A stretch of DNA of 64,000 nucleotides from Iphione sp. A-MEVVRFRX5 (lineage: Eukaryota), in the NCBI GenBank assembly GCA_976226885.1, contig OZ320313.1, forward strand, positions 248,001 through 312,000, written 5' to 3'. Within the stretch, counting starts at the first letter, position 1. Each line of letters starts with the position of its first letter. The position numbers and the translations under genes were made by a program. Shown here piece by piece: positions 1 to 64,000 of the stretch. The notes below the pieces were generated by a model. It did not search any database. It was not told where the DNA came from and saw only the letters and a list, made by a program, of their open reading frames with translations.

Positions 1-96
1 GCTGCCTTTCCAACCTGCCAAATGTCACTTAGACTTATCCATTGCTGCCGGGGCGGGGCAGCCCGGCAATACATCCCCAAGCATAGGGTTGCTTTG

Positions 97-1140
97 TTAT
101 CGCTGGGAGCGAGCTTTGGCCACCTCATATGTCCACTGCCCGGCATCCACTGGCACGTCATCCAGCCACCCCAGTCCGGGCTGCAGGTCTTGCAGGAGTT
201 TCTCCGCAGCTTCTACAGACCGGTTGTGTCGACTAAACGTGGCATCTGGTTTCCCCCAGTCCCCCAGTTGGGGAAACTGAAGTCTGGGCAACAGCAGCCA
301 TGGCCGCTTGTGAAGGGGGGTGAGTAGCGGTCGTGGTGCGCCCCCTCCATTGGCCAGGTGAAGTGTCCTTGCTAGGCCAACACAGGCCAGAAAACGCTGA
401 CCGGGCGCCCACTCCTCCCAACCCTTTGGAGGCCAGATGAGAGCTGGCGGCAGTCGTATGGGGGAGGGGGCAGCTGACTTCCGCACCGCTGTCATAAACG
501 GCGTGATAAGCCCGTCCAGAATATCCCGGGCTCGGGGTAAGGCCTGTTGCACCCGGTCTGGAGACAGGAGTAAGTGTGCTAGGCAAGCAATCCTGCCTCC
601 CTTAGCAAGGGAGGGCAGAGGGGGCGACAGGTCAGGGTCGTTGGTTGAATGTTGCAGTTGCGCCACTAGGTTCCCTACCTCCAGGTCATCCCAGTCAGAT
701 GGTAACCCCAGAGACAACTGGGCAGCTGAAGGGTGGTCTCCGTCACCATCTGTAAACCACCCCCCCCCCCCCAAAGAGGAGGAGGGGCAGAGACTGTGTC
801 AATCAGGGGCTCCCTTGTCTAACAGTGGACCACCGATAGGGACGATGATCGTCCTGTCCCCTTGAGACTGTTCCTGGGCTATCCTTGGGAGCCCCGAGGT
901 CGACGGCAAGGGTTCGTTGGCTGCAGCGGACATCGGTTGTGCAGCGCTGTCGGCCGGGGTCTGAGCTATGTGTAGGGTCCCTGAGGATGACTGCCCGAGC
1001 CTGGCTGCTGGAGCAACTACTGGGGGAATCTGTTGCAGAGTGCAGCCAGTGGGGTCCAGTGCTGAAGGCCGAGCTGAAGGGGTGGTGATATGGCGGATCT
1101 TAGGTGGAGAGGACCGACCAGGGGCGTTGGCCAACATGGT
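97..1140 (-). other. Uncharacterised GC-rich ORF region now fused in frame to the Gypsy RT fragment (one TGA at 799-801)
   Basis: ORFs 799..1656 and 97..774 are in the same frame, separated by one stop. A Pro/Ala/Ser-rich linker is followed by a more globular-looking 225-aa stretch with no motif I recognise. Confidence 0.35.
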
Positions 1141-1945
1141 TTCGGCCTCCTCCTCTGAGCCCCACATGAACTTCATGCAGGCAGTGGTGAGGCGGTTCAG
1201 TGGAGCTGCCACACTAGCGAACTGAGGAACATGGCATCGGTAGTAAGAGCAAATCCCCAGGAATGCCCGAACGTCGGTAGTGCTCTTCAGGGTCGGCCAT
1301 TCCACGATGCACTTGGTCTTAGCGGGGTCGGTGGCCACCCCTTTTTGGGAAACCACATGTCCCAGGAAACCAACTTCCTCCAGGAACAGTTGGCACTTGG
1401 CCGGTTTCAGTTTTAGTCCTGCCTCCACTATTCGGGTCAATACTCTGTCAGGGTGCTCCAGTGTCTCAGGAAAGTTTTGCCCAAATACCAGAATATCATC
1501 CAGGTAGACAAGGCACTGTCCCCAAGCCAGCCCACATAACACAGTATCCATGAGGCGTTCGAAGGTGGCTGGGGCATTGACCAACCCAAAAGGTATCACA
1601 GTGAATTCATACAGCTCCACCGAGAACGCAGTCTTCTCGTGATCATCCAGGTGCATGCGCCCCTGCCAGTACCCAGAAGCGAGCCCCAGCTAGGGTACTC
1701 AGAGAGTCATCAATTCTGGGGAGAGGATATGCATCCACCTTTGTCTGTTGATTCAGTTTCCTATAGTCCACGCAGAAGCAAGTTGTACTATCCTTCTTCC
1801 AAACCATCATGACTGGGCTGGACCAGGGACTACTACTCTCCTCTATCACCCCCTAGCAATACTGGTTGGGTCCCTGCTTCAAGCAGGTCACAGAGTACAG
1901 TCCCCGCTCCCACAAGGCAGCCTTCCTTCTCCTCCACAATAGGTA
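1141..1945 (-). pseudogene. Gypsy/Ty3 LTR-retrotransposon reverse transcriptase fragment (frameshifted, RNase H and integrase missing)
   Basis: SPWSSPV..VWKKD..FCVDYRKLN..YPLPRIDD (1643-1849), then after a frameshift FGLVNAPATFERLM..VYLDDILVF..GLKLKPAKCQL..FLGHVVS..VRAFLGICSYYR..FMWG (to about 1141). These are typical Gypsy RT motifs. Homology stops abruptly after WGSEEEAE. Confidence 0.9.
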
Positions 1946-2399
1946 GGTAAATCATATCACGGTGTCAATCATTATAAATTATATATCCAAGGCAGTCATC
2001 ACTGATGCATTTATAGAATCATCAAAGGCTTCACAGTAGTGATTTAGTAGATCATAGATAATTTTGGCTGGGCACAATTTAACAGAACAAGTGATTTCAT
2101 GAACATATTTATGTAAAGGATCATATTGATTTAAGATCGATGGCTTATCTTGAATATATATACCTGTTAACCCATATGATATAATCTGATGTACTTGCAT
2201 CAGACCAGATATGCTAAACATAGACTTGTTGTATCATTATTATGTTTTTTATTATTGGGAAATACTTTAATTAAGTGTAATACTGTGTTGTTACTTTAAA
2301 CAGAATTTTAATCTACACTTCTATAACAAATTCTTGAAACTTTAATTAATCTCAAACAAAGACACAATGTCTTTCATGATATCAGTCAATTATTCATGA

Positions 2400-3850
2400 T
2401 GTATGGGGGGCTTTTCTGGCATAGTCTTTGTCTGATGAAGATAAGGATCAATATATGTTATGTAAAATAATTCACTACCATGGCTTAAATGAAGGAACCT
2501 TTGCAGTGATCATCAGAAGGAAGTTTTAATATAAATGCCTATCTCTCCGTAATTGGTGTTATTTATAGAAATAGCTTGCATGGGGAAAGGTATTTGTTTT
2601 ACTTGTACTTACATGTCTTGTTTGGTTTTCCCACAAAGGTGATGAAATCAATACTTAATAGATACATCCATTCAGTACGTAGGTCTACTTCCCAGTATGT
2701 ATTTCTAGGCAGATCTTGACAGGTGTATGGTCCCCATCAGTGAGATTAAGTGCATAGGGTATTGTAGTTTTTTGAGAGAGACATTTGTTCGAGCTGTAAG
2801 TAAGAGTGCAACTCAAAACATAAAGTAAAGTAAAGTTGACGCCTAACAATGGTTATAATATTTTACAAATATTGTGGAGTCCTGACATTGAGCATGAACG
2901 ACCTAAAAGTAGACTTAGACTAACAAATATGACACCAGGTGTAGTGCTCAAAGCTGTCAAAAATTAATCTAGGCAAGGTATCAGGAATATTATATATCCC
3001 ATTAAATATGTAAAAATGAGGTTGCAACTGAGTAGAAGCTAGAAAATATCAGCCCAATTTATATATGGGCACCTAAATGGCCGATAAGTGTTTTACCAGC
3101 CCTAGCAAAAATATTAGAGAAGGTTGTTTATGAGTAGACACTAAATGTATGAAAGACTATGATTTACTGTAAAAACATCAATATTGGTTTAGAAATGAAA
3201 GATCTGTAGATGAGCTGATTGAAAATAACTGACACTATGCATTTGGCATTCAATAATAAGTTGGGTTTGGGAAGGTTGCTACCCTTGATGAGGTCAGACT
3301 TAACTGGGTGACTGATGGAGTAATTGTAAACGTTTCTTGACCAATATTAATGACTTTTAAAAGCAATTTTCTTGCAATGACATTGAAAAACAATTTCATC
3401 AGCAGTTCAACATCGAAATAAATGCCTCTACATATAACAGCCCATTAGAAGGGGATATTATTATACTGTAAAATTTTGCAGGATATGATTTATTTCCTAA
3501 TCAGCTAATCCTAGCTGTTCCGCATATATGAGAGTAGTAGTGTCCTGGACTATAGGCAGTTTAGGTCTACTTATTTGTATTATGCTCTATTAATGCATGT
3601 GCTACTTGATCAGAAGTGTTCTCCCTGAACTGGAAAGAGACTCCTACTCAAGGCAGGGTATGTCATCTAGAGTAGTGTTGAAATAACTCTGGCGTGTAGT
3701 GTGAAATGGTGCATGAATCCATAGACTAACAAAGAAACCTTTTCTTAACACCACCTCTTCCGATGGAAAACTAGCCAACTACTGACTATAACACAGTGTA
3801 TTTTATCTGATGACGTATCTATCATCTTAATCTTTGCTTTCATGCCGTAT
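2400..3850 (+). mobile_element. Highly decayed non-LTR retrotransposon (CR1/L2-group APE plus RT remnant)
   Basis: VIGVIYRNS at 2549-2575 (APE-like GVIYR) and PISVLPALAKILEKVVYE at 3081-3134 (RT RPIS motif). Many stops; boundaries approximate. Confidence 0.6.
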
Positions 3851-5041
3851 TTCCTTGCGTTTTCCCTTCATTCTTAAAGCAGTCTACTGCACCTGCTGAC
3901 CCTGTGGTCTGGGGTTATTTACTGAGGTAAACACAAAGCAAGAATCGCCTCCACAAGAGCTTTAGCGCAGGCATTTGTTCAGAGTTGTACAGTATCTAAA
4001 GCCATTGCAACAGTTTAGTAACCTAGGTAGAAATGCACAGGCCTAGAGCAGACATTTGTATATTATGTTATGCTATGCCAGCAGTTTTTAATTGCTAGAT
4101 CAGCCCTGTACAGCATAGGGTATGCCCGCCTGTGCAGCAACATGTTACACGGCCAGAAACTCTGTATGGTTTTCTACTGATTTTATTGATTGTGAAAAAA
4201 GGCAAATGATATGAGTGTCTCATATCTCTTCCCAAGCTTTAGTTTGTCATCCATTAAAAAATCACATCATTACAAGAACAAATGTATAAGCACTGTTGTA
4301 GGATCATTTAGATATTTCTTCACACTGGGGAGATGGGCTAATCGGTGAGCTTCGTAGACCTCATTCATAAATATTTGAGGTAATATTTGCTGAATTAAAA
4401 AAACGCATAGGTAATAATGCCCTTGCGGGGCATATCCGACAGTAATACTTTGGCATGTACCTTCTTTACCACTTCCTATTACCACAGATGAAGTTCTGTC
4501 TTATAGGCTCCTCACCTGGTATCTGGATTTTCAATCTGATGTCACTTCAAATAATCCACTAACAGTATATCAGCTAGAGTGTGAGCGAGTGCCTTCATAA
4601 GCATCTTTCCCTACAGCAACCATTTATTGAGCCCTTAAGCATTGCCATCAATGGGAGGGGTAAATGTTAGTATTACAGACAATATCATTCACTTTTAACA
4701 GCATAACGGAGATATATTGACAATGATTCACAGCAAATGTGAGGATTCAAAAGGATACAAAAATGAGTGTCTATACCTTTCAGAGCCTTAGACAGGATGC
4801 CGCTCGTGCATGACAGAAGCATGTGTCGGTGTGTATCACAGTTTGAATAAAGGTGATGATGTGTTGTTAGAAGCAACACTCTTAAAACAGGGTAATATTG
4901 TATAATGTTTGAACCAATGTAAGTTGCCGTGAAATAAAAGTAACATTATGTTAGTGTGAGATAATGTTATGTGACATTATGAAGATATTACTTTAATGGA
5001 AGCAGTATTGGAATAATGTTATGTTATGTATAGTGTACAGA

Positions 5042-5102
5042 TATTAATCACGTGGTCAGTGACGTCATACCAAGGGAAGAGCCGTGCGCGCTTCTAGTCA
5101 TT
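5042..5102 (+). repeat. DIRS left terminus / left ITR
   Basis: 5042-5080 is the exact reverse complement of 11320-11358. 5058-5102 is the inverted copy of 11523-11567. Contains the palindrome TGACGTCA. Confidence 0.9.
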
Positions 5103-6299
5103 CTGTGCTTATCACTTGGAGTGAACAGACGTGGGTCTGTTTGCTCCAGGTATTCTAGTCGATCTCCACCTCCTCTGACAAATGTCATTGAAAGGGGGGA
5201 TTATCAGAGTATGTAAGGGCTCAGGAGGCTCCCCTTCTGGCCAAATGTAGCCCTGGCATATTCGACAAGTTAGTGAGACACTTTTCTTTGCCAGAAAAAG
5301 CTCTCACACTCACACACCCTGATCTTCTTGGGGAGTGTGGAACTGAACGAGGTTACACATTGGTAATGTCACTTGCCTTGCTCAGAAAGTCTCCTTGAGG
5401 TATCCTGGTGAAAATCAGGTATAAATCCTCGGAGCCAGGTCTGGCCTCGGCCCGCACCTGAGTTCTGCACCGATCCGAGGTCTGTGGACATGTTTTGGTC
5501 CAAGATTTCAAAATGGCCGCAGAACGCTCAAACTTGGCGAGAACAATGCGGGACTGGCCCGCAACGTTCTGTGAAAATCCTGAGGAGATCGGGACCAGTT
5601 CGGGTCCAGATCCTCCACCTGGTCAGAATGGACTGAAACTCGGTATATATGTGACAGGCCTGGCCCGCAACGTACCAGTAAAGTCTTACGAAAATCGGGG
5701 CCAGTTCGGGTCCACATTTTCAAACTGGCCAAAGGACGCCAAGAAGTAGGTCACAGGCAGCACGCCTCCCCTACAGTACTCTGGATAAGTCTTAGCGCTA
5801 ACTGACACTAACTCCGGGTACAAAGGTCACTCATTTTCGCGGCACGACCCGCGAGTCCCCGCCTCCCCGTGACGTCATGGTTGGTTGGGCGTAACCGTTA
5901 GCGCTAGCACGTATTGGGGACTCCCCCTCGCTTATGTCAGAGAAATCTCAGTGCGATTTGCTTGCGGAAAACCCCCTGGGGGACCATACAGGAGCTAGCA
6001 CTCCCCCGCCCCGCACTCAGCTTGTATTAAGCCGATTAGGCTGAAATTTGCAGTGTACCTGCGCCCTACTCGGGGCAATGTGCATATAAAAAATTGTGTT
6101 GATATATTAAGTACAACCGATTTTATCGCGGGTTCTAAGTCGGCAAGTTCACCGCACTCCAGAGTTTCGGAGCCAGGCCAGGCGAACCTAGAGCCTCGGG
6201 GTTCTAAGTTCGGCCACACCTGGACCTAAGCCTCATACATATGCATGAGAAGTTTCAGGCAGATAGCCTTGACCGTCTCCGAACTAGAGGTGAAACTAT

Positions 6300-9200
6300 G
6301 GAGGTGCCCAGAGGCATGGGCATTAGGACCCAGAAATGGGACAGATTCTGGCTTCTCCAGCTAAGAGTCGACCCGTATAGATCTCCTGGCCCGCAACACG
6401 ATGGTGCAATCCGTTTTGCTCTACAAGTCTCCGTTGCGGAGCTATAGGTGGTTTTGTGTGGTACCGCAATGTCTTCGGATCGCCACCAAACTCACCAGTC
6501 CGACCCTTGGGGGCCCTGCGGACATTCGGAGCGAGTTTGGAGGTGCCACAACCACCAGGAGAGACAAAAACGATGGTTTTGCCCATTTAATTTTCTCATC
6601 GGATCTATATAGATCTAGTGGCCCGCAACACGATGGTGTAACCCGTTTTGCTCTATGAACCTCCGTTGCGGAGCTATAGGTGGTTTTTTGGGCGAAACCG
6701 TAAGGTTCTGGGATCGCCACCAAACTCGCCAGTCCTACCCTCGGGGGCTCTAAGGACGTCCACAGCGAGTTTGGAGGCGCCACAACCACCAGATGTGACA
6801 AAAACAACGTTTTTGTCCAGTTTATTTTCTCTGCGGATCTGTATAGATCTTTTGGCCCGCAACACAATGGTGAAATCCGTTTGGCTCTACGAGCCTCCGT
6901 TGCGGAGCTATGGGTGGTTTTATGCTGAACCGTAAGTTTCTTGGATCACCACCAAACTCGCCAGTCCTACCCTCTGGGGTCCCACGGACGTTCGGAGCGA
7001 GTCAGGGGGTGCTACAACCACCAGGAGAGACAAAAACGATGGTTTTGTCCACTTAATTTTCTCATCGGATCTATATAGATCTCTTGGCCCGCAACACGAT
7101 GGTGAAATCCGCTTTGCTCTACGAGCTCTCGTTGCGGAGCTATGGGTGGTTTTATGCGGAACCGTAAGGTTCTCGGACCGCCACCAAACCCGCCAGCCCT
7201 GCCCTCGGGGGTTCTACGGACGTCCACAGTGAGTTTGGGGGCGCAACAACCACCAGATGTGACAAAAACGACGTTTTTGTCCAGCTCATTTTCTCTGCGG
7301 ATCTGTACAGATCTTTTGGCCCGCAACACTATGGTGAAATCCGTCTTGCTTTACGAGCCTCCGCTGCGGCGCTATAGATGGTTTTGTGCGGAACCGTAAG
7401 GTTCTCAGATCGCCACCAAACTCGCCAGTCCTACCCTTGGGGGCCCCGCGGGCATCCAGAGCGAGTTTGGGGGTGTCACAACCACCAAACACGGCAAAAA
7501 CGATGTTTTTGTCCAGTTCATTTTCTCAGCGGATCTGCATAGACCTGGTGGCCCGCAACACAGTGGTGAAATCCGTTGGGCTCTACGAGCCTCCGTTGCG
7601 GAGCTATAGGTGGTGTTGTGTGGAACCGTAAGGTTCTTGGATCGCCACCAAACTCGCCAGCCCTACCCTAGGGGGTTTTACGGACGCTCAGGGTGAGTTT
7701 GGAAGCGCCACAACCACCAGACGCGACAAAAACACCGGTTCTGGCCAGTTCACTTTTTCAGTGGATCTGTATACATCTCTTGGCCCGCAACAAGATGGTG
7801 AAACCCGTTCGGCTCTACGAGCTCTCGTTGCGGAGATACGGGTGGCTTTGTGCTGAACCGTAAGGTTCTCAAATCACCACCAAACCCACCAGTCCTACCC
7901 TCGGGGCCCCTGTGGACATCCTGAGCGAGTTTGGAGGTGCCACAGCCACCAGACAGGGCAAAAACGACGGTTTTGCCCAGTTCATTTTCTTAGCGGATTT
8001 ATATAGATCCTTTGGCCCGCAACACGATGGTAAAATCCGTTCGGCTCTACGAGCCTCTGTTGCGGAGCTATGGGTGGTTTTGTGTGGAACAGTAAAGTTA
8101 TTGGATCGACACCAAACTCGTCAGTCCTACCCTCGGGGGTCCTACGGACGCCCACAACGAGTTTGGAAGCGCCACACCCACCAGACGCGGCAAAAACACC
8201 GCTTTTGCCCAGTTCATATTCTCAGAGGATCTGTATAGATCTCTTGGCCCGCAACATGACGGTGAAACCCGTTTGGCTCTACGAGCCCCCGTTGCGGAGA
8301 TATGGGTGGCTTTGTGCTCAACCGAAAGGTCCTCGGACCACCACTAAACTCGCCAGTCCTACCCTTGGGGGTTCTGTGGACATCCGGAGCGAGTTTGGAG
8401 GTGCCACAGCCACCAGACAGGGCAAAAACGACGTCTTTGGCCAGTTCAATTTCTTTGGGATCTGGATAGATCTCTAGGCCCGCAACACGATGGTGAAAGC
8501 CGTTTGGCTCTACGAGCCTCCGTTGCGGAGCTACAGGTGGTTTTGTGCTGAACCGTAAGGTTCTCGGATCACCACCAAACTCGCCAGTCCTACCCTTGGG
8601 GGTCCTTTGGACGTCCGGAGCGAGTTCGGAGGTGCCACAGCCACCAAACATGACAAAAACGACATTCTCGTCCAGTTCATCTTCTTAGCGGATCTATATC
8701 GATCTCCTGGCCCGCAACACAACGGTGAAATCCGTTCGGCTCTGCGAGCTTTCGTTGCGGAGTTATGAGTGGTTTTGTGCTGAACCGTAAGGTTCTCGGA
8801 TCACCACCAAACTCACCAGCCCCACTCTCGAGGGCCCTGGGGACGTCTGCAGCGAGTTTGGAGGGGCCACAACCACCAGGAGTGGGAAAAATGATGCTTT
8901 TGTCCAGGAAAAACTTTCAGTGGATCTGTATAGATCTCCTGGCCCGCAATGCAACAGGGAAAACCGTTCCGCTCTACGAGTTTCCGTTGTGGAGCTACGG
9001 GTGGTTCTGTGCAGACATGCAATGTCGGCGGATCACCACCAAACTTGCCAGTCCTACTCTTGGGGGCTTGTCGGACACCCTGTGTGAGTTTGGAGGTTGC
9101 AGAACCACCGAGGGACGCAAAGACCCTGGTTTTGTCCCTCTAAATCTCTCGGTCAGCAAGGGGAAACTTTGAGGGTCCGGCCTCACTGTCGGAGCAATCC

Positions 9201-9975
9201 AAGAGGGACTTGCGATTGGCTGCGACATGTGAGCCGGGACGAAAGGGCCATCAAGGACCCCTCTGTACACGTCGAGATATACCCCGATGCATCGAAGACA
9301 GACCACCACCAAACTTGCCAGTCCTACCCTTCGGGGATTTACGGACACCCTGTCTGAGTTTGGAGGTGACATAACCACCAAAGGACACGAAAACGCTGTT
9401 TTCGTCCCTTTAAGTTCTCCAGTGGATCTGTACAGATCCCTCGGCCCGCAACGCCACGGTGAAAACCGTTTCGCTCTACGAGCCTCCGTTGCGGAGCTAT
9501 GGCTGGGTTTGTGCAGACATGCAATGCCTGGGGACCACCACCAAACTTGTCAGTCCTACCCTTGGGGACATTACGGACATTCTGTGTGAGTTTGGAGGTG
9601 GCAGAACCGCTGAGGGATGCAAAAACTCTGTTTCTTGTCCCTTTGACTTTTCAGTGGATCCGTATAGATCCTTTGGCCCGCAACGCAACGGTGAAAACCG
9701 TTTCGCTCTACGAGCTTCCGTTGCAGAGCTACGGGGGGTTTTGTACAGACATGCAATACCTGCGGATCCCCACCAAACTTGCCGGTCCTACCCTTGGGGG
9801 ACTTACGGACACCCAGGGCGAGTTTCGAGGTGGCAAAACCACCGAGGGACGAAAAAATTGCGGGTTTTGGTCCCTTAATCTCTGCAGTGGATCTGTATAG
9901 ATCCCTTGGCCCGCAGCGCAATGGTGAAAGCCGCTTCGCTCAACAAGCTCTCGTTGCGGAGGTCAGGCTGCCCTG
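6300..9975. repeat. 232-bp tandem satellite, about 16 units, inside the DIRS element
   Basis: GGCCCGCA motif at 6388, 6620, 6854, 7086, 7318, 7550, 7782, 8014, 8246, 8477, 8709, 8941, a replaced unit near 9180, then 9443, 9675, 9908. Confidence 0.95.
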
Positions 9976-10357
9976 TGCAGACATAAAAAGTCACCATAGG
10001 CAGTGGGTGCCACCAAGGGGCCTGTTCGGCCTCGGGTTTGCCCCACTAGTTTAGACGACCCCAGGCTCCAACTGCGCGCTGGGGGTGTGTCGCCAATGGA
10101 AGGACCCACATCAGGATCCAGTCAACTACTAGGAGGCACAATTCGCCAGTTGACTGCTGGCAGCACATACAGTGGAGACAATCCAAACGTCAAGACGCTT
10201 GAGGGCCTGAACCTGTTGCCAGGTGCCAGCACCCCTCCGGGGAGAAAGAGGGGGGGGTACAGGTAGCCGGCAGGGTTGCTGGAGAGGCACTGGAGAGGAC
10301 AAAATGGCCTACCACTGTGACAAAGTATAAGACCCATAAATCGGCTGACCAGGAACG

Positions 10358-11061
10358 TTGGGCCCAACCCTAGGAGTGTGTGCTGGCCCATGCGGAGCAC
10401 AACCAGAAACACTGGCTATGCCCGGGGCTCAACACCGCTTGGGGGGTGACTCTGACATGAGCCCAAGTGGGATTAGCCCAACCCTCAGGGGACTAGCCAG
10501 CTGGGCAAGGCCCACACCGGGAACCGTATGCCTCCTGGCCTCCGGCCAGAGAGTGCAGACGCTACAAGTGACGAAATGGGCGGACGTGTGTTTCGAGCAT
10601 GACGCATGCCACACTCAGGTCTCAGGCAGACTCAACATTCCAGGAACACTTTTGAAGATCCCACTCTGATCTTCAAGCTGTTCGAGGACAGGTCACTGTG
10701 AGTGTATGAACACTTAGCAACATACATCACGGCAACAAACGCTTTTGCGCACAAAGGGGCCCTGCTCATAGGATACTCACACAGGACCCCAGCGACAGGG
10801 ACTACCCTGGCTAAGTATACGAAAGACACTCTCAAGGCGAGCGGCCTCGACACAGACAGGTTCACCGCCCACAGTACAAGATCTGCGCCCACAAGCAAGG
10901 GACCGCAGATGGGCCTGCCACGGGACACAGTCCTAAAGGCAGGTGGGTGGTCGGGTGAATCGACCTTGACATGGCTCTACCGAAGGCCGATCTGCCAGGA
11001 ACAGGTCTTTAGTCGCACAATCCTGGAGAGTGTGCAGACTACACGAACTGTAGGAAACTAA
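10358..11061 (+). pseudogene. DIRS tyrosine recombinase C-terminal remnant (frameshifted)
   Basis: LLASGQRVQTL (catalytic Arg box) in ORF 10358..10669. FTAHSTRSAPTS..KAGGWSGESTLTWLYRRPI (HxxR, W in place of the second His, catalytic Tyr) in ORF 10702..11061. Confidence 0.85.
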
Positions 11062-11319
11062 TGGATCTAGTTGAGTAGCTCAGGTGGCAGTGTCGCCAAG
11101 ACTGTTGCATTCATCCACTGACATTGACATGTGTTTTGAGAAATAAAGGCCTATGGCCAAAATCTTTTCTCAATTTGGGCCTTCTGAGTGCCTTTATTGG
11201 GGTAGAAGGACTTTGCTCCCGATTCCCCCTTCGCCTTCGGGCATCACCTCGGGCCTTGCGGCACTCCTCGGAGAGCTGAGCAAGAGTCCAGGTGCCGGGA
11301 TACTAGCGCGGTACACAAA

Positions 11320-11428
11320 TCTTCCCTTGGTATGACGTCACTGACCACGTGATTAATACTCTAATTAAACTAGTTTACGATGTTTGATTAGGATTAATCT
11401 AGTGGGAATAGTGACGTCATACTAAGGG
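11320..11428 (+). repeat. DIRS internal complementary region (ICR)
   Basis: The first part pairs with the left end. The second part (11357-11428) pairs with 11549-11620 with 2 mismatches. Together they spell the complement of the circle junction ...TTAGAG-TA-TTAATC... Confidence 0.9.
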
Positions 11429-11522
11429 CCCGCCCTGGGTAACCTCGAATCCACATTGGCGTAGGACTCGGTTCCCTTCCTCACCCAGATCAGCCAGTAT
11501 CCCGGCACCAGAATTGGCAAAT

Positions 11523-11620
11523 AATGACTAGAAGCGCGCACGGCTCTTCCCTTAGTATGACGTCACTATTCCCACTAGATTAATCCTAATCAAACGTCAT
11601 AAACTAGTTTAATTAGAGTA
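11523..11620 (+). repeat. DIRS right ITR plus 3' extension
   Basis: Inverted match to the left ITR, followed by an extension that pairs with the ICR. Confidence 0.9.
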
Positions 11621-13048
11621 GAAATACTAAAAGTAAAGCCTACTGCAGAGTAACGTCTCTGACGAAAAATTTGTTTGTCTGGCAGGAACTTGTGTTCTCT
11701 CCTGCAATTCTTCATATCAGTGCTAAACATAACTGGACTTAAAACAGTGTAAAGCCATTGTATTTCATGTCGAGTCACTGTGTGAACAATGCAGATATTA
11801 TCAGTGATCCTTGACAAGACCCTAGATGCTGGGCGCTTGTGACGTCCTGATATCTAAGTCGTAATGACTCATTGTATCTTTGCCATGGATGTGTTGTCAC
11901 TATTGGTATATAATGAGAGCAGCCAGACACTCTCATCGGACTCGCCTTCCTGCTGCTGCTGAATTGCTGACTCACTGTACTAGTTGCTGACGAAGAATAA
12001 AAGGCTGATATTGAACCTGACGCTGTGGTGTTGGCTTTGTGCTACAGGTGAGGCTTCTTGATGGGAGGAGAAATCAGCTGAGAAGTAATCAGTGATTAGA
12101 CACTGATGCCCATCCTTAATTCTGTGAGAAGGATCTACTGAAATAGGGGCTTTATGGCTGTACAAATAAATTTACTGTTTTGAACAGGAGCTGTAAATAG
12201 GGGGTTAATTGTCTGGGAAATTACAGCAGATTTTGTAATCAATGTTAGCTTAGAGGAAAACCAAAGAACACCACATCAAAAAACATGCCGTTGTAATGTT
12301 TCTTTGTCTGATGAGTGCTGACAGTTAGCAGGCTTTAACCCCTTGCCGTCCGCGTCAAAAGACGTCATTCACATGCATCCAGAGCGGTTCATAGCTATTA
12401 TGTTTTAAATTCGTTCTGAATGAGGAAACGTATAAACTGAAGCTGCCATTAGATAAAAATTGTAATAGTCGTCATCCTAGTATATTTTTAAAGACTATTT
12501 TTAGAAATAAAAAATAGTATTTCTCCTTATGAAGGTGTAATGTATGTACGTAAAATTTGTTTTATCTTACGTCATTTCCGAAAAACATATGTTTTTGAGG
12601 TGAAATATTATTTGTACCGGCTAGACCTCTGGAGATGAATTAATAAGGAAGTCATAAGCATCAAAATGGTGAAAACAGAATAAAAATTGATTCATCCTAA
12701 ACTTACGTATGATCTTGAAAAGAGTAGTACGCTGTTGCCGTGACATAATGTAATGACGGTTACGCAGGATGTAAACAACTTTTATGACGTTGTTTTCCGG
12801 CTCTCTTCAAATAATACTTATATTGTGATAAAAGTTTTTCTAATCTGTACCAATGTCATTTAAATGACTAGGAATGGTAATATCTTGATTATTTTGAAAA
12901 AAAAATAAATATTTTGTCCGTTCATTAAATATGTACGTGACGTACATCCTGTGACAACACGTGCTGGTACGGAGCGGACAGCGAACATCGTTTACATTGT
13001 GAAATTGTAAAAATACGTGATCAAAGGCAGCACATCGACCATCAAAAC

Positions 13049-13738
13049 ATGCAGGCATTGGAAGAGGCATTTCGGAAGAAGGGGTAAGTGGTCAAATTAT
13101 ATGACATAAGGTTTTGTGTTTCTCAGTATTGCCTAGAAAATAATTTAGTCGAGGACCATGTGCTCTCCGCATTCAGCGCTACGTACAGTGCGGTCGGCTA
13201 GTGCCATGCATTACATATTTCTGCTATCCTTACTTGAGTATGAGCATTTTTTCCCAATTACTGGCAGTGTGAAGCAAATTGTAACTTATTAGTTGTGCCA
13301 TTTTTTGTAAATTTAGTTTAGAGATGCCTGATGGTCTCCGTCACCTGATAATGGAAGGGAGCAATAGGAAGTATGTGTACAAGCGGTTGTGGCAGGCTGT
13401 GAAGGTACGATGCTGACTTCTGCCTGTAATATTATGGCAACTACATTAGTTATGGATTAGAAACACATTCAATCCAATTATTACTGAACGAAGCCAAAAC
13501 CATGAGACAATTGAGATTGATTTTTATTCTTGAATGAAGATCGACATGTCAGAAAAGTGAAAGTGATATTCATATGATGTTCCAGTTTGGGGCCAAAATC
13601 GGATCAGGCTACAGAACATTTACCTTCCCTGAAGAGCTACGTCGTGCTGTGCGTGAACGGTTCCCAGACGAGCATGATCAGCACTATGATGAGCAGTACA
13701 GCCATAAACCAAGGGTTTGTATGCAATGTGCACGTTAA
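13049..13738 (+). CDS. Predicted 4-exon, 119-aa accessory gene inside the piggyBac, convergent with the transposase
   Basis: Exons 13049-13083, 13149-13237, 13322-13404, 13586-13738. GT..AG introns of 65, 84 and 181 nt with consistent phases 2,1,0. Protein: MQALEEAFRKKGRGPCALRIQRYVQCGRLVPCITYFCYPYLKMPDGLRHLIMEGSNRKYVYKRLWQAVKFGAKIGSGYRTFTFPEELRRAVRERFPDEHDQHYDEQYSHKPRVCMQCAR. Confidence 0.55.
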
Positions 13739-14062
13739 ATTTGTCACACTAATGTTAGCCACCTACATTATAGACGTACATGATAGCTAGTCTGTATGTA
13801 AGCACATATAATAATATTCAAGCTTCTAATTCTTACACTTCACAAGGATAATGATGCACTAGCTTCATAAGGGTAATTACTTACTAGCTTCATACGAATA
13901 ATTATTTACTAGCTTCATGAGCTAAGCAAACCGTTTCCTGATCTCCAGGTCTACCATGTAACCCTGGCTGAAGTCGCTGTCCTCCCTTACCCCAAGAGGA
14001 AGGATGCCTAGCTCAGCTTGAAATTGGCATGATCAGCCTCAAGGTTAGGACCTGCAAACAAA

Positions 14063-17000
14063 CTATTCATTGTTTAGTGCATAGAAGTGATCATAGTTGT
14101 CATGGCATCTGCTCATGCAGTTCCTCTCTCCTGTTAGACACAGGTAGACATCACACTCACGACACTTCCATTTGCCCTTCAACTCTTTCCTTTCTGTCAG
14201 GTAGCAGAGCCTGCAGTTCCTGCGGAAGGACGTGTGCTGAGGCATGTGCAGACCCGGTGACAAGTGGTAGGAGTGAGCCTGTGGTCTCCTGTTGTATGTT
14301 GGGATGTCCTCATCGTCCGTGATATTGGCCAGCTGACGGGCAAGCTCAACACGGAAACTCAGGTGTGAATATCCTAGCAGGAGATGACATAGTGTACATT
14401 AGTTGCATGTAATTGAATTTTCAATGTGATTTTCAGACTGAAGTAGATTGACTTACAAATTCAATGGCATAGAATTCCTACCCCTAGGCAGACAAAGAGA
14501 TCGGACTCTCTCAAAATCCAGTAATTCTATGTAGAAAAATTTAAGCTATTACCAGCCGGCCTCTTTAGTCCAGGGATTTCAGGATCTGCTGCCTGCCATT
14601 GCAGGAACAGCACAAAGCTGTTGTACACTGCTACATCGATGCAGTGAAACAGAAGGGTCTTCCACCAGCGGTGTGATTTCTGACGAACCTCGTAGTTGGC
14701 CAGTCTCTGGTCAGCTAAATCAACGCCTCCCATGTAGGCGTTATATTCATGGATGACCATCGGTTTTTTGACCATAATTGGCACATATTTGCCCTCCTTG
14801 TTTTTGGTAGCACGCTTTGCCATGATAAATGTATTGCCGCTGTGCAGGGTACTGGCCATAGACACCACCCTTGCATCTTTCCATTGTAGGAACAGGATGT
14901 CATCCTTCCGGACGAATCTCACATCACCTCTAGATGCCTTTTTCTCCCACTGTTTGTCACGTAGCTCCTATAATTATGCAAAAAAGACAGAGTTGTGGTG
15001 TGCAAATATACATTGGAAATGTATGCCATTTAAGAAATATTTCCACTGCATCGCAATTATCCAGGTTGAAACACTACCTATGCAAAAAGTTGCCTGAAAG
15101 TAATACGGCTGTGGGGTTTATTTTAAGGGTGTGAGACAGTTTTCAAGTGATGCAATTTCTATTCATTCATATGTTAGTGTTACTACTTTTCAAATTAACT
15201 TGTGCCTGCATACATTTTCTCGTATAAACATGAATACAAAAGGAAAAGATTCAAGAGATATGGCCCAAATTCTTCAGAGTTGAGTAGGAGTATCTTTGCT
15301 TTGCATGCCTGCAATGAGGATGACTAGCCACTCTATATATTGACCTCTCCATCTGACTGAATTCAACAAAATCTACCTGAGGGAATCCGCGACGCGTTCT
15401 CCAGGTGGTTCCACAAGCATATAATGACAGGTCACGCAGAGTCTTAAGAAGTTGTGCAGACGTGTAAAAGTTATCAAAGAAAATGTGATAGCTCTGTTCT
15501 CTGATAGACTGTACTAAATCCATGACAACGTCATAGGCAAGTCCGAATTTCCCAGGTCTCTGTCTGCGTCCAGTATAAATGCTTTGTAAAAAAGAGATTG
15601 TATTTTATGGTGTTACTCTCAATGTAAATATGTCTAACATAATTTCAATTCATGTGCAATGCATATCAATGCAATTTGAAATAGTAGCTATATAAGGGAG
15701 ACATTTCATGTTATATCACTCTTGTTTTTTGTATCAATAAAATTACTATAAAATCATATACTTACTCAAAGTCGATGTTGTATCCTGTTTGTGCCTCGCA
15801 CAGGCACCAAAGCTTAAAACCAAACCTCACCGGCTTATCAGGCATAAATTGCCTGATGCCGGATAGTCCTTTAGAACGGACCATCCGCTCATCGATTGAC
15901 ACGTTGCAATGAGGCTGGTACAGCACTTTACACATTTCCTTCAAATGGTTCACTAACGGTTTGATCTTTGCCAGCTTGTCAGTGCTGTCGTCCTTTCCTG
16001 GTTTTGAAACATGAATCATTCCCATCAGTGCTCGAAATCTGAAATAAAGCCATGCAATATGAAGTTAGTATACTAGCAAGGAACCAAATATCATTAGAGT
16101 GAACTTATTACAGTTAAATATATAGGTTTTTACAAATATGTCCCTCCTTACCGTGTCCTTGATAAGAACCTGCGAGCCCATCCACCATGGAAGAGTGTTG
16201 CTGTCGACCAGTAGTCATCTGCACATGGCATCCAAATAAAACCCATCATGATCAGAAGCCCAAGGAAATTGGACAACTCCTGCACAGTGACATTTTCCCA
16301 ACCTCCATCAAGTGACCTTGCATAGGATTTCTTTTCTTTTATATGCGCCCATCCGTACAAGTTAGTGTTGTAGCATATAAGCTGAAATCAAATTAAGAAA
16401 TTGATCATCAATAATCCAATACATTTTCCATATCTTGGTCCAATGAGCACAGTGCACTTGTTCTTGGGAGAAATGCATTATACATAAGCTACAAACTACA
16501 ACATTACATGACATATTCTAATATCCAAAATTACCTCTAAGATTCCACAAGTAAAGAAAAGTTTGAAAAAATCGATCGCTCTAGTGTAATTGGCAGCTTT
16601 CTGTCTGGAGATATGATCTTCCAAGTGTGGTCCAGGCACTCTCTTCGGCTTGAATCTGGGAACCGCAGGTTCAACATCATCACTCTCGTAACTCCTGAAA
16701 TGTTAAATACAGAACAACTGGTCACAAAAGAACTCATAAACGTCATGTTGGAACCAATTGTGCATATCTATAAACAGACAGTTACCCTACCTATGAATTA
16801 TGGTCTCCATGGCCAAACGGTTAACACGTTTGATTTTGAATTGTCAGATCCAGGTTCGAGTCCCACCCGGGTACACTTTTCACATCAGATGTATTACTTT
16901 TTTTGAGATTTAAAATGGAAATCAATGGTACAATACATTCATCAATTGTAAAGCAATGGGAACTACTAAAATTTACATCTAATAAGTGCAAGAAGACAAG

Positions 17001-17244
17001 ATACTTACTTGGTTGCAGTATTACGACTGTTGCCTCTTCTTCCACCAGGGGGACATGGTGAGGGGGTACTGCTCTCTTCTTCATCTGAGCTGCTCAAAAC
17101 ACGATTTAGGAGTTCCAAATCAAGTAGATCCTCTTCTTCATCGGAAAGACAATCGTATTCTTCATCAGAACTCTCACTTTCATTTAATCCCTGTGCCAAA
17201 AGCTCATTTGCTGCTACAGCAGCGGCCCGCACCGGTCTGGCCAT
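14063..17244 (-). CDS. piggyBac transposase, 7 exons, about 609 aa, apparently intact
   Basis: Exons 17244-17009, 16694-16535, 16381-16152, 16038-15766, 15581-15377, 14967-14553, 14373-14063. All introns are GT..AG with matching phases (2,0,2,2,0,1); total 1830 nt with no internal stop. Acidic N-terminus, IDFFKLFFT, SIDERM (D1), FDNFYTS (D2), GGVDLADQ (D3 region), and C-terminal Cys-rich domain CRLC..CRECDVYLC..C..CH. Confidence 0.93.
16802..16880 (+). pseudogene. tRNA-Gln(TTG)-like sequence (pseudogene or SINE head) in transposase intron 1
   Basis: GGTCTCCATGGCCAAACGGTTAACAC..TTTTGAA..GATCCAGGTTCGAGTCCC carries an A box, a B box, a TTG anticodon loop and a following TTTT. The anticodon and acceptor stems pair poorly. 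Confidence 0.55.
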
Positions 17245-18679
17245 GACGACTTCAACAGTGGCGGTTAACCATACCGGATGTGCTTCCCATAACATCATCG
17301 AATATTATAAAAAAAATTAATTCTTTTAATCAATAACAATGTATTTGCCTTTAAAAGACTCATTACTACCATCATACCAAAAATTATGGCAATCTGAAAA
17401 AAAACCTTCCTCCTACAGAGGTCGGAACTCATCGTACGGATCCGTACGATTTTACCATTGCTGGACGGTAAGGGGTTAAACAAAAGACAAAAATAAAGAA
17501 TCCGGTTCACTCCAAATACACAAATGTGTTGGGCATGGGTGATCTATCTCAAGAATGCAGTGAGAAAGTGTCTGTTTATTCAGAAAAACTGACTTCCTGT
17601 ATACCACGATTACATAACTATTGCTAAAAATAATGTGTCAAGTATTACCTCTTGATTTGATTAAATAATCAGAGGAAAAAATAACCTTCTATGATGCTGT
17701 TACTAATATTGCAAAACCTTCTATGCAGTGCAATTCGTGTTGAGTCCTTGGGTTACTTTAATGGCGATTGCCCCAAACAAAGTGCTCCCAAATTAAGTGC
17801 CAAGACACAGTTACCACACAGTTTACTGTTCACACCACAACGTTATCTCTATCTCTTTTTTATCAAAATACAACTGAAACACAATTCAGTCTGGTTTCGA
17901 AGTTTGGCTTTATTTCTGAGTGATGGATTTACATGTCCAGGGTGACAGCTACAACTGTGAGCAGACCAATGTTGATCATATGAGTTCAATCTCATATACA
18001 CTCAGCTTGATATGTCATGAAATCCCACTGTTAAACTTTGACGTGTTCAATTTCGAAGTTTCATCTCCAATCTAGTGACAAGAATGCTTTTAGAACCAAG
18101 ATTACTCATTTGTTACTGCAAACTACTCTGACATCTTTGAATTACTCTTTGCTTTCCCCCTTTCAAACAGATGGACTGTATTTCAGTATCTCCTCAGTTC
18201 CTTGTACTTGTCCTGCAAGATACAATATATCTTAATTAATCAGGCTCAACATGCTTATTTCTGAAACCCTTCCCTATTACTGTGTGTTATATCCATTGTC
18301 TCGTATATCTGTAAACAATACCAATAGCACAAGATCCCAAAACTATACAACATTCTATATTAGTTTATTCAGAGTACGACATTACTGTGTTGCACTTAAT
18401 GATATTATATACAGTTCTATTTGAGAGCCAATGCAGATTAGTGGATTTTGGATGTCATGATCCATCTTAGCTACATGTACTTGTATGGTTGGGCTTTTAG
18501 GGACATTGTAACAGTTTTACAGTAAACAGTAAACATGCTGATTAATTTTTAAAAAATGGTGCAAGACATTGGTGGCAAGGCTGCTACAGTGTAATAGTTC
18601 CATACTTTGTATTGTTCAACACAGTGTTAGATTTGGGAAGCAGCCGCGGTTGGGTGCTTGCTGACTTTAATCTTGGTTT

Positions 18680-19249
18680 TACAACGTTTAAGAACGTTTT
18701 TATTTGGATACAACGTTTGCAACCATTTTACAACCTTGTAAGAACGTTTTCATTTGGTTAAAGAGTGACAGGAGGGCAACCAAGTGTACAGGTAGCTCCT
18801 GGAGAGGGGTGGGGACATCTGAGGGCGACAGGAGGGTGACCAAGTGTACAGGTAGCACCTGGAGAGGGGTGGAGACACCTGAGAGTGACAGGGGGGCAAC
18901 CAAGTGTATATGTAGCACCTGGAGAGGGGTGGGGACATGTGAGAGTGACAGTAGTATGACCAAGTCTACAGGTAGCACCTGGAGTGGTGTGAGGACGTAT
19001 GTGAGCAACAGGAGTCCGTGGAGCAGTGGATAGGAGTCCCAGCAATAGCATGGGAGGTGCAAAGACCCAGATTCAAACCCTGCATGGACCTCCCCTACTT
19101 TTTTTTTCAAGAATGTTGTAAAAAGGTTTTTAAAAAACGTTCTAAAAACGTTTTCTAATCTGGTTAGGAAAACATTATGCAAACTTTCATTTACAACGTT
19201 TTGAGAACGTTCTTTACAACGTTTTTACAACGTTTCTGTGCTGGCTGGG
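18680..19249. mobile_element. Possible single end of a non-autonomous CMC/EnSpm-like DNA transposon
   Basis: Repeated ACAACGTTT/AGAACGTT subterminal motifs ending in GTGCTGGCTGGG at 19249. No matching left TIR found. Confidence 0.35.
18761..19010. repeat. 60-bp minisatellite, about 4 copies
   Basis: GAGTGACAGGAGGGCAACCAAGTGTACAGGTAGCACCTGGAGAGGGGTGG recurs with a 60-nt period. Confidence 0.9.
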
Positions 19250-20748
19250 TAGTGCTTCCAAGATGGTTGGATGTAGGTTCAAAAGTATGATATAAAAGTA
19301 TCATATAAAAGTATGAGAATATATAGATATTTAATGAATAAGGCTTAGCAATTATGCTCCAGTCTGCCATGAGTAAGAATAAGATACATATATAAATATA
19401 TTGTTTACAGATATAAATATTATATGAATGACATTGTTATTTCATATAGAAATGGTATGGAACTGTCTCCAACGATTTCCAGTAGAGCACCATTATTTAA
19501 CAGTTTATGATATCATACCATAGATCCACTATGCTTAGAAATAATTATATTAGATGTCACAGATAGCAATGACTATGATTATTTCTCCCCTTGCAGTCTT
19601 CTGAGTTTCTTCCCTATATACATTTTATCTGAGTAACTATATGTCTAGACAATGGAGGGTTCCTGCCGTGCTCTGATTCACTGTCCCATATATGTCTCAT
19701 GTTGTCCCCTCATTTCACATACTTAATGTGTATATTTTTGTCGGACCTGCAAGTGGGGCATCGACTACTGTTATGTCTTAATGCAGTTATTGTCTCGTTT
19801 TAACTGAGTTTGACATAGATCTGTGTGCCTCAGACCATCCAGTCTTAAGCTGCACTTTTTCACGGTACAGTACCAACCATTATACTAAAGGAGGCAACAT
19901 ATATATGTATATTTACCCAGGCTTATTATGCAGTGATTATCATCCTCACATAAAGATAAATTTCCATTTTCATACAAATATATGCAGGACACAAATAGTC
20001 TGGTTTGGTTCCTTAAATATATATATATGTATATATTGCCTAATTTGCATAGATCTCCAGACTGATAAATATGCCTGATGAAGTTGACCACCCTATATGC
20101 TGGCGTTTGACCGAACACGAGTCTAATTGCAGCCACTGAACAAACATATTGTAGTAGTCAGAGTGACATGCCCCATCAGGTAAGAAGTGATCCTGTGATC
20201 CCTATTTTTCACACTTTACCGACAACAGTTGTTGGTTTGTCATTGGTAAAGCATTAAAGTATGTCACACTCCAATTGTTGTCGCATTGTTGTATGTCATC
20301 ATGATGTATTTCATTCATTGGTTAATTTACCTCTCCCCCCACTTTCAGCTACCACTTAAAGATGCACTGTTTTTCTACCATTTGTGATATCATAACAGAC
20401 GCTCAACCAATAATATGTAAATTAACAGGTCAATAGATGCGAGGACTCAAGTTCGTGACATTGCTCCACCTTTTATTAGTTAAAATTTTACTCATTTTCT
20501 CATGTTTGACCTGGGAAGTCCCAGATGGTGACCAAGGCCTATGTGGGCGGTGTATGTGTGCATGTACATGTCTTTCTTTGTGAGTTGTAAGTTGTCTAAA
20601 TATTTATATATCAGTCTCAGCAGACTATTGTGTAAAATGTCTAACCTTTGGGTAAAGATATGTATGAATTATATGCATCAGAAACTAGAAGAGAATGGTG
20701 TGATTTGTCAATGTGGAACTCAAATGGCATATATGATACTTATACTAT

Positions 20749-21156
20749 TGTAACGTGTACAGACATACGCTGTTAGGTATGGTCCTCTAATCAAGACGTA
20801 GTTAAAATTTTCGTTCGGCATATGTGATGCCATGCAGTTGTAAACATGTTTGTTCCTTATCTTATTAATGAGGTGACGATTAGGATTAACGCATAGAAGT
20901 CTTTAATGAACATTTGATCCTACCCCTGGACAGAACTAACACAATGGGTAGTTAATCTTGTAATGTCTACAAGACATCCATTGATAGATAATACAATGAG
21001 TTTCACATACTTCTGATAATGTGTTTACATCACCAAGGTGTATATAAGTAAGGAGTCCCTAGTGGGACTCGCTTGGGAATGACTGTGTAACCTGTGCTGC
21101 ATTCTGCAATAAAGGCCTGAGGAGAAGAACCTATGTGCAGTGTATTTATTGTTACA
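20749..21156 (+). mobile_element. Solo LTR (408 bp)
   Basis: TGTAAC...GTTACA ends; 4-bp TSD CTAT (20745-20748, 21157-21160); TATATAA near 21041; AATAAA at 21108-21113. Confidence 0.9.
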
Positions 21157-21664
21157 CTATTTAGAGAGCACCATGTTGACTGCCTTCACTTGGCTGCCGA
21201 TTGATATGCTGTGATTTATTGACGACGACATCACCTCTCCTGACTCAGATGAACGTTTCCTATATAATACTGATACCAGTGTACAGGGAATATCCTGTAA
21301 ACTGTCTTTACTTTGGGTGAACATGAGATCATTTTACTAATCACAGTATTAACAGAGTAAGACCCTTTGTTTAGACTGGTATAATTGTATGCATATAATA
21401 TTGATAACAATATTAAGCGGGTATTGTGTAAACTGTCTAGACTTGCATGAAGATATTTAATATTGACACCAGTTCCAAGAGGCTATCATATTCCTTACTA
21501 CCAACGTTTGTCCATGTCCAAGGGAAATACATCTGTGTATTCAGCAGGGAATGCGGGGAAGGTTAAGGGCTGGGGTTGGTGACAAGCAGCTGGCTGACTG
21601 TTGGTCCATCTCCCTCATGTCTTTTCCTGCGGCAGGAAGAGGAGCTGGTTGAGCATCCGAAGAA

Positions 21665-22150
21665 TCATCGTTGACATCGCTGGAACAGCCTTAAGTTGAT
21701 AATGAACTTGTCATTTTCCTCTTTTGGGGGGCTGCCAATATACAGCTTCAGTGACTGAACTGACTCGTGTCCGATGACAGTCTGGATTTTGTTAACGGAG
21801 AAGTGGGCCCTGTCCAGCGTGGAGACACAGGTGTATCGTACTGAGTGGTTGGTATCAATTCTGGACAGATCAGCTTCCTTGCTCATGGCTGCCATAAGAT
21901 TGTGTAGCCTACTCACACCAATGCGCATGTTGTCAAACCATGCTGTCAGACACCTGCCTTAAGCATGTTACAGGCGCTGATAGAAGGCTGCACAGCTTGG
22001 GTTCATCAGTGCTGAACACGTTTACAACGACACGACTGGGCATCTTGCTGGGTCACTGGGGAGCGCATACATCGTCTTGTGAGTGTCTTCTCCTCTCACT
22101 TTCATCCCTGACCTTGTTTTTTCAGTCTCATGTTCAAATTCTACTTCATA
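21665..22150 (-). pseudogene. Crypton-type (DUF3504-like) tyrosine recombinase remnant
   Basis: IGVSRLHNLMAAMSKEADLSRIDTNHSVRYTCVSTLD..IGHESVQSLKLY (HxxR, H, Y). The upstream fragment MYALPSDPARCP is in a broken frame. Confidence 0.75.
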
Positions 22151-23554
22151 CCCAAGAGCAAAAAGCCAATCTGGAAATACGTAATTAGGAACTTTTAGAT
22201 ATCTACCTCAATGAATGATAGGCCAGTGACAGACATTTGGCCTTCCACATATTCCGCCATCTTCTAGCAATTGATTTTTCAGTACCACGTGATCTTTTTG
22301 AGCCATGAGGCGTGCGCGTTACTTACTTCTAATTTCGCCACATTAATTTTCATCAGGGTTTCTTATGAAATTACTGTTAATAAGTCTTTTCAACTTATTA
22401 TATATGAGTATTGACATTATTCTATTAAAATTATGTAGAAATTGTAAGTTTAATTTGCTATAATTTTCACGAGAAGACAAAATAGTGGCAGGATGTCTGC
22501 CATTTTGTTTTGAAAAAGAATTGAATGTAATCAATGGCATATGCTGCTCCAATGTGAGTGGATATTACATTTCCCTAGTGCTTGAGTTCAAAGTTTAAAG
22601 GTGTTTCTCCCTAGTGCTTGAGTTCAAAGTTCAAAGGTGTTTTTTAGACATTGCAAATAAAGTAGTATCACTACCAGCCATATTAGAACAAAAAACAAAG
22701 AGATAAAGAATAATTTACTTGTTCTAGTTTACAATGTTTTAATGGTGTGTCTACTATCTTAACAAAGAGTAATGGGCACGATTGCATGTACTGATAGATG
22801 AGGAAATAAAACTTCACTTAACCCAACGTTAACAACCTCATAAGCACCCAGGCAGAAGCTAAGAATGTCTAAGTTTGATATCAACTGAAGAAATCTGGTG
22901 CAGATGAGTTTCGGTACCGCCAGGTGGCAGCACTGTGGGTATCTCATGAGGTTAGAGGGCGCTACCGTCGACCGCGGGATGACGACCACGTCCGGCCCGC
23001 CCAACAACGACCGACAGGCTTGGTTCCCGCTGCAAGGCGTCTCTCATCCAAGGCGGATTAGAAACTTCTATAAATTCCTGGTATATGTATACTGTTCGGT
23101 ATGACTAGTATGAAGATGTAGGTCTAACTAGCTCAGCTTGCTCCTGTATGTAGAGGTAGCCTTCCACCTCCTGGCTGCGTGAAAGACTGTACTCTCCCCT
23201 GTATATGCCACAAGGACGTCATTCGTTACAGTCTCTCCCGGCGCTTGTCGGTCTGTACGAGATATTCAGCGGTCAGTGGGAGGTATACAAGCCTTCCCTC
23301 CTGTGCGTTCTCTCTTAATGCGGACCGGGGAGATAGCCCCATTATACATGTGTCAGAGGATACCCGGTCTTCACCATTGGCACACGCTCGTCAGGCCACA
23401 TTATATTTAACATCTCAGAACCAACTAGCTGAGTAATGTCGTCCTGTTAAACTTGCTGTCAGTGATGCATTGATCGAAGTAAAATTGTAGTGATAACTAT
23501 TTATCTCGTTCACGTTTGACATAACTAACCCAGCACTCCTACGGGATGGCTTGG

Positions 23555-23590
23555 TGAATGAATGAATGAATGAATCAACTTTTATTGTCA
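23555..23590 (-). mobile_element. Probable 3' tail of a LINE/SINE (AATAAA followed by an ATTC repeat)
   Basis: The minus strand reads AATAAAAAGTTGATTCATTCATTCATTCATTCA. Confidence 0.4.
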
Positions 23591-24124
23591 CAAAGTTACC
23601 TCCAGGCGAAGATCTTCAACAATAGACATCATTACATTGCTCAGAGGTTACATTGCTTAAAGGTTACATTGCCTTATCAGTAGAGGAATTCTTTACTTAA
23701 CGCTCCGTCCCAGTAAACCTCACATTATGAGATCTTCCACGACTCAGCATACCCTCTCTACCGTCCTACACTCCAACTGCTCAGTGGTGCTCAGCTGCAG
23801 CTCACAGCTGCTCACCTCCTCCTCCTCCTTCTAACGTCTTCCCTTGCACACGTCTATATATATACACAGGCGCCCGCCGCCTCAGCGATCCACCCCCCCC
23901 CCCCCGCGCCGCAACTCCACGCCTCACGCCCAAACACACGGCGCGGTCGCCTCAGCTTTCCTCACGGCGGTGGAGTGTACGTGTGTGTATGTGTGTGTGC
24001 GTGTGTGTGTGAGTAGGTCCCGCTGGATGTGGCCCAAAGTAGCGCGCGGCACGTGAGTGGAGGGGGGGGGGTAGTGGTAGGCGCGAACGGCTGCTCCGGT
24101 CACGTGCCCCTTAACGCTCCGTCC

Positions 24125-24343
24125 CACTCAGACGGTAACAAAACATTGAAAACCTCACTTATCCGGTCACTCAGACGGTAACAGTGACATTGAAACCTCA
24201 CTTATCCGGTCACTCACACAGTAACAGTGAGATTGAAACCTCACTTATCCAGTCACTCAGGTGGTAACAGTGACATTAAAACCTCACTTATCCGGTCACT
24301 CAGGTGGTAGCAGTAACAGTGACACCTCGCTTATCCGGTCACC
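24125..24343. repeat. 43-bp minisatellite, about 5 copies
   Basis: CACTCAGACGGTAACAGTGACATTGAAACCTCACTTATCCGGT starts at 24125, 24168, 24211, 24254, 24297. Confidence 0.9.
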
Positions 24344-25015
24344 AAATAGTCCCATCCCGATTTGCCTGGAATAGTTAGGTTGCTGGATTGATAAGGGAAG
24401 TGGTGAGTGAGGTGACCTGATTACTGGGGGGACTGCATCCTGAGGTCGCACTTTTTTTTACCAAAGGTTATTTTGATTAACAGAAAATACAGGTAAGATA
24501 TTATATACGTGTAAACCTAACAGATACATGATTTATTAGCAGATGAATAGCCAAAATATGCCGGTACTAACAATTAATGCATTAATGTGATGCCACCCAT
24601 GACAACATTTCCTACAACGATGCCAATTCAAGGACCAAATGTACTTCGTGATGAAGACCGGTCTCCAAGACACCAATCAAGTGCTCAGTAATGGGGTATA
24701 CCCTGATCCCCCCTGTCCAGAAAGCAGGCACCCCAGACTGGGGCCCCTTGCTGCTGGAACAACGTATCTTTTCCAGACATTGTACCATCCTGGATTAGGG
24801 ACACACCCTAAATGGGGCCACCTTCACGAGCCACCAAAGATGTCGACAGTTGTGAGGTTTTACTGTGCATGGTACAATCCAGGACTCCCTTGAATCGAGG
24901 ATACTGATGAGTTGGGTATAGACCCACCCAGGGTGTAGGGGCCTATCTATTGTGTGGCATACAGTTTCAACAGATGCGTCTTCTTTCCCGCTGGAGTAGT
25001 GGGTGTGTGCATGAT

Positions 25016-25035
25016 GGAGAAGGGGTGGGAGAGGG

Positions 25036-25083
<48 letters not shown>

Positions 25084-25375
25084 GGAGGGAGAGAGAGGGT
25101 GAAGAGAAGGAGAGAGAGGGAGACAGAGAGGGGGATGGAGAGACAGGAAGACAGACATAGGGGGGGGGGCCGACAGAGAGGTTCACACGCATAGGTTGAA
25201 GGCGAGAGAGGTGGAGAAAGGAAGGGAGACAGGGAAACAGACAAAGAGAAATCGGGAGAGAGGTAGAGAGAGTGAGGGAGAAAGAGAGAGACGGTGAGGG
25301 AGGGAGGGAGAGAGATAGACAGTGGGGGAGGGAGTGAGGGAGGAGAGATAGGCACTGAGTGAGGGAGGAGAGAAC
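25016..25375. repeat. GA-rich polypurine low-complexity tract
   Basis: (GA)n and GGAG/AGAG runs over about 360 nt. Confidence 0.85.
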
Positions 25376-27310
25376 TTCCTCTAGCGAGGTCCCAGTTGCA
25401 TTTGCTTAAATAGGGCCCACCTTCGGCCTGGTACCCAACCCCCACCCTTCACACCAAAACACAAACACACAGACACTCACACACGCGCACACACTCACAC
25501 ACACACTGGCAGCACTCTGCAGTGAACGGTCCCATCGCTGGACTTTCTTACCCCGTCTTCCCACACATATACCTCACCCCCCCCCCTAGCGGCAACAGCC
25601 CCCACCCTGCCAGGGCTCCCGGGGTAGCTCCCAGAATCCTCTGCTGTTCCCGCCGCCATCTTGACTCCTCTAGGGTTTAGTTGGACTTTCGTTCTTTGGC
25701 GGTGCCTTCCTTTGGGATCTCTGCTCCTCCTGCTCCCACGCTCCCTCCGCCGTCACCTGCCGTTCGAGTCGCTCATTCGTCCAGGGCGAGCAAGTCGTCA
25801 AGTGCTCCGTTTGGTCTGAGTCTGGGAGCACGAGATCGAGCGCCCTTTCCTCTGCCCCGCGAGAACAAACCGTAGAGCAGATCCTTTTTTGCTGCCAGGT
25901 AGGTAGGTGGGCGAGTATGTATATATGTATGTGTGTACGTGAGGAGGAGGAGGGGGAGGCTTGGGTTGGCAGTAACGGGGTTAAGACTATGCGGTCTTCT
26001 CTACCAACTACCTGTGGAATCCTGGCACTTGACTGTAGTCCACTCTGGCCAACGTTTAATTATCACCGTATGAAGAGTGGTGAGCGAGGGAATGGTCATC
26101 GCTATACTTCATGTATTACCTGCTAAACCTGCTGGACAATTTACCAATATCTAATGTATAAGTGACTTCTGTGAGAACTAGATTTAACAAAATAAATGTT
26201 TTCTTAACTATGTATACCCTCTTAATTAACATTGGCTCTAACTCCCTCTTTGTTTTTTTGTCTCTATGCTGTATTAAGTAACTATTTTCTTGCAGTAGCT
26301 TGTTGAACTAACGTTTATCTCAGAACAATACTCCGACCTCTTGTACCGTGCAATGCTAACCTGCCTTTGCCTCTAACTCTTAGCTTCTCAGCGGATTCTC
26401 CCAACTCTGTACTTTATCCAGGACCTGTGACCTAGTATTGTCCACTCCCCACTTCCCTTTGCCTCTAACCATTCAGATATTGATAGTCTTCTGTGATCTC
26501 TATACGTTATGTACAGCACCTGTTTTCCTGTACCGTTCACCCTTTACCTGCCCTGCTCTCTCTCTCTAGATCCCGTCTACTCCAGCGGGCAGCCGTTGGC
26601 TTGGTAACCCCCGCCAGTTTGAAGCATATATATTTATACACACCCACACCTCCCACTCCACACGGGAAGTTTATAGATTGCTCGAGGGCAGGCGCTAGCG
26701 TCGGTGATGTCAATTTCCCCTGGTCAGAAATGGGGTTAACACTTGTAGATTTTACATTGTAAATCAATCTCAAGGATGGAAATGTGTTCCACCAGAGAGG
26801 CTGCCCCCTTGACTCCTTCCCTGTAGAATGAGCGGGTGACAAGCAGGGAATGGCGGGTTCTGCTTTGAACGTTGATTTAATTACATGCAAACTAAAGCCT
26901 GTTGAGTTACACAGTCTCTCAAAGCCACTCCTCAGTGAACTAGGGTCTTGGATCTTCCTAAGCGTCAAACAATTTCTGAAGTAGCTTTTTATGTCACAAG
27001 GGCGTTTCCATTGGTGGAGAGTCTATTATGATATCACAAAAGGTAAGAAACATTACATTGTAGCTGTGTGACTGACACTCCGGGGATGATGAAAATCAAC
27101 ATGATCTATTTCTATACCAATGCTCTTTAGAACCAATCACTGATTACAAAGTGGTTCTGCTACTGACTATGTACAGACAGAATAGAAATCAGTCAGGAAT
27201 TAGGGATAGGACCCGTTACCACCTGTCAACACATAAAGTAGAGAACACTTGGTAATAGCAGATAGGAGGGATTAGAGACGGTAAATGCAGGAAGCAGAAA
27301 ACAATCAGTC

Positions 27311-27570
27311 ACTAGAGATAGACACACTCGGTAGGCATATAGGTATAGGAAGCCTTACCATGTCTTGAACGCAACGAGAGATAGACACACTTGGTAGGCA
27401 TATAGGTATCGGAAGCCTGACCACGTCTTGAATGTAACTAGAGATAGACACATTTGGTAGGCATATAGGTATAGGAAGCCCGACCACACCTTGAACGTAA
27501 CTAGAGATAGACACACTCGGTAAGCATATAGGTATAGGAAGCCTGACCTCGTCTTGAACGTAACTAGAGA
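27311..27570. repeat. 63-bp minisatellite, 4 copies plus a partial copy
   Basis: Unit starts at 27311, 27374, 27437, 27500, 27563. Confidence 0.9.
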
Positions 27571-28235
27571 GAGCAGCTGTTACCAGCTGAAAATAGATAA
27601 AGTCAGGATATAGAGATAGTAAGATGGCTGTATGTGTCTACATCAAGTAGGAAACAAGCAGTAATTAGAGATATTACAGACTCTGAACACATTGGACAAA
27701 TCATCTGTTACAGTGGAACCTCTCTACGACGGACAGCACAGGGACTGACCAAAAACTGTACATAGAGGAAGATGTCTTTATCAGAAGAAGTACTTGAACA
27801 TATTTATATAGATTTAGTTGTTTCCAGCCTGTCCACAATGTGGAATGTCCTTAATAGTGGGGCTCCCATTTATATCTCAACTATTACATTTCATTAGAAA
27901 GATGACAGTGACATAGAGAGTCTTTCAATACTGCATTATGGGAAGGGGGACCCCCATTCTAACCCCCTCCCCCCACACACGTTGCCTATTTGTCTGATCA
28001 ACTGCTTATTACACCCTCTCAGTATTGTAAGGGTTTTGGGTGGGAATCCTCGGTAAGCGAAAAAATACCATATTTCCGACAAAATCTGCTGCAACAATTA
28101 GCATTTTTGAGTAAAATATGAGATGATTTTCATTTAACCGACGTGAATAGTCCCTGTGGAAAATCGGAGGTCGCCTGTATTTACATCACGCACCTCACCC
28201 TTACACTTGTGCCCTGTCAGTGTGTACATTCATCT

Positions 28236-28394
28236 CAGGCCCGTAGCCAGGAAGTTTTGTCGGGGGGTATCGGACGATACCCCTGATACCACTGGGGTGG
28301 AACTATTTTTTTCTATTCCCATAAAGGCTGATAGACATTAATTGCTTTGGGGGTATCGTCCGATACCCCCGATACCCCCTTGGCTACGGGTGTG
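28236..28394. mobile_element. 159-bp MITE with imperfect TIRs and a 5-bp TSD
   Basis: CAGGCCCGTAGCC / GGCTACGGGTGTG (11 of 13 match), inverted subterminal GGGGTATCG..CGATACCCC blocks, and CATCT on both sides. Confidence 0.65.
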
Positions 28395-29459
28395 CATCTG
28401 CCTATGCAGATTTAGTGTCGCCATCTTTGATATTATCACTCAGTCGCTGTATTCTGACCGGTTGGGCGCCCTATTATCGCCTGACCGTCATTTGTACAGA
28501 TTTTTTCTGACAGATAGGATTTTAGCAGAGCCTGATGTGACTTTGGCAAGTCGACAAACGGACTGAACTCTTGTCTCTCGACCCCCATTTTCTCTTTAGC
28601 TCCAGACCTAGAACAGCCAATGAGAGTCGAAGTGCTGTTCAGGTGGCATTGGTGTCACGTGGAAGTAAAGTTCGTCTGAAGCAGCTATAGCTGCTTAGCC
28701 CTGGCTGCAGCTGTGGGTGATAATATAATCCATTGTACAGTTTGTTTTCATTGGTCCAGGTCAGGCTTGAGACAACAAGAAATGCATACTGTTGGAAGGG
28801 CTTCACTTGAGCTTTCCTGCTTCTAAAGAAATGATATGCCAGGAGAAAATAAATCTTGGGGTTCTGAGGCTACTTTGCCTTGGAGTTGAGTAGCAGAGTT
28901 GGGGATATCATATGGGTATTAAATTTCTTATGCTTTGAGAGGTAACATCTATCACATATGATTCACTGAAATGTATCTGGACTTTCTTTTTCTATTAAGT
29001 CTCGCCATCTAGAATGCTTGCACTTGATTTAATCAGGTGACAGCTACTGGTGTTATATTGAATCTTCCTCGCCCTCGCATGGGAACAAAACGATTCCCTC
29101 TATAACTAAATCACCTAATCACAAACATAGTGCCTCACTGACATGACTTACAGCTACTCGTTATAAGAAATCTTGCAAAGACAGACACATGTATATGTGT
29201 GTGTGTTTGTGAATCTGTGTGTCTGTGAGCCACACAGTCATATATATATATGTACATATCGGTTCTTACTACTCTTCAAAATATCATGTCACTCTGCAGT
29301 AAAACCGGAGGTACATTAGTTTTGAGACAGATATGTTTGGACTTGCTTATAGCCAGTTCGGAAAAGGACTCATTTGCAAGATGTCCTCTAGTGAGTGTTA
29401 GTTGATAATTGCTTACACTCTGACAGCTGATCTGGAAATCACTGCCCCTGATATCACAG

Positions 29460-29915
29460 CATTTTCTGACAGGTGATTAGTGTATTCTGACAGGATCTTC
29501 TGTCAGATGGATCCTGACAGTATCTTCTGTCAGATGATATGTGGATCCTGACAGTATCATCTGACAGATGAATCCTGACAGTATCATGATTTGTGGACCC
29601 TGACAGTGCCTTCTGTCAGATAGATCCTGACAGTATCTTCTGTCAGGTGATATGTGGATCCTGACAGTACCTTCTGTTAGATGACATGTGGATCCTGTCA
29701 GTGTCTTCTGACAGATTATATATGGAACCTAGCAATACCTTCTGATGGATGATGTCTGGATCCTCACTAAGCTCCTGACAGATGATTAGAGCATTGTCAC
29801 TAACCTTGAGAGATGATCTGGAGATCCTCTCACATCCTGACAGATGAACTGCTAACCTTCTCATTATCTACTGACAGCTGATCTCTGGATTCTCACTCAG
29901 TTTCTGACAGATGAT
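29460..29915. repeat. Degenerate minisatellite of CTGACAG/CTGTCAG mini-hairpins
   Basis: Repeated GGATCCTGACAGTATCTTCTGTCAGATG-like units. Confidence 0.75.
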
Positions 29916-32900
29916 ATGTTAATCCTAATTCACCCTCTGACATGTCATCATTTCCTGATGGTACTCACTTATAATTTCGCTTGCCGTTCTGACTGATTAT
30001 ATTCAGGTTATGTTGAACCTGACTTACGTTATCTCATTTTCTATTGAAAATTGATTGCTCTCTGAAACACTATCTGCAGGGCCTCACTCTCACTAGCACA
30101 CGAGACATTTCCATGAAAACATACATAATTTCCGGGAAAGAAACGATGTGATGGGCTTATGCCCCTTAAAAAACAGCAGCTAATTATTTTTATGAGAATT
30201 ATCATTCAAGATTCTGCCGCAGTGACCAATATATATAGTTTAAGTGAAATGAGGAAATAGAACCTAAAATTCCTATCAACCACCCCCCCCAACAAAATAC
30301 ACGATCCGTAGCCATGACACACATACATACACACATGCACACACACACACACAAACACTCACACAGCACGGCCAGATGATACCCTACTCGTTCATTCATG
30401 ACTACATCCCCAAACAATCGCCGTGCGGTTCTCTAAGGACACTCGAGATATATTTAGGTACAGATCCCCTCAGCGTTACTTTCCTTGTTTACCACCAGAC
30501 ATCCACCTAGTGAACTTTCCAACACAAGTCTCCATCACCACTAAATGCGTACACGTGCAGCGATCTCTGGTGGAGCGCGTGGTTGCCGCAGGCTCTGATT
30601 TCTAGGGTTTCTAACAGGGTGTCAGTGTTTTGATTTCTTGTTTCTTTACCCTCTGTTCCTCTTCCGTACCGCCTTCTCCCCCTCCTCCTCCCCCTTCCTC
30701 CTCTCCTCCTCCTTCTCCCCTCGTCCTGCTCCACTTCCTCCCCCTACTCCTCCTCCTCCTCCCATATGTCTTCCCATTCTCCTCGTCGTCGTCCTGTTTT
30801 GCTTACGTTGAGGTTCCGCAGCCCTTTGCTGACGATTGTAGTTATGGTGAGAAAGGAGGAGGGGGAGGAGTGAAAACATGGGAGGGAGTGTCCGGTTGGA
30901 GGTAAACATGGGAGCTCCAGCCAAGGTGGAGATTTCACTCGTAGTGTAACTTTTGAAGCAAAAAGTAGGGCAGCCAAGAAGTGATAATTCAACCCTAATT
31001 CTTTATCATTATTCAGGTGTTTCTCCCTAGATATAATATGAACTACTGGTACAATATACCGTCAGACTATGAAGAACCAAAAGAAGCAGTAGGGGTTTAG
31101 TAAGTCAACGGTGACCTATTTGTCAATATCACTGCTGTTTTGTTCCTCACATATATTAGATATATTACTGGATAGATTTACAGGCATGCTCTAACTTCTG
31201 ATGTAGAGAACAGAGATGAAAGGAATTAGTAATTCAACAGTTGAACATGTTGAAGAATAGGCCTAGTAAAATAATATCTGTGTTACCTGGTAACCCGACC
31301 GACTTTTTTCTAATGGAACATTTCATTTTTTCATGGTCTTTTAAATTTCTTCAGCATGAATCAAGATAGATTCATCCATGCACCATTTTGTTGGGCAGAC
31401 CATGAGCTTTCAGATGATACCCGTTTCGTTGAAGTCTACTCTATAGAAGTGGCCTTGTATAGTTATGCCTTAGGTCCGGTTTTCATACATACGGTGGTAT
31501 GTGTGTGTGATTTTGTGTGTTTCTGTGCACTTTTATTGGTATATAAGCTAAAAGTGAGATGGTTTCCATACCTGCAGTAGCTGTGCATGTTCATTGATGT
31601 TCGCTGACGTGTGTTGCCTGTTGTTTGGCCCTGGGCTGCAAATTTGCTGCAAATGCACGGCAATGCACAGTAGCATAGGGAGATGAGGGTATTTAGCAGT
31701 ATTATTTCCTCATATTTCCTCACATTTCTTCACTTTCAACATGATTTATGGCCATGTCCGCATATGTCAGTCCTTTTCCATTTTTTTTATCAAACCAGAC
31801 ATTTACATGTGTTTACTTCATTATACAAGATAGGGACCTATTCATACAGGATGTGGTAAATGTAAGGATGTGGTAAATGTAACTTAATCCTTCATGATTT
31901 ACAAACCTACTGACCTTATTATACAAAATTTGTAATCGTACGACATGAATTTATTTGGAGAGATTTAATACAGGCTAACTAAATAACTCAATATACAGAT
32001 ACGCCTAAATAAGAAGATAGTTGATGAAAGATTTAACACCTGAATACATCAATTAATCCAACAGGATTACAACCTATCACAAAATAGAGTGAACTTCTCA
32101 GTGGAGGAATAGACATATACGACGATTTAGACTACAAAGAACTCTCCATACCGATTCCGAATCTATATGCCACCTTATGTTGATGCTACCATTAGCGAGT
32201 AGATGCCTGCTATCGATACACTCTCTCGACAAGAGACCTTTTATCTTCCCCTGACGCTGTTGATGCTGGTCTTCTGCCCCAGCTTGTCGGGTAGTAAGAT
32301 GGCGTGTGTGTGAAGTGCTGGGTGGCTGGACACTGACTCCTTCCTGGAAGTAGATACCGGTGAAACCTCGCTATTCTGACACTACGTGCCTCCAAGTGAT
32401 CATGCCTGGAATAGCGAGGGTGGTGGTACAGTTGGGCACTATCTTATTTTTGCAGAATGGAATCAGAATTAGGGACTTCTTGGCACTTCACCTTTTCGCT
32501 GCCTGAGAGGCTGGGATCTTTTGAGTTTTCTGTGTAGGATAATGTGTGAGTGTTTCTATGACTGTGTGCAGCGCATGAAAATCTTCCGTACCATCTTCAA
32601 ATTAGTACCACTGAATGATTTGAAATAGATTGCTTCACATTACATGTGTATCGCTTTGCAGTCTTAGATTTGGAGTACTCTGTTTCAAGCGCCAAATCAC
32701 GTGTCTGCTCCCTTCGTATTTCATTGAACAGATATTTTCATTCAAACCTGATTTTATACACCTCTTCATATACAAAACATCCCAGCAGAAAGGTTTAGGA
32801 GCATATGGAAGCGTATTCGACTACTAGTTGTATCTTCAAGAAGCACCACGGCTGCACACAGCACATTAATTTGTTTCACAAAATAATATGTTAAATTACC

Positions 32901-35371
32901 ATTCCAGCATCCTCCAATTCGCTATAAGGGAACGTAACTTCAGAATTCAAGAACTTTATCTTCCAATTCAGCGATTGCTTTATTGTAGTGTGGTTGTCTA
33001 CGGGAAATGTAGGTTTCCTGTCGGCTAGATACAGGGATATGCACTCCCTAATGAGTGTAGACTGGAATAGGTCTCCGTGATCGTTTTCTATTTACGCCTT
33101 TCTTACATCCCTCATCATACATATGCAGATGCAGGATTATGCAGTCCCGAACATGTCTACACTAGAGTAGGTCTCTGCACTCATTACAAATTAACAGTTT
33201 TCCTCTATGCTTCACGCATAGGTAGTAACAGGAGTGTGCACGCCCTAATGTGTGTACACAAGAACAGGTCCCCATAATCATTTTATGAACAGTTTATAAA
33301 TGCTTCAAGATATACAAGTATTGTAGGTATACTTTATCCCTTATTTTAACATACATGGGTGTAAACTGGTGTGTGCACCCCAATGGCCAATATACCTCGT
33401 GTGTATTGACCTAGAAGATTATTTACTACGATCATCGTTACACTGAAGGTAGGTCTGGCCATGGGGAGGAGCTCTCACACCCATGTGATTAATTACAGCT
33501 GAATTATTATTTTATAATCACTTAGGTAGATGTATTCCATGGAAATATTAGAAAAGAATACAAGTATTGTATATGTAGTTGTGAATTTGAATGGTTTCAG
33601 TAAAATCAGAATATCACATTGGACTACTTTCTGTCAGTAAAGTGTATAAATACCAACACATAGGCCTTCACACTGTGTCCAGTAAAGCAGAACCGACGGT
33701 TGTAAATTTGAAGCACCTCAGTCGGTCACACCTCCTAAACGGGTGGGCGCCGAAGGCGCTTGTCTTCATTTAAAATGTTTCTCTTTAAAGCAACTATTTC
33801 TTGCTTAGTTTTTCCACCACAGTGATGTGAGTAAAGAATGGTGGTAACATGATGGAGCAATGCACTTTCAGAATATGGACGCCATCAACGTCACATTCCT
33901 TCCCAACATGAGACGTTCAAAGAATGGCAAAATTAGCAACAAAAATCTATCCGACTGCAGAAATGACAACATACAGATATAGATTACAGGAAATCCTGTA
34001 CGTAATGTTATCATTATATCTTCAGATAACATAAAAGAGAGTTCTGCGAAGAATAAAACAAATTATTCACACAGATCTGTGATAAATCTCTTGAACTGAA
34101 GTAGACACGTAGACGACTGTTATGAGTAATCATCTACGGCATGTCATCTAACCATGCCAGCAGAAAGCTGTAGGGAATAACACCTGTTGTTAATACAGTC
34201 TCAACGTGACAAAACGGTGGCAGTTGTGATTGTCATTTAACGGGTGACTAGGACAAGATGGATCTCTATACCAGGTGTCCAGAAATATAAGAAAATGGCG
34301 AAAGGAAACACGAAGACGCCCCCTGATGGCCAGAGAAGAAATTAGTGGACACAATTACAAATGGCGTTTATAGGTACCGTGGAGAGCTTAGTGCTCTTAT
34401 CTTACTGCTCCTACCTGTGTTGTGCTCAGATTACTATTCTGCCCATCTCACGGAGAAGACAGCGCAACTGTTTTCACAGGTGTTCCACTGAGTGCTTCAC
34501 CTACGTTTCGGGTCCGCACTGCGATAAACTTTACGTTACGGGACTATATATATTTATGTATATATTTATACATATCATCTTTCAGATGATGGATCATGTT
34601 TATCCGTGCTGACTCTGTGAGGACAACAATGTTACGATATGTTTGTATAAAGGGAGTGGAGCAAGCATTAAACACGGAGGTTGAAACAAACTTCCGAATT
34701 ATCAGAATCAAAGAATCAATGGCCTGAATCAATGGTGGACAGGGCAGTGAGGAAATTTATTTTTAAAAAATACAAAGTGAAAACATATCGAGGAAAAAGA
34801 GTGATAAACACATGCCTATTATTTAAGATAATGTAAGAACAACAAACTTATCAATGAAGAATAAGATAACAAAACATTCTTATTGGTAAAAGATACGGTA
34901 AGAAAAGCATCCTTATTAGTTTCAGTGACATCTTTACATAAGGAGGTAAATACCACAAGTTGAAACATATAAATAGCACATGGGACATCTTGTGATGGGA
35001 ATATGCCATGGCTATATGGGGAAACCCACTTAGGGCCTGAGCCATACAGAGAAACCCTGATGAGATGTCCAGGACGTGTGGCCACGATGGCTACCTATAC
35101 CTATACCAGGGTATACTCTAGTGCCCCTATATGTCGGCCTCGGACTGCAGACTGGGTGCTCTGCTCATGCTTCAGGTGGAAGGAAGGGATGAGGCCTAAA
35201 AAGATGTCTGTGCTTCTCGTAACATGTAGGGAAACGATGAGGTCAGTAGATCAGTAGGGAGCTCCAGTCTAAATTCTATTTCTGACCTCATCGATTTCCG
35301 ACCAAATCCACCATTCAGACTATTATAGCTGGGAACCGAGTCATTGCATATACATAATCAATATATCAATA

Positions 35372-35759
35372 CAGTCATTACTCAAAAACCGAACGATCGC
35401 CGTTTCAGGTAATTTCGTTCGGTTTTCTGGAAATTCGGATTTCGAATTGTAGCCTAAGGCCACTTTTCAACATACTTGTCATATTTTTCAGCCAATAATC
35501 AGCAAAATTTAGGCAAATTCATCCAAAAATCGTCAAATTATAGGCAAATTCGTCTGAAAATCGGCAAAAACCAGCCAAATTCGTCAAAAACCAGCCAAAA
35601 ACCAGCCAAATTCGTCAAAAGCCAGCCAAATACGTCTGAAAATCGGCAAAAATCAGCCAAAATTGGCCAAAAATGTCCGGATTTCGGATTAAAATGTTCG
35701 GTTATATGAGTATTTGGGAAAATTCGGTTTTTGAGGGTTCGGTTTTGGAGTAACCACTG
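35372..35759. mobile_element. TA-flanked MITE (Tc1/mariner/pogo-like)
   Basis: TIR CAGTCATTACTCAAAAACCGAAC versus GTTCGGTTTTGGAGTAACCACTG (3 mismatches), TA on both sides, internal CCAGCCAAA repeats. Confidence 0.7.
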
Positions 35760-37871
35760 TACATCCATTTCCAACCAAATTCTGATCAATCACTGTAGGG
35801 TCAATATTGGTGTATTTTACTACCGATTTATGACCGATTGGTTTGACTAACACCTGTGGAGGGTTATTCATTGTGTAACATGTCACAAGAAGTGTCACAA
35901 CGACCCATAGGATGTCCAAGCTCAGAGTGTTGAAGGGTTATTCATTGTCTAAAGTGTCACCAAAGGTGTAACTGAGACCACTCCTCCTCAATAGAAGAGA
36001 ATGATTGAAGGGATATTTGTTGTCTATACAGACTATACTCATCAAATTTAGCACTTTTAGGACCCTTACTCATCAAATTCAGCATTTTCTGGTATCTTAC
36101 TTGTCAAATTCACCATTAAATGTACTAGATATTAAAATAAATCAATTTCCGACCATTCTCGCTATTACGACCATTCGAGCATAGACCAGAGTGGTGGTTG
36201 GAAAAGAGTTTTGACTATAGTTTTTTTTGCATTGTTAATGCATCCTACAAAGGACTTATGCGTATGGTAATACCGCTTTTGATTTTTTTTATGAAGCATA
36301 GACCATATGAAAGCCAAAGAACAGGGAACAAAATAATTTTTTGTATGAGGCTCAACCATTCTTCATTGTGAAGATATACATAAAATGAAAAGTTACTAGT
36401 GGCCTTAATGTAGGGTCGGTTCGGTTACCAGACACACAGGTACATTTTAATAGGCCTTTTCGAAATGTTCTATTGTTAAAAGGTCTGATATTTTGCAGTA
36501 TTCGGAAATCCTTCTATTTAAATATAATTTATATTATTTTAAGATTACCTGTGGTTGGATGAGTGACAAAGTACAACTCAAACCAGGTCAAAGTACAACT
36601 CACACCAGGTCAGATCTGTCATTGAAGTTTGAGTCTTCATTGCTGAGCGACAGTACATATCCGAGACGAAAGGTTACTATAGGAAGACTACTGATGCTCA
36701 CTTAGCACAAAATATCTATATAATTTATTCTTGAACAGGGTCAAGTTTATATTTCAGTCCAACTTAAGGTTAAGGACTTTAGTCTACATCAAGGTCACAG
36801 GATCATTTATTGCTCTAGGAAGTCCTGACTTCCAATCATCTTACCGTTTACTCCAATAGACAGAGAGGTGCTCCCTCTCTGTCAGATACCATGTAGCATA
36901 ATCAAGTAGGTCCCATATATATACTGCTAGAACCTTCTCCTATATTACCATATGCTGTATCCTTCAATATTTATATCAGTATACTATTCTACGAAATGCT
37001 CTTGATACTGAACTATCTGAAGACATGTCGCCTTTCTTTGCAGACTGTCTCTTATGTTGTTAGAATATATAATAATTCTCCATATCTATATAAAAGTTCA
37101 AGTACTATACAAAATTCCCATGTAGTATAACGTTTAGGAAAATGTGAAGTGAGTAATAACTAATAACAGCCAGCTCCCCAGTGCACCACCATTACCTGGT
37201 AACCTTTATATCAGTATCGTACCTGGAAAAGTGGTTAGATGTTTAACCGCCAGGTGGGGAGGGGTGAAGCCTTGTAGTAGTCCACATCAGATCGTCAGCA
37301 GACTATACCCGTTACAAGGGATTAAAACGGGTGTCACTCTAGCAGCTCCTGTTAGGCTGAAGGTCAAAGTATAGCAATACAGGGTGTGAAGGTGAAACTC
37401 TATAAAGAAACTTTTAAAATGTCATTATTGGAAAAGAATTTAAGAGGTGATTGGGATATGCTAATCAATGGAAGAATATTACAGTTTTCCTTTTATCATT
37501 TAAAAGCCTTTTTATTCGGATAAGTTGGCAATGGACCCACCGCCTGACTGTCCCCCACACCGCTTCAAAGTGTATTTTTTGTCTTTTATGACATCACGAT
37601 AAACCCTCGACAATTGACAACTCATGTGTATTACCCATTGGGAAAACAGATTTGCAGCTATAACATCTGAACCAGTTACAACTATTTCCTATTAGTTACA
37701 AACCTTTCAGCTGTTACTAGTATTTATAATCAGGCTACATGCCACCTGCTACAAGTTTTTATCAGTTGCAAACCTCCCAGATGTTACTGTTACTGACAAG
37801 CCTATAAGTGTTGTTACTTAAGGGTGTCTATTGTTATTAATCATTCCAGGGAAGACCTTCTCAGCTGTGAA

Positions 37872-40220
37872 ATGGCCGACTCCAAGCCATGGGCCTCAGA
37901 CTCAGAGGACTCCACTGAGTCTGAATCAGAGGACGAGATTCCCGTCAAGGTGTCTGCTGGTCCCACGTCTCCTGGTCCCTTGTCTCCTGCTGCTGCGTCT
38001 CCCGAACCCGAAGCTTCCAATGCAGAGGAAGGGGCGGCACCAGCGTCTGTAGAGGAACCAGCAAAGGCATCATCAGAGCCTAAAGAGGCTAGTCCAGTAC
38101 CAGAAGAACAGCCGCCCCTAGCTGAGGCTGCTCCACACAAGGGGGAGCCACGTGCAGGAGAAGCCCAACAGGAGGAGGCCGAGGAGGGGCAGGTAGAGGC
38201 GGCTAAAGTAGAAGACATCCCCGCGGCTGAAGCACCCAAAGAGGAGGTGCAGGAGGAAATGCATGAGGTACCCATTGTAGAGGAACCCAAAGAAGATACC
38301 CCTGCTCCAGAGGAAACGCCTAAGGCAGAGGAACAAGTTCAGGACAAGCCAGCTGTGGTGGAGATTCAAACAGAAGGGGCAGATGCCAAAGAAGAGGAGA
38401 TGCCCTCACCAGTTCCTGTGGTGGAAGAACCAGAAGAGGAGACAGAAGCAGCAGAGGTGGAGGTGGCGGAGCCTGCTAAAGAAGAAGTGCCTAAGATAGA
38501 GATTTCAGCAGAGGAAGAAGAGGTAGTTCCAGCTGAGAAACCTACAGAGCCAGAGGAAAAGCCAGCTGAGCCCACTCCAGTAATGGAGGAACCTGTGAAG
38601 GTGGAGGAAGCAGAGGTGGAGGAAGTGAAGGTGGGGGAGCCAGCTACTGACGAACCTGCAGCTGCTGTGGAAGCTGTGCCTGAGGTGAAACCAGCTGTAC
38701 AAGAACCAGCTCCAAGTGAAGAACCTAAAGTAGAAGTGCCAGTAGAAGAAGCTAAAGTAGAATCCGTGGAGGCACTGAGTGAGGAGGCTAATGTAGAAGT
38801 ACCAGTAGAAGAAGCAAAAGTTCAACCCCCGGAGGCACCAAGTGAGGAAGCTAAAGTAGAAGTACCAGTAGAAGAAGCTAAAGCTGAACCCCCAGAGGCA
38901 CCAAGTGAGGAAGCTAAAGTAGAAGTACCAGTAGAAGAAGCTAAAGCTGAACCCCCAGAGGCACCAAGTGAAGAAGCTAAAGTAGAAGTACCAGTCAAAG
39001 AAGCTCCCAAGGCAGAGGTTCCTGAACCTATAGCTGAACCTGTCCCCGAGGTTACTGCAGAACCAACGGCTGCAGAAGAAGTTCCTAAACAAGAGGAGGA
39101 AAAGGTTGAAAAGGCTGAAGAAGTAAAAGTGGAGGAAGCTGTCCCTGCAGCCGAAGCTGCTGATATTGAAGTACCAGTTCAGGTGGAGAATGAGGAGGTA
39201 TCTCCACCACCCTCACCTGAGGACAGGGCTTCTCCAGACGAAGAAAGGAAGAAGAAAAAGAGGGAAAAGAAAGAAAAGAAAGAGAAAAAGGAAAAGAAGA
39301 AAAAGGACCGGGAAGAGGTGGAGGAAGTAGAAGCAGGTGAACCGGAGGTTGTAGCGTTTGTTGCGGCACCAGTGGAGGTCAAAGTTGAGACTGCGGCTTC
39401 TGATGAGGTGGCATTAGTATCCACTCCACAACCAGTTGCAACGGAGGAGAGCAAGCCGGAAGAGGTAACCTTGGAAACCGTCGAGACGTCCCCGGAGAAA
39501 CCAGCCCTTGAGGCAGCGGAAGTGGCAGAGGCCACACCTGAAGAGGAAGTAGCGCCAGTTCCGGCGGAAGTCAAGGAAGCCGTCGAAGAGGTCAAGGCGG
39601 AGGAGGCGCCAGCACAGGAAGTTCCGGCTGCCGTTCCAGGTGTTGGCTTGGAGCCCGGTGCTGCCATCTGTGAAGTGACCGCCGAAGCTGCTGCTACCGC
39701 CGCCGCTGCCACCGACGTTCCGGAGGAGATAGAGCGGGTAGAGAAAGCCGAGGGGGAGGGAGCCTTCCACCAACTCAAGAAGATCCTCCAAGAAGACAAC
39801 GGACCAGCAGCAGCGATGGCGGCCGGAGGCGGGGGTGGTGCAGCGGAAGCAGGAACAGGAGTCCCGGAACCAACCAGCGACGCCCAGCGGGCAGCGGCGG
39901 AAGCTGCGGCAGCGGCCACTCTGGAGGACTACGGGGAGGTGGAGAAGGAGAAGGGTGGCCATGTTTACCGGGGCTGCGCACGCTTCATGAAGAAGGAGGG
40001 TGTTCCACTTAGCGCAGGGGGCATCCAGGTGCGAAGCCTGGTGGATCGTCAGGAATATTTGTACGACATGCTCAGCGTTCTGCGGTACCAACTCCACGAG
40101 GCAGACGCTGACCTGAGGGGGCTGAAGGCAGCTGTGTACCCGACCCTCTTCCACCCAACTCTACCCAACCGCTACTACATGCACGCCCAGCTCAAGACAA
40201 AGAGGAAGGCACAAGATTGA
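37872..40220 (+). CDS. Single-exon ORF for a 782-aa Glu/Pro/Ala/Lys/Val-rich, probably disordered protein with a C-terminal globular segment of about 95 aa
   Basis: 2.35-kb uninterrupted ORF; ATG in good context (GAAATGG); acceptor-like TTCCAG just upstream (possible 5' UTR intron); AATAAA near 40606. Family not recognised. Confidence 0.85.
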   Translation: MADSKPWASDSEDSTESESEDEIPVKVSAGPTSPGPLSPAAASPEPEASNAEEGAAPASVEEPAKASSEPKEASPVPEEQPPLAEAAPHKGEPRAGEAQQEEAEEGQVEAAKVEDIPAAEAPKEEVQEEMHEVPIVEEPKEDTPAPEETPKAEEQVQDKPAVVEIQTEGADAKEEEMPSPVPVVEEPEEETEAAEVEVAEPAKEEVPKIEISAEEEEVVPAEKPTEPEEKPAEPTPVMEEPVKVEEAEVEEVKVGEPATDEPAAAVEAVPEVKPAVQEPAPSEEPKVEVPVEEAKVESVEALSEEANVEVPVEEAKVQPPEAPSEEAKVEVPVEEAKAEPPEAPSEEAKVEVPVEEAKAEPPEAPSEEAKVEVPVKEAPKAEVPEPIAEPVPEVTAEPTAAEEVPKQEEEKVEKAEEVKVEEAVPAAEAADIEVPVQVENEEVSPPPSPEDRASPDEERKKKKREKKEKKEKKEKKKKDREEVEEVEAGEPEVVAFVAAPVEVKVETAASDEVALVSTPQPVATEESKPEEVTLETVETSPEKPALEAAEVAEATPEEEVAPVPAEVKEAVEEVKAEEAPAQEVPAAVPGVGLEPGAAICEVTAEAAATAAAATDVPEEIERVEKAEGEGAFHQLKKILQEDNGPAAAMAAGGGGGAAEAGTGVPEPTSDAQRAAAEAAAAATLEDYGEVEKEKGGHVYRGCARFMKKEGVPLSAGGIQVRSLVDRQEYLYDMLSVLRYQLHEADADLRGLKAAVYPTLFHPTLPNRYYMHAQLKTKRKAQD
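38716..39010 (+). repeat. In-frame 63-nt coding repeat (EEAKVEVPVEEAKAEPPEAPS), about 4.5 copies
   Basis: Visible in both DNA and protein. Confidence 0.9.
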
Positions 40221-43200
40221 AGCTTGTAACGAAGGACTCATCCCCTCACAAGACAACCGCTCCCTCCACTAATGCCCCCTCCACTAGAAGCAACTAGGAG
40301 CCATTTTAATAACTAGGTAAAAAACATAGCAACCATGAGTCAATGACAATTTACTACACAATACGACAAACGCTACTGATGAAACCTTAGTCAATGTACC
40401 GAATTGAAAACTATAAATCAGACGAGGGCGCAACCTCTAGAACTGAGGAACCCATATTTTATACTTGATTCCCATGGCTGCTAATTTATAGATGATATGG
40501 TAAATCCTTAGATAGACTTTGTTTCCTTATATGGTCCCTGACTCCTCATAAGTATGGATATATCCCACGACCAACGCCACTTTTACCTTCCAATCTCTAA
40601 ATATAAATAAAAGAAAAAGTTTATATTTTAATCATTTGGGCTTCCCTCCACACTCAAAGGATATTCCTACTATGCCCTGAAGATCCAACCCAGTTCAGCC
40701 CCTCCCACACCCCGCGTGTATTCATGAGTACTCGGGTGGTACAGATGGTGATGAGGCGGCGTCTACATCCTTCTACAGCTTCGACTCACTAGAGTGACAC
40801 CTTCGGAGAACTTCTTGTAAACATGACAGATGTCCCCAGAAATGAATTTTACTAATTTCGTAGAGGTACGCTGTTATCTGTTGGATGTGCATTTGATATC
40901 TTGTACAAACATTAATGAAGACAGAATTTCTCAGTGCCCCAAGATTGATGCAAAGTTTAGGTTAATTTCTTGTCTAAAAGAAATTTATGTATTAGGGCGC
41001 CCTCCAATGGAGCAGGGGGGGGGGTGCTCCACCAGCAGCCCATAGGACTATAAATAGAAACCTGGAGCTGCTCACTCTGCATCATGGAGTATTAAATGCT
41101 GTTGGCTCAGACATGGTAGTCTTCTCATTCATAAGGGTAGGTATGGAGGAGAAAACAGGTGAACCTCCTTTCGATACTGAGTTCAAAGCTAAACTTGATG
41201 GGTTACACAACTAAGTGGGCAGTTAAGAATTAAAGCCAAAACTGTCTGGTCCCATTGTTGGTGGTCGAATTCTGAGTTGTTTGTGTATGTATAAAGCCTT
41301 TCGTGGGTGTAAGCGCAGTCATGGTTCGTCATACTGTAAACCCTCAGCCTTTTGTTGTATTATATATTTATATATATCACTAGTCATTTGTCTTGCACAT
41401 TATTTATGATATTGTATGTCTGTGATCCTTTCCCTGTTGTCGCTACTCCTGATTTCCTGCATGAACTAATTGTGAACGAACTTTCAGCTTTCCAGGGGCT
41501 GAATGTATGTGTGTTCTGTGTTGATGTGAATTGTTACTGTGAAGGTTTATTTTAAACTATCTTGATATGAAAATAAAAAACACTAAATTTAAAACAATTT
41601 GCAACAGCATACAACAGTGTGTATATACCAAGAGGTGCTGAAGGGTAAGCAGAAAGAATGCTTAAAAACAAAGATTTTTGGAGGAATTCTGTGTATCATG
41701 AGTTAGAGCTAGTCATCACTGGCACACATTCAGCTGACAAACGTGGCTATATCTGACTATGGCAGGGACTCAAAGTAAGAAAAGATCTATGCAGATATTC
41801 ATACTGCGTCGAATGATTCAATGTGCACGATCATATCCATCAAAATTTAATAAAATCATTTGAACATCCAGTGGTAAGCTTTGTCCATTACAAAACTATT
41901 GATGTATTGCCAAATACACTTGTATCTATACAAATGTATATCAAACAAGGGTTAAGTATGAAGACCTTTCTATATCAAGAACAGTATTAAAGAAATCCAT
42001 ACTTTATATATTTTGTATACAAATCTAAATTAAATGCTAACTAAGTAAAAATTTGGTTGTGTATTTTTCAGGGTTCACAGTGTGATTCAATGGATAATTT
42101 AGACCTTACTTGAAATATTCATTTAATGATAAGGACCCAAACATATGATACCAAAGGATACTGTTTTTCTCTTTCTCAACATTAGAGCACAATAAATCAG
42201 TGGTAAGTTTTCATCTGGAAACAGTTTAATTTTCAATAGTATTTTATGAATAAGGAAACCTGAACAGTACAATATTTATATCTTCCTACTTTCCAGTGCA
42301 TCTACATGCAGTGGATTTATACAGGGGTTTCTACAGATATACTGGTTCATTTCTAAACTGTCTACTTCTGTATGTCCTAAAAGTATCTGTAATTAATACA
42401 CTGTAGTATGAAGCTGTCATCCAATGAAAATGATAAATCAATAAAGGGTTTACTCGTAACTCTAAATACATATGTACTTCACACTGCCTTTTCATATACA
42501 ATAGAAGCACAGCATTGGGCCATCTCAGGACAAGGACCACCTCTTTAATCAGGACTGACATTGCCACAGTCAAGCTTTTATATATAATGTGGCGAGTATA
42601 GCACTATGCCCTATGAGCCATGATCCAATACCTGTGATCCATGATCTGTAATTCTTTACCGCGGATCATGGTGTGCAATAGAAGATTGTGCAGTATGTGA
42701 ACTGCACAAATAGTGGTTATTTTTAACACTGACGTGCTATTTATATCATAGATTATGTAATCCAGTTAAGAGCTCTAGTATATGAGAGGGTAAAATTTTA
42801 TTTTCTCAGAAAAAAGGAGCTCCACATCCTTGGCACATTTAAATAGTTTATTTACCTCCATAACTTGGGATACCACATAAATGACACTTTCACTGGGAAG
42901 CAGGGGTGAGCCCATAAGTGGGCTTTCACTGTATCTGAACTTCATCAGTACGGCCCTCTTCAAGCCAACCTAACCACTGTGAATAATGCCTTTAAAATTT
43001 GAATATTTGTGTGATCAGCTCAACACATAAGATTGATATGCATATTCTTAACAAAAAATGTATAACTGTGACAGAAAAGTCAACCAACAGGGTTCAAGAT
43101 CAGGCTCCAGTTCGAGATCAGACTCCAGTTCAGAGTTCAAGATAAACCCTCACACAGTGGCCGATTGATGACGGTATTGGGTATGGGCCATTTACAGGAC

Positions 43201-43930
43201 CTGGGTGATCAATTTATGACAAGCCAAGTTCAAACCCTATACTTGTTGTCTGTGAAGTAGTATCTCTGATGTCAGTCAAAGTGTAAATTGTAACATTGGC
43301 CAATGTTTTTCTTGTGTTATGAATAGATACATATATACTGGCAAACCTTTCTATTTTGAAGGTAATTATATGGTACCAGTAACTGATTATTGACACTCAA
43401 TGATTCAATATTCCAGATGTTTCACTACTTCAAAAAGAGCACTTATAATCAATATAGATATGAAGTAACAGGCTTTGCCTCAATAGACCCATGGATTTTC
43501 TCTAGTGTATTGATCATGGTTGTGAAATCGTAGGAAAAACCTGAAAATAGCCGATGGTTTCTGTTTCTTCAGTGTTTCTCCGTTCTTTTTTTCAAGCTGT
43601 TTCCACCTTTGTGTTTGCTCTTATCTTAAGACAGGCTAACTGTACTATTAATTATTGAAGAACCAGCATGTGTAAATAATAAAAGCTATATATTATCACA
43701 GTTATTATTCCATGCTCATGCAGTGCACAAGCAAAGTATAACACCTATGGGGCATTGGTATGTGTAGCAAATATGGTATGGCTAAGGTGTGACCATATTT
43801 TACTATTTCAGACCAAAAATTTACAAATGATATAGAAGATAATATCATATAATAAAGACAGGAATACCTTTTATACTAATGAATGAAGATGTTTCTCTCT
43901 TACATGGAACTGTGGTTGTTTTGTTGCATT

Positions 43931-44808
43931 TTAGTTTTCTAAACATTTCTCACGTTTTGACCAAAGCTCATATAGTGTTTCAGGAGGATATCGTTGGAAG
44001 TGAAGAGAATACAGTGGATGTGCCATCTTACATGGATCAATACCTTTCCAATAAGTAAATCCTGATACATCACGTGTATGGCCACCTACCTTATCCACAC
44101 AAAAGCTGACATGGACATCATCAAGACCTGGCTGCCAAGCTACATATGGTGAAATACGGAGAACTTGGCGGGTCAGTTCCAGTGTTAAACCAAAGTGATT
44201 TCCAGAGCAGAAAACTGCGGCAACTGCAGGAGGCCATCGCTCATGAGGGACATAATGTCTTGATTTTTTATTACGTTTTATCAGTGTATTTTTGTGACAT
44301 GCACCCCACAGTGCCATTGGATCCTTGTTCATTTGTTTGATCAATTCAAGAACTTTTGGCACATTAACATAGGCATCATCAGACACTTTCATTACCTGTT
44401 GTACACCTGTGCAATGATCTACAGCCCATTGGAAGCCCATTAGCATTTGAATAACCATACCCTCCCGATATGTACTATTAAAGCTATCTTGGAGTATATC
44501 TTGGTGTATTTGTGCTTCTTTGGCAAGTTGCTTCTCAGCCTCTAGGTTACCAGTAGGATCCTTACCAAAAAGAAACAATAACCTTGCCCTCCCAGTATTA
44601 TTCTGTGTGTAAGAGCCCCATGTAGCACGAATCATTTTCAAATAGTGCAGGCGGTGATGGCTGGTTGTCATTATTATAAGTAGTTCTGGTGGGTGTCCAC
44701 TGGATGAAGGTGAGCACAATTGTGGATGAGGGCTGATCAGTCGATCATAATGATGCTCAAAACCTCTGTCACACATGCCAACTGTAAAGGTCCACTTATC
44801 CAAGAGTG
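43931..44808 (-). CDS. GT31-family beta-1,3-glycosyltransferase (B3GALT-like), catalytic exon; N-terminal TM exon not located
   Basis: IRATWG, LLFLFG, DILQDSF, FQWAVDHC, MKVSDDAYVNV, FCSG, DDVHVSFC motifs. Acceptor TTGCAG at 44809-44814 (phase 1). Confidence 0.9.
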
Positions 44809-45696
44809 CTGCAATGAACAAATGATGTCATATTAATAATCCAAGCTATGTATGCTCACAGATAATGGCGATTTTTTGTGGGGGGGAATATTTTTCTTAC
44901 CTGGCTCTTTATCTCTATAAAGATATATCCTATAACAAAAATTGTCTTATAAAGAAAGACAGAGGATTTACATTTAATAGAATCAGTGAGGTCATCTGAT
45001 GATATTCATCCAGTCAGATCAAATTAATAGTTTGTTATCACGTAATGTTCTTTAGACTTGCTAGTTGACCACACAGTACTATGCAAGATTCCAGCCCATA
45101 GGTATAAGCCTGCATCAAGAGTTTGGCAAAGCAACCAGCTAAGAGACTTTTGACCACCGCAAAAATATGACACCCTAATCTGCAGTTCCATAAAAGAAGC
45201 TGATGTTAATCAAGTTTCAGATTTTTGTGATAAAAATGGAAGATGTGTCATGGAGATTAATTACACATGCCCAATTATCTTAAAGGGAAACTTGCAATAA
45301 GTCATACCACCATATGTCAAATTTTAAACATTTATCTATTGAAACTATTAAAATACAGACCAGTGACAAATGATTTTGTGGTAGAGACAAAGACAGTTTC
45401 CAGCAGGACACTTAAAGTGTTCAAACCTACACTCAAGGCATCATCTTTCTCATATATCAAGAGAAGACAGTCCATATTCCTTATAACTTAATCAAAGGCA
45501 TAAGATCAGCTCAGATATAATTGGTATAATTTACACTATATATAAAACGTTACATGAAAGTAGTTCAGGACATGGGAAGGAGGTCTCACTACTGTAAATT
45601 CTATGGAACCTCATGTATTCCTGTGTGAATTGGTTGTTGACTGTATATATCTCTAATTTTGGTTAACCACTACCAAGACAGAGAGAGAGAGAGACG

Positions 45697-45731
<35 letters not shown>

Positions 45732-46008
45732 TGTCTTCCTAAAGGATGAGGAAAGATGATGAGAAACATGGCAGAGGAGGCAACTTTACAAGGGATAAAG
45801 ACAAACCCTTCTGTCAGGAAGATATCCTGTACCTTACATGTTGGTGGGCCTCCCTTTATGGTGGCCCAATGTTCAGGAGACACAAATCACTCTCTAGTAA
45901 CCAAGGAGAGGACATCACTTGCAGCAGCAGAAGCCCCTTCAGACCAGCACACAATCAAAACTGTCACCTAGGAGGTAGATATATGTAAATTGTGATTACA
46001 CAATAAAA

Positions 46009-46646
46009 CTAATTAAAATTGCTTCCAAATCTTCTACTTCCAGAGCAGAAAACTGCGGCAACAGCAGGAGGCCATCGCTCATGTGGGACATAATGTCTAG
46101 ATGTTTTGTTACGTCTTATAAGGACATCACTAGGACATTGACCCCACAGTGCCATTGGATCCTTGTTCATCTGTTTGATCAACTCAAGAACTTTTGGCAC
46201 ATTAACATAGGCATCATCAGACACTTTCATTACCTGTTGTACACCTGTGCAATGATCTACAGCCCATTGGAAGCCCATTAGCATTTGAATAACCATACCC
46301 TTCCGATATGTACTATTAAAGCTATCTTGGAGTATGTCTTGGTGTATTTGTGCTTCTTTGGCAAGTTGCTTCTCTGCCTCCTGGTTACCAGTAGGATCCC
46401 TACCAAAGAGAAACAACAACCTTGCCCTCCCAGTATTATTCTGTGTGTAAGATCCCCATGTAGCACGAATCATTTTCAAATAGTGCAGGCAGTGATGGCT
46501 GGTTGTCATTATTATAAGTAGTTCTGGTTGGTTTCCATTAGGTGAAGGTGAGCACAATTGTGGATGAGGGCTTATCAATCGATCATAATGATGCTCAAAA
46601 CATCTGTCACACATGCCAACTGCAAAGGTCCACTTATCCAAGAGTA
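46009..46646 (-). pseudogene. 3'-truncated tandem copy of the GT31 gene
   Basis: Near-identical protein up to FCSG, then joins the upstream flank of copy 1 at TTCCA (46038-46042) and stops. Lacks the DDV motif and the C-terminus. Confidence 0.85.
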
Positions 46647-47006
46647 CTACAATGAAAAAATATATATATATATATATAAATATATAGAAAAGATATATCA
46701 TATCAAAAAAATCAAAAAATAACTTGTCTCATAAAGGGAGACAGAGTTTATACTTTTTATGGAATCAGTGAGGTCGTCTGATTATATCAGCCATGTCAGA
46801 TCAAATTAATAGTTTGTTATCACATAAAGTTGCTTGAAATGACTCAGTTTGGCAAATAAAGCTGATATTTACCAAGTTACAGTTGTTTCTGATAAATATA
46901 GAAATTATTTGCAAATCACAAATATCTTAAAGGGAGACTTGGAAGCAGTCATACCATCATGTGTCAAATTTTGATGAAACATTTATCTAGTCAAACTTGT
47001 TAAAAT

Positions 47007-50000
47007 AAAGACTACTGACAAGGAGACCACTATTTTACATAACCCTCTCAATTTGCAGTAGGACACTAAAAATGTTAAAAATACACTCAAGGCATCTTCC
47101 TTCTTATATCTCAACAGAAGGCACTCCATACATCTTATCAATAATTTACAGGCATAAAAGCAGCTCAGTTATTTTGTATTTTTACACTTCATACATAAAA
47201 CATTGCTGGAAAGTAGTTCTGGCCATGGGAAGTAGGTCTCAGTACTTTAAATTCTATGGAACCTCATGTATCCCTATGCTGATTTGTTGTTGACAGTATA
47301 AACCTCTGATTTTTGTTAACCACTACAGAGACAGGGAGAGGGATAGTCAGATAGACAGTCTTGGTAACATGACAGAGAAGACTGCTTTAGGTGGGAAAAA
47401 GACAAACCCCTCAGTCAGAAAGACATCCTGTACATTACATGTAGGTGTTCCACTATTTATGTTTGATCAACGTTCATGAGACAAATCACTCTATAGTCCT
47501 AATGTAATCAAATGCCTCTTACCATCAACAAAAAATAATCTACTCCATATTGGCTAAGAAGACGACACTAAGTGTAGCATCAGTAGCCCCATCAGACAAA
47601 CACACGGTCAAAATTTTCACTGGGGAGGTAGAAATGTGCAAGCTATATTTCCATAACACCACTGAATAAAATTACCCACTAATCTTCTACTTCCACCCTT
47701 ATATACAGGATGAAGTGGGTGAATCAGTAAAAGACATCCAAATTCAAATTGTATATGCACTTCCAGAACTGATTCTACCAATGGATCATGATGGTAATTG
47801 ACAGATGACTAAAATCCAGGAAGGGGACAATTTATCTTAATCCCAGTTTGAAAAATTATTTCCTATCATAATTCACATTCAAGGCATGTTACATTCATCC
47901 AAATAGTCTTCTAGATGTATACTTTGTATAGTTCCCACTGCTTTATCCACGTAGCTCATGCTAACAATGAATCTAAGTCAGTGTCCATACAAAGGCAGCA
48001 ATTAAACTGACTGGTCACTGGCAATTCTTTTCAAACAGCACTTTTAATATAAACAAATTGACAAAATATTATTTCCTCAATATATCCTTTAGATGCTTTG
48101 CAATGAGCTTCCTATAGGATGTGTACTCCTCCACTGCCTCTGCTGAAATGCTTGATGATATTGTTAAGCACTGTGATCACTTAAATGCCTTTAAAATATA
48201 TCCCATTACCATAAAGAATTTTGCTGTACTTTACAAATATACCATTTGACATAAACAACAGGCATTTAACCAAGTAATCCAAAGAATCAGTTGTATGACC
48301 ATTACATATAATGGGTTCAATTACCTCACACCCACCTGGACTGCATCACTGGTCTTTTGCCACACTTATTGCTCTTTTTCCAATAAACTCTTTGATGGGC
48401 TGCACCAAACAGCACAAAATTAGGGGCTAAGCAGATAATCAAATCAGCCTCCAGAATCGACATATCACTAGCAATACCTCCCACCCAAACAGTGTAGGTA
48501 GATTTATTATCTGATCTCACCACCTGCCCTATGGATTAGTTAAGAACAACCCTTACAGGTTATCCACTCCTCTTACTAACAAACCTTAGTCATTTGATTA
48601 TTAACATATGTTTATATCTTTCTACATGCTATATCATCAATACAAAACATTATTATCCTGGTCAATCAATTGACTAGTGTGTCATGAATGCAACAGCCTG
48701 AACTTGAATATATACCAAGCTAATCATTAAACAAAGGTATAATGTTTGAATTTATAGCCCAACATGACATTTGAATATTAAGTCCAACACAGACTACTGA
48801 CAAGTCCAACAAAGACTACTGACAAGGAGACCACTATTTTACATAACCCTCTCAATTTGCAGTAGGACACTAAAAATGTTAAAAATACACTCAAGGCATC
48901 ATCCTTCTTATATCTCAACAGAAGGCACTCCATACATCTTATCAATAATTTACAGGCATAAAAGCAGCTCAGTTATTTTGTATTTTTACACTTCATACAT
49001 AAAACATTGCTGGAAAGTAGTTCTGACCATGGGAAGTAGGTCTCAGTACTTTAAATTCTATGGAACCTCATGTATCCCTATGCTGATTTGTTGTTGACAG
49101 TATAAACCTCTGATTTTGTTAACCACTACAGAGACAGGGAGAGGGATAGTCAGATAGACAGTCTTGGTAACATGACAGAGAAGACTGCTTTAGGTGGGAA
49201 AAAGACAAACCCCTCAGTCAGAAAGACATCCTGTACATTACATGTAGGTGTTCCACTATTTATGTTTGATCAACGTTCATGAGACAAATCACTCTATAGT
49301 CCTAATGTAATCAAATGCCTCTTACCATCAACAAAAAATAATCTACTCCATATTGGCTAAGAAGATGACACTAAGTGTAGCATCAGTAGCCCCATCAGAC
49401 AAACACACGGTCAAAATTTTCACTGGGGAGGTAGAAATGTGCAAGCTATATTTCCATAAAACCACTGAATAAAATTACCCACTAATCTTCTACTTCCACC
49501 CTTATATACAGGATGAAGTGGGTGAATCAGTAAAAGACATCCAAATTCAAATTGTATATGCACTTCCAGAACTGATTCTACCAATGGATCATAATGGTAA
49601 TTGACAGATGACTAAAATCCAGGAAGGGGACAATTTATCTTAATCCCAGTTTGAAAAATTATTTCCTATCATAATTCACATTCAAGACATGTTACATTCA
49701 TCCAAATAGTCTTCTAGATGTATACTTTGTATAGTTCCCACTGCTTTATCCACGTAGCTCATGCTAACAATGAATCTAAGTCAGTGTCCATACAAAGGCA
49801 GCAATTAAACTGACTGGTCACTGGCAATTCTTTTCAAACAGCACTTTTAATATAAATAAATTGACAAAATATTATTTCCTCAATATATCCTTTAGATGCT
49901 TTGCAATGAGCTTCCTATAGGATGTGTACTCCTCCACTGCCTCTGCTGAAATGCTTGATGATATTGTTAAGCACTGTGATCACTTAAATGCCTTTAAAAT

Positions 50001-52397
50001 ATATCCCATTACCATAAAGAATTTTGCTGTACTTTACAAATATACCATTTGACATAAACAACAGGCATTTAACCAAGTAATCCAAAGAATCAGTTGTATG
50101 ACCATTACATATAATGGGTTCAATTACCTCACACCCACCTGGACTGCATCACTGGTCTTTTGCCACACTTATTGCTCTTTTTCCAATAAACTCTTTGATG
50201 GGCTGCACCAAACAGCACAAAATTAGGGGCTAAGCAGATAATCAAATCAGCCTCCAGAATCGACATATCACTAGCAATACCTCCCACCCAAACAGTGTAG
50301 GTAGATTTATTATCTGATCTCACCACCTGCCCTATGGATTAGTTAAGAACAACCCTTACAGGTTATCCACTCCTCCTACTAACAAACCTTAGTCATTTGA
50401 TTATTAACATATGTTTATATCTTTCTACATGCTATATCATCAATACTAAACATTATTATCCTGGTCAATCAATTGACTAGTGTGTCATTAATGCAACAGC
50501 CTGAACTTGAATATATACCAAGCTAATCATTAAACAAAGGTATAATGTTTGAATTTATAGCCCAACATGACATTTGAATATTAAGTCCAACACAGACTAC
50601 TGACAAGTCCAACAAAGACTACTGACAAGGAGACCACTATTTTACATAACCCTCTCAATTTGCAGTAGGACACTAAAAATGTTAAAAATACACTCAAGGC
50701 ATCATCCTTCTTATATCTCAACAGAAGGCACTCCATACATCTCATCAATAATTTACAGGCATAAAAGCAGCTCAGTTATTTTGTATTTTTACACTTCATA
50801 CATAAAACATTGCTGGAAAGTAGTTCTGGCCATGGGAAGTAGGTCTCAGTACTTTAAATTCTATGGAACCTCATGTATCCCTATGCTGATTTGTTGTTGA
50901 CAGTATAAACCTCTGATTTTTGTTAACCACTACAGAGACAGGGAGAGGGATAGTCAGATAGACAGTCTTGGTAACATGACAGAGAAGACTGCTTTAGGTG
51001 GGAAAAAGACAAACCCCTCAGTCAGAAAGACATCCTGTACATTACATGTAGGTGTTCCACTATTTATGTTTGATCAACGTTCATGAGACAAATCACTCTA
51101 TAGTCCTAATGTAATCAAATGCCTCTTACCATCAACAAAAAATAATCTACTCCATATTGGCTAAGAAGACGACACTAAGTGTAGCATCAGTAGCCCCATC
51201 AGACAAACACACGGTCAAAATTTTCACTGGAGAGGTAGAAATGTGCAAGCTATATTTCCATAAAACCACTGAATAAAATTACCCACTAATCTTCTACTTC
51301 CACCCTTATATACAGGATGAAGTGGGTGAATCAGTAAAAGACATCCAAATTCAAATTGTATATGCACTTCCAGAACTGATTCTACCAATGGATCATGATG
51401 GTAATTGACAGATGACTAAAATCCAGGAAGGGGACAATTTATCTTAATCCCAGTTTGAAAAATTATTTCCTATCATAATTCACATTCAAGACATGTTACA
51501 TTCATCCAAATAGTCTTCTAGATGTATACTTTGTATAGTTCCCACTGCTTTATCCACGTAGCTCATGCTAACAATGAATCTAAGTCAGTGTCCATACAAA
51601 GGCAGCAATTAAACTGACTGGTCACTGGCAATTCTTTTCAAACAGCACTTTTAATATAAACAAATTGACAAAATATTATTTCCTCAATATATCCTTTAGA
51701 TGCTTTGCAATGAGCTTCCTATAGGATGTGTACTCCTCCACTGCCTCTGCTGAAATGCTTGATGATATTGTTAAGCACTGTGATCACTTAAATGCCTTTA
51801 AAATATATCCCATTACCATAAAGAATTTTGCTGTACTTTACAAATATACCATTTGACATAAACAACAGGCATTTAACCAAGTAATCCAAAGAATCAGTTG
51901 TATGACCATTACATATAATGGGTTCAATTACCTCACACCCACCTGGACTGCACCACTGGTCTTTTGCCACACTTATTGCTCTTTTCCAATAAACTCTTTG
52001 ATGGGCTGCACCAAACAGCATAAAATTAGGGGCTAAGCAGATAATCAAATCAGCCTCCAGAATCGACATATCACTAGCAATACCTCCCACCCAAACAGTG
52101 TAGGTAGATTTATTATCTGATCTCACCACCTGCCCTATGGATTAGTTAAGAACAACCCTTACAGGTTATCCACTCCTCCTACTAACAAACCTTAGTCATT
52201 TGATTATTAACATTTTTTTATATCTTTCTACATGCTATATCATCAATACTAAACATTATTATCCTGGTCAATCAATTGACTAGTGTGTCATGAATGCAAC
52301 AGCCTGAACTTGAATATATACCAAGCTAATCATTAAACAAAGGTATAATGTTTGAATTTATAGCCCAACATGGCATTTGAATATTAAGTCCAACACA
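47007..52397. repeat. Three near-identical tandem copies of a 1.8-kb unit
   Basis: The same short ORFs recur at 47072, 48876, 50679 and at 48326, 50129 (period 1803-1804). Units start near 47007, 48811 and 50614. Confidence 0.95.
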
Positions 52398-52990
52398 ATG
52401 TTTAAATATATAGTGACTCCTTCCTTATCGCACCACCCCTTCCTTATCTACTCAATATTTACCATACTGACATCCCTTGACCACTAGATGTCATCAATTT
52501 GACCCATCATTATGCATTTTTGTTTACCTTCCCCCATCATGTGTAATCCATACAATTCTCAATATTAACTGTGCTTCTTAAATTAAATCAAATACAGTTG
52601 TGACTCATCAACAGGATGCCTCCCATTTCTGATATGTTTTGTCTGGACACTGGATAATCTAGTTACTGAAACAGGGAAACATTAACATTATGTTGAGTCT
52701 CCTGATGGTGAGGTTTGATGTATACTAAATGTGGCACATATAGTGGAATGTCTACTTTTGACCAACCCTCCATTCCTAACCCAAATTTTTGAATCAGCAA
52801 TATCAGTTGCAAATTTCTGATAAAATTGGTACCAGCATAAGTGCACTACATAAATGAGGCAAAAAATACAGAAAAAAAATTTTTCTTTTGGCACCTTGAA
52901 CTGTAACCTTTGACCTTTGACTTGGTAACCATAACAACTATCCACAATTGTTAACCTTATACCTGAGATTACAGCCAAAAGCAATACAGT

Positions 52991-53030
52991 GCTCCTGAAG
53001 AAGGTTATCACTACAACCGAAACGTTGAGC
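52991..53030 (+). ncRNA. Minimal type I hammerhead ribozyme in the 5' pLTR
   Basis: GCTC-CTGAAGA-A-GGTT(ATCACTAC)AACC-GAAA-CG-TT-GAGC: stem I, core, stem II, and palindromic ACGT stem III. Confidence 0.8.
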
Positions 53031-53308
53031 TATATTCTGTAAAAATCAGCAATAAAGCCAATCTCATTAACTGAATTACTGTCATTGGGTTTTGATTGAT
53101 TCAATACTCTCTCAGAACTTCTTCTTTCAACCATTGCATCCATTCATCGGATCCCCAAGACAGGAATTCCGATTCCACACACTGGTCCATTGTTTCTATC
53201 CACACTGACTCGGCCTAACGGCAGACAATAGGAACACGCATCTACATTAGATCTGGACCAACAAAGGTACCCCCACCACCCGGAATACACTAATAACACA
53301 CCTCACCC

Positions 53309-53869
53309 ATGGCTGACACTAACGACAACACTCAACCACCCACAAACAACCAAAATAACACCCAACCATCAATCAGAATCCCCGATACAGCCGTTCCATA
53401 TTTTCGCATGTGCCGGAAATTAGCATTAAACATTATAAAGGCCAAACACCACCATGAGTACCTAAACAGATGCCTTGAAAACAGGGCATCCCCGAAGGGA
53501 CTTCAAATAAGAGTCCCTGCACAAATACCTGAACCAACACCAGATTTCACTATTACCTGGGAAAGAGCACACCTTTCCTTTAGTCGTGAACTCACAGTAA
53601 TACTAGCTGATTATTACGGAGCCAGGGTGGACACCCTGACCCAGCAACTACAACAGTCAAAAACTGAATTACAGAAGCTCTGTAACCCCGAACAACGACA
53701 ACACATACAAACTATAATATGCAGGCTAGAATCCACACAGCAAACAGCCCTACAGCAGCGAAGAGTAAGAAAAACCGGCGATTCCTCCGGTACAACCCAT
53801 CGGACAGACCGAGCACCATCTACAACCTCTCTAGCCATCCCCTCAACCAGTCAGAATGCTCAGTCCTAG
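53309..53869 (+). CDS. PLE N-terminal region ORF (186 aa), overlapping the RT ORF in the -1 frame
   Basis: HHEYLNRCLENRASPKGLQI motif and a helical, Gln-rich stretch resembling PLE N-termini. Confidence 0.7.
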   Translation: MADTNDNTQPPTNNQNNTQPSIRIPDTAVPYFRMCRKLALNIIKAKHHHEYLNRCLENRASPKGLQIRVPAQIPEPTPDFTITWERAHLSFSRELTVILADYYGARVDTLTQQLQQSKTELQKLCNPEQRQHIQTIICRLESTQQTALQQRRVRKTGDSSGTTHRTDRAPSTTSLAIPSTSQNAQS

Positions 53870-55980
53870 AGTTAGGACTGAGCTTCGTACCCACACCACC
53901 CAAACCCAACCATATCCACACCGTCAGAGATACCCTCTTATTCACAAGACGAATTAAACTCAAACACTATTTCCAACATATGGAAACATCACAAACTCCC
54001 CCAGTCTTCCCACAAGAAAAGACTGGGTGGACCCCACCACCGAACATCTGTGAATATATAGACACAAGCACAAACTACATCATCAGACAAATGTCAAAAC
54101 AACCACAGAAGATACACATAGCCGATAATCTTTCCAAACACCAGAGGAAAGCCTTACATGATCTAACAAAAAACCCCAACATCATCATCAAACCAGCAGA
54201 TAAAGGCGGAGGCATAGTCATACTCGATCGAGTGGACTATGAAACAGAAGCCAACAGACAACTCAACAATGACCAACATTACATCCAAACACCTAATGAC
54301 ACCACAACCCAACGTGCACAGACAATCTTACAACAACTCTTACATATGGAGGACAGAAACGAGATACCCCCAGGTGCACATAAGATGCTAATTCCCAAGA
54401 ACGTCAGAACCTCACCATTCTACCTTCTCCCTAAGATCCACAAACCTGGCCACCCTGGAAGGCCAATTGTATCAGGGATCGATTCCCCAACTGATCGACT
54501 ATCCCGCACCATAGACAAAATACTCAAACCCCTAGTACCACTATCACCCAGCTACATCAAGGACACCAAGCACTTCATTAACATCATTCAAGACCTAAAA
54601 CCGCTAGAACCAGATGAGTATCTGGCCACTATTGATGTCTCAGCACTATACACATCAATCCCTCATGATGAAGGAATGGCGGCAGTCCATAATGCCCTAT
54701 CCTCCCGTCCATCACCCCACATAATGCCACACACTGCATCAACCCTAGTTGAACTAATACTCAAGAACAACACTTTCCATTTCAATGGACAGTTCTACCA
54801 CCAGATACATGGTACCGCAATGGGCACAAAAATGGCTCCTAACTATGCTAACCTCTTCATGACTCAACTAGAATCAGGACTGATAAACTGGATGACACTC
54901 AAACCAATAATATGGAAAAGATACATAGATGACATCTTTGCCATCTTCAAAGGCACCCACGATGAAATCACCACACAACTAGACTCTCTCAACCAATTCC
55001 ACCCCACAATCAAGTTCACATATGAAATAAGCAACACATCCATCAACTTCTTGGACACCACAATATCCGCAGACACAAATGGCAACCTCACAACGAAACT
55101 CTATCGAAAGCCCACAGACACTTTCTCCTACCTACACTACAGCTCACACCACCCAACACACCTCAAGGATGCAATAGCATACAGCCAAGCTGTTAGAATC
55201 AGGATGATCTGTAGCAATATCACTGATTTCGACAAATCGTGCAGAGAACTACTGAAACAACTAACACTAAGGGGACACATACACAACAGAGTCAAACAAT
55301 CCATAGCGAGAGCTAGGGAACTGGACCGAAATGAACTACTGAAAACAACAAAAAAGAAAGAGAAACGTATCATTCCATTTGTAGTGGAATTCAACCCCTA
55401 CCACCACAGGACCCACCAAATAATAAATGAGGCACTGTCGCTCATCCCCGAGACCCCGATCAATGCCAAATTCAGGCAATATCAATGGATGGTGACACAC
55501 AGAAGAACTGCAAACCTGAGAGACATCCTAACATCGTCCCCCCACCCCCGGCCACCGGCCCAATCCGGTAGCAAACCCTGTATGAAATTGTCTTGCAATC
55601 ACTGCGAACAGGTCATTCGCAGCAAACAAATCACCTCCAACACCACTAGGAACATACACATAATCAGATCTAACATCGATTGTCAGACCCGGGGCATTAT
55701 ATATGTCCTGACCTGTCCGGCCTGCCACCAACAATACGTTGGTCAAACTGGCCGGAGAGCCGCCCAACGCATCGCCGACCACAAAAGTGACTTGAGAAGA
55801 CGTAACAAAAACTCACCGGTAGCTAAACACATGGTTGACCATGATGTAGACCCTGAAGATCTCCAGTTCACACTGGTAGAGACAGCTCCAGATGATAAGA
55901 ACACCAGACTCAGGCTAGAAGAAGCCTGGATACGAACTCTTGACAGCATGACACCACACGGCATCAACACGCAACTATGA
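53719..55980 (+). CDS. PLE reverse transcriptase plus GIY-YIG endonuclease (753 codons open)
   Basis: IIIKPADKGG, FYLLPKIHK, GRPIVS, IDVSALYTSIP, GTAMG, RYIDDIF, LYRKPTD, PCMKLSCNHC linker, GIIYVLTCPACHQQYVGQTGR, RLEEAWI, GIN. Confidence 0.95.
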   Translation: MQARIHTANSPTAAKSKKNRRFLRYNPSDRPSTIYNLSSHPLNQSECSVLELGLSFVPTPPKPNHIHTVRDTLLFTRRIKLKHYFQHMETSQTPPVFPQEKTGWTPPPNICEYIDTSTNYIIRQMSKQPQKIHIADNLSKHQRKALHDLTKNPNIIIKPADKGGGIVILDRVDYETEANRQLNNDQHYIQTPNDTTTQRAQTILQQLLHMEDRNEIPPGAHKMLIPKNVRTSPFYLLPKIHKPGHPGRPIVSGIDSPTDRLSRTIDKILKPLVPLSPSYIKDTKHFINIIQDLKPLEPDEYLATIDVSALYTSIPHDEGMAAVHNALSSRPSPHIMPHTASTLVELILKNNTFHFNGQFYHQIHGTAMGTKMAPNYANLFMTQLESGLINWMTLKPIIWKRYIDDIFAIFKGTHDEITTQLDSLNQFHPTIKFTYEISNTSINFLDTTISADTNGNLTTKLYRKPTDTFSYLHYSSHHPTHLKDAIAYSQAVRIRMICSNITDFDKSCRELLKQLTLRGHIHNRVKQSIARARELDRNELLKTTKKKEKRIIPFVVEFNPYHHRTHQIINEALSLIPETPINAKFRQYQWMVTHRRTANLRDILTSSPHPRPPAQSGSKPCMKLSCNHCEQVIRSKQITSNTTRNIHIIRSNIDCQTRGIIYVLTCPACHQQYVGQTGRRAAQRIADHKSDLRRRNKNSPVAKHMVDHDVDPEDLQFTLVETAPDDKNTRLRLEEAWIRTLDSMTPHGINTQL

Positions 55981-56059
55981 AACCGCTACGTCACCGTGAC
56001 GTAACACCGCTGCGCCATTATGACGTAGCATTGTTACGTCGCACCAACAATCGGTAACC

Positions 56060-56611
56060 ATGACACCTACAAATCCATCCACAATCGGGTACTTCAGTAC
56101 AACCGCTCGCACCGCAGACACGTCTCTAATAATGGAGAAATTTAATCAATGCACCATTTGTGGGGAATGGATCCGGAAAGGCGAAAGGGTCCTACTTACC
56201 CACCTGAATAACAAACACAACAAGCCAGGGATGAAGGTCTCTGGTAAGTTACCCTGTTATTATTGCACAGACATGTTCAGTCGCTCGGATAGCCTACGGC
56301 GACACATCAAAACAATTCATGATATCACTGATCCACCACCGCGCCCACAATACGTAGCTATCCATACCAGTGAAGAAATCAAACCTGCATCAAAACCTCA
56401 TACTCGAATTTTGCCTAAATACCAAGTACGAACAGTATACAATACTCCCCTTGTCTGCAGATCGGGCCGTTCTGAGTGGAGACAAAGGTGGGACAACCAC
56501 AACAAGGGCGACAGGTACGACGAATATGGCAACAACATCAACACACACAAACATCAACAACAACAGCAACACCACCAATCCACAAATGACCGGTACGAAA
56601 AGGGCTATTGA
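56060..56611 (+). CDS. PLE-internal accessory ORF with two C2H2 zinc fingers (183 aa)
   Basis: CTIC..HLNNKH and CYYCTDMFSRSDSLRRHIKTIH; lies between the RT stop and the 3' pLTR. Confidence 0.75.
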   Translation: MTPTNPSTIGYFSTTARTADTSLIMEKFNQCTICGEWIRKGERVLLTHLNNKHNKPGMKVSGKLPCYYCTDMFSRSDSLRRHIKTIHDITDPPPRPQYVAIHTSEEIKPASKPHTRILPKYQVRTVYNTPLVCRSGRSEWRQRWDNHNKGDRYDEYGNNINTHKHQQQQQHHQSTNDRYEKGY

Positions 56612-57299
56612 AATTGAACCACCAGAGACAGACCCAACTGTACGCAAATGGGCACGACATGTACATCCACTAGCTCGACTGACGCTGCATAAACACAAGC
56701 AGAGAGTAGCCTCACGCCTGAAGAAGACCAAAGTCGTTAGCAGTTCCAGTAGCAGCTCAAGCATCGCCTCATCAAACTCAGAAGACAACAATTCTGACAC
56801 GAAGAACCCCAAGAACATCCCTGACAAGGTAGACTTCACCAAACTACTGCAGGCAGATCTGGACGTATCGAGTGACTCAGACGACGAGCCAGTACCAAGC
56901 AGACTCAAGTCCAAGCAAGCAGCAGTACCAGCCAAGAAAGCTCCACCAAGGTCCAACGAAGTGAAGAAACACAAAGAAAGCACCCCTGACACTGCCAAGA
57001 ACAGCAGTGTATCCACCAAGAAGGCACAAGAGAAAAGGGCTCTTTTACCAACACCGAAAGTAGAAGAGTATATTCCAGAACCCATTTGTAGCAATAGTTC
57101 TAGTAGTAGCTCTAGAGACCGTAATAAAGCATTAACAGCACCTTTGCTAAGGGTAGTTCCCACCGATGAATGGTTATATGATATCTATAGTATGGTAATC
57201 AAGGCAGATTTGTACATCGGTAACGCCATGGGACGTGCCATGGTTATCAGAGGCCTAGCCCCCAAGTCGCATATCAATACCATAAAGAAACGTTTGTAA
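56370..57299 (+). CDS. PLE-internal Ser/Lys/Thr-rich ORF (309 codons open), overlapping the ZnF ORF in the +1 frame
   Basis: Long open frame ending 50 nt before the 3' pLTR; hydrophobic C-terminus EWLYDIYSMVIKADLYIG. The real start is uncertain (possibly MATTS near 56526). Confidence 0.55.
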   Translation: MKKSNLHQNLILEFCLNTKYEQYTILPLSADRAVLSGDKGGTTTTRATGTTNMATTSTHTNINNNSNTTNPQMTGTKRAIEIEPPETDPTVRKWARHVHPLARLTLHKHKQRVASRLKKTKVVSSSSSSSSIASSNSEDNNSDTKNPKNIPDKVDFTKLLQADLDVSSDSDDEPVPSRLKSKQAAVPAKKAPPRSNEVKKHKESTPDTAKNSSVSTKKAQEKRALLPTPKVEEYIPEPICSNSSSSSSRDRNKALTAPLLRVVPTDEWLYDIYSMVIKADLYIGNAMGRAMVIRGLAPKSHINTIKKRL

Positions 57300-57465
57300 G
57301 TTGCAACCCATATCTCCAGTAGCCAGTAGAATCATATTGTATATGAGTAAAAAATTTTTCTTTTGGCACCTTGAACTGTAACCTTTGACCTTTGACTTGG
57401 TAACCATAACAACTATCCACAATTGTTAACCTTATACCTGAGATTACAGCCAAAAGCAATACAGT

Positions 57466-57505
57466 GCTCCTGAAGAAGGTTATCACTACAACCGAAACGT
57501 TGAGC
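57466..57505 (+). ncRNA. Minimal type I hammerhead ribozyme in the 3' pLTR
   Basis: Identical copy of 52991-53030. Confidence 0.8.
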
Positions 57506-57634
57506 TATATTCTGTAAAAATCAGCAATAAAGCCAATCTCATTAACTGAATTACTGTCATTGGGTTTTGATTGATTCAATACTTTCTCAGAAATACAGAA
57601 TTTGTTACACCATCTAAACGAGAAACATAATAAC

Positions 57635-58521
57635 ATGAACAACAATGTTATCGGTAAGTATCCATGCTATAGATGCAATAAGTCATTCACTCATTACGGC
57701 TAACTCAAAAGACATGCAATGAATTTACACCAATATTTAAATCCGGAGCCTAGAGTGATTTTAGACAAACTTCGGAGACAGAGTAAACCAACCAAAACAC
57801 CATGGCAAGACAATAGAATAACACCACGGAACGTCAAATTCAAGCTTAAATACCTTGACATTCCTTCCAGGAGTATACTCAGAGAGAGAAACGCCTGTGA
57901 GGGAAGCACTCAAACCAGCTCCAGACACTAAATCAACCCCAACAGGAAAATCATCCCCAACAACCAAGGAAATCGTATCACAAAGAAAATAAAACAACAC
58001 GAAGCATGCTCCAGGAGAACCATCCAGATATTTCAGCCAACTTCAATCTAACAGTTTGCAGGAACAATAGGCATACATCAGCAATTGCAAGAACAAAGAC
58101 ACCACTATCGTCCCCAAGAACATCCAATCACAAGGATTCAATTACACTGGAAAAGGTAAAGTCCATTCTGAAAACAAGCCCACCAGCGAAGAAAACATGC
58201 TCTACCATCAACTTTGAGGAAGAGCTCAGACTATCATTGAGCAACAGCGATGATGATGACAATGAAGACACTGCGGATAAAGAATCCATCGGCACTAACA
58301 ACAATGAGGCCGAAGATGTCCTGGTAATTCTAGATGACAGTGAACAACTGACCAAAGAGAACGAGACACCTAAAGAAAATGACTTTGCAGTAAGAAGAGT
58401 GACTCCTGATCCGACAAACGATGAACCATACATCCCACACTCAATCAACAGTTCTAACATGGTTCAGCGTGACTCTCCTATCTTCTCAATGTCTAAGAAA
58501 CGTATTGAAACCTGGGACTAA
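57635..58521 (+). pseudogene. Degenerate C2H2 zinc-finger plus acidic/Ser-rich ORF, outside the PLE TSD
   Basis: MNNNVIGKYPCYRCNKSFTHYG*LKRHAMNLHQYLNPEPR (one in-frame TAA), then ORF 58006..58521 in another frame. Confidence 0.55.
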
Positions 58522-58991
58522 TCACGGCATTAATATTCATTAGTTTAGAGAGTGATAGCTCATTGGATAAGGAGAAGTAATCAATATTCATTGCATTTCC
58601 TTAATCTGATTGGACCTGGTAGGTCACATGACTCTAAGATGGCGGTTTGTTTTGAAAATGAGAAGAAGTAGCTGTTGCAGTAGATATACTTCAAAAAAGA
58701 CGATGTATGGACAATTTAAGCCCTCCAAAAGGCTAGTTGTCAACAAAAAAAACTATATCAGAACCGAGTATAACAATTTCATTTCATTACGAGTCGGCGG
58801 TTTACCAAGCAGTTTACCAAGCGAAAGTAATTACCGATCCGGCCCAGAGCTCAACAAGTGACATATATCGTGATTAGATGATTATCCAGGACAATGCTCC
58901 TCCAGTGCTTGGCCGGTATAATTTAAGCCCTCCAAAAGGTTAGTTGTCAACAAAAAACTATATCAGAACCGAGTTTAACGATTTCATTTCG

Positions 58992-59080
58992 TTACGAGTC
59001 GGCGGTTTACCCACTCATGCCTCGGGGTGGGACTATCGTCCCACCCCTCGGCATATCATGGGTAAACCTTAGACTCGTAA
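58992..59080. other. 89-nt interrupted hairpin
   Basis: Nested pairs TTACGAGTC/GACTCGTAA, GGTTTACCCA/TGGGTAAACC, ATGCC/GGCAT and GGGGTGGGAC/GTCCCACCCC around a TATC loop. Confidence 0.85.
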
Positions 59081-61911
59081 CTTAATTCCATCGCTAAACC
59101 CGTCGACTGGATCCCCCTAATACAGAGTACAGACCAACATCAAGACACATACTCAATTTTAGCAACAGGAGAGCAACAGTACCAGCCAAGGAAATCCTAT
59201 TCAACCTTTGGACCACCGTGGATAAGATCAACTAAAGAATATTGGATTTCTAGTGCTTAAAGAAGAATCTTTTTCATCTTGAATTTTATGTTTAATGCTA
59301 TCAAATTTATATGCTGGAAATACAGAAGAAAGGTGGCTGATATTGGTCTAATATCTTATGAGTACATATAACCAATAAAATCTTTTCCGGTAAATATCTT
59401 TTACATATAGTATAAAAAGACTACATGGTATCATTGTATTATTCTCTATTAGTATGTTTATCAATTACTTATTTTTTGTACTCTATGAGAATGTTTATTG
59501 CTCTGAGAGATTATTTTCAAAAGCAAAGGTGTACCTTTTAGCTCTGCATCCTTCTTTGAAATTATTGTATGAGCTTGAATGGTTGAGATATGTCCAGATT
59601 GACACCAATCACCAACAATGAAAATGAAACACATAAGGGAACATGTGCAAGCAATGCACAAGAACAGCTTCATTATACATTTCATCTTTTTTTCCATGCT
59701 GTTGCCTGTATGTCGGTATTAATACCTTTAAACTAGCCTGCAATATTTAAAGTAAGAAAAGAATGGATTAATGTTGTATTCAACAGATAAGATATATATT
59801 CAAAAATCAACTTTCTCCAAGAAAAAGTTTGAAGTCATTATTTCATACTGAGAATAATGAAATGGTCAGTCCAAGAAATCTAACAAGTTTGCCTGTGACC
59901 TTATTTTTTCATAAAGTTTTACTTTGATGAATTTGGGAACATGGGAGAAGTCTGAGGAATTGTCATTATATTACCTTAATTGCAATTATGTTGTGGTAAC
60001 AGTAATAAGTCATAGTCAAATGCAAGAAAATACAAGCACCTTATTTCATGTAACTAGCCACCTCTGGTATACTATTATCCAAATCTCAGCTTTGCATGCA
60101 TGCAACAAATGATTCCATAATATAACAATTAGTATTACCCCTTGGCCACCAAACAGACATTCAAGATATAAGCATAAAGCTGCTTCATTTCCTTAAAATC
60201 ATGATGATCATAATGTAATGTAATTGTAAATTAATGTAAATTAAGAGAGTGCATAGTACCCACCTCAAATGGATGATAAAGCGATGAATACAATAGTGCC
60301 ATGTCCTATGACCATTTAACTCACCTTTCTCAAAAAAATATGTGCTTGTATGAAGCTTATGGTCCTCTCATAAATACATGAGATCAAACAGGCTGCTCCC
60401 CTCAGTCAAAAGTAATATTCCTAGAGTCTACCTCACATAGGGTGGGAAGTTGGACTTACTGGCACTGATTCAATGATTGAGAGGTTGCAGGTTCAATCCT
60501 AGGCCTGGGACTGTTGACCAGACAGATTTACTGCAGTCTCAAGCCAAAATGGTCAATGTCAAAGGCTGTGGACATATAAGATTCTGTTCCCTATGCAGAA
60601 AAAGTTCCCCAAACACCTGTTTGAAATATAGTAGGGGATGTCCATAGGTGTTCTCGTCTCTCAATTCTCAGTAATAGATGGTAGTATGCTACTCCAGGAG
60701 TAGCAGGAGACTCCACTCTAGGAGCCACCTACATGTGTCCAGACCTCTGTCTGGGTGGCAGAGGGGATGAAACAGATGTAGAGGTTAGGTTCCTCTTGCT
60801 CCCTGTTGCCTTGTTGGGAAGGGCAGGGTCAAACTCTCCCTTCATCGTCTCTCTATGCTAACTGGGTAGTTCCTTGGGACAACCCCACAGAATCTTAGAT
60901 CCCTCTATATTGTAGAAGAGGAAATGCTTCTCCCGTGGCTTCTTTGTTTGAATAGAGTTTTATTTCTGGAATAGAATACAATACATCTGCTCCAGAATGA
61001 GTTATCATGTCTTACATATTATCCAAATAATAACCCTAGAAGGAATGAATTGATAGTTTGAACTTCTCTCTCCTGAGTTGTTCTGCATCAAATTCCACTC
61101 TAGGTCGAGATGCACATCTAGTCAGTGGCAGCATTTCATAAACAGTAGGATATGATTGTTTAATCTCTTTGTAGCTTGACCACATGTTGCTGCCTGATGT
61201 ACCGTATTATGTGCTCCCCTGAAAGGTGTGTTATCCCAGTTGTCTTGCAGCTCCCTACTTATCATGTCCCTGGTTAGCACTCTCTTGTCGCCAAGCAACC
61301 TAGAGAACTGTCAACATAGTACTATTTGCTTATCAATCCCAGTTCTAATACTCAAGCGATGAACATGGAATAAGATAATGTTGATTGGCTAATGCAAGTT
61401 ACATACATTGTTCGAAATGTTGACAAACAAAGTGATGGACTTTTTACTGATCCAATTTTACTTTTGCAAATTATATTAACAAACTATGAATAATAAACAG
61501 TTAAACAGTGATTGATCCAATGGTTTGGGATGCTATTTTCTTTTGAATCATAACTTTTAGGAATTTCTTTTGTGTATCTATTCTGAAATACATCCACACT
61601 TTTCTGTCTAGTGGCTGCTTTTGAGCAAAAATAAGGAGCAAAACTTTGCCTTCTATCAGCACGCCATCTTTGGGGAAGAGGTCAGCTGCCATCACAGAAG
61701 TCATGCTACTCAGGCACAGAAGACTGAGACTAATGCAATTCAGTGTCATTATGCCTCATTGTCATCTAGAGTAGACCCACGTTTATCTTTTAATGAGGGT
61801 CTTAGGGGTCAGCTGGCCCATGATGCATCAGCATGCTCATCTAGACTGTGCTTCCTACACAGGCTAGGACGGAGATGTCACTGTGCCTATGCTGCTAGCC
61901 CTTCATCAGTG

Positions 61912-62744
61912 TGTAACACAACTCAAGACGACACAGGTTTTCCAAGTTAGTTGATCTTTATTCCAACAGGTAGACACTACAAGGTGGCGGATCAGAGCTC
62001 TCCAAAAAGCGATGAGGGGTTCCGGTCATTATATACCGATAGTCCGCACCCCCATGTCAAAGGTTAACACCCTTCCGGTCATAGTTCGTAACCTAGGTAC
62101 AAAGTGCGTGACATATCGTAACCTTAGGTCATAGGTCTTCGGACCTTCGACCTATTCACGTGATCTTAGGTCAGGACAGGTCAAGAATCGCATTAACCCT
62201 CTGTCCCACCCTAACGCCCTTCCATGATGGATGTGAAAGCTGTCATCACCCACCCTGGAAGTGCCTCGAAATCTCCCCTCCGACCCTATGTTTGTTTAGG
62301 CTGACCCGTCACCTGAACATAGTTTATGAGTGTCTACTGGTGTGTGGGATCTCGATTCCCAGACTGTCGATGGCGCCATGTCTGCAACATGATACACCTG
62401 CTGTCTGTGAATCGAGGATCCGCGTTAAAAGACTTATATCTATACACTGTACAATAGAACTCTCTCTCTCTTACCACTGCATTTCACGGTCATATTCATT
62501 ATAGTATGTATGCACAATCATACACGTAATGAGCACAAAATCGTATGTACGAAATTGCATTCATTATGTACGCAAAATACAATGTCCACCAAATGACCAT
62601 AACACAATGTCTACACGTCTGCCAAACTCACGGTTCATATGTATGTGAAACTCGGCGTCCACCATATGATGTCCGTAAAACCGAATGTCCGCAATATTAT
62701 GTATGCGAAACGCAACGTCCGCAATATAACACTACTGTGTTACA
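61912..62744 (-). mobile_element. 3' LTR (833 bp) of a minus-strand LTR retrotransposon
   Basis: TGTAACACA...TGTGTTACA ends; polypurine tract AGGAGGGGAGGGG (62745-62757, minus) abuts the LTR; minus-strand TATA near 62030 and AATAAA near 61957. Confidence 0.85.
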
Positions 62745-64000
62745 CCCCTCCCCTCCTAAGGAGAGATGTGTCCACACATCTTCCCGACGATATCTTTGAA
62801 AGCGATCCCGGCACATCAGCTTGTCCTTCTGCCAGTATTGTCTCTAAAGGGCAGTAACGTTCAATCTGGCAAAGTCACTTTTCAGCCCAGATCACTACTC
62901 AAAGTGGAAAGGAGAACAACAACAGCGGAGTTTACCGAAAGTGCCCGTGAGGCACATTAACTTCGGGTTTAGGGTCACTTCGTGCAACCCATCGAGGAAC
63001 CTCTAAGACAGTCCAGCTGGCGATAGCTCAGTTCGTTCAAGTTCCAGGCAAGGTTCACACATCTATCCGCTGCTCGTCCACATGTCGTCGGCAGGGGGTT
63101 TAGTATTGTCCGTCATAAGTTTATTCCCCCAATGGAAGACTCACTCACTGTTTGGACATTCAAGACATCTACATGAACGAGTTCAAACCACACGGTCTGA
63201 CTCTCTGAATGACCATGAGAATCACATTCATAATGTGCAGTGCTACGGTGGTCGTCTTGACCCTATGGGACGCCACTCACATTTTCATGGGTTGGATGCC
63301 TGGACTGCTCATCACCTAGATGATCAGGCCGGACCCCAACCATGGACCTATTGTTTCGTCAGTCGAAACTTGCAACTGCACTCTCCAATTGGTGTGACGA
63401 GGCCACGCAGGCCCCTTACAGCCAATTATCTGCAGATTAGAACCATTTTCCGAAACGAGAGAGTTCAGTCGGTGCTACACAAGCAGTGCCGGAAGGTTAC
63501 GCAAGGCGGCGTAGCCCTTCGGTGGGAGGAGGTCCCTGAAACTTCTCTTTACACCACCCAGCTTAAGGGCACATCCCCCCAAATAATGGAAGCACAAAGA
63601 GGACATTCTGACAGGACATTACAACAAAAGATTAAATATTTTCCCGTGTGTCTGTTTGCGTGACGAACGATATGTACATCTTGATCAGCTTCAAACATCG
63701 GTCGTCACCACACAGTAAGTACAATACATTTTCTTAGCGGATAATGTAGTACAACAGCTTCATAACTCGAGTAACCATAATATAAAAGACACTCTCTACT
63801 ACTTCTACATGCAGAGAATCACATCAACCGGTATAAATAAACAAAGCATGCTTTTCGAGACTAGAGCAAGAATTCTTTACTCTCCTGCCACCAGTCTAAT
63901 ACACACGCCCCGAGGCCGTAGGAAGTATAGCATTGAGATTTGGTCGTAACAGGGTCGACCTGACTTCATAAGGGTCTAATGGTTCAACAGGGTCAATAAC
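62745..64000 (-). mobile_element. Internal 3' region of the same LTR element, continuing beyond the window
   Basis: Lies upstream of the PPT; no intact minus-strand ORF. Confidence 0.6.

Follow-up and report, generated by a model that had tools for sequence, protein, structure and literature searches.

The DNA analysed here, referred to as the window, is a 64,000-nucleotide stretch of the Iphione sp. A-MEVVRFRX5 assembly GCA_976226885.1 (contig OZ320313.1, positions 248,001 to 312,000, forward strand). It contains a real, structurally intact piggyBac DNA transposon of 5,137 bp (window positions 12339-17475, contig positions 260339-265475). The element carries a multi-exon transposase gene, a small second gene and a tRNA-like unit, and their positions are collected in Table 1.

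Table 1. Features of the element, with positions counted from the first nucleotide of the window.
Feature	Position	Strand	Remarks
TTAA target-site duplication, left	12335-12338	.	empty host-repeat copies have a single TTAA/TTGAA here
TIR, left, 13 bp	12339-12351	+	CCCCTTGCCGTCC; at the second-gene end
Second gene, exon X1	13049-13083	+	ATG, 35 nt, donor GTAAGT; peptide conserved in L031 and L032
Second gene, exon X2	13317-13404	+	peptide conserved in 15/16 paralogs (in L034/L035 as short pieces); not detected in L040
Second gene, exon X3	13586-13714	+	motif FP.E.R.AVRERFPD...YD.QY
Second gene, exon X4	13949-14011	+	TAG stop; VYHVTL..LPYPK in 15/16 paralogs (not found in L034)
Transposase, exon 7	14373-14063	-	Cys-rich domain; TAG 14065-14063; private W>C codon 14107-14105
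Transposase, exon 6	14967-14553	-	third catalytic Asp 14721-14719 (GGVDLADQ)
Dispersed ~340-bp repeat, 5'-truncated copy	15071-15359	-	nested in intron 5 (14968-15376), in transposase sense orientation
Transposase, exon 5	15581-15377	-	second catalytic Asp 15475-15473 (FFDNFYTS)
Transposase, exon 4	16038-15766	-	first catalytic Asp 15893-15891 (SIDER); private R>L 15866-15864
Transposase, exon 3	16381-16152	-	PF13843 match
Transposase, exon 2	16694-16535	-	paralog-conserved borders
tRNA-like unit	16800-16885	+	antisense to transposase, in intron 1; A-box-like, TTTTG loop, B box GGTTCGAGTCC at 16854-16864, T-run
Transposase, exon 1	17244-17009	-	ATG at 17244; N-terminus acidic, Ser-rich; paralog similarity begins at this Met
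Palindrome, 20 bp	17431-17450	.	ATCGTACGGATCCGTACGAT; 25 bp inside the right end
TIR, right, 13 bp	17463-17475	-	reverse complement CCCCTTACCGTCC
TTAA target-site duplication, right	17476-17479	.	

Ends and insertion site

An earlier reading of the sequence, made without database searches and referred to below as the sequence-only reading, had described intact TIRs within TTAA duplications, and both are borne out. The TIRs begin with CCC and match at 12 of 13 positions; a consensus, CYCCTTNCCGWCC, is common to the element and its paralogs. The one mismatch is at position 7, where the left TIR agrees neither with the right TIR nor with either TIR of L031, the nearest paralog. The boundaries of the insertion are fixed exactly by the older dispersed repeat in which the element sits, nine other copies of which continue uninterrupted across the insertion point with a single TTAA or TTGAA. 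Since these nine copies are empty at the site, the element genuinely inserted there and is no domesticated gene. No empty allele was found on an alternate haplotype: apart from itself, the right flank matches other sequence at 85% at best.

The palindrome inside the right end is identical in six close subfamilies and has a different, still palindromic, sequence in distant ones. The left 562 bp of the element are unique in the genome, and the right end is shared family-wide over the last ~50 bp only. A search of the 1.18-Gb assembly for near-identical copies, as the sequence-only reading had proposed, found neither a second copy of this subfamily nor a MITE or other derivative sharing its ends, and there is thus no direct sign of recent movement of this element itself.

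The transposase gene

The seven exons of the transposase (236 + 160 + 230 + 273 + 205 + 415 + 311 = 1830 nt) encode 609 codons and a TAG stop on the minus strand. The sequence-only reading was accurate on this gene model: the six introns are all GT..AG, the frame is unbroken with no internal stop, and the four split codons encode K, R, D and G. When the exons were searched one by one against Pfam, exons 3-6 matched PF13843 (DDE_Tnp_1_7; gathering score 22.4 bits) at 31.6, 78.2, 46.7 and 62.9 bits and at colinear profile positions (18-69, 82-170, 188-244 and 247-349), and exons 1, 2 and 7 singly gave no meaningful match. The DDD motifs also stand. The first and third catalytic codons align to D268 and D447 (also D450) of the T. 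ni transposase (6x67) and the second aligns to the DNYY motif of piggyBat (9c0f); the triad is invariant in the family except for D>N changes in exon 5 of L045 and in exon 6 of L042 and L046.

Exon 7 contains the Cys-rich tail that had been predicted, a candidate zinc-binding domain with the pattern C-x2-C-x13-C-x2-C-x4-C-x7-C-x4-H. This pattern is kept family-wide, bar a C>R change of the first Cys in L041, and has no Pfam or PDB sequence match, a PDB search with exon 7 returning chance zinc-finger matches only. The domain probably binds DNA at the subterminal palindrome. The predicted junctions are probably those spliced in vivo; neither the transposase stop codon nor that of the second gene has a canonical poly(A) signal nearby.

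The second gene and the tRNA-like unit

The model of the second gene has four exons and 104 codons, none of them for Cys, and is convergent with the transposase, the two stop codons lying 51 bp apart. At least 555 candidate copies of its exon X3 are present genome-wide, typically ~1 kb from a homolog of transposase exon 6 on the opposite strand. The predicted protein resembles the tail of KolX. Proteins of the KolX/P2X7 ballast family have seven conserved Cys that bind two zinc ions, and piggyBac proteins match just the cysteine-poor C-terminal part (PMC9587614). Such companions of piggyBac transposases have been in print since 2022: piggyBac-2_GrCh and piggyBac-14_PI also encode a small protein resembling this cysteine-poor part (Kojima and Bao 2022, PMC9587614), although the two families have non-animal hosts and are both named in the supplement only. 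The resemblance is one seen by eye, between the printed KolX-like tail (...GIRRLWPDE...Y.GF) and exon X3 (..AVRERFPDE..HYDEQY). Searches for KolX/P2X7 kinship gave no match in Pfam by exon, in PDB with the single X3 sequence, in PDB with a profile of 15 X3 sequences or in Atlas, which returned nothing above 0.85. Pfam yielded nothing meaningful for any exon of the gene, no similarity to the P2X7 C-terminus was found in these exon-level searches, and the gene model lacks the seven zinc-binding Cys.

A unit comparable to that in intron 1, with an A box, a B box and a T-run, lies at the matching place in 16 of 17 elements. It does not register as a tRNA gene, no cloverleaf being recognised in it by ARAGORN, Rfam or a tRNA model. 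ARAGORN found no tRNA in the 17 elements and Rfam none at the gathering score, while the tRNA model gave nothing on the plus strand in the window and 13.4 bits in L042, against a threshold of 29 and with no acceptor stem. RNAalifold returned no consensus for the unit. No match to intron 1 of this element was found among the paralogs by blastn, which indicates that the unit is conserved as motifs and not as sequence. Both the unit and the second gene had been missed by the sequence-only reading.

Conservation of the family and probable loss of introns

The exon borders fall at exactly the same residues in 16 diverged paralogs (40-80% amino acid identity), which together with L059, a relative from another species' assembly, make up our intron matrix. 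In the eight nearest paralogs, whose introns are 90-453 nt long, AG/GT is found at nearly all predicted borders of exons 2-7. L059 has seven exons, a second gene and an antisense B box; in the exon-6 tree it falls outside the family of this genome, and an AU test speaks against joining it to the seven-exon clade (p = 0.022). The corresponding test with exon 4 was not significant (p = 0.12), and the backbones of the trees are weakly resolved. The predicted seven-exon layout is a trait of the family, present in many copies and in another species, and is not peculiar to this copy.

Purifying selection acts on both the transposase and the second gene, with pS ~0.82 against pN of 0.20-0.25 and 0.19-0.38, respectively; as synonymous sites are saturated, no dN/dS ratios were computed. 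TTAA-flanked TIRs of their own were detected in 9 of the 16 paralogs by a scan for TTAA plus 13 bp with at most 2 mismatches, and L044 and L045, with less perfect ends, are the tenth and eleventh with TTAA-flanked ends. Mismatches between TIRs occur in about half of the elements in which TIRs were detected. Between L044 and L045, which lie on different chromosomes in different flanking sequence and are each bounded by a separate TTAA, identity reaches 98.96% across 4,230 bp; this indicates that the family has moved recently, in a sister subfamily of the present element. The family is large, old and recently mobile in this genome, with at least 1,700 candidate copies of exon 6.

Some subfamilies are without contiguous blocks of introns, a pattern that fits intron loss. 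Furthermore, L040 (introns 2 and 3) clusters with L043 and L046 (introns 2 and 6) with support of 100/98, a grouping that requires loss and not parallel gain.

Intron 5 of the present element holds a copy of a dispersed repeat that covers 289 of its 409 nt. The copy is 72-77% identical to genomic copies, themselves mostly 82-91% identical to a reference copy, and by this measure it is old. We rejected an origin of intron 5 as an introner, because the repeat is not coextensive with the intron and paralogs have intron 5 at the identical site without it.

Discussion

We consider it very probable that the locus holds an autonomous-type, cut-and-paste, TTAA-targeting piggyBac, inserted in an older dispersed repeat and carrying a seven-exon gene. 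According to this reading, the transposase would be transcribed leftwards from the right end and spliced to yield a 609-aa protein whose N-terminus is acidic; exons 3-6 would supply its RNase-H-like DDD core, and exon 7 a DNA-binding Cys-rich domain at the C-terminus. The small four-exon gene would be read from the left end towards the transposase gene. The element is an unusual variant of a known piggyBac type. It shares with T. ni piggyBac and bat piggyBat (PDB 6x67/6x68 and 9c0f) the TTAA target, short TIRs that start with CCC, the DDE_Tnp_1_7 core with aligned catalytic Asp, a candidate C-terminal Cys-rich domain, asymmetric ends and a subterminal palindrome. Similarity to these proteins was measured per exon only (E 1e-5 to 6e-14), with the Cys-rich tail unmatched by sequence. 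Whereas both known elements have one uninterrupted ORF, the present element has six introns, a convergent second gene and a tRNA-like unit.

That this copy is a candidate active element is plausible, and the chances that it is competent to transpose are about even. The insertion is probably young, because the 609-codon frame and all twelve splice sites are intact. Two substitutions private to this copy nevertheless hit residues that are conserved in the family. The R>L change in exon 4, close to the first catalytic Asp, aligns to T. ni R277, a residue mutated in engineered transposases that are impaired in integration (PMC8642419), and the W>C change in exon 7 adjoins the last His of the Cys-rich domain. 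Given these changes and a subfamily with a single copy, activity is no more than possible. The age of the repeat nested in intron 5 weighs against our reading of the locus as well, as does the mismatched TIR position. The evidence for mobility consists of the insertion at a site that is empty in other repeat copies and of the sister-subfamily pair L044/L045; it includes no sibling of this copy. An intact-looking but dead copy, that is, a real insertion whose transposase does not work owing to R>L and W>C, or which is silenced, and which is no tool as it stands, is accordingly a serious possibility, which we place somewhat short of an even chance. The two private substitutions, the lack of any second copy or derivative with its ends and the mismatched TIR position all favour it. 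On the other hand, the 609-codon frame is whole, none of the twelve splice dinucleotides is damaged, mismatched TIRs are found in about half of the TIR-bearing elements, and the number of private changes is ordinary: at near-invariant columns this copy has 1, other intact paralogs have 1-3 and a degraded paralog has 10.

It is very unlikely that the gene model is an artefact, with apparent introns that arose as nested insertions or by decay within a once continuous ORF and are never spliced out. Such a reading could point to the dispersed repeat within intron 5 and to the nearest relatives in public databases, which are PGBD4-like elements of sea urchin and ticks (Lytechinus pictus XP_063958469, Rhipicephalus sanguineus XP_049268709 and Dermacentor). 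Identity to them is 43-53% for individual exons and does not exceed 51% across the 435-aa ORF of a paralog; they are likewise TTAA-flanked with TIRs present, but their counterpart of exons 2-7 is a single continuous frame, and they yielded no homolog of the second gene. Against an artefact, the exon borders match residue for residue between this copy, 16 paralogs and another species, AG/GT stands at nearly all borders with fitting phases, intron 5 is co-located in paralogs that have no repeat in it, and pN in the exons is far below pS.

PGBD5 also has its transposase domain in seven exons, but it occurs as a single copy, in conserved synteny from lancelet to man, and lacks TIRs, the Cys-rich domain and three of the four conserved Asp (PMC3902484, PMC5381638). 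That the locus is likewise a domesticated PGBD5-like host gene, immobile, kept by the host and with introns acquired in that role, the alternative that the sequence-only reading had set against its own, is hardly credible and was rejected: the seven exons shared with PGBD5 (PMC3902484), the single-copy subfamily and a frame intact despite deep divergence from all paralogs speak for it, but the TIRs and TTAA duplication are intact, the element sits in an older repeat whose other copies are empty there, none of the catalytic Asp has been lost, nor has the Cys-rich domain, its relatives with matching exons are transposons bounded by TTAA, one pair of them 98.96% identical, and the nearest public relatives are PGBD4-like and not PGBD5.

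The history that we propose for the mobile, seven-exon element is that it inherited its layout from the ancestor of an old lineage, in which transposition at the DNA level would copy introns together with exons, and that the intron-poor sister subfamilies arose by block-wise loss, most likely through recombination with spliced cDNA. A further suggestion, which we regard as unlikely, is that this element is a still functional example of an ancient three-part design, comprising the multi-intron transposase, the KolX-tail-like accessory protein and an antisense Pol III/TFIIIC tRNA-like unit. The accessory parts would then be required for transposition or for its control, and the unit would account for the constant retention of intron 1, as against the loss of introns 2-6. 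Were this true, this copy or its close kin might serve as the basis for a new, differently regulated TTAA-specific vector system. The family in any case provides candidate TTAA-specific transposases accompanied by an accessory gene and a tRNA-like unit, the functions of which can be tested, although the practical value of this single copy is modest until activity is shown.

To our knowledge, surveys treat mobile piggyBac elements as single-ORF and take introns as a mark of domestication, as in PGBD5 and the piggyMacs. The family described here, large, diverse and recently mobile, with six introns at fixed positions and block-wise loss in sister lineages, contrasts with that picture; it offers a natural series for the study of intron retention and loss in DNA transposons and is a warning that ORF-based searches overlook intron-rich piggyBacs. 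The novelty claimed in the sequence-only reading was overstated, both because the seven-exon layout is family-wide and because a spliced mobile piggyBac was already known: Pokey of Daphnia has a single intron of 68-84 bp, the splicing of which was confirmed by RT-PCR (PMC3849761). The Pokey transposase needs splicing, as is predicted here too, with one intron against six; Pokey differs further in that it has no reported second gene and targets rDNA.

An intron-bearing lineage of mobile piggyBacs

Mobile piggyBacs have been described as elements whose transposase domain has no introns, and solely intronless relatives were found in echinoderms, hemichordates and urochordates (Pavelitz et al., PMC3902484; Bouallegue et al., PMC5381638). 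Pokey of Daphnia, with one spliced intron (PMC3849761), differs from these and also from the lineage analysed here, which has six. Against this background, a six-intron, still mobile lineage that also carries a tRNA-like unit and an accessory gene is a novel form of a known kind of element.

The element is an insertion with defined ends

The window contains no N and is identical to positions 248001-312000 of contig C1 in the genome assembly G000 (1.18 Gb in 89 contigs). The element at 12339-17475 is an insertion, and its right flank is a portion of an older dispersed repeat. Nine other copies of this host repeat are empty, joining the match to 12291-12334 to the match from 17480 onward through a single TTAA or TTGAA, which fixes the element boundaries at 12339 and 17475 and demonstrates the TTAA duplication. 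The same nine copies rule out a domesticated gene that merely resembles a transposon. The terminal inverted repeats (TIRs) and TTAA target-site duplications that the sequence-only reading had proposed are both present (see table). Position 7 of the left TIR mismatches the right TIR and both TIRs of L031, a sister element; among the elements in which TIRs were detected, about half have such a mismatch.

Features of the element and its accessory units (window coordinates)
Feature	Position	Strand	Description
Element with flanking TTAAs	12335-17479		TTAA + 13-bp end CCCCTTGCCGTCC + 5.1 kb DNA + inverted end (reverse complement CCCCTTACCGTCC) + TTAA
X1	13049-13083	+	second-gene exon
X2	13317-13404	+	second-gene exon
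X3	13586-13714	+	second-gene exon
X4	13949-14011	+	second-gene exon
Nested repeat in intron 5	15071-15359		5'-truncated copy of a dispersed repeat of about 340 bp
tRNA-like unit	16800-16885	+	antisense to transposase, intron 1; A-box-like, TTTTG, B box GGTTCGANNCC / GGTTCGAGTCC, T-run
Palindrome	17431-17450		20 bp; 25 bp inward of right end, transposase side

The subterminal palindrome is identical in six subfamilies, and distant ones have different palindromes in its place; at the right ends of the paralogs L039, L040, L042 and L043 its sequence differs by subfamily while the palindromic form is kept. By analogy with T. ni piggyBac, it is likely to be a site bound by the dimeric Cys-rich domain, and it has the look of a protein-binding site that co-evolves.

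The host repeat (12291-12338 and 17476-17840) is old and dispersed, its copies being 72-85% identical, and most of them have TTGAA where the window copy has TTAA. A 108-bp piece of a very abundant, young repeat (1,644 candidates) lies nearby at 11939-12046; of 39 scored copies other than the window's own, nearly all are 94-98% identical and one is 91%.

A seven-exon transposase gene

On the minus strand, seven open segments and their borders were mapped and their lengths summed, and all protein comparisons were made exon by exon. The exons measure 236, 160, 230, 273, 205, 415 and 311 nt, a total of 1,830 nt or 609 codons plus TAG; all six introns are GT..AG with pyrimidine-rich acceptors, four codons (K, R, D and G) are split, and no exon contains an internal stop. 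The seven-exon, 609-aa frame first read from the sequence is thus borne out. Exons 3, 4, 5 and 6 each pass the gathering score of PF13843 (DDE_Tnp_1_7) singly and cover successive profile spans (18-69, 82-170, 188-244 and 247-349). The DDD motif also holds, since the Asp of SIDER in exon 4 aligns with D268 of the T. ni transposase (6x67), the Asp residues of GGVDLADQ in exon 6 with D447 and D450 of the same structure, and FFDNFYTS in exon 5 with the DNYY motif of piggyBat (9c0f). The Cys/His pattern of exon 7 is conserved across the whole family, and searches of its sequence against Pfam and PDB found no relative.

A large, old family with recent movement

The near-identical copies to which the sequence-only reading had looked were not recovered from the assembly: the whole element occurs once, and all other matches cover exons alone, with DNA identities of 65-79%. 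The left 562 bp have no second copy in the genome, and the right 231 bp recur only in their final ~50 bp. The element's family is very large, with 1,717 candidates in a protein search with exon 6; among the 150 scored, all have E < 1e-42, about nine-tenths lack a stop, and the best non-self match reaches 67% identity.

We sampled 16 paralogous loci, giving 17 elements with this copy. TTAA-flanked 13-bp TIRs of their own were found by a TTAA and TIR scan in nine of the 16. In the eight nearest paralogs all seven exons align over their full length, with AG and GT at almost every predicted border of exons 2-7 and introns of 90-453 nt; intron 6 of paralog L037 has a GC rather than GT donor at an otherwise conserved border. 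Synonymous sites are saturated between this copy and every paralog (pS ~0.82) and pN is 0.20-0.25; the subfamilies are therefore old, and strong purifying selection has acted on the transposase. Two 4.2-kb, two-gene piggyBacs on separate chromosomes, L044 (C11:~680 kb) and L045 (C15:~74.24 Mb), are 98.96% identical across 4,230 bp, each with its own TTAA, unrelated flanks and imperfect TIRs (CCCCTTCCCATTCA vs CCCTATCCCATTTA). Such near-identity at separate sites indicates that intron-bearing members of the family have moved recently.

Probable intron loss in blocks

Paralogs of more distant subfamilies retain only part of the intron set: introns 1 and 6 alone in L039, 2 and 3 in L040, L044 and L045, 2, 3 and 6 in L041, and 2 and 6 in L042, L043 and L046. 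The absent introns form one contiguous block each time, with 4 and 5 always within it. Across these loci, on contigs C1, C2, C4, C11, C15 and C22, the missing blocks are 2-5, 3-5, 4-5 and 4-6, and the exon borders are otherwise identical.

The closest public relatives, PGBD4-like elements of Lytechinus pictus and Rhipicephalus sanguineus, have exons 2-7 in a single frame, and public proteins reach at most ~50% identity. A history of gains only would require repeated gains at identical positions, since L040 (introns 2, 3) clusters with L043 and L046 (introns 2, 6) in the exon-4 tree with support 100/98. A related element, L059, on a 689-kb contig of another species' assembly (ENA ERZ25767047, ctg38044), has all six introns plus one extra split within exon 5, and a candidate TTAA and TIR pair 7.7 kb apart. 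L059 falls outside this genome's family in the exon-6 tree, and AU tests of its placement with the seven-exon clade gave rejection for exon 6 (p = 0.022) and no rejection for exon 4 (p = 0.12). The exon-4 grouping and the six introns of L059 favour loss over gain; on these grounds the seven-exon layout is most likely ancestral for the lineage and the intron-poor forms most likely derived through block loss, within a sample of 17 elements and on a tree with a weakly supported backbone. Loss would have proceeded by recombination with spliced cDNA, for which block loss is the expected pattern, and L039-L046 would then represent a natural intron-loss series within a DNA transposon.

Intron 1 appears to have been kept, in contrast to introns 2-6, because 16 of the 17 sampled elements have, upstream of exon 2, non-coding DNA that bears the tRNA-like unit, the unit being ~120-180 nt from that exon. 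An antisense B box and tRNA-like unit is likewise present in intron 1 of L059. Conservation of the unit is at the level of motif, not sequence, and no tRNA finder that was run accepted it. The retention of intron 1 fits a putative function of the unit, for instance in Pol III transcription or TFIIIC binding.

A small convergent second gene

Convergent with the transposase, a second gene (13049-14011, plus strand) is predicted to encode 104 codons across three GT-AG introns. Its end, at 14011, and the transposase stop are 51 bp apart; a 3' end by read-through of X3 to 13738 was rejected because the conserved X4 places the end at 14011. Each of the X2, X3 and X4 peptides is conserved in 15 or 16 of the 16 paralogs, as well as in L059, and genome-wide at least 555 candidate X3 copies lie beside transposase homologs. 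The elements of urchin and tick have no homolog. Kojima and Bao (PMC9587614) described a few piggyBac families in which an encoded protein resembles the cysteine-poor C-terminal part of KolX, and the tails they print look similar to X3 by eye; searches of single exons against Pfam, PDB and the Atlas, and with a profile, did not confirm a kinship with KolX.

Condition of this copy

The suggestion that this copy is a candidate active element is plausible. Its frame and every splice site are intact. Across the (near-)invariant columns of 19 sequences it differs privately at one; other intact copies do so at one to three, and the degraded paralog L034 at ten. A caution is that this change is R>L in KGLSG, at the position of T. 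ni R277, a residue changed to Ala in engineered variants whose autonomous integration is reduced (PMC8642419). In addition, its Cys-rich domain terminates in CH, versus WH in the other copies of the genome, and the mismatch at position 7 of its left TIR is a further caution. Judged from its sequence, the chances that this copy is competent to transpose are roughly even.

Also among the cautions, intron 5 is ~270 nt longer than in most paralogs. The repeat nested in it is 72-77% identical to genomic copies, which are themselves mostly 82-91% identical to a reference copy. An old repeat within an unbroken 609-codon gene implies, we infer, that the lineage went on transposing under selection after gaining the repeat and that the present insertion is young. 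The genomic copies of this repeat differ less among themselves than the window's copy differs from them, and full copies have a (CA)n tract and C-rich sequence at their start.

Elsewhere in the window, composition is strongly skewed at 38001-40000 (AT skew 0.43 at 38-40 kb) and at 48001-58000, where at 52-56 kb GC skew falls to -0.30 and AT skew reaches 0.33.

What the first reader, a model, noticed from the sequence alone, without database searches (positions are those of the whole stretch)
13049..13738. Hidden second spliced gene inside the piggyBac: a possible two-gene transposon system
The apparently non-coding 1.7-kb end of the element yields a 119-aa protein from four small exons whose three intron phases all agree; none of it appears in the ORF track. 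It is convergent with the transposase (stops 325 nt apart). The pattern PCIT..NRKYVY..W..FG.KIGSGYR..FP..R..VRERFPD..QHY loosely recalls the P2X7-ballast-like / Kolobok second-ORF motif (CIT..NR.YR.AYR..W..G.LG...R...P.C....IR..FP...Y). That resemblance is from memory only. A partner gene could regulate transposition or targeting.
Basis: partly seen in the sequence, partly recalled or inferred. Interest (0 to 1): 0.88.

Follow-up and report, generated by a model that had tools for sequence, protein, structure and literature searches.

The report
Probable second gene in a piggyBac
An apparently complete piggyBac jumping gene carries, tail-to-tail with its transposase, what looks by composition and codon usage like a small spliced second gene, but the proposed kinship of its protein with the P2X7 'ballast'/KolX family failed most sequence tests and was marginal in the rest.

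Summary
Four + strand pieces (13049-13083, 13149-13237, 13322-13404, 13586-13738) have GT/AG borders and give one 119-codon frame inside a 5,137-bp piggyBac (12339-17475).

Agreeing intron phases are no evidence: 99% of composition-matched random sequences yield an equally long stitched frame.

Other measures support a real gene:
- Proposed exons are 48-51% GC and introns 29-34%, a contrast never reached by 300 chance models and matching the transposase's own exons and introns.
- GC-only segmentation recovers exon 4 within 4 nt.
- Codon usage resembles the transposase's (0 of 5,000 stop-free random frames score as high).
- Exon 2 (the 'PCIT' exon) carries no coding signal, and the 3' end is ambiguous.

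KolX/P2X7-ballast kinship is not supported. Pfam P2RX7_C matches published controls of equal size but not this product. There is no N-terminal cysteine block. On a Kolobok KolX profile it scores 6.2 bits, against 53.1 and 11.0 for the two published piggyBac KolX-like proteins, and inside window noise.

Kojima & Bao (2022) already reported a few piggyBac families with a KolX-like second protein. No RNA runs or related copies could be obtained. The scan holds six unchecked sister notes on other DNA of this genome.

The parts
12335..12338 (.). TTAA target-site duplication, left
   Evidence: Read directly. It is matched by a TTAA at 17476-17479.
12339..12351 (+). Left terminal inverted repeat CCCCTTGCCGTCC
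   Evidence: Inverted repeat I5. It matches the right end at 12 of 13 positions.
12936..13048 (+). GC-rich stretch directly upstream of the ATG; possible 5' UTR of the small gene (inferred)
   Evidence: The GC-only two-state segmentation calls 12936-13209 as GC-rich. An in-frame TGA lies at 12938-12940.
13049..13083 (+). Small gene, exon 1 (coding part): ATG plus 11 codons and 2 nt, donor GTAAGT
   Evidence: GC 0.51. Codon test z=1.9. The blind gene finder recovers the donor at 13083.
13149..13237 (+). Small gene, proposed exon 2 ('PCIT' exon); the least secure exon
   Evidence: GT/AG borders and GC 0.51. It has no codon-usage signal: z=0.8, 662 of 3000 random frames as high. The blind finder skips it. 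Skipping it through an AG at 13315-16 keeps exon 3 in the same frame.
13322..13404 (+). Small gene, exon 3
   Evidence: GC 0.51. GC-only segmentation gives an island at 13326-13426. Codon test z=1.6. The blind finder recovers the donor at 13404.
13586..13738 (+). Small gene, exon 4 with stop TAA; the best-supported coding piece
   Evidence: GC-only segmentation gives an island at 13582-13734, within 4 nt of both ends. Codon test z=2.7, 5 of 3000 random frames as high. The blind finder keeps it at every intron penalty.
13913..14011 (+). Possible alternative last exon of the small gene, reached from a GT at 13715; alternatively the transposase 3' UTR
   Evidence: Proposed by the blind finder at intron penalties of 6 and 10. 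Codon test z=1.7. It lies within the GC-rich segment 13912-14062. Not resolved.
13859..13930 (.). Three direct repeats of about 25 nt (core TAGCTTCAT at 13860, 13885, 13910) in the gap between the two stop codons
   Evidence: Function unknown. No AATAAA or ATTAAA on either strand in 13600-14200.
14063..17298 (-). piggyBac transposase gene of about seven exons. The start ATG is at 17298 or 17244 and the stop TAG at 14065-14063. Best in-frame GT/AG borders give approximate exons ..-17009, 16694-16535, 16381-16152, 16038-15766, 15581-15332, 14967-14553 and 14373-14063.
   Evidence: Stop-free stretches. Pfam DDE_Tnp_1_7 profile positions 15-349 are covered in order by four exons, E 1.8e-8 to 3.2e-23. 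Splice-site search; junctions 4/5 and 5/6 are the least certain.
17463..17475 (-). Right terminal inverted repeat
17476..17479 (.). TTAA target-site duplication, right

Best explanation
The element at 12339-17475 is a structurally complete piggyBac. It carries two convergent genes that would be transcribed by RNA polymerase II: a roughly seven-exon DDE transposase on the minus strand, and a small intron-containing gene on the plus strand in its 1.7-kb left arm.

The small gene is most likely real. Exons 1, 3 and 4 are secure. Exon 2 and the exact 3' end are not. As modelled, the product is about 14 kDa, basic (pI 9.6) and arginine-rich, with six Cys and four His.

Its family is unresolved. It is not a recognisable member of the KolX/P2X7-ballast family. 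At most it keeps a vestige of that family's last 40 or so residues.

Inferred mechanism (not shown): the protein is an accessory factor of the transposon, as in other two-gene DNA transposons. A small basic protein of this kind would bind the element's DNA or the transposase and so help or restrain transposition. The two genes end 324 nt apart with no canonical poly(A) hexamer between them. Their transcripts may therefore overlap tail-to-tail, which would couple their expression or feed small-RNA silencing.
For: Element: TTAA duplications, CCC...GGG inverted repeats and an ordered DDE_Tnp_1_7 match.

Gene reality:
- All four proposed exons are 48-51% GC and all three introns 29-34%. The transposase shows the same pattern (exons 40-50%, gaps 25-35%).
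- The GC contrast of 0.176 exceeds all 300 chance-stitched models (mean 0.017, maximum 0.097). The longest alternative stitched frames on either strand of the real sequence lack it (+0.067, -0.069).
- A GC-only segmentation, blind to frames and splice sites, returns 13582-13734 and 13326-13426.
- A codon model trained on transposase cores, corrected for composition and for being stop-free, gives +3.1 bits against -35.8 +/- 11.3 (0 of 5000). This lies inside the leave-one-out range of true transposase exons (-0.20 to +0.14 bits per codon). Only 0.9% of other long stop-free stretches in the window do as well.
- The plus strand beats the minus strand at every setting of a blind gene finder, which recovers three of the six splice sites exactly.
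- Splice-site style and intron sizes resemble the transposase's.

Precedent: a few piggyBac families encode a second protein (PMC9587614).
Against: - No transcript evidence: no RNA run was listed.
- No other copy or relative could be fetched, so frame conservation is untested.
- The exhaustive protein search with exon 4 found no relative among 1.84 billion representatives; the only two hits were repetitive artefacts.
- Exon 2 has no codon signal.
- After allowing for about 55 stop-free stretches in the arm, exon 4's codon signal taken alone is only marginal (my estimate).
- On a GC-driven score, 24 of 64 other tiles of the window do as well.
- The proposed function is analogy only.
Confidence: 0.62

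Rival explanations
1. One reading: the small protein is a member of the KolX/P2X7 cytoplasmic-ballast family (Pfam P2RX7_C). It would belong with the second proteins of piggyBac-2_GrCh and piggyBac-14_PI, very diverged and having lost the zinc cysteines.
For: - Published precedent that a few piggyBac families carry a C-terminal KolX-like protein lacking most of the seven cysteines.
- On a 3-sequence C-terminal profile the product was the top hit of the whole window, at 8.4 bits, and rank 3 of 2000 shuffles.
- On the 5-sequence profile only 4 of 2000 shuffles beat it.
- It matches 6 of 11 literature-defined conserved positions. These include the equivalents of R546 and R578, the only GDP contacts conserved beyond deuterostomes, with the exact spacing P-x7-R-x2-F-P.
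- Six unchecked sister notes in this genome report the same motif, mostly in longer genes.
Against: - Pfam P2RX7_C gives nothing for the exons or for the 58-aa junction-spanning segment. Equal-sized controls give 58.3 and 25.9 bits.
- With a better, Kolobok-only profile the score fell to 6.2 bits, below unrelated window peptides (10.2 and 7.4). piggyBac-2_GrCh, left out of that profile, scored 53.1 bits and piggyBac-14_PI 11.0.
- The N-terminal block profile gives -5.2 bits, and no upstream exon helps.
- The position test gives only P=0.043, and 6 of 737 unrelated peptides do as well.
- Pairwise tests: one of three comparators at P=0.004, the others not significant.
- P2X7 itself was never retrieved from PDB sequences.
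- Cysteine motifs arise by chance here, for example WQCEANC inside intron 2.
Confidence: 0.2
2. There is no gene. The frame is a chance stitching across GC-richer patches of the transposon's long left arm. Those patches exist for a non-coding reason, such as transposase-binding or regulatory sequence, or the relic of an old insertion.
For: - Stitched frames of this length are nearly universal in random sequence.
- No transcripts, relatives or family match.
- Exon 2 has no coding signal.
- Overlapping frames in the same islands are also open: the +1 frame of exon 4, and two minus-strand frames of exon 3.
Against: - The exon/intron GC contrast is 5 standard deviations beyond chance-stitched models.
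- The island edges coincide with the acceptor and the stop codon of exon 4 to within 4 nt.
- Composition- and stop-corrected codon usage is matched by 0 of 5000 random frames and lies within the range of true transposase exons.
- Of the six frames of the joined exons, only the proposed one scores positive.
Confidence: 0.25
3. It is a decaying relic of a once-functional accessory gene, KolX-like or other. The gene would still be visible in composition but no longer under selection in this family.
For: - Weak residual C-terminal motif without the cysteines.
- Exon 2 lacks codon signal.
- There is no canonical poly(A) signal.
- Most sister notes describe longer genes of about 1.1 kb, against 0.69 kb here (unchecked).
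Against: - The frame is intact across all four pieces, with canonical splice sites.
- The element otherwise looks young and complete: near-perfect inverted repeats, intact duplications and an open transposase.
- In a young copy an intact frame says little either way.
Confidence: 0.1

Closest known systems
Second proteins of piggyBac-2_GrCh and piggyBac-14_PI (Kojima & Bao 2022, Mob DNA 13:24, Data S6)
   Same: A second, small protein encoded inside a piggyBac beside the transposase.
   Different: Those two proteins are recognisable by profile. piggyBac-2_GrCh gets 25.9 bits on Pfam P2RX7_C and 53.1 bits on a Kolobok-only profile, and piggyBac-14_PI gets 11.0 bits. This product gets no Pfam hit and 6.2 bits. 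Both published proteins keep the P-x-C cysteine; this one has P-E-E. The gene here has three introns and faces the transposase. I could not check the published families' gene structure or orientation. Their hosts, going by my reading of the Repbase abbreviations (from memory), are not animals.
KolX of Kol0-lineage Kolobok transposons, the P2X7 cytoplasmic ballast and zebrafish Nanor (Pfam PF20478 P2RX7_C; 'ZCD' of Rump et al. 2020)
   Same: Kolobok Kol0 elements also target TTAA and carry two genes, a transposase plus a small accessory protein of unknown function. The motif-level likeness covers the last 40 or so residues: R-x3-Y, G-x-G-x-R and P-x7-R-x2-F-P.
   Different: The defining zinc-cysteine motif (WCxCxxC, CC, CIT, PSC) is absent. 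The Pfam and local profiles do not recognise the product.
Other two-gene cut-and-paste transposons, such as PIF/Harbinger (transposase plus Myb-like DNA-binding protein), MuDR and En/Spm (textbook knowledge, not tested here)
   Same: An autonomous DNA transposon that carries a small second gene whose product assists or regulates transposition. This is the working analogy for the mechanism.
   Different: No Myb/SANT or other known DNA-binding domain was detected in any exon. No functional data exist. piggyBac transposases are generally sufficient on their own.

Membership tests
KolX / P2X7 ballast (Pfam PF20478 P2RX7_C) | Sequence match to the P2RX7_C profile at or above the curated cut-off of 23.5 bits | tested here: not met
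   Exons 2, 3 and 4, the 54-aa ORF and the 58-aa exon-3/4 junction segment all returned 0 families at E<=10. Equal-sized controls scored 58.3 bits (Kolobok-1_SKow) and 25.9 bits (piggyBac-2_GrCh). The whole 119-aa product could not be submitted because no reference exists for a spliced product.
KolX / P2X7 ballast (Pfam PF20478 P2RX7_C) | N-terminal zinc-coordinating cysteine block (WCxCxxC ... CC ... CIT) | tested here: not met
   A 4-sequence profile of this block gives the product -5.2 bits, rank 1887 of 1922. The best of 32 possible upstream exons gives -0.4 bits, against a null median of 0.1.
KolX / P2X7 ballast (Pfam PF20478 P2RX7_C) | Conserved non-cysteine positions of the C-terminal block: R546, A549, Y550, Y/F553, W, I/V568, P570, C572, R578, F/Y581-P582 (Rump et al. 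2020) | tested here: inconclusive
   6 of 11 positions match, giving P=0.043 against 20000 shuffles. 6 of 737 unrelated six-frame peptides do as well.
KolX / P2X7 ballast (Pfam PF20478 P2RX7_C) | C-terminal block score comparable with accepted members on a family profile, filters off | tested here: not met
   On the Kolobok-only 5-sequence profile, piggyBac-2_GrCh scores 53.1 bits, piggyBac-14_PI 11.0 bits and this product 6.2 bits. Window noise reaches 10.2 bits.
KolX / P2X7 ballast (Pfam PF20478 P2RX7_C) | Ballast fold with a dinuclear zinc site and a guanine-nucleotide site | not testable with these tools
The spliced product has neither, so no model was made.
piggyBac superfamily (the element) | TTAA target-site duplication and short terminal inverted repeats beginning CCC and ending GGG | tested here: met
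   TTAA at 12335-38 and 17476-79. The 13-nt repeats agree at 12 of 13 positions.
piggyBac superfamily (the element) | DDE_Tnp_1_7 (PF13843) transposase, open after splicing | tested here: met
   Profile positions 15-349 are matched in order by four minus-strand exons, E 1.8e-8 to 3.2e-23. In-frame GT/AG junctions were found for all six introns. The C-terminal cysteine-rich tail is seen by eye but gave no Pfam hit.
Two-gene autonomous DNA transposon with an accessory protein | Second gene lies inside the terminal repeats and is intact | tested here: met
   The gene lies at 13049-13738, inside 12339-17475, with an open frame and canonical splice sites.
Two-gene autonomous DNA transposon with an accessory protein | Second gene is transcribed and spliced as modelled | not testable with these tools
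   The look-up of sequencing runs listed no RNA run, so read laying could not be used.
Two-gene autonomous DNA transposon with an accessory protein | Second gene is conserved under purifying selection among family copies and co-occurs with the transposase | not testable with these tools
   There is only one copy in the window. No relatives were found in the protein, metagenome or viral collections. Sister copies noted by the scan cannot be read from here.

The most novel reading that the evidence does not exclude
This piggyBac family, which the scan's unchecked notes suggest has several copies in this genome, carries an accessory gene for a small basic protein with no recognisable relatives. 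The protein would be either an orphan or a KolX remnant reduced to one short motif. It would be needed for, or would regulate, transposition. That would make this a genuine two-component piggyBac system, possibly with tail-to-tail transcript overlap as a built-in control.
Probability: 0.3. Interest if true: 0.65.

Novelty: new variant of a known kind. Interest (0 to 1): 0.42.

Why it matters
piggyBac is regarded as a one-gene transposon and is widely used as a gene-delivery tool. An accessory protein that helps or restrains a natural piggyBac would be of practical and evolutionary interest. It would also bear on how the KolX/ballast module moved between TTAA-targeting transposons and the P2X7 receptor.

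The idea is not new, however. Kojima & Bao (2022) already reported a few piggyBac families with a KolX-like second protein. For this copy the family link was not confirmed. What remains is a probably real small gene of unknown family, supported by composition statistics on a single copy only.

Tried and rejected
- Pfam on single exons gave nothing.
- PDB sequence search with exons 2, 3 and 4 gave only chance zinc-finger, RING and Zn2Cys6-like hits at E 0.3-3, and never P2X7.
- ESM Atlas with exon 4 gave nothing useful.
- The exhaustive HMMER search with exon 4 returned only two internally repetitive proteins whose scores come from summed repeats; rejected as artefacts.
- An exact look-up of the 54-aa ORF found it not on record.
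- RNA runs: the tool was busy at first, then listed none, so read laying went unused.
- The transposase exon in the protein collection, and exon 4 or the transposase exon in metagenome and viral contigs, found no relatives.
- An attempt to import KolX fragments by searching with a published 51-aa segment found no candidates.
- A search of our own findings by sequence was blank.
- No HMM library is present on the script machine.
- A 'CCRD' upstream exon and the 'WQCEANC' motif in intron 2 were considered as the missing cysteine block and rejected by systematic scoring.
- The GC-driven gene-finder score was rejected as non-specific, because 24 of 64 other tiles score as high.
- Rfam and ARAGORN on the element found nothing.
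- McCarthy et al. 2019 is not held; Rump et al. 2020 was used for the residue roles instead.
- Pfam, homology search and structure prediction with the whole 119-aa product were left out.

Full report
**The element**

Inverted-repeat search finds TTAA+CCCCTTGCCGTCC at 12335-12351 and its complement ending at 17479 (read directly; 12 of 13 repeat positions agree). Between these ends, the minus strand carries a piggyBac transposase in about seven exons.
- Four stop-free stretches match Pfam DDE_Tnp_1_7 in order over profile positions 15-349, with E from 1.8e-8 to 3.2e-23.
- In-frame GT/AG junctions exist for all six introns. Donors are mostly GTAAG or GTAAT, acceptors mostly TTTCAG, and introns run 113-364 nt.
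- The transposase stop is TAG at 14065-14063.

The element is therefore a structurally complete 5,137-bp piggyBac. Its 1.7-kb left arm (12339-14062) is unexplained by the transposase. Only one copy lies in the window.

**The observation**

They read as a single 119-codon frame from the ATG at 13049 to the TAA at 13736-13738. An in-frame TGA lies upstream, so this ATG is the first in frame. The gene is convergent with the transposase, with 324 nt between the two stops.

**Is it more than chance?**

That argument has no weight. A dynamic-programming search for the longest ATG-to-stop frame with up to three GT..AG introns finds 360 nt or more in 99% of composition-matched random sequences. It still does so in 80% when GTA..YAG is required. 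The real arm itself offers longer alternatives, 546 nt on the plus strand and 468 nt on the minus strand.

1. Composition.
   - The four exons are 48-51% GC and the three introns 29-34%, with no overlap. This mirrors the transposase, whose exons are 40-50% and whose inter-exon gaps are 25-35%.
   - The contrast of 0.176 compares with 0.017 +/- 0.030 (maximum 0.097) for the best stitched models of 300 shuffles.
   - The longer alternative models in the real sequence show +0.067 and -0.069.
2. Blind segmentation. A two-state GC-only segmentation, which knows nothing of frames or splice sites, returns 13582-13734 (exon 4 is 13586-13738) and 13326-13426 (exon 3 is 13322-13404). It also returns 12936-13209, which merges a GC-rich leader, exon 1, intron 1 and most of exon 2.
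3. Codon usage.
   - A codon table trained on 414 Pfam-supported transposase codons was scored against each sequence's own base composition, renormalised over sense codons.
   - The proposed frame scores +3.1 bits, against -35.8 +/- 11.3 for stop-free random frames (0 of 5000 as high).
   - Transposase exons in leave-one-out give -0.20 to +0.14 bits per codon. The small gene gives +0.026. The two longer alternative models give -0.18 and -0.33.
   - Only 0.9% of the 680 other long stop-free stretches in the window do as well.
   - With an earlier, uncorrected version of the score, the proposed frame was the only one of six to score positive.

**Limits of that evidence**

- Per exon, the codon signal sits in exon 4 (z=2.7), exon 1 (z=1.9) and exon 3 (z=1.6). 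Exon 2, which carries 'PCIT', has none (z=0.8).
- A minimal gene finder trained only on the transposase always prefers the plus strand and always keeps exon 4. At a low intron penalty it recovers donors 13083 and 13404 and acceptor 13586 exactly.
- That finder skips exon 2. An AG at 13315-16 keeps exon 3 in the same frame when exon 2 is skipped.
- It also proposes a further exon at 13913-14011, reached from a GT at 13715. This extra exon is about as coding-like as exon 3 (z=1.7). It could equally be the transposase 3' UTR.
- The finder's raw score is driven by GC and is not specific: 24 of 64 other tiles of the window score as high.
- Allowing for the roughly 55 stop-free stretches in the arm, exon 4's codon signal alone would be only marginal.
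- Neither strand has an AATAAA or ATTAAA between the genes.

I conclude that a plus-strand coding gene involving exons 1, 3 and 4 is probable, at about 0.6-0.7. The exact exon chain is unsettled.

**External evidence**

None could be obtained.
- No RNA run was listed.
- The exact 54-aa ORF is not on record.
- The exhaustive HMMER search with exon 4 against 1.84 billion representatives returned only two repetitive artefacts.
- Neither exon 4 nor a transposase exon has relatives in the word-indexed protein collection, metagenome contigs or viral contigs.
- The scan's own notes list six other places in this genome where first readers flagged a convergent spliced 'KolX/ballast-like' gene in a piggyBac. 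Most are about 1.1 kb long, and none has been followed up.
- Those notes come from the same kind of reader and cannot be read from here, so they are a lead and not support.

**What is the protein?**

Kojima & Bao (2022, PMC9587614) showed that KolX, the second protein of Kol0-lineage Kolobok transposons, has the P2X7 cytoplasmic-ballast fold. [quoted passage not shown] Their Data S6 gives two such proteins, piggyBac-2_GrCh_2p and piggyBac-14_PI_2p. The concept of a KolX-bearing piggyBac is therefore already published.

I tested membership in several ways, using short segments copied from that paper as controls.
- **Pfam.** P2RX7_C (PF20478, cut-off 23.5 bits) matches a 51-aa Kolobok KolX C-terminal segment at 58.3 bits and the equivalent piggyBac-2_GrCh segment at 25.9 bits. 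It returns nothing for our exons, the 54-aa ORF, or the equivalent 58-aa segment spanning the exon 3/4 junction.
- **Pairwise alignment.** Smith-Waterman scores beat shuffles for one comparator of three (8 of 2000), and unrelated window peptides score about the same.
- **Small C-terminal profile.** A 3-sequence profile with filters off gives the product 8.4 bits. That is the best score in the window and rank 3 of 2000 shuffles, but unrelated peptides reach 8.1.
- **Broader profile.** With a Kolobok-only 5-sequence profile the score falls to 6.2 bits, below unrelated peptides at 10.2 and 7.4. None of those peptides is P2RX7_C by Pfam. piggyBac-2_GrCh, left out of the profile, scores 53.1 bits and the degenerate piggyBac-14_PI scores 11.0. 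A true relative's score should rise with a better profile, not fall.
- **N-terminal block.** A profile of the WCxCxxC...CC...CIT block gives -5.2 bits, worse than nearly all shuffles. No possible upstream exon joined to exon 2 improves on noise.
- **Conserved positions.** Of the eleven non-zinc positions that Rump et al. (2020, PMC7016195) list as conserved, the product matches six. These include the equivalents of R546 and R578 with exact P-x7-R-x2-F-P spacing. This gives only P=0.043.
- **Chance motifs.** Chance cysteine motifs are easy to find here, for example WQCEANC inside intron 2 and RCCRD upstream.

Membership in the KolX/ballast family is therefore not shown. On the defining features that could be tested, it is not met. 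A vestigial relationship confined to the last 40 or so residues cannot be excluded; I give it about 0.2.

**The product and the likely mechanism**

As modelled, the protein is 14.3 kDa with pI 9.6. It has 15 arginines, cysteines at 16, 26, 32, 37, 114 and 117, and four histidines.

By analogy with other two-gene cut-and-paste transposons (Kolobok Kol0 with KolX; PIF/Harbinger with its Myb-like protein; textbook knowledge), the most likely role is an accessory factor. It would bind the element's DNA or the transposase and so promote or limit transposition. The tail-to-tail arrangement has a 324-nt gap, no canonical poly(A) hexamer and three 25-nt direct repeats. This makes overlapping antisense 3' ends plausible. 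All of this is inference and none of it is shown.

**Verdict**

- The 'second gene' reading is probably right for exons 1, 3 and 4, though on single-copy statistics only.
- The P2X7/KolX identification is not supported.
- The general idea is already in the literature.

This is a new variant of a known kind, of moderate interest. Its value depends on transcript data and on comparison with the sister copies in this genome.

Noticed in passing
window 13859-13930: Three direct repeats of about 25 nt (core TAGCTTCAT at 13860, 13885, 13910) lie in the gap between the two convergent stop codons. The core occurs nowhere else in the window on either strand.
   Followed up: partly
window 13912-14062: A GC-rich segment abuts the transposase stop. 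It could be the transposase 3' UTR, or an alternative last exon of the small gene (13913-14011, codon test z=1.7).
   Followed up: partly
window 13600-14200: There is no AATAAA or ATTAAA on either strand in or around the 324-nt gap, so neither convergent gene has a canonical poly(A) hexamer there.
   Followed up: no
window 11352-11428 and 11549-11625: A 77-nt inverted repeat, 95% complementary with arms 120 nt apart, lies about 0.7 kb upstream of the piggyBac. It falls within the stretch another note calls a DIRS shell.
   Followed up: no
window 7900-10100: There are many overlapping, mutually similar ORFs on both strands (recurring peptide strings such as 'PPNSLRTS' and 'RVGLASLVV').
   Followed up: no
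window 12200-17800: Another scan note says a piggyBac family of this genome carries an antisense tRNA-like cassette in intron 1. ARAGORN found no tRNA-like gene in this copy over 12000-17800, and Rfam found no credible RNA family over 12200-17600.
   Followed up: partly
window 13244-13318 (intron 2, + frame): The string WQCEANC resembles the KolX WCxCxxC motif but lies in an intron and in the wrong order. It is a worked example of how easily such motifs arise by chance in this sequence.
   Followed up: yes
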